Positions 1 to 44,783 of a stretch of 44,783 nucleotides of DNA are shown one piece after another (position 1 is the first letter of the stretch; each line of letters begins with the position of its first letter). A model generated the notes under the pieces. That model searched no databases, was not told the DNA's origin, and worked only from the letters and a program-made list of their open reading frames with translations. Source of the DNA: Chloroflexota bacterium (GTDB lineage: Bacteria; Chloroflexota; Limnocylindria; Limnocylindrales; CSP1-4); the NCBI GenBank assembly GCA_025935415.1, contig JAICVI010000003.1:1-44783 (forward strand). The letters run 5' to 3'. Both the position numbers and the translations under genes were made by a program.

Positions 1-821
1 ATCGAGCCGCCGATGACGATCCGATGGGGGTTGAACGTGTTGACGTAGCCGACGCACGCCGCGGCGAGCGCGCGGCGGGCTCGCCCCATGACCTGGATGC
101 AGGCGGCATCACCGGCGAGCGCGCCCTCGGCCACCTCCTTTGCCGAGAGCTCGTCCACGCCGCCGAGCCGTGCCGCCTCGGCGGTGAGGTACGGCGAGCG
201 GCCGGCCGCGACGAGGGCGCGGGCCTCGCGGGCGAGCGAGACCCCGGCGGCGATCGCTTCGACGTGGCCCGTGCCACCACAGCCGCAGCGAGGCCCGTCC
301 ATCTCGACGACCACGTGGCCGAGCTCGCCGGCGAAGCCGTCGGGACCATGGAGGATCTCGCCGCCGGTGACGATCGACCCGCCGATGCCCGTCGACACGG
401 TCAGGTAGATGAAGTCGTGGAAGCCGCGCGCCGCCCCGAACTCGTGCTCGCCGAGGGCCGCGACGTTGGTGTCCCGGTCAAGGAAGGCCGGGAGCCGCTC
501 GGCGGTCTGGAGCGCCTCGGCGAGGGCGATGTCGCGAAACTGCGGGCCGAGGTTCGGGGGTTCGACGACGAGGCCGCGCACCGGGTCGACCGGACCGGGC
601 GACGAGATTCCGATCCCCGCGAGCTCCGTCGCGACGGCTGCCGGGGCACCCTCACGCGCCTGCCGTGCCACGGCGCGACAGGCCTCGACGACCGCCTGGG
701 GGCCGGCATCGGACGGTGTCGGGCGTTCCGTGCGCGCGATCCGGGTACCGTCGGGCAGGACGACCGCGGCGCGGATGCGCGTGCCGCCAAGATCGACTGC
801 GATGACGGGTCGGGAGGACAG
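1..821 (-). CDS. ROK family sugar kinase (glucokinase-like), 3' end outside window
   Basis: Minus-strand frame, absent from the ORF track because it is truncated, reads RPVIAVDLGGTRIRAAVV at the N-terminus (ROK phosphate loop) and GYVNTFNPHRIVIGGS at the window edge. Start uncertain: CTG at 821 after GAGGT; TAGACT -10 at 872-877. Confidence 0.85.
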   Translation of the reverse strand, partial: MSSRPVIAVDLGGTRIRAAVVLPDGTRIARTERPTPSDAGPQAVVEACRAVARQAREGAPAAVATELAGIGISSPGPVDPVRGLVVEPPNLGPQFRDIALAEALQTAERLPAFLDRDTNVAALGEHEFGAARGFHDFIYLTVSTGIGGSIVTGGEILHGPDGFAGELGHVVVEMDGPRCGCGGTGHVEAIAAGVSLAREARALVAAGRSPYLTAEAARLGGVDELSAKEVAEGALAGDAACIQVMGRARRALAAACVGYVNTFNPHRIVIGGS

Positions 822-941
822 GGGCGGAACCTCGGAGGGAGGGGACGCTTTTGATCGTGAAAGGCGGCAAAAGTCTACCAGCCGACCTCGCCCAGGCCCT
901 TCGAGGTCGCACGAATAGCGTTACAGGTCCGGAGAATCCAA

Positions 942-969
942 GACCCCCGCCGGTCGCCCGGCGGGGGTC
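942..969 (-). terminator. GC-rich hairpin downstream of the small zinc-ribbon gene
   Basis: GACCCCCGCCGG-tcgc-CCGGCGGGGGTC perfect 12-bp stem about 20 nt after the stop at 992; weak U-tail on the minus strand. Confidence 0.65.
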
Positions 970-991
970 CAAGGTGCCTGATGAGGAAGGG

Positions 992-1132
992 CTAGCCGCC
1001 GATCTTGAACACCTTGGTCCCGCACTTGGGACAGGTGCCCTGGAGGGCCTTCTTGCCGTTCTTCATCGTGATCTGCTGCGGGTTCTGGACTTCGACCTTC
1101 ATCTTGTCCTTGACGCAGTAGGCCATCGCCAT
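992..1132 (-). CDS. DUF5679-like small basic zinc-ribbon protein (46 aa)
   Basis: Not in the ORF track. MAMAYCVKDKMKVEVQNPQQITMKNGKKALQGTCPKCGTKVFKIGG, with GGGGAGGA RBS, AYCVK and GTCPxCGTK motifs, and a downstream hairpin. Confidence 0.85.
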   Translation of the reverse strand: MAMAYCVKDKMKVEVQNPQQITMKNGKKALQGTCPKCGTKVFKIGG

Positions 1133-1183
1133 GGGTTCAGGTCCTCCCCAAACTCCCGTGTGCCGCGAGCTCAGTGCTCGAGG

Positions 1184-2035
1184 TCACGTCGCGCTCAAGA
1201 GTCCGAGCGACGGTCGCCAGCGTTCCGTCGCCGCTTCCTGCTTCCGGCGGTCCATGTCCGCGAGGATCCGGAGGCTTTCCAGTCCCGTCGCCACGCAGGC
1301 AGCTTCCGCCGCATCCTTGGCGTCCCCGGTCACGAAGTCGCCCGTGGATCGCTGCGCGTAGACCGCACAGACGACCCCCGCCCGACATCGCGCCAGACTC
1401 GCCAGCACGAGCAACGCCGAGGCTTCCATCTCGAAGTTCATGACGCGCTGGCGCGCCATGTCCTCGGCGAGGTCAGGGTATCGAATGGGAAGTTGCGGGA
1501 TCGGGCGTCCCTGCGCTCCGTAGAAGCCGGGTGCCGTGGCCGTCAGACCCACGTGATACCGATGTCCGAGCCGGTCCGCCGCCTCGATGAGCGCGACGAC
1601 GGCCTCGTAGTCAGCCACGGCGGGATAGCCGTCGTGGACGAACCAGCTGGTGGTGGTTTCGAGCCGCACCGCGCCCGTGGAGATCACGAGATCCCCGAGG
1701 CCCATCTCCGGCTGGAGCCCACCACAGGAGCCGACGCGGATGATCGTCGGCCGATTCGTGATGGCGAGGATCTCGGCCATCGCGATCTCGACGTTGTCCG
1801 TGCCGATTCCTGTCGACACGATCGACACACGCTGGCCACGGTACGTGCCGGTGACCGACGCGAATTCACGATGCCGGCGCTCGAGCTCGACGTCGTCGAG
1901 CATCCGGGCGATGCGGGACGTCCGATCGGGGTCGCCGGGGAGGAGGAGGTACTCGGCCAGCTCGCCGGGGCCGAGATCGATGTGGTACTGCCGCTCCCCT
2001 GTCGGGAGCGCGACGCGGTGGTCCGCGTTCGGCAA
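1184..2035 (-). CDS. udp: Uridine/nucleoside phosphorylase
   Basis: QYHI, LPGDPDR, HREF, STGIG, IIRVGSCG, FYGAQGR and NFEME motifs of the PNP/UDP family. Confidence 0.88.
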   Translation of the reverse strand: MPNADHRVALPTGERQYHIDLGPGELAEYLLLPGDPDRTSRIARMLDDVELERRHREFASVTGTYRGQRVSIVSTGIGTDNVEIAMAEILAITNRPTIIRVGSCGGLQPEMGLGDLVISTGAVRLETTTSWFVHDGYPAVADYEAVVALIEAADRLGHRYHVGLTATAPGFYGAQGRPIPQLPIRYPDLAEDMARQRVMNFEMEASALLVLASLARCRAGVVCAVYAQRSTGDFVTGDAKDAAEAACVATGLESLRILADMDRRKQEAATERWRPSLGLLSAT

Positions 2036-2123
2036 GAGCCCGTTCTCCTCCTCGTTCGCCCGCGGCTGCGGAACTCGGGCAAGCGTAGGCGTGGCTTCGA
2101 ACGAGCGTCAAGCGGATTCGTGC

Positions 2124-5100
2124 TCAGCCCACGCTCAGGCCACGCTCCCGACCCGATCCTTCCGGGAAGCTCGAGGGCGACCCAGGTGACGGCTCTGGTG
2201 ACGGCCCCGGTGCCGGTCCCGACTCCGTCGCGGCTTCCGTGCTCGCGGTCCGCTCCGCGCTTCGCGAGGCTGGCACGGCGGCGGGCTGCGCCCGCAAGGT
2301 CGCCAGGCGACCCACCACGACGGCCCGCAGGCGCCGGCGGAGGAGGCGTCGCCGAAGCAGTGTGACGGCCACGGAGGCGAGGGTCAGCAGGGCCATCGCC
2401 AGGACGCTCGTGGGCGCCATCGACGGGCCGAGGAGCGTCGAATCCGCCGTGAGGGCGGCTGCCGCCCCGTTGGGGCTCGAGATCGGTCCCAGGATTGGCG
2501 CATCCCCGATGGGCAGCCCCTGGCCAAGGCTGCCGACCCGCAGGAGCGACCCGTCGTCGCCAACGACCACGATCGCGCTTCCGTCGACGAGCTCGACGGT
2601 GCCCGTGGCGGCGACCGCCTCACCTTCCCGGAGGTGCCCGAGCAGCGACGTCATGTCTCCCTGGAGCACGACGTGGGCGAGGGCCGTGCCGTCGTCCAGG
2701 TCGAAGCCGTCGTCCGTCACGCTCGCAACCAGCCCACCGACGCGCACTCGAGCGCCAACGTGCTCCGAGAGGGTGGCGAGATCGGTATCCGGCGTGATGT
2801 CCGCCGCGCCCACCGCGCCGCTGTCTCCCCCAGTCGAGGTGCCCGCCGAACCGCCGTTTGACGCAGCGCCGAGAGCGGCACCGGGCATGCCGTTCCCGGC
2901 TGGCCCGATCGCCACGTCGGCAGCGCTGCGCGGCAGGATCGCGAACCGCCGATCGCTGGCCGTCGGATAGGGGCGCTTGACGATGCCGATCACCGTGATC
3001 CGGCGCCCCGCGAGGATCGCGGTCGATGGAATCCCCGCCCCCGCCTGACCCTGAACGGCGACCTTCGTGCCATCGGCGATCGTGACGTCCGCGCGCCAGC
3101 GATCGCCAAGCCGCTCGACCTTCAGGACCGTGCCCGAAAGGCGCACGAGTGCCCATTCGTCGCGTTCGGCCGGGCCACGGCTCAACGCCTGCGGTGTGAC
3201 CGACCCCGTCCCGAGGGAGCCGATGCTCGTTGCCCCGAGCCGCGGCGCGCCCCACGCAGTGCCCGTCTTGCCAGTGACCCAGACCCGCGTGCCCGCCGCC
3301 GGCGCGTTCGAGCCAGATGGAATAAGGACCTCGATGCCGCCGCTCGGATCCTGCACGACGATCCGCCTGCCGCTCGAGTCGAGCAGTGAGGAGCCCGCAG
3401 TCACCGTCGCCTCGATCGTGAGCGTCGTCCCTTCGGGAGCAGCGAGCGCCGTGGAGACCGGCACGACACCCGGGCCGCCACTCGTCCCCGGCGCACCGCT
3501 CGATCCCGGCGCCGTGCTGGCGCCCGGCACCGGCGCACCGGCGATCGCGACGACATCGGCGCGATCTCGCAGGTGGAGTCGATAGCCATCCAGGGCGCCC
3601 TTTCGCGAGGCACGCTGCCCGACGATGCCGGTCAGGCGATAGGCGTGGCCCTTCACGAGGGCGCTCGCGGCGATGCCGCTCGAGCCGTCCGCGATCACGC
3701 GGAACGTCTTGCCGTCCGCGTCGGTGAAATCGATCGACAGGTCGCCGCTCGTGCCCTTCTGTGGATTCGCGACCGCCGTGCCGCCGATCTCGGCCAGCCG
3801 GCCCTCCGTCGCCTCACCGAGCTGGGCCGCGGTGAGCTTGCTGGGTGCGGGGAGGCTGCCCTGGCCAGTGACCTTGAAGCCGGCGGCGGCGGGTCGGAGC
3901 TCCAGCTGGCCGTACGGGTCTGCGAGCAGGCCGCGCACCAGCAGCGTCGTGCCTCGCGCTGGCGCGGCCACGCCGTCCGGAAGCCGCACGGCGATCCCGC
4001 CCGTGCCATCCGCGATCGACAGGACCGGCGGGGAGCCGAGGCGTCCGGCCTCCGCCGTGACCACGCCGGCGACGGAGACGGTGATCCCGACGGGCGCTCC
4101 ACGCGCCTCCACGATCGAGAGCACCGGCGGTGACGTCGGGCCCGGCATGCTCGTCGGCGCAGGCGTCGGCGTCGGGCCCGGTGTGCGCGTGGGCGTCGGG
4201 GTCGCGTTCGGGGTTCGCGTCGGCGAAACCGTGGGAGCGGCGGTGGGCGTTGACGTTGGTGCGGGCGTTGGCGTCGGCGTGACCGACGGGCTCGGGGTGG
4301 CCGTCGGCGTCGGGGTCGTCGTCGGCGTCGGCGTCGGCAGGATCCCGAAGTCGCTCTCCTCCGTCGCGTGCAGGCGATAGCCGGACAGCCCCGTTCCGGT
4401 GCTGTCACGCTGGCCGATCGGGCCGACGGCCACGACGGAGGTGCCGGACGGCACGGATTGCCCGCCGAGTGCGTCGGGACCGACGATCACGCGAATCGCG
4501 CCGGAGCCGTCATCGACCATCAGCCCGAGGCCGTCGGACATGTCGGTCGGTGATCCGACCGTGATTCCCTGCACGATGGCTCGCCAGCCCTCCTGGAGCT
4601 CGCCGATGGCCCCGGTCTGGAGCTCCCAGGGCGACGGGCGTTCCTGTTCGCCGAGACCGACGATGTCAGCAGTGGCGACGCGCAGCGTCCGTTCCGCAAA
4701 GCGCTCGTCGAGCGTGCCCTGCACGACCACCAGCGTGTCGGCGGGGAGCCCGTCCGTGACTGCGACATCGAGGTACAGCGCGATCCCGCCGGTGCCGTCC
4801 TGGATGAAAGCCTTGCGTCCGCTCTCGAGGGCGCCGAGGTGCGTCGTCAGGACCCCGGATACCCGGACGGTCGAGCCGTCGGCAAGGCCGCGGGCCTCGG
4901 CGATGGCGCTGATGGGGAGCGGCGTCGCGGTCGGGGCCGGACTGGGCGTCGGTGAAGGTGTTGGAACGGGCGTCGGAGCGAGCGTCGCTACCGGCGTGGC
5001 GGTCGGCGTGGGCGACGGCGTCTGCGTCGCCTCGGGCGTGGGCGTAGGCGTGGCCGTTGCGGCAGGCGTCGGTTCGACGGTCGGCATCGCTGTGGGCGCG

Positions 5101-5948
5101 GGCGGCTCCGTGGACCCAGCAGTCGGTTCCGGCGTCGGGGCCTCGGTCGGCGAGATCGTCGGCGCCGGCGACGCCGACTCGCCCGGGCTCGCGGAGGGTC
5201 CAGGCGTGGGCGATGGCACGGCGCTCGCGGACGCGTCGGGCGTCGCCGAAGGGCTCGGCGTGGCCGTCGGGCCAGGAGTGGCACTTGGCGCGGGAACGGG
5301 CGGCGCGGCCACCGACTGCGGGTTGGGCGCAGCCTGGGTGAACCAATCCTGGGCATTGTCGTTGGTGTCGATCGTGTTTCCGGCGGCGCCACCCGGCTTC
5401 CGCTCGATGCTGGAACCCGCAGCTGGCGCCCCTATGGCCGTGCCCTCGACGAAGGTGTTCGTGGCGTCGCCCCAGCCGACGGCATCGACCGGGGCACCGC
5501 CGATCACACGCAGCACGATGGCCCCACCAGTGGCGGCGAAGCCGCCGCTGTACGTCGCGTCCGCGATCGGGGCGTAGATGCCGGCCGCGTTCGCGACGAC
5601 GAGGTGGCGCCCCGAATCGAGCAGCAGCGTCGAGGCCCAAGACACCTTGCGGGTTACGGTGCTCCCGGTGGAGGTTGCGTAGACCAGCTCGAGCCCTGCG
5701 AGGTCGACGGGCGCGGTTCCAACGTTGGCGATCTCCGCGAACTCGTCCGATGCCGATGCGCCGCCGGTCTGGACCTCCGACACCAGCAGTGTCGAGACCG
5801 GCCAGCCAACCGGCACCAGGGCCGCATCGACCGCGCCGGTGCGATCGGGCACGGCACCAAGGGCGACCCCGCCCAGCGCAAGCACGAAGAACAGCGCAGC
5901 GAGGGGCGCAACGCGTCGCTCCACGATCGACCTCCGGGCGGGAGCCAT
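2124..5948 (-). CDS. Surface-anchored lamin-tail-domain protein with about seven OB-fold modules and Pro/Thr linkers
   Basis: Signal-peptide-like N-terminus; LTD motif [22 protein letters not shown]...VDAVGWG...SIER...DTNDNAQDW; repeated IAEAR...GV(L/V)T...(Q/A)DGTGGI OB-like modules; PT-rich linkers; C-terminal TM followed by [12 protein letters not shown]. Start may be about 27 nt downstream. Confidence 0.8.
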
Positions 5949-5988
5949 CGAGGCCGGGCGGGACGGCCCGCGAGTTGTACCCGCCGGC

Positions 5989-6039
5989 GCTCACCGCCGG
6001 CGTAACTCCCGCTTCCGCCGCGCTTACCCGGCGCTTATC
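5989..6039 (-). promoter_or_regulatory. Five heptamers in exact 11-bp phase (candidate OmpR/PhoB-type direct-repeat operator)
   Basis: Plus strand GCTCACC (5989), GCGTAAC (6000), GCTTCCG (6011), GCTTACC (6022), GCTTATC (6033) in the divergent intergenic region. Confidence 0.55.
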
Positions 6040-6119
6040 CGGCGATGCACTGCCGATCACCGGGCGCGTACGATTCGCCACCCCGGTGCCGAAGACGCCG
6101 GTCCAGCCAAGGAGGCAGC

Positions 6120-6848
6120 GTGGCCCGCGTCAAGCAGACCGATCGTGCCGAGGCGCGCCGGCGGTATCGCCAGGCGACCAGCCAGGAGGCCGCGATCGAC
6201 GGCGCCGCGGACGACGCGCCTGCCGAGCCCGGCGACGGGAAGGCAGAAGCCGCCAGGGCCGGCCGGCCCACCAAGTCGACCGCAGGCAAGCCGGCCGGCG
6301 CGAAGCAGCAGCCGGCGGCGCGCCCGGGCATCACGACCGCGTTCCGTGCCGCCTACCACCCTGCGCATTTCCGCGAGGACTTCGCGGCCCTGCCCGGGCT
6401 CCTTCGCCACTACGCGTTCTTCGTCCCCGTGGCGATGATCGTGGTCGGAACCGTCGTCGCCTCGATCTTCTTCAACTACACCGGTGGTCAGTTCGCCTGG
6501 CAGATCCTGGTCTCGCCGGGGAGCGGCTTCGGGCTTCCGCAGCTGGTGACGGGGTTCTTCGCGCCGCGGGCCAGCTACATGCTGGGCTTCATCGTGAGCG
6601 TCATCCAGGGCATCGCCGCCACGATCTTCCTGCTGGCACTGTCGGATCGCCTCGGTCACCCGTTTCCGAGCGACCAGATCCCGGGCCTCCTGCTCCAGGC
6701 CTTCGTCGCCGGCCCGGTCAGCGGCACGCTCTTCGCCGCGGCCGCCGCGTGGTACCGCCGCTTCCTCGCCCTCTCGGGCCCGAAGCGAACCGCCGCGAAC
6801 ACCCGAAGCCAGTCGCGCTCCGCGAGTCGAGGTGGCTCTCGCCGCTAG
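6120..6848 (+). CDS. Hypothetical integral membrane protein (about 4 TM)
   Basis: AAGGAGG RBS before GTG 6120, TACGAT -10 near 6069, hydrophobic segments in the C-terminal half. Confidence 0.75.
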   Translation: MARVKQTDRAEARRRYRQATSQEAAIDGAADDAPAEPGDGKAEAARAGRPTKSTAGKPAGAKQQPAARPGITTAFRAAYHPAHFREDFAALPGLLRHYAFFVPVAMIVVGTVVASIFFNYTGGQFAWQILVSPGSGFGLPQLVTGFFAPRASYMLGFIVSVIQGIAATIFLLALSDRLGHPFPSDQIPGLLLQAFVAGPVSGTLFAAAAAWYRRFLALSGPKRTAANTRSQSRSASRGGSRR

Positions 6849-6872
6849 CCGGGCGCGAGCCCGCTTGATCGC

Positions 6873-9800
6873 CTACCCCAGGCGCCGCATGCCGGCGTGC
6901 CCCAGCTGCCGAACCCCGGTCGGTGATTCGGGGCCTCCGGCGCGCTCGGCGACCGTCGTGAGCGGCACGATCTCGTGTGCCACCACGTTGACCACGTTCG
7001 ATTCTCGCTGGAGCTCGCCGTCCACGAGCAGCAGTGCATGTCGCCGCACCACCCCGCGCAACCGTGCCCAGGTGTCCGGCCAGAGCGTGACGTTGACCAT
7101 CCCGGTTTCGTCCTCGAGGGCCAGGAAGACCGTGCCCTTGGCCGTCATCGGGTGCTGGCGCGTCACGACCAGCCCGCCCAGGCGAACCTTTCCCGGCCGT
7201 CGATCGGCGAGGGCACCGTTCGGGACCGCCCCCAATCGATCGAGGGCCTCCCGGAACAGCCCGACGACCTGCCGCCTGGCATCCAATCCGACCACCGCGT
7301 AGGCGTCGCCGAGCCGTTCCGATTCGGTGATCGCCGGCAGGTTCGGGGCCTCCGTGGCGGGAAGTCGCAGGTCCATCGGCCGGCCCGCGGCGGGTGAGCG
7401 CTTGCCGGCAACCGACCGGGTCGCCCGAACGCTCGCTTCGCTCGCGACGCGTCGCGATGTCGTCGTCGACGAGAAGCCGCGTCCGCGCACCGTTCCCGCG
7501 ACCTCTCGGAGCTGCCACAGGAGCTCGCGCCGGGGCCGTCCCAGCGAGTCCAGCGCGCCGGTCCGGATGAGCCGCTCGATCGTCTCCTCGGGCAGCCCCG
7601 TCCGCTCGACCACGTCCGCGAGGGACACGTACGGCCCGCGCTCGAGCTCCCGGTCGAGGAGCTCCTCGTGCTGCTCGCCGATGCCCTTCACCAGCTGCAG
7701 CCCGAGTCGCACGCCCCAGCCCGTCGCGCTCTCCGCGGCCCACTGCTCCCGCGAGATTCGGCTCGGGACTACGCACGCGGAGGACGCGACCGGCACGGGC
7801 CGCTCGTCGATGCCGCAGCCTTCCGGCAACGGCTCTCCCTCCCCCGAGCCGTCGCCGATCGCCCAGCCCGGTCGCCCGACCCACTCCGTGGTGGTCTTGT
7901 AGGTCGAGGCGTTGAGGTCGACCGGCAGCACCGCGACCCCGTGGCGCTTGGCGTCGTTGACGAGCACCTCGACCGGGTAGAAGCCCATCGGCTGCGCGTT
8001 GATGAGCCCGACGAGGAACTGCGCCGGGTAGAACAGCTTGAGGAACGAGGACTCGTAGGCCGTCCGCGCGAAGGCCGCCGCGTGGGACTTCGCGAAGCCG
8101 AACGACGCGAATGCCGAGACCTGGCGGAACAGCTCCTCGGCGACCTCCGCGGTCATTCCCGGTTGTCGCATGCAGCCATCAAAGAACCGCTGGTGGAGCT
8201 TCTCCATCTCGCGGTTCGAGCGCCACGTGCCCATCGCCCGCCGGAACCCGTCCGATTCCGCGGGCGAGAAGCCCGCGACCTCGATCGCGATCCGCATGAC
8301 CTGCTCCTGGTAGAGGATCACGCCCATCGAGTCGCGCAGCACCGGCTCCAGGCTCGGGTGGAGGTACTCGACCGGCTCGAGGCCCTGCTTCCGCCGCAGG
8401 TACGGGTGAACGGCGTTGCCCTGGATCGGTCCCGGCCGGATGATCGCGACCTCCACGACCAGATCGTCGAGCGAGCTCGGCTTCGACTTCGGCAGTGTCT
8501 GCATCTGGGCCCGGCTCTCGACCTGGAAGACCCCGACCGTGTCGGCCGCCTGGAGCATCTCGAAGACCTCCGGGACCTGCTCGGGGATCGAGTCGAGGAC
8601 GACGCAGGCGCCGCAGTCGTGCTCGATCAGCTGGACGGTCTCGTCGATCGCGGCGAGCATCCCGAGCCCGAGGAGGTCCAGCTTGATGAGCTTCAGCTCC
8701 TCGACGTCGCGCTTGTCGAACTGGACGACGACGCGGTCCTGCATGGTCGCCCGCTCCAGCGGCGCGATGTCGATCAGCGGCGCCGCGGTCACGAGCATGC
8801 CGCCGCTGTGGATGCTGAGGTGGCGGGGAAAGCCGTCGATCCGGGCGCAGAACTCCAGCCAGCGCTCCCAATCGGACATGCCCTTCGTGGAGCCACCGCG
8901 GGTCTGGGCCGGCGGCTCCGGCTCGATTCTCGCCACCGAGCTGTGTGGATCTGCTCGCCCGACGCGATCCACGCCAATCCCGCCGCGGATGCTGTCCGGC
9001 TGCGGCCAGTAGTACGGCCGCCCGAGCCGGTCGGTCGATTGGTCCGTCCGGCGCGGCTCCGTCTCCGGCATACCGCTCTCGGGGTCGATGCGCCGCCCCT
9101 CCACCAGCGCCGGCGCGACCTCGAGATCGGCGACCTGCTGCCCGCTCGTTCCATCAGCCGCGCTCGTTCCATCAGCCGCGCTCGTTCCATCAGCCGCGCT
9201 CGTTCCATCAGCCGCGCTCGTTCCTCGCCAGCCGCCGGCACCTCCGCGCTGATACCCGGTCCCGCGGCCCGCCCGCAGCCACGCGACGCTCGCGGGCGTG
9301 TCGCCGGGCCCGCCCTCGTCATCCCCGCGGCCTCCGGGCCGGATCGCCGGCGGCGACTCCGGCGCCTCCTCCCACATCCCCGAGCTGCTCGGCCCCACGA
9401 GGGCAAGTGGCGCGCGTTCGTGCCAGATGTTCCTGGGGGGAACGTTAGAAGCGGGAGCTGCTTCGCCGGACGCCGTCGTGCTCGATTCGATGACGGGATC
9501 CGTCCCGTCACACGCTTGTGCCGGGACGAACGGTGGTTCGGCGTCGGCGTCGAAGCCGCCCGTAGGCCTCCCGCCGGTGGCTGACGTTCCCGCAGGGAAC
9601 ATCTGAAACATTCCGGCGCCCGCGGGGCTCCTCCCCACGACGCTGGCGCCCGCGGGGCTCCTCCCCACGACGCTGGCGTCCGCGGAGCTGCCGTCCGCGG
9701 AGCTGGCGTCCGCGGAGCTGGCGTCCGCGGAGCTGCCGTCGGCTGACTCCTTCGCCGTCGCCTCTCCCAGCCACGCGAAGGGGCGTGGCGCATGCGGATC

Positions 9801-11813
9801 AGGGAGCTTCGGGGCCTGCTTCCAGGGCGGGACCTTGCCAACGAGGGGCATGCGCTTGTTGGCCTGGCCGAGCCCGTCGACGAGCTCGGCACCGACGGGC
9901 GCGGGCGACGAGTCGGCGAGCCGCCGAGCGTCCTCCGGGCGCGCGATGCGGCCGTTCCCCGCTTCGTCCGCGCCGGCGGTTCGAACCCGGCCGCCGCGAG
10001 CGTGGTTGAGCTGTCCCATGCCGTCGACGAGCCCGCGAGCGGCGGCCTCGGACGCAGCGGCCCGGACCGCGTCCCCGGCGACCGCGGCGGCATCGGCGAT
10101 CGCGACCCCATCGCCCTCGCCCGGCCGGCGGAAGAACTCGGCGAAGCCGCCGTCGGCCTCGAGGTCGCGCCGAACCATCACGGAGTCATAGGTCTCGAGC
10201 GCCTTGGCCACGCGATCCACCAGCGGCCGTGGGAAGCCGAGTGCATAGCCGACCTCCCGGACCGCCGATCGGGCCCGGTAGGTCACGAGGTTGCAGACCA
10301 TCCCGGTGTGCTCGGGGCCGTAGCGGTTGTAGATGTACTGGATGACCTCCTCGCGGCGCTCGGACGAGAAGTCGATGTCGACGTCCGGGTAGGTCGTGCG
10401 GCCCTCGTTGATGAAGCGCTCGAACAGGAGGTTGTGGGCGATCGGCTCCACCCGGCTGATCCCGAGCGTGTACGACACGATCGAGCTCGTCGCGCTGCCA
10501 CGGCCCTGCGCCGGGATGCCCTGGTCCTTCGCGAATCGCATCAGGTCCCAGCAGATCAGGAAGAACTCGGCGAGCCCCGCCCGCTCGATGACCCCGAGCT
10601 CGTGCGCCAGACGCTGCATGACCTCCGCGGTCAAGGGGTGATAGCGGCGCCGGGCGCCCTCCCAGCAGAGCGAGGACAGGTACGAGAACGGCGTCTCGCC
10701 GTTCGGGACCGGGAAGCCCGGGAAGCGGTACTGCTCGAACCCGAGGTCGACGGTGCACGATGCGGCGATCTCGCCGGACCTGGCGATGCCCTCGGCCCAG
10801 GCGCGAGCCACGCGATTACCGGGGACGGTCGACTCGATCGGGACGGTCGCCTCGATCGGGCCGATCGCGACACCCGGCGGCAGCGCGGCCAGCTCGGCGG
10901 CCGACTTCAGGTACGACTCCGAGTCGGGGCGGCGGAGCGAGCCCAGCGTCTCGAGCGTCCGGCCATGGAAGATCCCGGTGAGGACGTCGTGGAGCTCGCG
11001 GTCCTCCGGACGGGCGTAGTGGACGTCGTTCGTGACGACGACCGGGAGGCCGAGGTCGTCGGCGAGGGCCACGTGCTCGGCGACGAGCCAGTCGTCGTCG
11101 GGGAGCAGGTGGTGGGAGAGCTCGATGTCGAGCGTGCCGTAGGTACGCGCAAGGCGCGTGGCCGCGACCCTCGCCCCCTCGCGATCCCCGACGAGCAGGC
11201 GCCGCGCGACCTCGCCTTCGCGGCCGCCCGAGAGGGCGATGAGGCCCTCGCTGTGCTGCTCGAGCAGCGCCTGGGTGAACCGCGGCACGCGCTTGGTCCC
11301 GTCGAGATTCGCGCGGGAGACGAGCCGGCACAGGCTCCGGTAGCCACTGGCGTCGCGTGCCAGCAGGACGAGGTGCGGGCCACGCTGCCGCTCCCCGATG
11401 CCCCGCAGGTCCTCCTTCACCGTGGCGCGATGGCCCGGCAGGCGGGCACGTTCCGGGCGCGGGCGGGAAGGCAGGCCCTCGCTCGCGAGCGGCAGCTCGA
11501 GGCTCGCACCTCCCTGCCCCCGCCGGGTTCGCGGCCGGCGCCGCGCCGGGACCACGATGCCGCCCGGGTCGGGAGCGGCCGCGTCCTGGAGCTCGATCTC
11601 GATCCCGATGACAGGACGCACCCCGACCGCCGCCGCGGCGGTGGCAAAGCGCACCACGCCGTAGAGCCCGTCGTGGTCCGTGACGGCCAGCCCGGAGAGG
11701 CCCAGCTCGGCCGCCCGCTCGACCATGTCCTCGACCGGCGAGGCCCCGTGCAGGAACGAGAAGTTGGAGTGGCTGTGGAGCTCGGCGTAGGCAGGTGGTG
11801 TGGTCGATGGCAT
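6873..11813 (-). CDS. dnaE2: Error-prone DNA polymerase DnaE2 (ImuC), 1646 aa with large insertions
   Basis: YAELHSHSNFSFL PHP start, GRGSA, LLFERF, PDVDIDF, GFPRHLSIHSGG, KLDLLGL, GVFQVESRAQ, FAKSHAAAFA, NAQPMGFY, TAKGTVFLALEDETG; LexA box upstream; near imuA/imuB. Confidence 0.95.
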   Translation of the reverse strand: MPSTTPPAYAELHSHSNFSFLHGASPVEDMVERAAELGLSGLAVTDHDGLYGVVRFATAAAAVGVRPVIGIEIELQDAAAPDPGGIVVPARRRPRTRRGQGGASLELPLASEGLPSRPRPERARLPGHRATVKEDLRGIGERQRGPHLVLLARDASGYRSLCRLVSRANLDGTKRVPRFTQALLEQHSEGLIALSGGREGEVARRLLVGDREGARVAATRLARTYGTLDIELSHHLLPDDDWLVAEHVALADDLGLPVVVTNDVHYARPEDRELHDVLTGIFHGRTLETLGSLRRPDSESYLKSAAELAALPPGVAIGPIEATVPIESTVPGNRVARAWAEGIARSGEIAASCTVDLGFEQYRFPGFPVPNGETPFSYLSSLCWEGARRRYHPLTAEVMQRLAHELGVIERAGLAEFFLICWDLMRFAKDQGIPAQGRGSATSSIVSYTLGISRVEPIAHNLLFERFINEGRTTYPDVDIDFSSERREEVIQYIYNRYGPEHTGMVCNLVTYRARSAVREVGYALGFPRPLVDRVAKALETYDSVMVRRDLEADGGFAEFFRRPGEGDGVAIADAAAVAGDAVRAAASEAAARGLVDGMGQLNHARGGRVRTAGADEAGNGRIARPEDARRLADSSPAPVGAELVDGLGQANKRMPLVGKVPPWKQAPKLPDPHAPRPFAWLGEATAKESADGSSADASSADASSADGSSADASVVGRSPAGASVVGRSPAGAGMFQMFPAGTSATGGRPTGGFDADAEPPFVPAQACDGTDPVIESSTTASGEAAPASNVPPRNIWHERAPLALVGPSSSGMWEEAPESPPAIRPGGRGDDEGGPGDTPASVAWLRAGRGTGYQRGGAGGWRGTSAADGTSAADGTSAADGTSAADGTSGQQVADLEVAPALVEGRRIDPESGMPETEPRRTDQSTDRLGRPYYWPQPDSIRGGIGVDRVGRADPHSSVARIEPEPPAQTRGGSTKGMSDWERWLEFCARIDGFPRHLSIHSGGMLVTAAPLIDIAPLERATMQDRVVVQFDKRDVEELKLIKLDLLGLGMLAAIDETVQLIEHDCGACVVLDSIPEQVPEVFEMLQAADTVGVFQVESRAQMQTLPKSKPSSLDDLVVEVAIIRPGPIQGNAVHPYLRRKQGLEPVEYLHPSLEPVLRDSMGVILYQEQVMRIAIEVAGFSPAESDGFRRAMGTWRSNREMEKLHQRFFDGCMRQPGMTAEVAEELFRQVSAFASFGFAKSHAAAFARTAYESSFLKLFYPAQFLVGLINAQPMGFYPVEVLVNDAKRHGVAVLPVDLNASTYKTTTEWVGRPGWAIGDGSGEGEPLPEGCGIDERPVPVASSACVVPSRISREQWAAESATGWGVRLGLQLVKGIGEQHEELLDRELERGPYVSLADVVERTGLPEETIERLIRTGALDSLGRPRRELLWQLREVAGTVRGRGFSSTTTSRRVASEASVRATRSVAGKRSPAAGRPMDLRLPATEAPNLPAITESERLGDAYAVVGLDARRQVVGLFREALDRLGAVPNGALADRRPGKVRLGGLVVTRQHPMTAKGTVFLALEDETGMVNVTLWPDTWARLRGVVRRHALLLVDGELQRESNVVNVVAHEIVPLTTVAERAGGPESPTGVRQLGHAGMRRLG
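9143..9224. repeat. 18-bp tandem repeat x4.5 inside the dnaE2 insertion (encodes GTSAAD)
   Basis: CGCTCGTTCCATCAGCCG at 9143, 9161, 9179 and 9197, plus a partial copy. Confidence 0.95.
9615..9740. repeat. 30-bp x2 plus 15-bp x4 tandem repeats inside the dnaE2 insertion
   Basis: GGCGCCCGCGGGGCTCCTCCCCACGACGCT x2, then G(G/C)CGTCCGCGGAGCT x4; encodes SSAD(A/G) and SVVGRSPAGA repeats. Confidence 0.9.
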
Positions 11814-11877
11814 GGCGCCCGTCCCGCGGATTCCAGGGGCTGAGGGGGTCTGAAAGGGAGCTGGAGGGCTGGTAACT

Positions 11878-11895
11878 ATAGAACAAATGTTCTAT
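11878..11895. promoter_or_regulatory. LexA (SOS) box upstream of dnaE2
   Basis: ATAGAAC-AAAT-GTTCTAT palindrome (GAAC-N4-GTTC) abutting a minus-strand TATAGT -10 (11875-11880). Confidence 0.9.
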
Positions 11896-11940
11896 CCTGC
11901 GACCACGCAACAGATTGCCGGGTCGTGGCGTCTGAAGCGC

Positions 11941-12060
11941 GTGGAAGTCGACCAGCGCAGTTGGGCCGCCGTCTTGACGAGGACAGTCGTGATGCTGAGC
12001 GTCGCGATCCTCCTCATCCTCGTCCTCCTCCCGGCGGCCCTCGCAGCGAGCAGTCGATAG
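11941..12060 (+). CDS. Putative 39-aa single-TM small protein
   Basis: Not in the ORF track. GTG...TAG encodes MEVDQRSWAAVLTRTVVMLSVAILLILVLLPAALAASSR, one clean hydrophobic helix, GC-rich third positions. No clear RBS. Confidence 0.5.
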   Translation: MEVDQRSWAAVLTRTVVMLSVAILLILVLLPAALAASSR

Positions 12061-12223
12061 CCACAGGGGAACCGGGGCGTCACCCGGAACCCGGCGAGGG
12101 CGGGCGCAAGCCAGCCATCGACCGATCGACTGCCTGGTGAGCGGGCAGCTGATCGAAGGCCAGGGACCCCGTCGCTTCTGGGGGCGACGGGGTCCCGGCA
12201 TGTCCGGCCCTACCATCGGCCGC

Positions 12224-12745
12224 GTGGATCGCCTTCGGGCCGGGGTGCTGCTGACGATCGTCCTCGTGGCGGGCTGCTCGTCCCCTGCCACGACCAAGCC
12301 GCCAGGCGCGACCTTCGCCGGTGCGACGTCGACCCCGGCTGCCGTCGCCCCGAGCCTCGACATCGAGCAGCCCGGACTCACCCCATCGACCGGCCAGACG
12401 GACACCGACTGGGGGTCGATCTGGAACGACCTCCCGCCGGGCTTCCCGCTGCCGCCGGGCGGCGAGCCCCTCGAGTCCGGCGCGGGGCCCGTCACTGCCG
12501 CCTGGACGATCGCGTCGGGCGCAGCCGCAGACCCGCTCGCGGTCGCGCAGCGCTACGTCGATGCCTTCTCCGCGGCGGGCTATGGCGGCGGGCGCGACGG
12601 CCCGCTCGAGGATGGTTCGTACACCGCGTGGGCATCGAGCGGCTACGGCTGCGACATGCTGGTCACGGCGATGCCGCGTGGCGAGGACACGCTCGTGACC
12701 GTGCTCTACGGCGCGGGCTGCCCGTTCAGCTGGCCGGAGCCCTGA
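12224..12745 (+). CDS. Hypothetical lipoprotein
   Basis: GTG 12224 lies 7 nt after TACCAT and gives MDRLRAGVLLTIVLVAG-C with a lipobox, then a P/T linker and a small domain with two Cys. Confidence 0.75.
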   Translation: MDRLRAGVLLTIVLVAGCSSPATTKPPGATFAGATSTPAAVAPSLDIEQPGLTPSTGQTDTDWGSIWNDLPPGFPLPPGGEPLESGAGPVTAAWTIASGAAADPLAVAQRYVDAFSAAGYGGGRDGPLEDGSYTAWASSGYGCDMLVTAMPRGEDTLVTVLYGAGCPFSWPEP

Positions 12746-12759
12746 GGGGAGCGAGCGCC

Positions 12760-13002
12760 TCAGTCGTAGAGGCGCTCGAGGTGCCACGAGCCGGTGGTCC
12801 GGTCGCAGTAGATGAGGGCCAGCCAACGCTCGCCGACGACCTTGTAGTAATCCCGGGCGATCGGCTCTCGCCACCAGGACTCCTCGACCCGCCAGCGATT
12901 GCAGACCTCGACCCGCTCGCGGCGGCCGTTCCAGGCCATCACGAGGTTGCCGTCGTCGAACTCCACGGAGATCTCCGGGTGGGCGCGGAGCAGGCGGGTC
13001 AC
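12760..13002 (-). CDS. Stand-alone ImuB C-terminal-like protein (DUF6504-like)
   Basis: WRVEESWW...RDYYKV...LIYCDR...WHLERLYD resembles the ImuB C-terminal WW...RDY...W pattern; GTGA overlap with the imuB stop. Confidence 0.75.
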   Translation of the reverse strand: MTRLLRAHPEISVEFDDGNLVMAWNGRRERVEVCNRWRVEESWWREPIARDYYKVVGERWLALIYCDRTTGSWHLERLYD

Positions 13003-14288
13003 CGCGTGGCTCCGGGGCCCGTGACGGTCGCGGCACGGGAGCGAGATTCGGCGCTCACGTCACGGAAGGCCCAGCGATGCTCGGGCAGGGGCGCCTCGGG
13101 ATCGAGGACCTCGATCCGCCGGATCTTCTCGTCGCCGTAGGTCAGGGCGAGGCGCGCGAGCTGCCACGCGAGCCGCGCGCCGTGGAGGGCCTGGGGCACG
13201 AACAGCGGCAGCTGCTGGCCGACCGCCGGTGTCGCGCCGGAGAGCTCCAGCTCCAGCCGGGTGACGGCGGCAGGCGGCGGGGTTCGCTCGAGCTTGGCGA
13301 GGAGCAGGCGCTCGATGGCCTCGGCGTCGGCGGTCGGCTCGGGGAAACGGGTCTCGACGGCGAGCTGGTCCGGCGTGCCCGCGCGCGCGAAGGCGAGGTC
13401 CAGCTCCAGCCGGAGGCGGCCCTGCTCCGCCGCAAGGCCCCGTGCGGCGAGGCTCGCACCGAGGGCCACGGCAAGCCGGCGGAGCACGAACCGGATCGCC
13501 TCCAGCTCGGCGACGGCGGGCTCGATGGGCAGGCCCAGGACGAGGCGCTCCGGCGCGCGGCGGGGCCGGAATGGCTCCAGCTCCTCGCCACGGGAGCGAG
13601 ACCCGATCCTCCGGCCCTCCTCGCCGAACCGTGCCACCAGCGCCGAAGCGGCCAGCTCCGCGACCTGGCCGATCTCTCGCAGCCCGAACCGGCGCAGCCG
13701 GGCGCGGACGTCCGGCTCGGCCGAGAGCAGCGACGCTGGAAGGGGAGCGAGGAATCTCGCTTCCGCACCCGGCGGCACGGAGATGAGCTCCCCCGGCTTC
13801 GCGGCGAGGGCCGCCACGGTCGCCGCGAAGCGGGTGCCGGCGATCCCTGCGCGCGGCCGGCCGGCGAGCGGCTCCTCGAGCGCCGCGCCGATGCGCCCGG
13901 CCATGACCGGCTCGGGACCCCAGAGGCCCTCGAGCCCGTCGACCTGGGCCTCCAGCAGCCCGAATGAAACGTCGGTCGGATCGGACGTGCCGGCGACCGC
14001 CGGGCTGAACCCGGCGAGCCGCTCGAAGGCCGCCTCGAGCTCGTCCCGATCAGCCTCGGGCTGCGGGTCGAAGAAGGTCGCCTCGGGTGCCAGCCGATGG
14101 GCCGACCCGAGCGGCATCCCGCGCCGGACGCCGAGCGCCCGCGCGGCGGGGTCCGCGTCGAGCACGGTCCCGGTCGACCACGGCTTCCCGCCGAGCACCA
14201 CCGGCCCCGCCGGCCACGAGCCGGAGGGCAGGCGTCGCCGCGCGAGATCGAGGAGGAGATGTTGGCGATGGAGATGAAGGAGTCGCAT
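12999..14288 (-). CDS. imuB: ImuB, inactive Y-family polymerase-like mutasome scaffold
   Basis: ARALGVRRGMPL, FSPAV, GLEGLWG, RFLAPLP, FGLREIG, LVARFG; beta-clamp motif QLPLF; follows imuA. Confidence 0.88.
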   Translation of the reverse strand: MRLLHLHRQHLLLDLARRRLPSGSWPAGPVVLGGKPWSTGTVLDADPAARALGVRRGMPLGSAHRLAPEATFFDPQPEADRDELEAAFERLAGFSPAVAGTSDPTDVSFGLLEAQVDGLEGLWGPEPVMAGRIGAALEEPLAGRPRAGIAGTRFAATVAALAAKPGELISVPPGAEARFLAPLPASLLSAEPDVRARLRRFGLREIGQVAELAASALVARFGEEGRRIGSRSRGEELEPFRPRRAPERLVLGLPIEPAVAELEAIRFVLRRLAVALGASLAARGLAAEQGRLRLELDLAFARAGTPDQLAVETRFPEPTADAEAIERLLLAKLERTPPPAAVTRLELELSGATPAVGQQLPLFVPQALHGARLAWQLARLALTYGDEKIRRIEVLDPEAPLPEHRWAFRDVSAESRSRAATVTGPGATR

Positions 14289-14378
14289 CGATCGTTTTCC
14301 CGGGCACTGGGACAACGGGGGCTGGGGCGGTTGGTTGATCTCGCCGTTTCGCTGCGTTGCGACCGTCGTCGGGCTTGT

Positions 14379-15473
14379 TCACGTACGCGACGTACGCTCG
14401 CGCGCCCGTCTCGGCCGCGCCTTGCGCGCCCGTCTCGCCGCGCCTTGCGCTCCAGCCAGCTGAACCAACCGCGGTTCCGACGTGGCCTCGGCGAGGAGCT
14501 CGGGGTGGCGGAGGCAGGCGTCGCGCTCTCCGCCGTCGGCGTAGAGGATCCGCAGCGTCGCCCGCCGCCCTGGTGGGCCGGCGCGATTGCGCGCGACGAC
14601 CACCTCCGTTCTCTGGCCGACGACGTCTCGACCGAGCCGGATCCACGACCGACGCGAGAGCTCGAGGCGGATCCCGGTCGCCTCGCCGATCGCGCCATCG
14701 AGGCTCCCGGAGCGTCCGCTCGGTGGCTCCAGCACGACGAGGCTGATCCCGGCTCGCCGCGCGAGCGCCGCAAGCCGTCCGAGTCGATCGCCGAATCTCG
14801 CCCCCGTGACGCTGGTCTCCTTGCCACTGCTCGCCTTGCCGCTGCGCTCCTTGCCGCTGCTCGCCTTGCCGCTGCTCGCCTTGCCGCTGCTCGCCTTGGC
14901 GCGACGCGCCTCGATGGGCAGGTCGATGACCAGCAGGTCCACGGCGCGTCCCGCGAGCAGCGCGCCGGCGATGGCGAGCCCTTCCTCCGGGTCCGCCGGC
15001 GTCAGCACGACCAGCCACTCCGGCTTGACGCCGCGCGCCACCGCCTCGACCGGATCGAGCGCCGCCGCGAGGTCGAGCCACGCGACGATCGAGCCCGCCG
15101 CCTGGGCGGCCGCGACCAACCGCAGCGCCAGCGTGGTCCGCCCGCTCGAGACCTCGCCGCGGACCGCGAGCCCCATGCCGCGAGGCAGGCCACCGGGGCC
15201 GAGGATCGCATCGAGCTCGGCGAAGCCGGTCGAATGCACCCGATCGTGATCGATCGACCGGTCGATCGCAGGGCTGCCCGCGGGGCCGCGCTCCGGATCC
15301 GCATCCGGGCTTTCAACCGGCACCGTCGCGAGCGCGCCGATCACCTCGCCGGCAAATCGATCGCCCGCGAACCGGCTCGATCCCCGCTCGCCTGTGAACC
15401 CGGGCGCCGCCGCACCCCAGCGCGAGCGAAGGGTCGCCAGCGCGGCGGTGAGGTCGGGAGAGGGAGCAGCCAT
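14379..15473 (-). CDS. imuA: ImuA, RecA-like mutasome accessory protein
   Basis: STGFAELDAILGPGGLPRG, degenerate Walker A GEVSSGRTT, AWLD, LLVID; LexA box directly upstream; precedes imuB. Confidence 0.85.
   Translation of the reverse strand: MAAPSPDLTAALATLRSRWGAAAPGFTGERGSSRFAGDRFAGEVIGALATVPVESPDADPERGPAGSPAIDRSIDHDRVHSTGFAELDAILGPGGLPRGMGLAVRGEVSSGRTTLALRLVAAAQAAGSIVAWLDLAAALDPVEAVARGVKPEWLVVLTPADPEEGLAIAGALLAGRAVDLLVIDLPIEARRAKASSGKASSGKASSGKERSGKASSGKETSVTGARFGDRLGRLAALARRAGISLVVLEPPSGRSGSLDGAIGEATGIRLELSRRSWIRLGRDVVGQRTEVVVARNRAGPPGRRATLRILYADGGERDACLRHPELLAEATSEPRLVQLAGAQGAARRARKARPRRARERTSRT
14820..14894. repeat. 15-bp tandem repeat x5 in imuA (ASSGK)
   Basis: CTTGCCGCTGCTCGC-like units at 14820, 14835, 14850, 14865 and 14880. 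Confidence 0.92.
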
Positions 15474-15483
15474 ACCTGCAGTA

Positions 15484-15499
15484 TCGAACAGATGTTCGA
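15484..15499. promoter_or_regulatory. LexA (SOS) box within the imuA promoter
   Basis: TCGAAC-AGAT-GTTCGA lies between minus-strand TTGATT and GATACT (17-nt spacer); the ATG is 6 nt after the -10. Confidence 0.92.
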
Positions 15500-15789
15500 A
15501 TGAATCAAGACCCCGGTGCCTTCTCGGAGCGCTGTGCTCTCCTCACCCCGGCCACTCCCGTCCGATTCCGTCAAATCACCACCCCATGACCCTTCGCCAC
15601 CGAATCGCTGCCAGAACCTTCGCTCCATGACCACATGACAACAACCACGTCCAGCCCCACGCTCAACTCGCCGCGGGAGCGCTGACCAACAGTCACGGGA
15701 TGGAGATCTGACAGATTCCGCGGGCCAGCCGTCCAGAGGAAGCGTCGCGGGTGGCGCGCCATGACTCTGACGAGACGCGCGCCCCAGCC

Positions 15790-15877
15790 GGGCCGGAGGC
15801 AAGGCCGGGGCCCGGGCCGGAGGCAAGGCCGGGGCCGGAGGCAAGGCCGGGGCCTGGGCCGGAGGCAAGCCAGGGCC
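15790..15877. repeat. Intergenic GGGCCGGAGGCAAG repeat x4
   Basis: Copies at 15790, 15814, 15832 and 15856 (24/18/24-bp spacing). Confidence 0.85.
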
Positions 15878-15966
15878 AGACGCGACACCCGGATGCAGCC
15901 CCCAGAGGTCCGCCGACCCGGTGGTAGACTCCGGAACCGCTCGGGGCCACGCTCCGACGCGCCCGT

Positions 15967-16042
15967 GGGGATGTAGCTCAGCTGGGAGAGCACCGCGTTC
16001 GCATCGCGGGGGTCAGGGGTTCGAGTCCCCTCATCTCCACCA
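15967..16042 (+). tRNA. tRNA-Ala(CGC)
   Basis: GGGGATG...CATCTCC-ACCA, 76 nt, anticodon arm CCGCG-TT-CGC-AT-CGCGG, GTTCGA T-loop, G3:U70; TGG-TAGACT extended -10 upstream. Confidence 0.97.
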
Positions 16043-16137
16043 CTGCCCCACCCGTGACCTTCGTACCGTTGCCCTGAGGCCCCACGCCGTCGACCCTTCC
16101 GGGTGCGGGGACTTCCCGCGCTGTCGGGAGGCCGCCC

Positions 16138-17154
16138 ATGCCCCAGGGCCTCGATCAGGATCTCGTCCTCGTCGCCGAGGACGACGCCTCCAACCGCGCC
16201 CTGCTCTCGCGCCTCCTGGAGCGCGCCGGCTACCGCTCCATCTCCGTCGCCGATGGCCGGGACGCGATCAAGGCCGCGGTGGACGAGGCGCCGAACCTGG
16301 TCCTCCTCGATGTCGGCCTGCCGGGCCTCAACGGGCTCGATGTCTGTCGCCGCCTCCGCGCCGACCCTCGCACCGTCGCCCTCCCGATCATCCTCGTCAC
16401 CGGCCAGACCGCGTCACGTGACGTCGTCGCCGGGCTCGATGCCGGCGCCGACGACTTCGTCCGCAAGCCCTACGACGAGGCCGAGCTGATGGCCCGCATC
16501 CGCAGCGTCATGCGCCTCGCGCGCGTGACCGCCGAGATGGTCGGTGCGCATGGCGTCATCGCCGCGCTCGCGAATGCCGTCGAGGCAAAGGACGCCTCCA
16601 CGGAGCTGCACTGCCAGCGCCTTGCCGGGCTCGCCCACCAGCTGGGCATGTCCGCCGGCCTCGAGCCGGCCAGCCTGAAGGGGCTCGTGTTCGGCGCCCT
16701 CCTGCACGACATCGGCAAGATCGGCGTTTCGGACGCGATCCTCAACAAGCCCGGGCCGCTGAGCCGCGAGGAGTGGGCCGAGATGCGCCTCCATCCGCTC
16801 ATCGGCGAGCGCATCTGCGAACCCCTCGCGACCGCGTCGCAGTTCTCATCGATCGTTCGGCACCACCACGAGCGCTGGGACGGCGCCGGCTATCCGGACG
16901 GGCTCCGAGGCGAGCGAATCCCCATGGGCGCGCGGATCGTCGGGCTCGTCGATGCGTTCGACGCGATCATCCACGAGCGGCCCTACCGCCCCGCACGATC
17001 GGTCGAGGAAGGCGTCGAGGAGCTGAAGCGCGAGGCCGGCTCGCAGTTCGACCCCGACCTGGTCCGGCTGTTCCTGCCGATGGTCGAGCAGGAGCACCAG
17101 GAGATCCGCACCCCGGCCGTCCGGGCCCTCGAGGCGCTGCGCGCAGCGGTCTGA
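16138..17154 (+). CDS. Response regulator with HD-GYP c-di-GMP phosphodiesterase domain (RpfG-like)
   Basis: REC motifs (VAEDD, LLDVGLP, GADDFVRKP) plus LLHDIGKIG, HHHERWDGAGYP and RPYR. Confidence 0.93.
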   Translation: MPQGLDQDLVLVAEDDASNRALLSRLLERAGYRSISVADGRDAIKAAVDEAPNLVLLDVGLPGLNGLDVCRRLRADPRTVALPIILVTGQTASRDVVAGLDAGADDFVRKPYDEAELMARIRSVMRLARVTAEMVGAHGVIAALANAVEAKDASTELHCQRLAGLAHQLGMSAGLEPASLKGLVFGALLHDIGKIGVSDAILNKPGPLSREEWAEMRLHPLIGERICEPLATASQFSSIVRHHHERWDGAGYPDGLRGERIPMGARIVGLVDAFDAIIHERPYRPARSVEEGVEELKREAGSQFDPDLVRLFLPMVEQEHQEIRTPAVRALEALRAAV

Positions 17155-17158
17155 CGAG

Positions 17159-19714
17159 ATGACCCTCGACACCCTGCTCAGCGCCGCACTCGACCTGGCC
17201 TTCTTCGCGGTCTTCGCCCTCAGCCTCGTCGACTGGGTCCGTCACCGCGGCGCGATCCGTCGAGCCGTGGTCCTGGGCTTTGCGAGCACCTCGATCGTGC
17301 TCGGTGCGCCGCTGGTCGCACGGGTGCTGCCATCGATGGCCGGCGCCATCAACGCGCTCATCGTGCCGGCGCTGCTCGCACAGCCGCTCCTCGCCCTGTG
17401 GCTCGTCAGCTACATGCGCAGGATCCCGCGGGCAGTCCTCGGCGCAACGACGCTCGCGTTCGTGGTGCTCACCGCCGGCCTGTTCCTGCTCGCCTCCGGA
17501 GGCGTCGAGCCTCGCTCGCCAGCCGTCGTGGCCTACGCCCTCGCCGCGCTCGCCTATTTCGCCCTCGTCGACGGCGCCGCCGCGATCGGCTTCGCGCTGG
17601 CGGCGCGCGGGCGTGCCGGGGCATCGCGATCACGCCTGCTCACGGCGGCCCTGGCGACAGCCCTCCTGGGTCTGGCCGTCGTCCTGCTGCTCGGTGGCGG
17701 GGTCCTCACCGCACCCGGCTCGGATGCCGCAATTGCCTCCGGCGTCATGGTCCGCGTCATCGCCCTGCTGGCCGCGCTCGGCTACCTCGCCGCGTTCGCG
17801 CCGCCGCGGGCGCTCCGGCGGTTCAGCCAGCAGGTCATCGCCTATGACTTCATCCGGAACCTGAACGCGATGCCGTCCGGGGCGGACGTGGAGAGCATCT
17901 GGCGCCTCCTCGAGTCGACGGTCGAGCGCGCCTCGGGCGCCACCCGTGTCGCCGTGGTCGAGCATCCGGCCGTGACCTCGGAGGTCGCCGCGTCGGTTCC
18001 CACGGTCGCGGCCGCCCGAACGGTCTCGGTGCCATTCGACTCCGCGCGCTGGCCCGACGCCCGACTCGAGCTCGACCTGCCCCGCCATTCGCTCTTCGTC
18101 GAGGACGACCTCGAGCTCACCGGGCTGCTCCTCGATCGCAGCGTGCGGGCCGCCGAACGTGAGGCCTTCCTGGTCGAGCGCGAGCACCTCATCACCGAGC
18201 TCCGCGCGGCGAGCGCCGCCAAGAGCGACTTCCTCGCCGCCATGAGCCACGAGCTCCGCACGCCGCTCAACGCGATCATCGGCTTCTCGGAGCTCCTCAC
18301 CGAGGACGGACCCGATGCCGCCGACCCGGAGACGGTCGTGAGCTACGCCGGCCACATCCACGGCTCCGGGCTGCACCTGCTCGAGCTCGTCAACGACGTC
18401 CTCGACCTCGCCCGGGTGGAGGCTGGCCGCCTCGACCTCAAGCCGGTCCCCGTGGACCTCGGGGCGCTCATCGCCCAGACGGTCGCCGCGGTGCGGCCGC
18501 TCGCCGACGAGAAGCACCTCAGCGTCGTCCAGGACCTGGAGGACGTCACGATCGACGCGGACCCACCGCGGGTGCGCCAGATCGTGCTGAACCTGCTCTC
18601 CAACGCCATAAAGTTCACGGGCGACGGGGGTGAGATTCGAATCTCGCTCGCGACCGACGACAACGGCGCCGCGCAGCTCCGCGTGGCCGACACGGGACGC
18701 GGCATCGCCGCGGGGGACCTTGACCGCATCTTCGAGGCCTTTCAGCAGGGCAGCGAGGACGCGATGACGCCGCACCACGAGGGCACGGGCCTGGGGCTCG
18801 CGCTCACCCGACAGCTCGTCGAGGCGCACGGCGGCACCGTCAGGGTCACCTCGGAGATCGGCGTGGGCAGCGAGTTCAGCGTCACCCTGCCCGCGCAGGG
18901 TCTCGCCGAGGTGACCGACGCCGCGCGGCCGCCTGCGATCCCGACCGATCGGCCCAGCGTGCTCGTCATCGAGGACGACCATGCCGCGCAGGAGCTGCTG
19001 CGCCGGCACCTCGAGGGCGCGGGCTACGCCGTCGTCACCACGTCGAGCGGCAAGCAGGGCCTCGCCTGGATGGCGGAGATCCGCCCCGACGCGGTGCTGC
19101 TGGACATCCTGCTGCCCGACCTGGATGGCTGGGAGATCCTGCAGCGCGCCAAGAGCGACCCGACGACGCGGTCGATCCCGATCATGGTCGTCTCGATCGT
19201 CGACGATCGACAGCTTGGCCTCGCCCTCGGCGCGGTCGACTACTTCGTCAAGCCCGTCTCCCGCGAGCTGCTGCTCGAGGCGCTCGGTCGCCTGACCTTC
19301 ACGACGAAGGTCCAGACGCGAACGGTCACGGCGCTCGTCATCGATGCCGACCCCGAGGCGGCTGCCCGCTACCGGGAGATCCTCGAGCCGGATGGCTTCC
19401 GGGTCATCGACGCCGTCACCGGCGCCGATGGGCGACGTCGCGCCGCCGATGAGCAGCCCGACCTGATCCTGCTCGACGCGCTGCTGCCGGACATCCATGG
19501 CTTCGAGCTGGCCAACGAGCTCCACCACGACCCGGCGACCGCCACGATCCCGATCTGGCTCACGACGCCGGCGGGCCTCGAGCCCGAGGCGAAGCTCCAG
19601 CTCAACGGCACCGTACAGGGCATCCTCGAGCGGGGCGACGAAGCCCTCGCGGCCCTCCGCAAGTGGCTGGAGACGCCGACGCGCGTCCCCGGGCTGAACA
19701 AGGTTCGGGCATGA
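17159..19714 (+). CDS. Membrane hybrid histidine kinase (multi-TM, HisKA, HATPase, two REC domains)
   Basis: Hydrophobic N-terminus, MSHELRTPLNAIIGF, NLLSNAIKFT, DTGRGI, GTGLGL and two C-terminal receivers. Confidence 0.93.
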   Translation: MTLDTLLSAALDLAFFAVFALSLVDWVRHRGAIRRAVVLGFASTSIVLGAPLVARVLPSMAGAINALIVPALLAQPLLALWLVSYMRRIPRAVLGATTLAFVVLTAGLFLLASGGVEPRSPAVVAYALAALAYFALVDGAAAIGFALAARGRAGASRSRLLTAALATALLGLAVVLLLGGGVLTAPGSDAAIASGVMVRVIALLAALGYLAAFAPPRALRRFSQQVIAYDFIRNLNAMPSGADVESIWRLLESTVERASGATRVAVVEHPAVTSEVAASVPTVAAARTVSVPFDSARWPDARLELDLPRHSLFVEDDLELTGLLLDRSVRAAEREAFLVEREHLITELRAASAAKSDFLAAMSHELRTPLNAIIGFSELLTEDGPDAADPETVVSYAGHIHGSGLHLLELVNDVLDLARVEAGRLDLKPVPVDLGALIAQTVAAVRPLADEKHLSVVQDLEDVTIDADPPRVRQIVLNLLSNAIKFTGDGGEIRISLATDDNGAAQLRVADTGRGIAAGDLDRIFEAFQQGSEDAMTPHHEGTGLGLALTRQLVEAHGGTVRVTSEIGVGSEFSVTLPAQGLAEVTDAARPPAIPTDRPSVLVIEDDHAAQELLRRHLEGAGYAVVTTSSGKQGLAWMAEIRPDAVLLDILLPDLDGWEILQRAKSDPTTRSIPIMVVSIVDDRQLGLALGAVDYFVKPVSRELLLEALGRLTFTTKVQTRTVTALVIDADPEAAARYREILEPDGFRVIDAVTGADGRRRAADEQPDLILLDALLPDIHGFELANELHHDPATATIPIWLTTPAGLEPEAKLQLNGTVQGILERGDEALAALRKWLETPTRVPGLNKVRA

Positions 19715-20127
19715 CCGCGCTGCCGCGGGGCCACGGGCCGCTGCTCCTGGCCGTCGAGGACGAGCCGCGGAACGCCGCGCTCCTCGAGGCGATCCTCGGG
19801 CGGGCCGGGTATCGCCTGTACGTCGCGACCGGGGTCGAAGAGGCCCGGGCGTTTCTTGCCCAGGAGACGCCCGCGATGGTCCTTCTCGATCGCCATCTCC
19901 CGGACGGCGACGGTCTCGACCTCATCCCCGAGATCCGCGGCGACGATCGACTGGGGGACGTTCCGATCCTGCTCGTGAGCGCAAGCGTGCTTCCGCGCGA
20001 CGTCCAGGTCGCGATGGATGCGGGCGCCGACGGCTTCCTCGCCAAGCCGGTCCGCGTGAAGCCCCTGGTCGAGGAGGTCCGGCGGCTGCTGGACGCGGGC
20101 GCGGTGGCGCCGAAACTGGCAGACTAG
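19711..20127 (+). CDS. Single-domain response regulator (CheY-like)
   Basis: ATGA overlap with the kinase stop; AVEDE, LLDRHLPDGDG, GADGFLAKP. Confidence 0.9.
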   Translation: MTALPRGHGPLLLAVEDEPRNAALLEAILGRAGYRLYVATGVEEARAFLAQETPAMVLLDRHLPDGDGLDLIPEIRGDDRLGDVPILLVSASVLPRDVQVAMDAGADGFLAKPVRVKPLVEEVRRLLDAGAVAPKLAD

Positions 20128-20171
20128 CCGCCGCCCCGGCTCGGCCATGCCGGCCGGGAGTGAAGCCACGT

Positions 20172-20256
20172 GGGTCGGTTGGGCAGGTGGTGAGCCCAAG
20201 GGTCTGTAAAACCCTCGTCTTCGACTGTGGCAGTTCGATTCTGCCCCGGCCCACCA
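20172..20256 (+). tRNA. tRNA-Tyr(GTA)
   Basis: Acceptor GGGTCGG/CCGGCCC-ACCA, anticodon arm AGGGT-CT-GTA-AA-ACCCT, long variable arm, T-arm GGCAG-TTCGATT-CTGCC; 85 nt. Confidence 0.93.
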
Positions 20257-20324
20257 ACCGCTTCCGCCGCGCAGCGTCCTTCCCCTTGGACCGAGACGGT
20301 CCTTCCCCGGCGCGATCTGGCGAT

Positions 20325-20374
20325 GCGGTCGGGTGCGATTTTGTGTGATCTGGTGCGGTCGGGTGCGGTACGGT
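20325..20374. repeat. Degenerate 5/10-bp periodic repeat
   Basis: GCGGT CGGGT GCGAT TTTGT GTGAT CTGGT GCGGT CGGGT GCGGT ACGGT. Confidence 0.6.
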
Positions 20375-20534
20375 GATGTCGCAAGGAGTACCTGTCGAGG
20401 TGGGACCTCCGGGTTGACGACACGCACCGGCCCGGCGGCGACAGTCTCTTCACCTTGCGCGCACGTGCCCGCTCGCAGGGAGGGACTCATAACCGGCCCG
20501 TTCGGGCCGCGCAGCGGAAGGACAGAAGCAAGAG

Positions 20535-21332
20535 ATGAACGCGCGCAACCGGCTGGCAGCGCTGCTGGCCGCAGGATCCCTGGTGATGGCGGTCGCCGCC
20601 GTGGCATCGGCTGGCTCCCCGACCTACAGCGTCACGGTGACGAAGTCGGCGACCCCGGCGAACGTCCCGAGCGGCGGCGGCACCGTGGTCTACACGGTCG
20701 CGGTGCAGGCGACGGGCTCAGGCTTCTTCGGCACCGTTTCCGTCGACGACGGGATGGCCGGTTGCACCCTCGGCGCGCCGAGCGGCGATACCGACTCCGA
20801 TGGCAACCTGGACCCCGGCGAGACCTGGTCGTACAGCTGCTCGGTCAACGGCGTGATGCCCGGTGCCCAGAACACGGCCTCCGTGAACGCCTGCCACAAC
20901 AGCAGTGGCGCCTGCAACCAGAGCACCCATGACGCCACCGCCACCAGCAACACGGTCACGATCGGCCAGGGTCCGGACATCACCGCGGCCCCGACAACGG
21001 AGCCGTCTGCGGTGCCCACGGCGGTTCCCACCGCGGTCCCCACGGCCGTCCCGACCGCCGTCCCGACCGCCGTCCCGACCGCGGTTCCCTCCGCCCCCGT
21101 CGTGACGGAGCCGCCGACTTCCGCGGCCGTTCCGACGCCGTCCGCCAACCCGACTGCCGACGTCGGGGACGACGTGGACGCGACGCTGCCCAGCAGCGAC
21201 ACGGCCATCGGTGGCGGCGCCACGCAGCCGCCGGATCGCAGCTGGATGCTGGTCATCGCGCTCGGCATGCTGCTCGCGAGCATCATCGTGATGAACCCGT
21301 CACGGACCGTCCGCGAGGACGAGCGCCGGTAA
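20535..21332 (+). CDS. Secreted Ig-like (DUF11/DUF7507-like) surface protein with PTAV repeats and C-terminal anchor
   Basis: Signal peptide; VTKSA...VVYTV...GDTDSDGNLDPGETWSYSC; (PTAV)6; TLPSSDT, then TM and Arg-containing tail. Confidence 0.8.
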   Translation: MNARNRLAALLAAGSLVMAVAAVASAGSPTYSVTVTKSATPANVPSGGGTVVYTVAVQATGSGFFGTVSVDDGMAGCTLGAPSGDTDSDGNLDPGETWSYSCSVNGVMPGAQNTASVNACHNSSGACNQSTHDATATSNTVTIGQGPDITAAPTTEPSAVPTAVPTAVPTAVPTAVPTAVPTAVPSAPVVTEPPTSAAVPTPSANPTADVGDDVDATLPSSDTAIGGGATQPPDRSWMLVIALGMLLASIIVMNPSRTVREDERR

Positions 21333-21350
21333 CGTCCCTTCCGCGAGCAC

Positions 21351-21381
21351 CGAAAGGCCCGGGTTGAACCCGGGCCTTTCG
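21351..21381. terminator. Probable bidirectional intrinsic terminator
   Basis: CGAAAGGCCCGGGTT-G-AACCCGGGCCTTTCG inverted repeat between convergent genes. Confidence 0.85.
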
Positions 21382-21386
21382 CCGTT

Positions 21387-22208
21387 TCAGCCGCTGGCGG
21401 GCACGTCGAGCGCGGCGTGGAGGGCGAACGAGTTCCTGCGGAGCCAGGCCCGATCCGCGAGGTGGGTGGGGCGGCGTGACGCCACCATCTCCCAGAACGC
21501 GGGCCCGTGGCCGAAGACCCGAAGGTGCGCCAGCTCGTGGACCACGACGGTTTCCAGCGATGCCGGCGGCGCGAGCACGAGCCGCCACGACAACATCAGC
21601 CGGCCCTTCCGCGACGCGCTCCCCCAGCGGCTCCTGGGGTCGCGGATGTCGACCTTCACCGCGTGCACCCCGATGGCCGCGGCATGCGCAACCACGGATG
21701 CGTCGATCGCCTCGCGTGCCCGCTCCCGGAACCAGGCCGTCAGGATCCGGTCGACGCCGCGGCGTTCTCGCGCGGTGATGCGGACGAGCAGCTCCGGCTC
21801 GCCCGCGGTCGCGACCGCCTCGACCGTCGTTCGGACCGGTGCCAGCGCCGTCGGGGCGGCAGCAATCACCCGGACACGATGCAGCTCGCCGCGGTAGGGC
21901 ACCAGCCCGCCCTCGCGAGCGCCGCCGCGGGCCGTGGCGGCGGCTTGATCCCGCTCGAGGGCCTCCAGGTGCCGGACGAGCCAGGCCTCCCGCTCGCGCA
22001 GGAACGCCTCGATGCGAGGCTCGGGGTTTGCCCAACCACGACGCGTCGCGGGCGGAACCGAGACGACCACACCGTCGCGCGGATCGATCGTGACCCGGAG
22101 GCCGCGAGAGCGCGCCGAGCGACGTAGGCGATACTCGACCGATCGTCGGGCTAGCCGGATGGCGCGCGCCGGCTCCGGCTGGAGGGGTTGGACATCCGGA
22201 TGTCGCAT
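21387..22208 (-). CDS. M48/YgjP (DUF45, SprT-like) zinc metallohydrolase
   Basis: RRSARSRGLRVTI, RSRWGSAS, LSWRLVLAP, VVVHELAHL and HGPAFW. ATG 22208 chosen because the longer ORF overlaps the next gene. Confidence 0.85.
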   Translation of the reverse strand: MRHPDVQPLQPEPARAIRLARRSVEYRLRRSARSRGLRVTIDPRDGVVVSVPPATRRGWANPEPRIEAFLREREAWLVRHLEALERDQAAATARGGAREGGLVPYRGELHRVRVIAAAPTALAPVRTTVEAVATAGEPELLVRITARERRGVDRILTAWFRERAREAIDASVVAHAAAIGVHAVKVDIRDPRSRWGSASRKGRLMLSWRLVLAPPASLETVVVHELAHLRVFGHGPAFWEMVASRRPTHLADRAWLRRNSFALHAALDVPASG

Positions 22209-22219
22209 CTGGAGACATC

Positions 22220-23374
22220 GTGACAGGGCAGCGGCCCTCGCGGCACGCCGAGGAGGACCCGCGGCGAGGCGCACTGCCCGTCGCGGAGCGACGCACCGAC
22301 GGCGGCGCAGACCGCGGCGCGCAGCTTGAGGAGCTGTCCGTCCACGCGGTGATCCGGCCTCGCGGCGGCCGTCTCGGCGGGTCGAGCGTGGTGGCGATCC
22401 TTGCCCTGGTCGCGCTGCTGGCAGCCGGATTCGGCGTCCTCGGAGGCCGTCCCCAGCCGTCCCTGCCCGGCATCGCGGCGTCCCTGCTGCCCAGCCTGCT
22501 CGCCAACGGAACCAACGCGCCAGCCGCGTCGCCGGCGCGAACGCCGTCGGTAACCCCCGCGTCGGCCTGCGGAGCGCTTCCCCGAGACGGGCCACCCGGG
22601 GTCATGCTCACCGTCGGCGATCACCTCATGGCCGGCCAGGTCTCGGCCATCGACGACCCGAACGCGACGCCCGGGCCGCATCGCGAGCCCATCGAGATCC
22701 CGGCGGACGCAACGGCCGATCTGCGGATTGCGGCAGGCGCCTGCGCAACCAGCTGGCACATCGCCGTCTGGTCTCCATCCGACGGCCAGCTCTACCCGGT
22801 CGACGTCGTGTCGAATCCGGACCGGGACCCGGCGGTCGCCCTGCAGAACGAGTTCTCCCTGGTCCTCGCGCCGTTCCGCACCATCATCGCCGAACAGCTC
22901 GAGCTGCATGCCGAGCTCCAGGTTGGGGACCGGGACATCCTGGCCCGCTGGCCGATCCGGGTCCTGCCATTCGATCGACCCCAGCCGCGCCTCCGGATCA
23001 GCCGGAACCAGGTCATCCCGCTGGTCGAGGGCTGCGACGTCGTGCTGACCTTCGGCAACGGCTACGAGGAGCCGATGGCCTGCAGCGACGACCTCAGCGC
23101 GGAGCTGCCGCCGGCGACGCGGGTGGCGCCCGGAACCGAGATGTCGCTGGACTTCGACGGCTGGTCGATCGGTGACACGATCGCCTACTGCGGGTCGAGC
23201 CTGGAGCTCGCATTCGTCCTGCGGTCGGCTCCGGGCTGCGAGCAGCATCCGCCACACGGGCGCTTCTTCCACGCGCCCGAGGCGGGCGATTGGACGATCG
23301 CCCTGGGCGCCTGCGCGATCAACGCCGGCAACAGGATCTGCGGGACCTGGTTCGTCGACCTCGACACCCGCTAG
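22220..23374 (+). CDS. Hypothetical membrane-anchored extracellular protein, Cys-rich
   Basis: GGAG RBS before GTG; one TM (SVVAILALVALLAAGFGVLGG); beta-rich ectodomain with 8 Cys. Confidence 0.65.
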   Translation: MTGQRPSRHAEEDPRRGALPVAERRTDGGADRGAQLEELSVHAVIRPRGGRLGGSSVVAILALVALLAAGFGVLGGRPQPSLPGIAASLLPSLLANGTNAPAASPARTPSVTPASACGALPRDGPPGVMLTVGDHLMAGQVSAIDDPNATPGPHREPIEIPADATADLRIAAGACATSWHIAVWSPSDGQLYPVDVVSNPDRDPAVALQNEFSLVLAPFRTIIAEQLELHAELQVGDRDILARWPIRVLPFDRPQPRLRISRNQVIPLVEGCDVVLTFGNGYEEPMACSDDLSAELPPATRVAPGTEMSLDFDGWSIGDTIAYCGSSLELAFVLRSAPGCEQHPPHGRFFHAPEAGDWTIALGACAINAGNRICGTWFVDLDTR

Positions 23375-23403
23375 CGCCGACGCAGCGGCGCGCCGCCGGG
23401 ACC

Positions 23404-25311
23404 TCAGCCCTCGGCGATGACCCCGATCGAGACGCGGAAACCGGCCCGCCGCTGGAGCGGCGGCATGGCCGTCGACTGCCCGACAGGGCCGGAGGCGTCG
23501 AAGACCTTGCTCCACTCCTCGTTGAAGATGTCGAAGTCGGCCGAGTCCCGCAGCGACCAGTTCGCCCAGACGACCTTGTCGATCGAGGAGCCGGCCTCCT
23601 CCAGGCGCGCCTTGAGGTTCTCGAGGCACTGCCGGGCGTGCTCCTTGACGCCACCGGGCACGACGCGCTTGCCGTCCGCATCGACCGGCCCGACCGCCGA
23701 GATGTAGACCATGCCACCCGCCCGCGTGGCCTTGCCGCGACCCATCGCGAGGACAGACGGCGGCACCGCGTCCGCGTCCTTGAGCCCGAAGCGGCCCTTG
23801 AGCGTCCGGGTGGGCTTGTCCGGGTCTTCCGGCGGAATCCCGAACTCGCCCTTGGGGAGCTCCACCCCCGCCCGCGCGAACTGGCCCATGAACGTGGGCC
23901 GGACGCCGGTGGGGGCCAGATCGCCCTGGATCTTGCCGTCGACGACCGCGGTCTGCTGGTAGGTGAAGATGTCCTGGGTCAGGATCTCGTCGTCCTCGAT
24001 CCCGTAGACCTCGGTGATGTTCGTGACCTTGCGCGAGCCGTCCTTGAGCCGCGCGGTGTGGACGATGAGGTCGACCGCCGACGCGATCTGCTCGCGGATC
24101 GCGCGGAGCGGCAGCTCGTAGCCGGTCATGAGGACCATCGTCTCGAGGCGTCGGAGCATGTCCTTCGGCGTGTTCGCGTGGCCCGTTGAGAGCGAGCCGT
24201 CCTGGCCGGTGGTCATCGCCTGGAGCATGTCCAGGGCCTCGCCCGAGCGACACTCGCCGACGATGATCCGGTCGGGGCGCATGTGCATGGCGTTGCGCAG
24301 GAGGTCGCGGATCGTGATCTCGCCCTGGCCCTCGATGTTGGCCGGGCGCGCCTCCAGCGTGATCACGTGCTCCTGGCGCAGCTGCAGCTCGGCCGCGTCC
24401 TCGATGGTGACGATCCGCTCGTCGTTCGGGATGAACGACGAGACGACGTTCAGGAAGGTCGTCTTGCCGGAGCCCGTGCCACCGGACACGAAGATGTTCA
24501 GCCGCGCCGCCACGCACGACCGCAGGAACTCGAACATCTCCGGGGTCGCCGTCCCGAAGGAAATCAGGTTGTCGACCGTGTAGGGCGTCTTCGAGAACTT
24601 CCGGACGGTGATGACCGGGCCGATCAGCGAGAGCGGCGCGATGATCGCGTTGACGCGCGAGCCGTCGGGCAGGCGGGCGTCGACGCGCGGGCTCGTCTCG
24701 TCGATGCGCCGCCCCAGCGGGGTGATGATCCGGTCGATGATCCGGAGGACGTGCTCCTCGTTCAGGAACGCGGTGTCGACCTTCAGGATCTTGCCCTTGC
24801 GCTCGATGTAGATGTGATCGGGGCCATTGACCATGACCTCGGTGATGGTCGGGTCGTTGAGGAGCGGCTCGAGGGGCCCGAAGCCCGTGATCTCGTGGAT
24901 CATCTCCTCGACGAGGCGGACGCGCTCGTCCCGGGTGACGGCGAAGTTGTTCGCCTCGATGACCCGGTCGACGATGCCCTCGATCTTCGTCCTGGTGTCG
25001 GTCGCCGTGCCGTCGAGGAGCGTGTCGAAGGCGTTGATGACCTCGCCCTGCATCTTGATGCGGAGGTCGTGGATCATCTCCTCGCGAGCGACGGTCCTCG
25101 GGCCCGAGGGCTTGACGGGCTTGGCCTCGGGGATGATCGCGGGGAGATTCGAGCCTGGCGGCGCGTCGGGAAGCGCCGCCGCCCCATTGCCGGACGCATT
25201 GGCCGAGGCATTGGCCGACACATTGGCCGACTCGGCGGGTCGGGTGGCGGTGCCGGCCGCGGCGGCCTCAGCCTCCTGGGCCGCCTTGAGCTGCCGTTCG
25301 AGCAGCGACAT
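23404..25311 (-). CDS. cpaF: CpaF/TadA-family pilus assembly ATPase fused to a C-terminal RidA/YjgF-like domain
   Basis: GFGPLEPLL, VDARLPDGSRVN, Walker A GGTGSGKT, TIEDAAEL, MRPDRIIVGE, STGHAN; the last ~115 aa read GGMVYIS...ARQCLENLKARLEEAGSSIDKVV...DFDIFNEEW. ATG 25311 follows GGGGAG. Confidence 0.9.
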   Translation of the reverse strand: MSLLERQLKAAQEAEAAAAGTATRPAESANVSANASANASGNGAAALPDAPPGSNLPAIIPEAKPVKPSGPRTVAREEMIHDLRIKMQGEVINAFDTLLDGTATDTRTKIEGIVDRVIEANNFAVTRDERVRLVEEMIHEITGFGPLEPLLNDPTITEVMVNGPDHIYIERKGKILKVDTAFLNEEHVLRIIDRIITPLGRRIDETSPRVDARLPDGSRVNAIIAPLSLIGPVITVRKFSKTPYTVDNLISFGTATPEMFEFLRSCVAARLNIFVSGGTGSGKTTFLNVVSSFIPNDERIVTIEDAAELQLRQEHVITLEARPANIEGQGEITIRDLLRNAMHMRPDRIIVGECRSGEALDMLQAMTTGQDGSLSTGHANTPKDMLRRLETMVLMTGYELPLRAIREQIASAVDLIVHTARLKDGSRKVTNITEVYGIEDDEILTQDIFTYQQTAVVDGKIQGDLAPTGVRPTFMGQFARAGVELPKGEFGIPPEDPDKPTRTLKGRFGLKDADAVPPSVLAMGRGKATRAGGMVYISAVGPVDADGKRVVPGGVKEHARQCLENLKARLEEAGSSIDKVVWANWSLRDSADFDIFNEEWSKVFDASGPVGQSTAMPPLQRRAGFRVSIGVIAEG

Positions 25312-25893
25312 CGACTCTTTCGACTCCCCCGCCTGCGGAGCGCCTCGACGCGAGCTTTGATCCGTCTGATCTTCGCGCTCGGTCCCGATCGGGATCAACC
25401 GTCCGAAGAACGCGCTGAGAATACATGCCGCCGCCCGGGCTCCCGTTCCAATCGGAAGTACTACGGGCGATGCGCCGCGGCGGCGGCTTCGCGGGACGGC
25501 ACGCACCGGCGTGCTCGTTGGGGTGTCGATCAGGGGCGGCGTGCATCCGCCTCGCGAGCGCTTCCGTCATCTACCAGCCCCCGCGGTATTGGACTGGCCG
25601 AAGGACCTCGTGGCGGGCTTCGCGGGCGGCGCCGGCGTCGGGTCGAGCGTGGGCGGATGCCCGGAACGCCCTCGGCGCCCCGCGCAGTCTCGTCCTGTAC
25701 CGCGCCCGGCGGTAGACGGAGGAGACCGGCCGCCCAAAGGCCCGCTGTACGGCCAGGGCCGATATTCGGAGGCAAGTGCCCCGCCGGTCGGAGCCACATG
25801 TGGCCACGGAATGCCATCCGGCATGCCCGCACCACGATTGCCGGCCGCCGTGGAGCGAGGAACGGGCCTTTGCTATGCTCCGCGCTCCGGCAT

Positions 25894-25969
<76 letters not shown>

Positions 25970-26008
25970 ACTTCCAGCGCCGGCACAGAAGAGGCGGAAC
26001 CGACGAAG

Positions 26009-26050
26009 GTGCAGAACCAGATCGCGGCCCTCGCGCTTACCACCGGGTAG
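26009..26050 (+). promoter_or_regulatory. Candidate leuS attenuator leader peptide MQNQIAALALTTG
   Basis: GTG...TAG with CTC and CTT Leu codons, followed by alternative hairpins and a terminator upstream of leuS. Confidence 0.45.
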
Positions 26051-26085
26051 CCCGGCGCACGAAGGTGCGTCAGAGCTGCCCTTGC

Positions 26086-26114
26086 AACCCCTTGCCGATC
26101 GGCGAGGGGTTTTT
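26086..26114 (+). terminator. Intrinsic terminator between tRNA-Ala and leuS
   Basis: AACCCCTTGCC-gatc-GGCGAGGGGTT stem running into a T5 tract. Confidence 0.85.
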
Positions 26115-26149
26115 GGTTGGGCGCGAGCCCCGGCGGCGGCGCCAATGGG

Positions 26150-26200
26150 GCGCACCCGAGCGGCGCACTCGACGGCGCACCCGAGCAGCGCACCCGAGCA
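26150..26200. repeat. 12-13-bp tandem repeat x4 in the leuS leader
   Basis: GCGCACCCGAGCG, GCGCACTCGACG, GCGCACCCGAGCA, GCGCACCCGAGCA. Confidence 0.75.
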
Positions 26201-26264
26201 GCGGCGTTGGCGGAGCCCGCAGCCGCCGTCACACTTGCACCACGCGACGATAGGAGCCACGACC

Positions 26265-28838
26265 GTGACCCAGACCGAAGACCCGAAGGAGCGGACCAGG
26301 ATCGAGCGGTATGACGCCGCCGCGATCGAGCCGCGCTGGCAGGCGCGCTGGGACGAGCTCGGGCTCTACAAGACCGACCTGACCGACACCCGCAAGCGCT
26401 ACTACCTGCTGACGATGTACCCGTACCCGTCGGGCGACCTGCACATCGGCCATTGGTACATCAAGACCCCGACGGACGCGATCGCGCGGTTCCACCGGAT
26501 GCACGGCGAGAACGTCTTCCTGCCGATCGGGTTCGACGCCTTCGGGCTGCCGGCCGAGAACGCGGCCATCAAGAACAAGATCAACCCGCGCGACTGGACG
26601 ATGAAGAACATCGAGAACATGCGCCGCCAGCTGCGGAGCATGGGCGCGACGTTCGACTGGGATTCCGAGGTCGTGACCGCCGACCCCGACTACTACAAGT
26701 GGAACCAGTGGTTCTTCCTGCAGTTTTACAAGGCCGGCCTCGCCTACCGCACGAAGTCCGCGGTCGACTGGTGCCCGAACGACGGGACGCTGGCGCGCGA
26801 GCAGGTCGAAGGCACGGAGCGGCGCTGCTGGCGCTGCGGCGCCAAGGTCGAGAAACGCGACCTGGACCAGTGGTACCTGCGCGTGACGAAGTACGCCGAC
26901 GAGCTGCTCGACTTCAGCGAGATCCGCTTCCCGGATCCGATCCGGATCCAGCAGACGAACTGGATCGGGCGGTCGGAGGGCGCGGAGGTGGTGTTCGAGG
27001 TCGCCCGTGATGGCGGTGGCGAGGACATCCGCGTCTTCACGACCCGGCCGGACACGCTCTTCGGCGCGACGTTCATGGTCCTGGCGCCCGAGCACCCGCT
27101 GGTCGGCTCGCTGACGGCCCCGGAGCGGAAGGCCGAGGTCGAGGCCTACGTCGCCCGAGCCCAGGAGCAGACCGAGATCGAGCGGATGTCGACCGACCGC
27201 GAGAAGACCGGTGTGGCGATCGGTGCCGACGCGATCAACCCGGTCAACGGCGAGCGGATCCCGATCTTCGTCGCGGACTACGTCCTGGGCGGCTACGGGA
27301 CCGGCGCGATCATGGCCGTGCCCGCGCACGACGAGCGCGACTTCGCGTTCGCGAAGCGGTTCGGCCTGCCCATCCGCCAGGTCGTCGCATCTGCGGCGGC
27401 CTCGGCTGCCGGCGCCGCTTCGGGCACCGCGGGCGAGCCCATCGAGGCGGCCTACGTCGCGCACTCCGATGGCGAGGTCCTGGTCAACAGCGGTGAGTAC
27501 TCGGGGCTGCCCGCAGACGAGGGTGGCCGGCGGATCGTCGCCTGGCTGGCGGAGCGCGGGAAGGGCAAGAAGGCGGTGACGTACCGGTTACGCGACTGGC
27601 TGATCAGCCGCCAGCGCTACTGGGGCACGCCCATCCCGATCATCTACTGCGATGTCCACGGGGTCGTGCCGGTGCCGGAGGAAGACCTGCCGGTTCGATT
27701 GCCCGACACGGTCGACTACGCGGGCAGCGGCGTGAACCCGCTGACCCGCGACGAGGCCTTCCTGAACGTCACCTGTCCGATCGGCGGCGAGCCGGCGCGA
27801 CGCGAGACGGACACGATGGACACGTTCATGGACTCGTCCTGGTACTGGTATCGCTACCTGTCGCCGGACAAGCCCGACGGCCCCATCGACCTCGACCTGA
27901 CCGAGGGCTGGACCCCCGTCGAGCAGTACACGGGTGGCGCCGAACACGCGGTCATGCACCTGCTCTATGCGCGCGAGTTCACGAAGATGATTCGCGACCT
28001 CGGGATGATCCAGCAGAACGAGCCGTGGCGGCGCGTGTTCAACCAGGGCCAGATCCTGGGCATGGACGGCGAACGGATGTCCAAGTCGCGGGGCAACACG
28101 CAGGACCCGGACGAGCTCGTCTCGAAGTACGGGGCGGACACCGTTCGCCTGTTCCTGATGTTCATGGGCCCGTGGGACCAGGGCGGGCCGTGGAGCCCGA
28201 CCGGAATCGGTGGCGTGCATCGCTTCCTGAGCCGTGTCTGGGCTCTGGCGCTGGACCCGCACTTCCGCGAGCCGGGTGATCCATCGTCCGGCACGTTGCC
28301 CGACGGGCAGGACGAGGGCACGGCCCGAGCTGCGCTGCGAGCGGCCGCGCACAAGACGCTGCGCGACGTGACGGTCGACTACGAGCACTTCCACTTCAAC
28401 ACGATGGTCGCGAAGCTCATGGAGCTCACGAACACGCTGTTCCGATATCGAGGCTCCCCGATCGCGGGCGGCTCCGAGTGGGACGAAGCCGTCGGGATGC
28501 TGCTGCAGATGCTGGCGCCGGCGGCGCCGCACATCACCGAGGAGCTGTGGGCACGAAGGCTCGCCGCTCGCGGCGAGGAATGGTCATCGATTCACGCGTC
28601 GCGCTGGCCCGAGGTCGATCAGTCGGCGGTCGTCGAGTCGACGCGCGAGATTCCGGTGCAGATCAACGGCAAGGTCCGCGACCGGGTCACGGTGCCGGCG
28701 GACGCCTCCGCGGCCGCGGTCCAGACGGCGGTGCTGGCGTCACCGCGGATCAAGGAGCTGCTCGCGGGACGCACGCCGGACCGGGTCATCCAGGCGGGTG
28801 GCGGAAAGCTCGTCAATCTGGTCGTCCGCGACGGCTGA
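26265..28838 (+). CDS. leuS: Leucine--tRNA ligase
   Basis: MYPYPSGDLHIGH, GFDAFGLPAENAA, FTTRPDT editing domain, DWLISRQRYWGTPIP, RMSKS; AGGAG RBS before GTG 26265. Confidence 0.97.
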   Translation: MTQTEDPKERTRIERYDAAAIEPRWQARWDELGLYKTDLTDTRKRYYLLTMYPYPSGDLHIGHWYIKTPTDAIARFHRMHGENVFLPIGFDAFGLPAENAAIKNKINPRDWTMKNIENMRRQLRSMGATFDWDSEVVTADPDYYKWNQWFFLQFYKAGLAYRTKSAVDWCPNDGTLAREQVEGTERRCWRCGAKVEKRDLDQWYLRVTKYADELLDFSEIRFPDPIRIQQTNWIGRSEGAEVVFEVARDGGGEDIRVFTTRPDTLFGATFMVLAPEHPLVGSLTAPERKAEVEAYVARAQEQTEIERMSTDREKTGVAIGADAINPVNGERIPIFVADYVLGGYGTGAIMAVPAHDERDFAFAKRFGLPIRQVVASAAASAAGAASGTAGEPIEAAYVAHSDGEVLVNSGEYSGLPADEGGRRIVAWLAERGKGKKAVTYRLRDWLISRQRYWGTPIPIIYCDVHGVVPVPEEDLPVRLPDTVDYAGSGVNPLTRDEAFLNVTCPIGGEPARRETDTMDTFMDSSWYWYRYLSPDKPDGPIDLDLTEGWTPVEQYTGGAEHAVMHLLYAREFTKMIRDLGMIQQNEPWRRVFNQGQILGMDGERMSKSRGNTQDPDELVSKYGADTVRLFLMFMGPWDQGGPWSPTGIGGVHRFLSRVWALALDPHFREPGDPSSGTLPDGQDEGTARAALRAAAHKTLRDVTVDYEHFHFNTMVAKLMELTNTLFRYRGSPIAGGSEWDEAVGMLLQMLAPAAPHITEELWARRLAARGEEWSSIHASRWPEVDQSAVVESTREIPVQINGKVRDRVTVPADASAAAVQTAVLASPRIKELLAGRTPDRVIQAGGGKLVNLVVRDG

Positions 28839-29046
28839 GCCCCTGGATGCCCGTGCATTCGATGCAATGTTGCGACCGAACAACGATGGGACGGCGCCGT
28901 CGCTGCGCAGCCCAGGCCGGTCTGATGAGTGATCGGAGCAGCCTGTCGAGGGAAGCAACCGTTGCGTCCCCGAATCGAGCTCCTGCGGAAGGTTCGCGGT
29001 CGCACTCCCGTCCGAAGATTGCATCTGCTGCAAGGCGAGCCAATCG

Positions 29047-29403
29047 ATGAGGTTCGACTCCTGGGACGAGAACCTCGCCTCGCACACGCCCGAGGTGCGG
29101 GCGGCGGCCCGCGCCCTCGAGACGATCATCCGCGATGAGCTGCCCGACGTGGTCGTCCAGTACGACCCCGGCAACGGACTCCTTGCCTTCGGCCGCTCGA
29201 TGAAGATGCGCGACCTGCTCTTTGCGCTGATCCCGCACGCCGGGTGGGTGAACCTCCAGCTCGCCGATGGCGCCGCGCTCCCGAACCCCGATGGGCTCAT
29301 CGAGGGCACGGGCAAGAAGATTCGCCACATCAAGGTGCGGTCTCCGAAGGCCGCGGAGGACGATCGCCTCCGGGCCGCGATCCGAGGCCAGCTGGCTCGC
29401 TAG
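29047..29403 (+). CDS. DUF1801 (YdhG-like) domain protein
   Basis: WVNLQLADGAALPNPDGLIEGTGKKIRHIKV is typical of this family. Confidence 0.75.
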   Translation: MRFDSWDENLASHTPEVRAAARALETIIRDELPDVVVQYDPGNGLLAFGRSMKMRDLLFALIPHAGWVNLQLADGAALPNPDGLIEGTGKKIRHIKVRSPKAAEDDRLRAAIRGQLAR

Positions 29404-29413
29404 CTCCGCGCGG

Positions 29414-30049
29414 CTAGTTCGGGCGCGGGTGCTTCGCCTCGTGCTCCTCGGCTTCCTTGAGGCGGGCGCGGTAGCGCGCCGCCTTCGCCTGGTTGCCGCA
29501 GGAGCGCATGTCGCACCAGCGGCGCCGGCCGGTCGGCGAGGAGTCGAAGAACGCCCACCGGCAACGGTCGTTCGCGCAGACGCGGAGGCGCTCGGGACGC
29601 CCGGTGGCCAGCTCTTCGATGATCGCCTCGGCGATCAGGGCGAGCGCGTCGTCGACGGGCGTCTCGGCGTGGCGGTGGCCGATGCGGAGGGCGGTGCCGT
29701 CGAGCTCGATGCGCGTCGGGCGGCGCTGCTCGAGGACGGCGTTCACGAGGTGGACCGCGTCGGCGTCCGGTGGCCGGCCTTCGACGACCGAGTCGACGAT
29801 CTCGCGCAGCGCGCTGCGGACACGCCGGATCCGCGCGAGGTCAGTGTCGAGGAGCGCGATCCCGGCGTCGGGATGCACGAGCTCGTGCTCGAGGAACCAC
29901 ATCGCGGCGTCCGCTGGACTCTCGAGGTGCTCGTCGCGCAGGTGCTGCTCGTCCGTTCGGCCGTGGCCGGGGTGGAGCGTGTTGAGGAAGTCGAGGGCCG
30001 ACTCCAGATCGATGCCGTGCGAGTGCTCGGCGGGGGAGATGTTGCCCAT
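29414..30049 (-). CDS. CGNR zinc-finger / ABATE domain transcriptional regulator
   Basis: ALDFLNT at the N-terminus; C-terminal CANDRC...FFDSS...RRRWCDMRSCGNQAKAARYRAR. Confidence 0.92.
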   Translation of the reverse strand: MGNISPAEHSHGIDLESALDFLNTLHPGHGRTDEQHLRDEHLESPADAAMWFLEHELVHPDAGIALLDTDLARIRRVRSALREIVDSVVEGRPPDADAVHLVNAVLEQRRPTRIELDGTALRIGHRHAETPVDDALALIAEAIIEELATGRPERLRVCANDRCRWAFFDSSPTGRRRWCDMRSCGNQAKAARYRARLKEAEEHEAKHPRPN

Positions 30050-30076
30050 GTGGTTAGCGTCCCGTTTCCATGTCGA

Positions 30077-30161
30077 TAACCACTCTACAGCGGTTGACAG
30101 GTTACGCGCAAGAGGGTAATGTACACACCGTAACCAATGAAGCCATAGAAACGGGTTACGG
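30077..30161. promoter_or_regulatory. Divergent promoters with two TAACC-N18-GGTTA sites
   Basis: Sites at 30077-30104 and 30131-30158 (the second extends to CCGTAACC...GGTTACGG); plus-strand TTGACA-N17-TAATGT (30094-30122); minus-strand TTGCGC-N18-TAGAGT (30111-30082). Confidence 0.8.
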
Positions 30162-30181
30162 ACCAGGGAAGGAGGCCACCG

Positions 30182-30298
30182 ATGGCGCTCTTGATCGAAA
30201 TCGCTCTGCCGCTTGCGCTGTTCGCGATCCTCGCGATCGCCGCCATGTCGTGGGGCGCCGATTCCCGTCCGAGCCTGGGCGACGACCACGCCCGGTAG
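30182..30298 (+). CDS. 38-aa single-TM small protein with WGADSR motif
   Basis: Not in the ORF track. GGAAGGAGG RBS; MALLIEIALPLALFAILAIAAMSWGADSRPSLGDDHAR; directly downstream of a near-consensus promoter. Confidence 0.75.
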   Translation: MALLIEIALPLALFAILAIAAMSWGADSRPSLGDDHAR

Positions 30299-30311
30299 GA
30301 GACCCGACCAC

Positions 30312-30563
30312 ATGCAGCACCAGAACACGGAGTTTCTTCCCATGCACGCATTCGCGCCGTACCTTCTCGCAATCCATCAGCGAGACCTGCTCCAGGAGGC
30401 CGAGAGCACGCGGCGAGCGCGCCTCGCGGCGGCCGCCCAGCGCGGCGTCCCGGCTTGGCGCCGGGGCCTCGGCGGATTCCTCGCCCTTGCCGCCCGATCA
30501 GTCGATCCGACCATCGGCGAGCGCCAGGGGAAGGGCCGCGGCGCACGAGCCATGGCTGCCTAG
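30312..30563 (+). CDS. Small helical hypothetical protein (73-83 aa)
   Basis: AGGAG RBS overlapping the previous stop (alternative ATG 30342 after GGAG); HQRDLLQEAESTRRARLA...WRRGLGGFL. Confidence 0.65.
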   Translation: MQHQNTEFLPMHAFAPYLLAIHQRDLLQEAESTRRARLAAAAQRGVPAWRRGLGGFLALAARSVDPTIGERQGKGRGARAMAA

Positions 30564-30630
30564 CCTCCCGGCATGACAACCGAACACGAGGGCTCACCCG
30601 CTCCTCCAGGCGGGCGCGATGCCGCCGCCT

Positions 30631-30673
30631 GAGGCCCCGATCACTCGACACCGTCGATGACGATCGGGGCTTC
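30631..30673 (+). terminator. Hairpin after the small-protein pair
   Basis: GAGGCCCCGATC...GATCGGGGCTTC stem followed by pyrimidine-rich sequence. Confidence 0.5.
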
Positions 30674-30706
30674 TCGATTCCCCTTCTGGTGCGTTCCCGC
30701 CGGTCA

Positions 30707-30724
30707 GATAAGCCGCAGATAAGC
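30707..30724 (+). promoter_or_regulatory. GATAAGC direct repeat x2 at 11-bp spacing upstream of comEA
   Basis: CAGATAAGC-CG-CAGATAAGC; same heptamer, period and gene-relative orientation as at 6022-6039. Confidence 0.45.
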
Positions 30725-30949
30725 GGGCGCCGGTAGGTTTCGCATCGACGCCTCGACCGACGAAGTGCCCCGACGGCCGAGGCGTTCACTTTCCGGCCCG
30801 CCGAGTCGCCCGCCGCCACCCCGTCGAGCAGCTGGACGAGCCGCCCGCCGAACCATCCCGCTGTACCTCGTGAGCCCCCGCCCGCCGGCAACGAACCGAG
30901 CCCGCAGCAGTCGCCGGATCCCGCCCGTAGCCGCCGGATCGAGGCAGCC

Positions 30950-31735
30950 ATGGAGCAATCGACGCCAGCGTGGCGCGTCTTCGACGACCCTGCGGCGAGC
31001 GGCGCCGCCGGTGCCCCGCCGGGGCAGGCCGGGGTGCCCGGCGATCAGACCCTGGGCCCGGTCGCGCTCGCGTCCCCGAATGTCCTGCTCGCGCTGGCGG
31101 CACTCGTGGGCGCCGTGTTGATCGGCGGCGTCGCGTTCGCCCTGGCGATCAGTGGGTCCGGAGACGGCGCCGTCCTCGGGCCGCCCACCCAGACAGCGGC
31201 CGGGCCAGTGGAGAGTGCTGCGACGCCGGCCGCTGGGGAGCTCGTGGTCGATGTGGGCGGCGCGGTCGCACAGCCGGGCCTGTACCACCTGCCTGCGGGA
31301 TCGCGGGTCGGTGACGCGGTCGACGCCGCGGGCGGATTTGGTCCCCGCGTGGACGTGGGTCGCGTCGGGCGGGAGCTCAATCTCGCCGCGGCGCTGACGG
31401 ACGGGCAGCAGATCCGGGTGGCGTCGCGGGACGATCCGCCACCAGCGGCGGGCGGCAGCGGAGCCGGGAACGGCAATGGCGCGGGCACCGGTGGCTCCGG
31501 GACGAGCGGATCCGGCGGTCAGATCGGGTCTGGACCCGGCGGCGGGCTGGTCGACCTGAACACCGCGACGCAGTCGGAGCTGGAGGCGCTGCCAGGGATC
31601 GGGCCAGTGACCGCCACGAAGATCATCGCCGCCCGGGAGTCGGCGCCCTTCAAGGCGGTCGAAGACCTTCGCGAGCGCGGCCTCGTGGGCGAGAAGACCT
31701 TCGGGGACCTCAAGGCGCTCGTCACGGTCGACTGA
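30950..31735 (+). CDS. comEA: Competence DNA receptor ComEA
   Basis: TM; SLBB (VVDVGGAVAQPGLYHLPAGSRVGDAVDAAGG, LNLAAALTDGQQI); HhH (VDLNTAT...LPGIGP); precedes comEC. Confidence 0.93.
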   Translation: MEQSTPAWRVFDDPAASGAAGAPPGQAGVPGDQTLGPVALASPNVLLALAALVGAVLIGGVAFALAISGSGDGAVLGPPTQTAAGPVESAATPAAGELVVDVGGAVAQPGLYHLPAGSRVGDAVDAAGGFGPRVDVGRVGRELNLAAALTDGQQIRVASRDDPPPAAGGSGAGNGNGAGTGGSGTSGSGGQIGSGPGGGLVDLNTATQSELEALPGIGPVTATKIIAARESAPFKAVEDLRERGLVGEKTFGDLKALVTVD

Positions 31736-31738
31736 GCC

Positions 31739-34700
31739 ATGCCTCGACCAGCCTGGCTGGCAATCGGGGCCACGGCCGCGAGCCTCCTCCTCGGGGTCCT
31801 GCCGGAGGGCGTCGTGCTGCTCGGTGGCCCCATGCTGCTGCTTGTCGCAGTCGCGGCGCGTGCGGCGGGTCGCCCGGCGCTCGCGCGGCGAGCCGGCGTG
31901 CTCGCGCTGGGCATCCTCGCGATCAGCCTGCGAGCCGCGGCGGCGGGTACGCCGGTCGCTCCGTCAGGAGCGGTCCCGACGGGCGATGGGCCCTGGAGCG
32001 GCGCCGTCGAGACAGTCGGCTCACCACGTGATGGGACGCGTCCCGCGACGCTGCTGCTCGAGGTCGAGGGCGGCGTGGCCGTGCGAGTTGCGGCGACGTT
32101 GCCCTGGTATCCCGCCATCGTCCCCGGCGACCGGATCGAGGTCGCCGGGCGGATCCGGCCGCCGCCGCAAGACGACTATGGCGACTACCTCGCCAAGATC
32201 GGGGCGGTCGGCACGCTCCGCGCGGACACCCTGGACCTGCTGCCCCCCAGCGGCTCGCTCGATCGACCCCTGGAGGGCTTCCGCCGCGCCGCGGCGGCCG
32301 GCCTCGACCGGTCCATGCCGGAGCCGGAGTCAGGGCTCGCGGCGGGCGTGCTGATCGGGCTGCGCGATCGTGTCGACCGCGACCTCGCCAATGCCTTCAC
32401 GATCGCCGGCGCGAGCCACGTCGTCGCGATCTCCGGCTGGAACATCGCGATCGTCGCGTCGACCCTCGGAGCGCTCGCCGGCGGGCTGCGCCGGCGCCGG
32501 CGCGCGATCCTCACCGCGCTCGCGATCATCGTCTACGTCGCGTTCGTGGGGCCGTCGCCGTCCGTCGTTCGTGCCGGCGTGATGGCGGGTGTCGCGCTGC
32601 TCGCCCGCGAGCTCGGGCGGCCGGGAACCGCGGCCGCCGCGCTCGGCTGGGCGGTCACGCTGCTCCTGCTGCTCGACCCGGCCTGGGTCTCCGACGCCGG
32701 CTTTCGCCTGTCGGTCCTGGCCACCGCCGGCATCATCGCGTGGGGCACGGGTCTCACCGAGCGGCTGGCCGGCGCGAGGCCTTCGCGGCCGCGTCGATGG
32801 GTTGCGGAGATCCTCGGCGTGTCGTTCGCGGCACAGGCGGCCACGATGCCGGTCGTGCTGTCGATGTTCGGGCGGCTGTCGCTCGTGGCGCCGGCCGTGA
32901 ACCTGCTCGTCGTGCCGCTGGTTCCGCCCGCAATGGCCGCCGGGGCGTTGTCAATGGTCGTGGGAATGCTCGCGGCCGCCGGCGTCCCGCCCGTCGTGGC
33001 CACGGTGGTCGGGCTGCCCGCGTGGGTCCTGTACGCGGCGATGGTCGCCACGGTCCGTATCGGCGCCGGGCTGCCGCTCGCCAGCCTCGAGCTCGTCCCG
33101 CCGTGGGACACGATCGCCGCGGTCGTCTCCCTCGGCCTCATCGTCGCGGGCGCGCGGTGGGGCGATGCTTGGCTTGTGCGGGTACGTGGGCTTCGCGCCG
33201 TCGCGGGCTCGTCCGCAGCCTCACGCGACGGCCCGCGTGTGGCTGCGGACAGCAGCCCTGCGCGAGCCGGCAAAGGTCGCGCGCCGAGGCCGGCTCGCGC
33301 CGTCCGCATCGCCGCGGCTGGCCTCGCGATGGCGATTGCCGGGCTCGCCCTCGTGCTCGTGCATCGGCCGGACGGCCTCACGCGCGTCGTGGTGCTCGAT
33401 GTCGGGCAGGGCGACGGAATCCTGGTGGAGGGCAGTCGCGGCGGCCGTCTCGTGGTCGACGGAGGCCCCGATCCCTCAAGGCTCCTGTTGGCGTTGGACG
33501 AGCGACTGCCGCCGTGGGACCGCCGCATCGATGTGCTCATCCTCAGCCATCCCCACGAGGATCACGTCGCCGGGCTCGGCCTGCTCCTCGAGCGCTACCG
33601 GGTGGGGCGGGTCTACGAGCCCGGCATGATCGGTCCCGGTCCGGGCTACGAGCAATGGGCAAAGGACCTCGCCGCGCTCGGCACGCCGCACGGGCGCCTC
33701 CAGACGGGCGATCGACTGACGCTTGACACGATCCACTTTCGCGTCCTCTGGCCGGACGCCGCCAGGGTGCCCGAGCACCCGCCGGATGGCGGCACCTCGA
33801 TCAACAACGTCTCGATCGTCCTGCTGGGCGAGGTGGGGTCGCAGCGCTTCCTGCTCATGGGCGACGTCGAGGAGGGCGTCGACCCGGAGCTGCTGGCGCG
33901 AGGGATTCCGAGCGTGGACATGCTCAAGGTCGCGCACCACGGCTCCAGGACCGCCTCCACGGAACCGTTCCTGGAGGCGGCGCGACCCAAGGTCGCCGTG
34001 GTCTCCGCCGGCGCCGGGAACCCGTACGGCCATCCGGCGCCCTCCACGATCCAGCGCCTCGCCGCGATCGCCGGCAGGACGTACCGAACCGACACGAACG
34101 GCACGGTCGAGGTGACCTTCACGGGCCAGACGCTCCGGGTCTCGACCAGCGGGCCGCGAGCGCTGCCGACGCAGAGGGCGACAGCGGGTCGGGCTGCGAC
34201 GCCCGGCGTGCCTGGCGGTCCGCCCGTGTTCGGCGCGCCTGGCGCGGCTGGGGGGTCGGCCGCGCGGGCCGGGCCGGTCCAGCTCGTCGCGACCCCGGCG
34301 CCGGCGCTGGCCTTCCTGTGCGGCGTTCCGCCGCCGGCCGACCACCTCGGCCCGATCCTGCCGCCGGAGGCGCCCGAAGCGGCGCCGGAGCCCCACGTCG
34401 CGTTCGGCGCGGTGGCGTCCGAGGCGGCCGGCCGGGGTTTACCGAGGCTGGGCCGGATTCCGGTTCTGGCGGGCGGGGGCGGGAGCGGGCACGTGATCGC
34501 CCTCGCCTACCATCGGTTGGATGTCGATGGAGCGGGCCGCGCCGATCTCGCAGGGCCGCGGGAGCGCTCCCCTCGCCTACGTCTGGGGCGACGACGCGTT
34601 CGGGCTCGAGGCGGCGGTGGAGGCGTTTCGAAAGGACCCCGCGCGCTTCCCGGGTGGGCCGCCGGATCGCTGGCGGCCGGAGGAGCGAGCCGAGTCAGGC

Positions 34701-35176
34701 CGCCTCCTGGGCGAGATTCGCGAGCGACTCGGAACGGGCACGATGTTCGGCGCCGGCAGCGTCGCGATCGTCTCCGGAATCGGCGCGCTGGTCCGCAGCA
34801 CGGCCGGGAGGGATGCACTCGCGGCGATTCTCGCAACCGTGGCGCCGGGCAACGGGCTGGCGATCGTCGAGGAGACCGAGTCGACCGCGCGCGAGGCACC
34901 GAGCAAGGTCGCCGCGGAGGCGATCCGTGCCGCGGGGGGCCTCGTCCAGCAGGTCAAGGCGCCACTGCAGGGAGCGCTGTCGGCCTGGATCGACTCGCGG
35001 GCCCGAGAGCGCGGGATCAAGCTCGGTCCAGGCGCGGCCCAGGAGCTGGCGACGCGGATCGGCGGTTTCATCCGCGAGGGCGACGTCGAGCGCCAGCAGC
35101 AGGGCCGTATCGCCGTGATGGAGCTCGAGAAGCTGGCCCTGCGGCACGCCGACGGTGGCCCGATCACCACCGATGA
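31739..35176 (+). CDS. comEC: ComEC/Rec2 DNA uptake channel with metallo-beta-lactamase domain; long non-homologous tail overlapping holA
   Basis: GASHVVAISGWN, SPSVVRAGVM, GFRLS, LDVGQGD, SHPHEDH, KVAHHGS, NPYGHP, YRTD. Recognisable homology ends near 34150 but the first stop is at 35176. Confidence 0.88.
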   Translation: MPRPAWLAIGATAASLLLGVLPEGVVLLGGPMLLLVAVAARAAGRPALARRAGVLALGILAISLRAAAAGTPVAPSGAVPTGDGPWSGAVETVGSPRDGTRPATLLLEVEGGVAVRVAATLPWYPAIVPGDRIEVAGRIRPPPQDDYGDYLAKIGAVGTLRADTLDLLPPSGSLDRPLEGFRRAAAAGLDRSMPEPESGLAAGVLIGLRDRVDRDLANAFTIAGASHVVAISGWNIAIVASTLGALAGGLRRRRRAILTALAIIVYVAFVGPSPSVVRAGVMAGVALLARELGRPGTAAAALGWAVTLLLLLDPAWVSDAGFRLSVLATAGIIAWGTGLTERLAGARPSRPRRWVAEILGVSFAAQAATMPVVLSMFGRLSLVAPAVNLLVVPLVPPAMAAGALSMVVGMLAAAGVPPVVATVVGLPAWVLYAAMVATVRIGAGLPLASLELVPPWDTIAAVVSLGLIVAGARWGDAWLVRVRGLRAVAGSSAASRDGPRVAADSSPARAGKGRAPRPARAVRIAAAGLAMAIAGLALVLVHRPDGLTRVVVLDVGQGDGILVEGSRGGRLVVDGGPDPSRLLLALDERLPPWDRRIDVLILSHPHEDHVAGLGLLLERYRVGRVYEPGMIGPGPGYEQWAKDLAALGTPHGRLQTGDRLTLDTIHFRVLWPDAARVPEHPPDGGTSINNVSIVLLGEVGSQRFLLMGDVEEGVDPELLARGIPSVDMLKVAHHGSRTASTEPFLEAARPKVAVVSAGAGNPYGHPAPSTIQRLAAIAGRTYRTDTNGTVEVTFTGQTLRVSTSGPRALPTQRATAGRAATPGVPGGPPVFGAPGAAGGSAARAGPVQLVATPAPALAFLCGVPPPADHLGPILPPEAPEAAPEPHVAFGAVASEAAGRGLPRLGRIPVLAGGGGSGHVIALAYHRLDVDGAGRADLAGPRERSPRLRLGRRRVRARGGGGGVSKGPRALPGWAAGSLAAGGASRVRPPPGRDSRATRNGHDVRRRQRRDRLRNRRAGPQHGREGCTRGDSRNRGAGQRAGDRRGDRVDRARGTEQGRRGGDPCRGGPRPAGQGATAGSAVGLDRLAGPRARDQARSRRGPGAGDADRRFHPRGRRRAPAAGPYRRDGAREAGPAARRRWPDHHR

Positions 35177-35597
35177 CGTTCGAGCGCTCGTCTCCGAGGC
35201 CGTCCCGGGGTCCGTCTGGTCGTTCGTCGACGCGGTCGGGATGCGCCAGCGTGCTCGCGCACTGGAGCTCCTCGAGCGGCTGATCGAGGACAAGCCCGCC
35301 CCGGTGCTCCTCGCCGTTCTGCATCGACGGATCCGCGAGCTGATCGAGGTCCACGACCGACTGGAGCGCGGCGAGATGCCTGGCTCCCTCGTCCGGTCGA
35401 TGCGGCTCGTGCCGTTTCGCGCGGAGACGCTCGCGCGTCAGGCCAAGGGCTGGTCGGCCGCGGAGCTCGATGGCGCGCTGGAGGGGCTCGTGGACCTCGA
35501 CGCGCAGGTGAAGGGCGTCGGCGGAAGGCGCTCGACGGACGCGCGCGATCGCCTGGCCTTCGATCTCTGGATCACGGATCGCGTCGCGCCCACCTGA
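34521..35597 (+). CDS. holA: DNA polymerase III delta subunit
   Basis: LAYVWGDD N-terminus, AWIDSRARERGIKL, MELEKLAL, VWSFVDAV, LVDLDAQVKG; usual comEA-comEC-holA synteny. Confidence 0.85.
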   Translation: MSMERAAPISQGRGSAPLAYVWGDDAFGLEAAVEAFRKDPARFPGGPPDRWRPEERAESGRLLGEIRERLGTGTMFGAGSVAIVSGIGALVRSTAGRDALAAILATVAPGNGLAIVEETESTAREAPSKVAAEAIRAAGGLVQQVKAPLQGALSAWIDSRARERGIKLGPGAAQELATRIGGFIREGDVERQQQGRIAVMELEKLALRHADGGPITTDDVRALVSEAVPGSVWSFVDAVGMRQRARALELLERLIEDKPAPVLLAVLHRRIRELIEVHDRLERGEMPGSLVRSMRLVPFRAETLARQAKGWSAAELDGALEGLVDLDAQVKGVGGRRSTDARDRLAFDLWITDRVAPT

Positions 35598-35603
35598 CGC
35601 GCG

Positions 35604-35852
35604 CTACGTGGACCAGGCGCGCTCCTGGAGGACGACGTCGCTCTCGATCGCGAACGTGCACCGGCCGCTCCCGAGATCGAGCAGCTCGATGAGGTCGGGA
35701 TCGATGTAGAGCTGGTGGCAATCGGCACACAGCCCCCCGGGGATGCCGAAGCAGAGCCGCTCGCTCTGGTCGGGCAGCCGGAAGGTCGCATCGAACCGGG
35801 TGCTGATCAGCAGCCGGGTGCATGCGGGGCAGCGGTCGCGGCCGGTTGACAT
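35604..35852 (-). CDS. Small zinc-ribbon protein (YgiT/MqsA-N-like)
   Basis: CPAC...IPGGLCADCHQLYID pattern, 82 aa, fills the gap between holA and rsfS. Confidence 0.6.
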   Translation of the reverse strand: MSTGRDRCPACTRLLISTRFDATFRLPDQSERLCFGIPGGLCADCHQLYIDPDLIELLDLGSGRCTFAIESDVVLQERAWST

Positions 35853-35939
35853 GCCACGATGCTGCGGCTCGCCCCGTTCCGCCTATATGACCCTTCGGTA
35901 CGGGGCGACCCCGTACGGCCGACGGGTGCCGCGGACGAG

Positions 35940-36365
35940 CTACTGCACTCGCAGGATCGTCTTGGCCTCGTGCCAGTGCTTCTCGAGCGAGTAGTAGTCA
36001 CGCTCGGGTGGCGTGAAGATGTGGACGACGACCGACCCGAAGTCGACCAGCACCCAGTGCGACGACGCCGTCCCCTCGCGCCCGAACGCATGGACCTTCT
36101 CGTCGCGCATCCCGGAGACGATGCCATCCGCGATCGCGTCGAGCTGCCGCTCCGAGCCGCCCGAGGCGATCACGAAGTAGTCGGCCACGGTGGTGAGACC
36201 CGTGAGGTCCAGCACCGCGATGTCCGCGGCCTTCTTGTCCTCGGCCAGCTCGACGATGCGCCGGGCGAGGTCGAGGGCCGGCATCTCCGGCGGTGGTGCG
36301 GCGGCGGCCGACTTCGCGGAAGAGCGATTCGGCAATCCCTTGGGGTTGCGGGCGAGGTCGGTCAC
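35940..36365 (-). CDS. rsfS: Ribosome silencing factor
   Basis: DKKAADI, ADYFVIASG, WVLVDFGSVVVHIF, RDYYSLEKHW; GTGA overlap with the nadD stop. Confidence 0.95.
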   Translation of the reverse strand: MTDLARNPKGLPNRSSAKSAAAAPPPEMPALDLARRIVELAEDKKAADIAVLDLTGLTTVADYFVIASGGSERQLDAIADGIVSGMRDEKVHAFGREGTASSHWVLVDFGSVVVHIFTPPERDYYSLEKHWHEAKTILRVQ

Positions 36366-36985
36366 TGGGCGGGGAGCCTCCTGTAGAGCTCGTGTTGCGC
36401 GATGTATGCCCCGACTGCCGCGGGGACGAGGTAGCGAATGGATCGCCCGGCGGCCACGCGGCCCCGAAGCGCGGTCGACGACAGCCCGAGTCGCGGCCCC
36501 TCCAGGAAGTCGACCCGATCTTCCCGTCCCGGGAACGCCTCGGCGAGCCACGCCGGGTCCGGCGCAGGGTAGCCCTCGCGGGGCACCACCGCCACCCGGG
36601 CCGCCTCGAACAGGCGCTCGGGCTCGTGCCACGTCGGCAGCTCACCGAAGGTCTCGGCCGACACGATCAGGTGGAGGGTCGCCTCCGGAAGGGCTCGCGC
36701 CAGGGCCTCTACGGTGTCGACGGTGAAGGACGGGCCGTTCCGATCGATCTCGATCGTCGACAGCTCGAAGGCAGGGTTGTCGGCAATCGCCCGTTCGACC
36801 ATGGCGACACGGTGGGCCACCGCCGTGACGGAGCCCGGCAGCTTGTGCGGCGGCTGGCCGGCAGGAATGAACAGCACGCGGTCGAGCGACAGCGCCTCTC
36901 GCGCCTCCTCGGCGACGGCAAGATGGCCGACATGGATGGGATCGAACGTCCCGCCCATGATCCCGATGGCCTCGGCGGCGGTCAT
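36362..36985 (-). CDS. nadD: Nicotinate-nucleotide adenylyltransferase
   Basis: GIMGGTFDPIHVGH, PPHK, SFTVDT, WHEPE, LSSTALR. Confidence 0.95.
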   Translation of the reverse strand: MTAAEAIGIMGGTFDPIHVGHLAVAEEAREALSLDRVLFIPAGQPPHKLPGSVTAVAHRVAMVERAIADNPAFELSTIEIDRNGPSFTVDTVEALARALPEATLHLIVSAETFGELPTWHEPERLFEAARVAVVPREGYPAPDPAWLAEAFPGREDRVDFLEGPRLGLSSTALRGRVAAGRSIRYLVPAAVGAYIAQHELYRRLPAQ

Positions 36986-36995
36986 CCGGCTTCGC

Positions 36996-38306
36996 TCAAC
37001 GACCGACCGCCCAGGGCTCGGCCTCCCACTCGAGCTCGACGGCGCCGATTCGCACCGTGTCGCCGGCACGTGCCCCCGCCTTGCGAAGGGCCTCCTCGGC
37101 CCCGAGCCGCTCGAGGTCGCGCTGGAACCGCTCGGCCGATTCCTCGACCTCGAAGTCGGTCTGCGCGGCCAGTCGCTCGATCCGCCGGCCCGCGACGCGG
37201 AACGCGCCATCGGGTTCCACCGAGACCGAGACCCGGTTGGGGTCGGCATCGAGTCGATGCACGACGACGCCCGCGGGATCCGGCGGCGTCCCGAGCTCCT
37301 CGGCGGAGGGCAGCAGCGCCGCCAGCGCGCGGCGGAATGCGGCGATTCCCTCCCCCGTCGACGCCGAGATGGCGACCACGGCAAGCTTCTCGCGCTGGCG
37401 GGCCGCGCGGAAGGCGGGCCACACCTCGGCTGCCGAAGGCAGGTCGAGCTTGTTGAAGGCGACGAGCATCGGCTTCTCGAGCAGCGCCGGGTCGTGCGCC
37501 CGCAGCTCGTCCCGGATCACGTCGAAGTCCCAGGCCGGGTCCCGCGACGAGCCGTCGACGACGTGGACGAGCACGCGCGTCCGCTCGACATGGCGAAGGA
37601 AGGCGTGCCCCAGGCCGGCCCCATCGCTCGCGCCCTCGATCAGGCCGGGAACGTCCGCGATCGTCGGTCGCCGCAGGTCCCCCGCCCCGACGGAATCGGA
37701 GAGGTCCATGACCCCGAGGTTCGGCTCCAGCGTCGTGAAGGGGTAGTCGGCGATCTTCGGCTTCGCTGCCGTCAGGGCCGCGAGCAGCGTCGACTTGCCC
37801 GCGTTGGGCAACCCCACGAGCCCGATGTCGGCGATCAGCCGGAGCTCGAGGCGGACCCAGCGCTCCTCGCCCGGCTCGCCCTTCTGGGCGTGCTTGGGGG
37901 CCTGGTGGGTCGATGTCGCGAAATGGGTGTTCCCGAGCCCGCCACGACCGCCGCGCGCGACCATCGCCTCCTGCCCCGTGGCAACGAGGTCGGCCACGAG
38001 CTCGCCGGTCGCGTCGTCGTAGATCGCGGTGCCGGGCGGGACCTCGAGGTAGAGGTCGTCTCCGGCCTTGCCGTGCCGGCGGGCTCGGGTCCCGTTGCCG
38101 CCGCCCGCCGCGCGGAAGTGGTGCTTGTGCTGGAAATCACGGAGCGTTGTCTGTCCGGCGTCAACCCTCAGGTGGATCGAGCCGCCACGGCCACCGTCGC
38201 CGCCATCGGGGCCCCCTCGCGGCACGTGGGCCTCGCGACGGAACGTGGACGCGCCCCCGCCGCCGTCGCCGGCCTTGACGAAGATCTTGACGCGATCGAG
38301 GAACAT
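36996..38306 (-). CDS. obgE: GTPase ObgE/CgtA
   Basis: FLDRVKIFVKAGDGG, GGPDGGDGGRGG, GLPNAGKS, YPFTT, DVPG, NKLD; C-terminal OCT domain. Confidence 0.97.
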   Translation of the reverse strand: MFLDRVKIFVKAGDGGGGASTFRREAHVPRGGPDGGDGGRGGSIHLRVDAGQTTLRDFQHKHHFRAAGGGNGTRARRHGKAGDDLYLEVPPGTAIYDDATGELVADLVATGQEAMVARGGRGGLGNTHFATSTHQAPKHAQKGEPGEERWVRLELRLIADIGLVGLPNAGKSTLLAALTAAKPKIADYPFTTLEPNLGVMDLSDSVGAGDLRRPTIADVPGLIEGASDGAGLGHAFLRHVERTRVLVHVVDGSSRDPAWDFDVIRDELRAHDPALLEKPMLVAFNKLDLPSAAEVWPAFRAARQREKLAVVAISASTGEGIAAFRRALAALLPSAEELGTPPDPAGVVVHRLDADPNRVSVSVEPDGAFRVAGRRIERLAAQTDFEVEESAERFQRDLERLGAEEALRKAGARAGDTVRIGAVELEWEAEPWAVGR

Positions 38307-38361
38307 GCCCGGCTATGGTCGCATGCGGGTCACCGGGATCCGGCCCGGCAGCCGAGTCCGC

Positions 38362-39840
38362 TCAGTAATAGCGGAGGGGGTTCACCCGGTACGAGCCGCT
38401 CTCCCACGGCTTCCCGACCCAGACCTCGAAGTGATCGTGCGGCCCCGTCGCCCACCCGGACTGCCCGATGCGGCCGATCCGCTGGCCCTTCGAGACCGTC
38501 TGCCCCGCCGACACGAGCACGGCCGACATGTGGTGGTGGGCACTGTAGATCCCGCCGCCGTGGTTGATCCAGACCTGGTACCCGCCACCGTTGTCCTTCC
38601 AGCCCGCGAAGATCACCACGCCGTCGCGCGGCGACACGATCGCGCTGCCGTAGTCGTGGGCGATGTCCACGCCGTAGTGGCCGTAGTGGAAGCCCTGGCT
38701 GATGTAGCCGCCCGGAACCGGCCAGGCCCACGAGCCACCCGTCGGCACGAACGGACAGCTGCAGCTGCTGCCGCCGCCGTTGTCCCGCGGTGTCGGCTTC
38801 GGCGTTGGCTTCGCGGTCGGGAGCGGCGCGCCCTCGGCACCTGGAAGCACGAGGACCTGTCCGACGATGAGGTTGGGGTCCTCGAGGTCATTCGTGGCGA
38901 TGATGTCCGCGACCGTGATCTTGTTCGCCGCGGCCACCGAGTCGAGCGTGTCGCCGGCCTTGACGGTCACCACCAGCCCGTTGACCGGCGGGATGATCAG
39001 GTCGCGACCGGTCTTGAGCGAGTCCGTCGACGTCAGCTTGTTCGCCCACCAGACCGTCATCATCGAGACGCCGAAACGGCTCGCGATGCCGGTGATCGTG
39101 TCGCCGTCCTTGACGGTGTAGTGCCGGAGCATGCCGACGGACGTCTGGACGGTGGTATCGACGGCGACGGGCTTGTAGAACGTGCCATCGTCCACGGCCG
39201 CGGCTTCGACGGTCGGATCCTGGAGGGCGCCCGGGTCTTCCGCCGCGTCGATGAACGGATCGGCATGGCCGCCGATGGCGAGACGAGCGCCACCCTGGTC
39301 TGCCTGCACGCCGCCCTGCGCGGCCTGCGCGGTCCCAACCGTGGGCGCCGGCGCGAGGCTGACGCCTGCGGCCGCGAGGACGATGAGGGCGATGACGAGC
39401 GGCAGGGCTCGATCGGAGGTGAACCGCAGGACCATGTGCCGTCGGTACAGCCGGCGACGTGCCGATGACCTCGGTCGTGCGGCGGTCGCCGCCCGCTCCA
39501 TGGCGTGATCGAGGTTCCGGCGAGCCGCGACCGCGGCGCGCTGCTGCGCGCGGGGGGTCGCGGTCATGAGATCGGCGCACAGGCGCGCGACGCCGATGGC
39601 TCGGCGGTGAGCGCCTCGTGCGGCCTGTTCGCGATTCGGTTCGATCGCCTCACTCCCCGGGCGATCGAGCCGCTCAGAGCGGTTGCGCGTCAATCCACGC
39701 ACGACGCCGCTCACGGCATTCAGCAATACGTTCTCCTGGCGGGACGGTCCGTGCGCGGCGGAACGCGCGGGTTTGCGTGGGTCAGGACCGTCGGCGGGTC
39801 GCGATCTTGAGCTGGGGTCTCGCTTCGCGGCCGAGTCCAC
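38362..39840 (-). CDS. LysM x2 plus M23 peptidoglycan endopeptidase
   Basis: YTVKDGDTITGIASRFGVS and VKAGDTLDSVA LysM repeats; HYGVD and TGPHDHFEV M23 motifs; TM. Start uncertain. Confidence 0.88.
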   Translation of the reverse strand: MDSAAKRDPSSRSRPADGPDPRKPARSAAHGPSRQENVLLNAVSGVVRGLTRNRSERLDRPGSEAIEPNREQAARGAHRRAIGVARLCADLMTATPRAQQRAAVAARRNLDHAMERAATAARPRSSARRRLYRRHMVLRFTSDRALPLVIALIVLAAAGVSLAPAPTVGTAQAAQGGVQADQGGARLAIGGHADPFIDAAEDPGALQDPTVEAAAVDDGTFYKPVAVDTTVQTSVGMLRHYTVKDGDTITGIASRFGVSMMTVWWANKLTSTDSLKTGRDLIIPPVNGLVVTVKAGDTLDSVAAANKITVADIIATNDLEDPNLIVGQVLVLPGAEGAPLPTAKPTPKPTPRDNGGGSSCSCPFVPTGGSWAWPVPGGYISQGFHYGHYGVDIAHDYGSAIVSPRDGVVIFAGWKDNGGGYQVWINHGGGIYSAHHHMSAVLVSAGQTVSKGQRIGRIGQSGWATGPHDHFEVWVGKPWESGSYRVNPLRYY

Positions 39841-39976
39841 TCCTCCGCGGACTACGACGTTGCAGGGACCTTATCACGCTCGAGGTCGACGCGCCAAACC
39901 GCCTATCGGGTACCGATTCGCTGCCAGAAGGCCCGTGCGGCCTGGCACCACGCCCGGGCGCGCCCGGGCGGCACGG

Positions 39977-41371
39977 TCAGGAGTCGAGGCTCTTGGTCAG
40001 GCCGCCCAGGAACTGGACGTTCGTGTCGGTCTTGGCGAGCCGGTTGAGCAGCAGCTCGATGCCCTCGTTGGTCCCGACCGCCGAGAGCATCCGGCGCATC
40101 GTCCAGACCATCTTCAGCGTGCCGTCCTCGAGGAGCAGCTCCTCGCGCCGGGTACCGGACCGCATGACGTCGATCGACGGGAAGATCCGCTTCTCGGCGA
40201 GCTTGCGGTCGAGGATGAGCTCCGAGTTGCCGGTGCCCTTGAACTCCTCGTAGATCACGTCGTCCATCCGCGAGCCCGTGTCGATGAGGCAGGTCCCGAT
40301 GATCGTCAGCGAGCCGCCCTCCTCGATCTTCCGCGCGGCGCCGAAGAAGCGCTTGGGCGGGTAGAGGGCGATCGGATCGATGCCGCCGGAGAGCGTCCGG
40401 CCCGACGGCGGGAGCGCCAGGTTGTAGGCGCGGGCGAGCCGGGTGATGGAGTCCAGGAGGATCACGACGTCCCTGCCGGTCTCGACCTGGCGCTTCGCGA
40501 TCTCGAGGGCCATCTCGGCAACGTGGGTGTGATTCTCGGTGGGCTCGTCGAAGGTCGAGGAGATGACCTCGCCCTTGACGCTCCGGCGCATGTCCGTGAC
40601 CTCCTCCGGCCGCTCGCCGATGAGGGCGACCATGAGGAGGATGTCGGGGTAGTTCGCGCTGATCCCGTTGGCGATGGCCTTCAGGAGCATCGTCTTGCCG
40701 GCCTTCGGCGGGCTGACGATCAGGGCACGCTGGCCCTTGCCGATCGGGTTCACGAGGTTGACGAGCCGCTGGCTCAGGTTCTTCGGGTCGCTCTCGAGGT
40801 TGATGAGCTCGTCCGGGTGGACCGGCGTGAGGTCGTTGAAGACCGGGCGCCGCCGGGCCGTCTCGATGTCGACGCCGTTGACGCTGTCGACCCGGAGCAG
40901 GCCCCAGTACTTCTCCTGCTCCCGCGGGGCGCGGACGGCGCCGGCGACGCGATCGCCGATCCGGAGGCCGAAGCGACGGACCTGGCTGGAGGAGACGTAG
41001 ACATCGTCGGGGCTCGGCAGGAGGCCGTGGCGGCGCATGAAGCCGTAGCCCTCGTCGACGATGTCGAGGATGCCGCTCGCGTAGTCGAGGCCGGCGCGCT
41101 CCGTCTGCTCCTTGAGGATCGCGTCGACGAGATCTTCCTTGCGGTCGTCGGAGCGAGAGTCGAGCTCCAGCTCGCGCCCGACCTGGCGCAGCTCGGCGAC
41201 GCTCATCTCGCGGAGATCGGCGACGTCGAGGTCGTTGCGCTCGCGCGCGGCCTCGAGCTCCTGCTGCTCCTCGTACTCGGTCACGGGGGCGCGACCGTTG
41301 CCACCCATCTGGCCGCCGCGCCGGCGGGGACGACGATTGGTGCGCATGGTTCGCTGATCTGGAGCTGGCAT
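39977..41371 (-). CDS. rho: Transcription termination factor Rho
   Basis: [53 protein letters not shown]. Start is ATG 41371 or 41347. Confidence 0.97.
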
Positions 41372-41548
41372 CTGGGTAGGGTTCACCTGCTGGGCAAGGA
41401 TGGGCTTCGAAGGAAGCGCCGACCGAATGTGGGTTCGCCCACGACACAACGGGTCCGCGCGCGGACCGGGGTGGGGATGTGGTGAGAATACGGCGCGGCC
41501 GGGGCGGCGTCAATCAATCGCGCGACGCGTGCGTACCATTCGCCGGCC

Positions 41549-42517
41549 ATGCCGATCGACATCCGACCCATCGAACCGACCGACCACCCGGAAGCCGCAG
41601 CACTGCTCGCGGATCGCCACCGGCGCCACCGCCTCGTGGAGCCGCTGCTCGACCCAGCCTACGAAGCCCCCGCTGCCGCGCTGGCCGAGATCGCGTTGCT
41701 GCTTGCGGGCGATGAGGCCGCGGGCTGGGCGGCACGCCGGGATGGCGCGCTCGTCGGCTACCTCATCGGCACGTCGAAGACGGACGCGACCTGGGGCAGG
41801 AACGTCTGGGTCGACCCGGCCGGCCACGCCGCGGCGGACCCCTCGGTCGTCCGGGCGCTGTACGCCGTGGCCGCCGACGCCTGGGCCAGGGAAGAGCGAT
41901 TCAACCAGCACGTCCTGGTCCCGGCCTCCGATGTCGATCTGGTGGATGCCTGGTTCGCCCTCGACTTCGGGCAGCAGCACCTCCACGCCGTACGGGAGAA
42001 CCCGCCGGCCGACCTCGGCGTCGTCCCGCGGACCGAGCTGCGCATCCGTCGGGCGACCCGCGCCGACATCCCGGTCCTCGCGGAGCTGGAGCTCGTGCTC
42101 CCGCAGCACATGGTCGGGGCCCCGGTGTTCTCCAAGCTGCCGCTGCAGCCGATCGAGGAGGTCCGCGAGGAGATCGAGGGCGACTTCGACGACCCCAGGT
42201 ACACCTGGCTCGTCGCGGAGCACGAAGGCAACGTCGTGGGCGACGCCATCGGGCTCTCGGTCGAGCATTCGTCAGGAAACTCCAGCCTCATCCGGCCCGC
42301 GAGCGCAGGCTTCCTCGGGTACGCGGCGGTGCTCCCCGAAGCGCGCGGCCTTGGCGTGGGTCGAGCGCTCGGCGAGGCGGTCATGGCGTGGTCGCGGGAT
42401 GCCGGATACGGCGCGGTCACCACGGACTGGCGCTCGACCAACACGGAAGCCGACCGAACGTGGCGCGCACTCGGGTTTCGACCGACGTTCCGTCGCCTGC
42501 ACCGCATGATCGCCTAG
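41549..42517 (+). CDS. GNAT family N-acetyltransferase (probably tandem domains)
   Basis: C-terminal AVLPEARGLGVGRAL acetyl-CoA motif and N...W..LGF; degenerate N-terminal GNAT. Confidence 0.85.
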   Translation: MPIDIRPIEPTDHPEAAALLADRHRRHRLVEPLLDPAYEAPAAALAEIALLLAGDEAAGWAARRDGALVGYLIGTSKTDATWGRNVWVDPAGHAAADPSVVRALYAVAADAWAREERFNQHVLVPASDVDLVDAWFALDFGQQHLHAVRENPPADLGVVPRTELRIRRATRADIPVLAELELVLPQHMVGAPVFSKLPLQPIEEVREEIEGDFDDPRYTWLVAEHEGNVVGDAIGLSVEHSSGNSSLIRPASAGFLGYAAVLPEARGLGVGRALGEAVMAWSRDAGYGAVTTDWRSTNTEADRTWRALGFRPTFRRLHRMIA

Positions 42518-42570
42518 CGCGCCCCCGCAGCAGGGGCGCCGAGCCTCGGAGCCCGGCCGGCGCGGGCCGG

Positions 42571-43263
42571 TCAGCTCTCCTTCTTGGCCGCTCCGGACTT
42601 GGCGCTTGCATCGGCGGCGGCGCGGGCCGCCTCCCAGTCCTTCTTGAACTGGACGATGCCCTTGTCGGTCAGGGGGTGGCTGGCCATCTGCTGGAAGATC
42701 TTGAACGGCAGCGTGGCGATGTGCGAGCCGGCGAGCGCGGCATCGGTGACGTGGCGCGGGTGCCGGACCGACGCGGTCAGGACCTCGGTCTCGAGCTCAT
42801 GGATCGTGACGATCTCGACCAGCTCGCGGATGACGGTCATGCCCTCCTCGTTGATGTCGTCGAGGCGGCCGACGAACGGCGAGAGCAGCGACGCGCCCGC
42901 CTTTGCGGCGAGGAGGCCCTGGTTGGCCGAGAAGATCAAGGTGCAGTTGGTCCGGATGCCCTCGGCCCGGAAGCGGCTCATCGCCTCGAGGCCGTTCTCG
43001 GACATCGGCACCTTGACGTAGACGTTGTCCGCGAGCTTGGCGAAGTGGCGGCCCTCCTTGAGCATCCCCTCGACGTCGTCCGCCACGACCTCCGCGGACA
43101 CCGGGCCCTTCGTGATCCCGCAGATCAGCTTGATGACCTCGTCGTAGGTCATGCCCTGTGTCTTGCCGAACAGCGTCGGGTTGGTGGTGACGCCGTCGAG
43201 CACGCCCCAGGCATTGACGGTCCGGATCTCTTGGATGTCGGCGGTATCGAGGAAGAGCTTCAT
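42571..43263 (-). CDS. tal: Transaldolase (TalC/FSA family)
   Basis: FLDTA, GVTTNP, Schiff-base VKVP; SAEV (Glu) and SPFVGR (Phe) are transaldolase-type rather than FSA-type (Gln/Tyr) residues. Confidence 0.9.
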   Translation of the reverse strand: MKLFLDTADIQEIRTVNAWGVLDGVTTNPTLFGKTQGMTYDEVIKLICGITKGPVSAEVVADDVEGMLKEGRHFAKLADNVYVKVPMSENGLEAMSRFRAEGIRTNCTLIFSANQGLLAAKAGASLLSPFVGRLDDINEEGMTVIRELVEIVTIHELETEVLTASVRHPRHVTDAALAGSHIATLPFKIFQQMASHPLTDKGIVQFKKDWEAARAAADASAKSGAAKKES

Positions 43264-43385
43264 GGGTGCGCTCCGAGGTGCTGGTGGGCGGGGTGTGGTG
43301 GCCCGATTCTAGGCCGCGCCGCGCCAAAGGCCCTCGTTGCAGCCCGCCGATCGAGTGCCAAGCACACGACGGACGGGAGAGATCG

Positions 43386-44783
<1,398 letters not shown>

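Follow-up and report, generated by a model that had tools for sequence, protein, structure and literature searches.

The window, as we call the whole 44,783-nucleotide stretch of DNA that was analysed, carries on its minus strand a gene whose product joins a CpaF/TadA-type ATPase to a Rid-fold domain. The fusion is a single continuous frame; opened at the first GTG, the ORF call spans 23404..25506 (700 amino acids), and translation from the ATG at 25311 yields a product of 635 amino acids. Because the N-terminal MSLLERQ is kept in an alignment of 114 full-length homologues, 23404-25311 is the likely gene. Its features are as follows.

23404..25311, minus strand: whole gene, CpaF/TadA-type ATPase plus Rid-fold domain; 635 amino acids and a stop codon (23404-23406)
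25087..25311, minus strand: N-terminal segment, residues 1-75; a short conserved helix, then an Ala/Pro-rich variable stretch
23860..25284, minus strand: region aligned to Caulobacter CpaF; residues 10-484 against residues 15-490 of the 9e24 chain
24049..24888, minus strand: Pfam T2SSE core, residues 142-421 (PF00437, E 6e-60, 203.3 bits, cut-off 24.9)
24457..24483, minus strand: Walker A GGTGSGKTT, residues 277-285; assigned by sequence, invariant in alignment A2
24163..24165, minus strand: Lys383, the equivalent of Caulobacter CpaF Arg387, mapped by alignment
23737..23859, minus strand: tether, residues 485-525; pLDDT below 55 in both models, dN/dS 0.14-0.50
23821..23847, minus strand: motif EFGIPPEDP within the tether, residues 489-497
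23407..23736, minus strand: Rid (YjgF/L-PSP) fold domain, residues 526-635; from Pfam, AF2, Foldseek and the trimer model
23476..23487, minus strand: PVGQ, residues 609-612; Gly611 lies at the position of the RidA catalytic Arg105, in the predicted trimer interface

An earlier interpretation (the sequence-only reading) had described one open reading frame uniting a CpaF ATPase with a RidA-like region, with which both the frame and the Pfam matches agree, and had named a lost stop codon or a misassembly as what would undo it. Logan contigs from three soil-metagenome studies span the junction (23300-23994 with 0 and 1 differences, 23671-24010 with 0 differences) and contain no insertion or deletion where the ATPase and Rid parts meet, one of the runs used being possibly the source of the window itself. 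These junction-bridging contigs, together with the retention of the fusion in relatives, rule out both artefacts; the CpaF-Rid fusion is a real gene. That it represents a conserved CpaF paralogue with a dead Rid domain is, in our estimation, nearly certain. A literature search returned no published description of a CpaF-Rid fusion.

Tad (Flp) pili are driven by CpaF, a hexameric motor ATPase. The ATPase part of the fusion is complete, as had been proposed: in addition to the T2SSE match and the GSGKT of Walker A, the remaining conserved ATPase boxes (Walker B, Asp and His) are present here and invariant in alignment A2. The closest solved relative is 9e24_A (phmmer E 2.3e-115; the next family, FlaI, gave 5.5e-43), the match to TIGR03819 (TadA family conjugal transfer-associated ATPase) scored 326.9 bits, under the curated cut-off of 373.15, and the ATPase part shares 60-66% identity with canonical cpaF from the same class. 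The bifunctional Tad motor of Caulobacter crescentus, CpaF/TadA (PDB 9e24-9e29, 8rkd, 8rjf; PMC12019362, PMC11300603), shares Walker A and the other boxes, the loop 8 GRRxD and the pore-loop E..G with the fusion, whereas the fusion has an extra 150 residues of tether and Rid domain, is a second copy outside the tad locus and does not have a fixed residue at the R387 site. The highest dN/dS in the gene (0.42-0.60) falls on residues 1-75.

Between the two halves the sequence-only reading had placed a P/D/K-rich linker. A linker does exist, but it is not a simple spacer: EFGIPPEDP shows little or no variation across 114 fusions, and [ED][FY]GIP is kept in 14 named MAG fusions.

Residues 528-633 match Ribonuc_L-PSP (PF01042, E 3.1e-13, 50.2 bits, cut-off 27.3) from profile position 14 onwards. 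AF2 over the Rid domain gave blocks with pLDDT 84-95, and Foldseek returned 177 matches at E 0.001 or better, RidA/YabJ being at E about 2e-11 (5hp7, E 2.3e-11, TM by target 0.90, rmsd 1.5 A); PF00437, PF01042 and the RidA matches of Foldseek thus bear out both halves and the YjgF fold. The loss of the catalytic signature had also been read correctly from the letters. When aligned to the solved RidA 2csl (E 9.8e-14), PVG stands opposite PAR, which places Gly611 at the Arg105 site and makes PVGQ the counterpart of the RidA P-x-R, and RVSIGVIA stands opposite RVEVACVA, VSIGV taking the place of the terminal E-I-E; the bona fide RidA of the same genome reads PARS and VEVEA. The equivalents of Glu120 (VSIG in place of VEVE) and Tyr17 (MGRGKA in place of PYSQ) are gone as well, the Arg105 equivalent is absent in every fusion examined, and P[VIL]GQ, found in 14/14 named MAG fusions, is conserved in the 114-fusion alignment. 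Arg105 (E. coli numbering) is essential for RidA imine deaminase activity (PMC4433059), and the tail scored 49.5 bits against the RidA subfamily TIGR00004, below the cut-off of 106.25. Judged by these residues, the Rid domain is enzymatically disabled. Besides P[VIL]GQ, the motifs VWANW, NEEW and GGM are invariant in the tails, as is QRRAGFR (residues 620-626), which carries a two-residue insertion absent from stand-alone relatives.

The RidA/Rid family (YjgF/YER057c/UK114; PMC4433059) has the fold, the Pfam match and the predicted trimer interface in common with the tail, which departs from RidA in its three replaced residues, its sub-cut-off TIGR00004 score and its fusion to an ATPase. In Rid4 and Rid7 the Arg is replaced by Trp and the Glu is retained (PMC4433059), so that the tail belongs to neither. 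Its nearest relatives are stand-alone Rid paralogues of the same class (loci L048-L053, about 125-135 amino acids, 40-46% identity), which share with the tail NEEW, R[IV]S[IV]..IAEA and the missing Glu120; the stand-alone proteins keep YSQA and PPARQGA with its Arg, whereas the tail has PVGQ, the two-residue insertion (PPLQRRAG) and a remodelled N-terminus. The 3x-RidA tandem proteins, found as weaker matches of about 400 amino acids in three stretches, also contain fused Rid domains, but are covalent trimers of active-type domains without an ATPase (PMC4433059).

The tail was found on 1522 proteins among 2146 candidates of 349-1112 amino acids, and all 120 listed of the 1522 combine PF00437 with PF01042; PF27713 is among the precomputed domains of the database fusion proteins. 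A search for the same fusion in related genomes, which had been recommended, found it in 45 of the 60 sampled genomes of the window's family, the tail-plus-tether matches starting at tail residue 1-3, in 0 of 140 sampled from four other families of the class and in 0 of 285 sampled elsewhere in the phylum, counts that are not independent of one another because the compared genomes are kin. Among sampled genomes, then, the fusion is confined to the window's family, a group of uncultured soil Chloroflexota. A search of genome contigs gave at least 14 loci (the 600 stretches listed were mostly the general motif IVTIEDAA), and two of these loci, on short contigs of 2965 and 9455 bases, bear non-Chloroflexota bin labels that we take as putative binning noise. 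The fusions form one clade (SH-aLRT 100), are kept across at least 12 sampled genera and evolve faster overall. In a rough Nei-Gojobori comparison of three pairs, dN/dS was 0.15, 0.49 and 0.41 for the Rid part against 0.15, 0.13 and 0.25 for the ATPase, values by which the tail is under purifying selection.

The sequence-only reading had remarked that no tadB, tadC, cpaE or flp lies next to the fusion; among the 29 window ORFs scanned with Pfam there was indeed no tadB/C, cpaE, cpaB or flp, and no tad-locus setting was seen in the loci of five relatives. The main tad locus, with its own tail-less cpaF, exists elsewhere, in the order flp-cpaB-tadZ-cpaF-tadB-tadC. In the window's own genome it is split over two contig ends, contig C232 carrying a kinase, flp, cpaB, tadZ and, at its end, an N-terminal fragment of cpaF, and contig C214 carrying a tadB fragment at its end, tadC and a DUF192 gene; the relative G005 has the whole locus, with a cpaF of 473 amino acids. 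A PF00437 family search of the own genome had recovered the fusion only, and the idea that a second cpaF was missing was dropped when a protein search found the canonical gene; a second match was present in 44 of the 45 sampled fusion-bearing genomes. T2SSF matches in the 81%-complete own genome numbered only two, tadB and tadC. The fusion is an extra CpaF paralogue located away from the genome's one tad locus. It adjoins leuS in part of the genus only (G000, G005, G013 and G016) and lies in unrelated contexts in G006 and G008. The connection to DNA uptake that had been drawn from comEA and comEC, 6-10 kb from the fusion in the window, was not upheld; the 6-kb distance reflects the leuS neighbourhood and not a conserved pairing.

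In Caulobacter, CpaF with the substitution R387A, like CpaF carrying mCherry at its C-terminus, loses retraction while extension persists, and the hexamer is proposed to flip, such that its C-terminal face must engage the platform for retraction. The source (10.64898/2026.02.24.707734) is an unreviewed preprint based for the most part on AlphaFold3 models, with a small number of mutants from a single species, and some retraction was still hinted at in its R387A mutant. The position equivalent to R387 is Arg in 33/33 canonical copies (35 loci read), and in 42 fusions (45 loci read) it is R in 12, K in 12, P in 12, N in 4, Q in 1 and S in 1. Metagenome fusions (119/121) have K in 71, R in 38, A in 5, T in 2, and E, D and V in 1 each; because K or R occupies the site in 109/119, it is not clear that function is lost there in the window's protein and its near kin. 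Only 7 of 204 columns, this position among them, are fixed in the canonical set but vary among fusions; another of the 7, column 479, falls in the C-terminal motif. Part of the variability is explained by the faster overall evolution of the fusions. The contacts of the extension face with the platform, loop 8 GRRxD and the pore loop E..G according to PMC12019362, are kept: the pore loop E-G-x-G is present in 42/42 fusions, loop 8 G-R-R-x-D in 34 of the 36 that were matched (the other two have G-R-H-x-D, and 6/42 were unmatched by the pattern), and G200, R201, R202, D204, E327 and G330 are invariant in alignment A2.

A model of three copies of the tail gave an ipSAE of 0.90 (best of 3 controls, 0.00), the mark applied having been reached by 20/30 solved one-chain pairs and 1/23 single chains, a calibration from which three copies differ. 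The runs agreed in at least 90% of contacts, with partner pLDDT of at least 87, and the tail is probably a homotrimer with the canonical kind of Rid interface, although this pass may reflect what the model learned from the many Rid trimers already solved. With the fold, the lost Arg, the purifying selection and this model, the earlier proposal of a non-catalytic Rid module forming two trimers per hexamer is a reasonable one. Full-length AlphaFold2 (40-sequence alignment) reached a mean pLDDT of 52.2, with the ATPase core below 50 and only the Rid part confident; a fold of this quality is unusable for placing the tail on the ATPase.

We propose that the fusion is an accessory, extension-biased Tad motor whose retraction face is capped, an explanation to which, taken whole, we assign a probability of roughly 0.42. 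The fused motor would dock on the same TadB/TadC platform via its N-terminal (extension) face, the contacts of which are kept; each hexamer would carry two trimers of Rid domains above its C-terminal face; and the capped motor would extend pili without retracting them, or would need the cap to be moved away before retracting, while canonical CpaF stayed reversible alongside it. That the fusion works on the Tad machine is likely; that it is biased towards extension because its C-face is capped is a tentative step, somewhat short of even odds. In the engineered CpaF-mCherry, as reported in 10.64898/2026.02.24.707734, a folded C-terminal domain likewise abolished visible retraction and left extension intact in Caulobacter; the fusion differs in being natural, conserved and probably trimer-forming, with an invariant tether motif and an uncapped paralogue alongside. 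Against capping, a useless retraction face would be expected to decay further than is seen: fusions and canonical copies alike retain the beta13-beta14 turn RLKDGSRK, which that preprint also describes as specific to retraction, and the fusion clade conserves the C-terminal motif. In addition, about 35 residues of tether may give the cap room to swing clear.

Other readings of the same data were weighed against capping. The dead Rid domain might keep a pocket between subunits and bind there a small molecule that changes ATPase activity or cap position, so linking metabolism with pilus dynamics; this main idea of the sequence-only reading is compatible with capping, and we consider it unlikely without being far-fetched. 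The motifs standing in for the RidA active site (P[VIL]GQ, VWANW, NEEW, GGM) are invariant and lie in the predicted subunit interface, the usual site of Rid pockets, and Rid4-Rid7, also lacking the Arg, are thought to have other roles (PMC4433059). Trimer formation alone explains such interface conservation, however, known Rid ligands are improbable partners of a pocket devoid of the Arg (the carboxylate clamp), Glu120 and Tyr17 equivalents, and metabolic genes are not conserved neighbours in the loci compared. A module for assembly or localisation, in which Rid trimers clamp the hexamer or dock a partner via QRRAGFR and leave direction unaffected, has a smaller chance still. Its invariant, exposed QRRAGFR is not listed among the interface residues of the trimer model, as expected of a docking surface, and the tether motif is invariant too, but a residue left off that list is merely of uncertain status, no conserved neighbour gene suggesting a partner was found in the loci, and the site-specific relaxation at the R387 position would be left unexplained.

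It is less probable again that the orphan ATPase drives a process other than the Tad pilus, for instance the import of DNA with ComEA/ComEC. No genome examined has the gene inside its tad locus, comEA and comEC are within 10 kb in the window, and in Micrococcus luteus pili of the Tad type are reported to function in transformation (PMC6667448, PMC8467076); the neighbourhood nevertheless varies between relatives, the extension-face contacts are kept, tadB and tadC are the only platform genes found in the 81%-complete genome, and the ATPase part stays close to the canonical cpaF of the class. A neutral or decaying fusion is very improbable: although 15 of the 60 sampled family genomes yielded no fusion, the G018 copy is broken by stop codons and the L047 tail looks frameshifted, the fusions constitute a single clade kept in many genera, with a tail dN/dS below 0.5 and long invariant motifs.

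If the fusion is extension-biased by its cap, nature may have produced in it a one-way form of a motor that usually runs in both directions. It bears on how a single ATPase can power both extension and retraction of Tad pili, and on the C-face proposal in particular: evolution would have put a folded, probably trimeric domain on the C-face and retained it within one family of abundant soil bacteria, with the R387 site released and an uncapped copy in the same genomes. The contrast between canonical copies and fusions at the R387 position is new, and the tail adds a putative structural or regulatory use for Rid domains without the catalytic Arg. A fuller two-motor system, in which duplication and capping produced a dedicated extension motor, the uncapped CpaF can still retract and the Rid pocket or tether motif switches platform occupancy, is doubtful; were it true, it would be a natural replicate of the mCherry capping and an independent evolutionary test of motor inversion. 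PilB and PilT of type IVa pili, separate extension and retraction motors that meet the platform with opposite faces (10.64898/2026.02.24.707734), provide an analogy only, since both motors here are CpaF paralogues and the proposed specialisation is via a cap rather than a dedicated retraction ATPase.

A scan of 23200-26100 found 0 promoters and 0 terminators, a result that says little at 70% G+C. One RNA-library run (X15) contained only pieces 90-95% alike, in the conserved ATPase core, and left most of the tail without coverage. The insert in the long DnaE2-like neighbour, considered and rejected as an intein, is a low-complexity repeat.

The analysis shows that the minus-strand gene at 23404-25311 encodes a CpaF paralogue to which a dead Rid-fold domain is tethered, and that this fusion is conserved, selected and restricted to one family. 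A single open frame extends from position 25506 down to 23404; because the N-terminus MSLLERQ is kept across 114 full-length homologues, the start was placed at ATG 25311, giving a 635-aa protein (P0001). Pfam assigned T2SSE to residues 142-421 (E 6e-60, 203.3 bits) and Ribonuc_L-PSP to residues 528-633 (E 3.1e-13, 50.2 bits, cut-off 27.3). Against solved structures, residues 10-484 aligned with Caulobacter CpaF (9e24, E 2.3e-115), the next family being FlaI (5.5e-43), and the last 130 residues gave RidA-type matches (best 2csl, 9.8e-14). When residues 481-635 were modelled with AlphaFold2, the Rid part was confident (blocks of 84-95 pLDDT) and the first 35 residues poor; Foldseek gave 177 matches to the tail model with E no higher than 0.001, placing it on structures of RidA, YabJ and PH0854 at E about 2e-11, with a TM (by target) of 0.75-0.90 and an rmsd of 1.5-1.8 A. 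The single-frame joining of CpaF to a YjgF-type fold, proposed in a sequence-only reading, is thus borne out for both halves. Literature searches found no paper on a CpaF-Rid/RidA fusion architecture; the accessible part of a Rid family survey (PMC4433059) mentions fusions in general and as Rid tandems.

An artefactual origin was ruled out by the abundance of tail-bearing proteins and by indel-free junction contigs. With residues 490-635 as query, and candidates restricted to 349-1112 aa, 1522 of 2146 proteins matched at the threshold of E 0.001 or better; among the matches listed, PF00437 and PF01042 were both present in 120 of 120, and most of these measured 606-668 aa. Near-identical DNA occurred in 14 soil-metagenome runs from 6 studies. 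Contigs from 3 of the 6, one of which may be the window's own source, spanned the Rid-tether-ATPase junction free of indels, with 0 and 1 differences over 23300-23994 and 0 over 23671-24010, and these independent soil contigs answer the concern over misassembly or a lost stop. Rough Nei-Gojobori dN/dS was computed by region for the window gene against three relatives: the Rid part gave 0.15, 0.49 and 0.41, the tether 0.14, 0.50 and 0.27, the ATPase part 0.15, 0.13 and 0.25, and the N-terminal 75 residues 0.42-0.60.

Aligned with 2csl, the tail places PVG opposite PAR and RVSIG opposite RVEVA; against the canonical RidA of the same genome (contig C117; PYSQ, PARS, VEVEA), the equivalents of Tyr17, Arg105 and Glu120 are all gone. 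In the accessible part of the Rid survey, Arg105 is essential to imine hydrolysis and its absence sets Rid4-Rid7 apart from RidA and Rid1-3 (PMC4433059). The suggestion that the domain is non-catalytic therefore stands, and the Rid part is, judging by these alignments, not expected to be a deaminase. Across 114 metagenome fusions, and equally in 14 fusions of named MAGs, the motifs P[VIL]GQ, VWANW, NEEW and RRAGFR vary little or not at all; the active-site replacement is fixed, not random. The tail's closest relatives are same-class stand-alone Rid proteins (about 125-135 aa, 40-46% identical), which share with it NEEW and a C-terminal R[IV]S[IV]..IAEA and retain YSQA and PPARQGA, which indicates that the tail came from an Arg-bearing Rid protein and that the Arg was lost at or after fusion. 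The tail also gained a two-residue insertion (PPLQRRAG).

In the window's own genome (81% complete, 2.39 Mb, 260 contigs), the fusion was the only T2SSE gene found by Pfam family search, and a protein search located a fragment of 48% identity where contig C232 ends. The tad genes of this genome lie on two contigs:

C232: HisKA_3 kinase; 62-aa Flp pilin; CpaB/RcpC; receiver-ParA TadZ; start of cpaF (first 184 residues, then off the contig)
C214: starts within tadB; then tadC, followed at the end of the locus (L032, 2347-3703) by DUF192 and a GT87 glycosyltransferase

A prepilin peptidase lies on contig C170. The nearly closed relative G005 holds an entire tad locus with a 473-aa tail-less cpaF (1.7e-125 against Caulobacter CpaF), and its fusion is on a different contig. 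The main tad locus with its own cpaF was thereby found, across C232 and C214 in the window's genome and whole in G005; it is shown to be separate from the fusion and to have a single platform gene pair. A second CpaF match was present in 44 of 45 sampled fusion-bearing genomes, the exception being G126; among those listed, frames were mostly about 470-540 aa (longer with stop read-through), and identity to the fusion was 59-67% up to residue about 492. A quick maximum-likelihood tree (LG+G4) was computed from 25 rows and 381 columns, with a third paralogue from another family as root. In it, the 10 fusions formed one clade (SH-aLRT 100), canonical copies of the window's family grouped with those of a second family (96), and those of two further families grouped together (100); fusion branches were longer, and the three groups had no supported order. 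A single origin by duplication, with later losses, fits best.

A full or nearly full-length fusion was found in 14 of 18 other genomes of the genus. Copies vary: that of G018 (C1:274509-276106) is broken by TGA stops, the tail at locus L047 appears frameshifted, and G204 has two full-length fusion genes (C9:202594-204333 and C2:17821-19623). Gain, loss and decay of the fusion all occur inside the family. Tether plus tail served as query on 200 other genomes sampled evenly from the class, a fusion-type match being one that starts within the first three residues of the query. Relatives proved to keep the parts fused in 45 of 60 sampled genomes of the window's family; the four other families gave 0/7, 0/66, 0/66 and 0/1, the two counts of 0/66, and these only, depending partly on eight genomes flagged as unpublished (G092, G116, G130, G136, G112, G121, G147, G181). 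Those four families also gave seven weaker tail matches, which belong to stand-alone Rid genes and begin at tail residue 32-46. In a sample of 300 other genomes of the phylum, 11 of the 15 that belong to the family had a fusion-type match, against 0 of the 285 outside it. Against 1.84 billion representatives of 50% identity clusters, the tail matched one full-length protein (630 aa) and many fragments, with known triple-Rid tandems from about 1e-28 down. The fusion family thus has a narrow range, both in sequence and in taxonomy, but is common in soil data.

The accessible part of a 2026 preprint (10.64898/2026.02.24.707734) proposes that CpaF flips, its N-terminal face docking on CpaG/CpaH for extension and its C-terminal face for retraction; there, both R387A and a C-terminal mCherry meant to block that face abolished visible retraction and kept extension in Caulobacter. 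Mapped via PDB alignments, R387 corresponds to Lys383 in P0001 and to Arg in the G005 canonical paralogue. Across 35 loci with canonical copies (four families) and 45 with fusions, 33 of 33 canonical copies found carried Arg at this position; the 42 fusions found had R12, K12, P12, N4, Q1 and S1, although the flanking STGHAN and DMLRRL are invariant. Metagenome fusions, closer to the window, gave K71, R38, A5, T2, E1, D1 and V1 (119 of 121). Residues 106-484 were then screened in 33 canonical copies and 41 fusions, with two rows of the third paralogue and the frameshifted L047 excluded. Among 204 columns at least 97% constant in canonical copies, the major residue fell to 50% or less in fusions at only seven, including position 383 and position 479, the latter in a C-terminal motif also named in the accessible part of the preprint (10.64898/2026.02.24.707734); no column in the screen showed the reverse pattern. 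The comparison indicates relaxation that is site-specific at the residue singled out by the inversion model. Residues 120 (Glu) and 180 (Val), in the N-terminal domains and off the C-terminal face, are also canonical-invariant and fusion-variable (window about 24952-24954 and 24772-24774). Extension-face platform contacts, as given in the accessible part of PMC12019362, are kept: the pore-loop E-G-x-G is present in 42 of 42 fusions, and loop 8 reads G-R-R-x-D in 34 of 36 matched fusions and G-R-H-x-D in two, the pattern matching none of six others.

Our leading reading, at a probability of roughly 0.4, is that two Rid trimers would sit over the CpaF hexamer's C-terminal face and bias the fused motor to extension, perhaps switchably through a remnant of the Rid pocket or the EFGIPPEDP tether motif (residues 489-497). 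Three copies of tail residues 30-155 were modelled with three controls; their ipSAE values of 0.94, 0.90 and 0.87 have a median of 0.90, and the best control scored 0.00. In calibration the mark was attained by 20 of 30 proteins whose solved structures are one-chain pairs and by 1 of 23 whose structures are single chains; three copies and a custom alignment depart from that calibration. At least 90% of contacts agreed between runs, with partner pLDDT at least 87. Because Rid trimers are abundantly solved, the predicted trimer shows likeness to them, not proof that this copy binds. The predicted interface includes GGM (532-534), VWA (581-583), F593, N597 and GPVGQSTAMPPL (608-619), these named residues being the invariant ones; QRRAGFR (620-626) is not among them, which weakly suggests that it may be exposed. 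Against capping by Rid trimers, the beta13-beta14 turn RLKDGSRK is conserved equally in fusions and canonical copies, and the window's own clade retains a basic residue at 383. Gating of the motor by a ligand, which could coexist with capping, is somewhat unlikely, and a pure assembly or docking role for the tail is more doubtful still.

A non-pilus role for the fused ATPase is improbable. No pilus gene adjoins the fusion in G000, G005, G013, G016, G006 or G008, and the sequence-only reading had pointed to DNA uptake through the nearby comEA and comEC. The fusion is flanked by leuS and tRNA-Ala in G000, G005, G013 and G016; in G008 its neighbours are an HxlR regulator and GtrA-type genes, and in G006 an amino-acid ABC transporter, a PLP enzyme and a two-component pair. 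The window's comEA-comEC-holA block therefore belongs to the leuS neighbourhood, not to the fusion, and the DNA-uptake link is unsupported. That the fusion has no function at all is the least credible account, with very little probability. In G006 only (L026, G006:C6, 2625-7421), the fusion is convergent on the gene of the PLP-dependent enzyme (PALP), itself preceded by the transporter and an ArsR-type regulator; PLP enzymes produce enamines that RidA removes.

Other genes of the window are:

2124-5948, minus: 1274-aa protein, a possible surface nuclease, with OB folds and a lamin-tail domain
6873-15473, minus: DnaE2-like polymerase (6873-11813, 1646 aa), imuB-like gene (IMS, 12999-14315) and imuA-like gene (RecA fold, 14379-15473)
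16138-19714, plus: response regulator with HD_5/HD domain, then hybrid histidine kinase
20535-21332, plus: 265-aa Pro/Thr-repeat protein whose N-terminus is signal-like and whose C-terminus has a hydrophobic anchor
22220-23374, plus: 384-aa protein with N-terminal membrane anchor and without Pfam family

The last is convergent on the fusion gene across a 29-base gap; in G005 its position is taken by a homologue of 45% identity, and in G016 a homologue of 26% identity lies near the fusion, with none by the fusion in G006, G008 or G013. The DnaE2-like polymerase has a low-complexity insert of roughly 400 residues (about 560-980) between NTPase and finger domains; an intein was rejected, the insert being repetitive, with SSADA and TSAADG among its short tandem repeats. 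In G000, G005 and G013, about 2.6 to 3.9 kb separate the response regulator and hybrid kinase from the fusion, and we take the regulator's HD_5/HD domain to be of HD-GYP-like type, possibly a cyclic-di-GMP phosphodiesterase.
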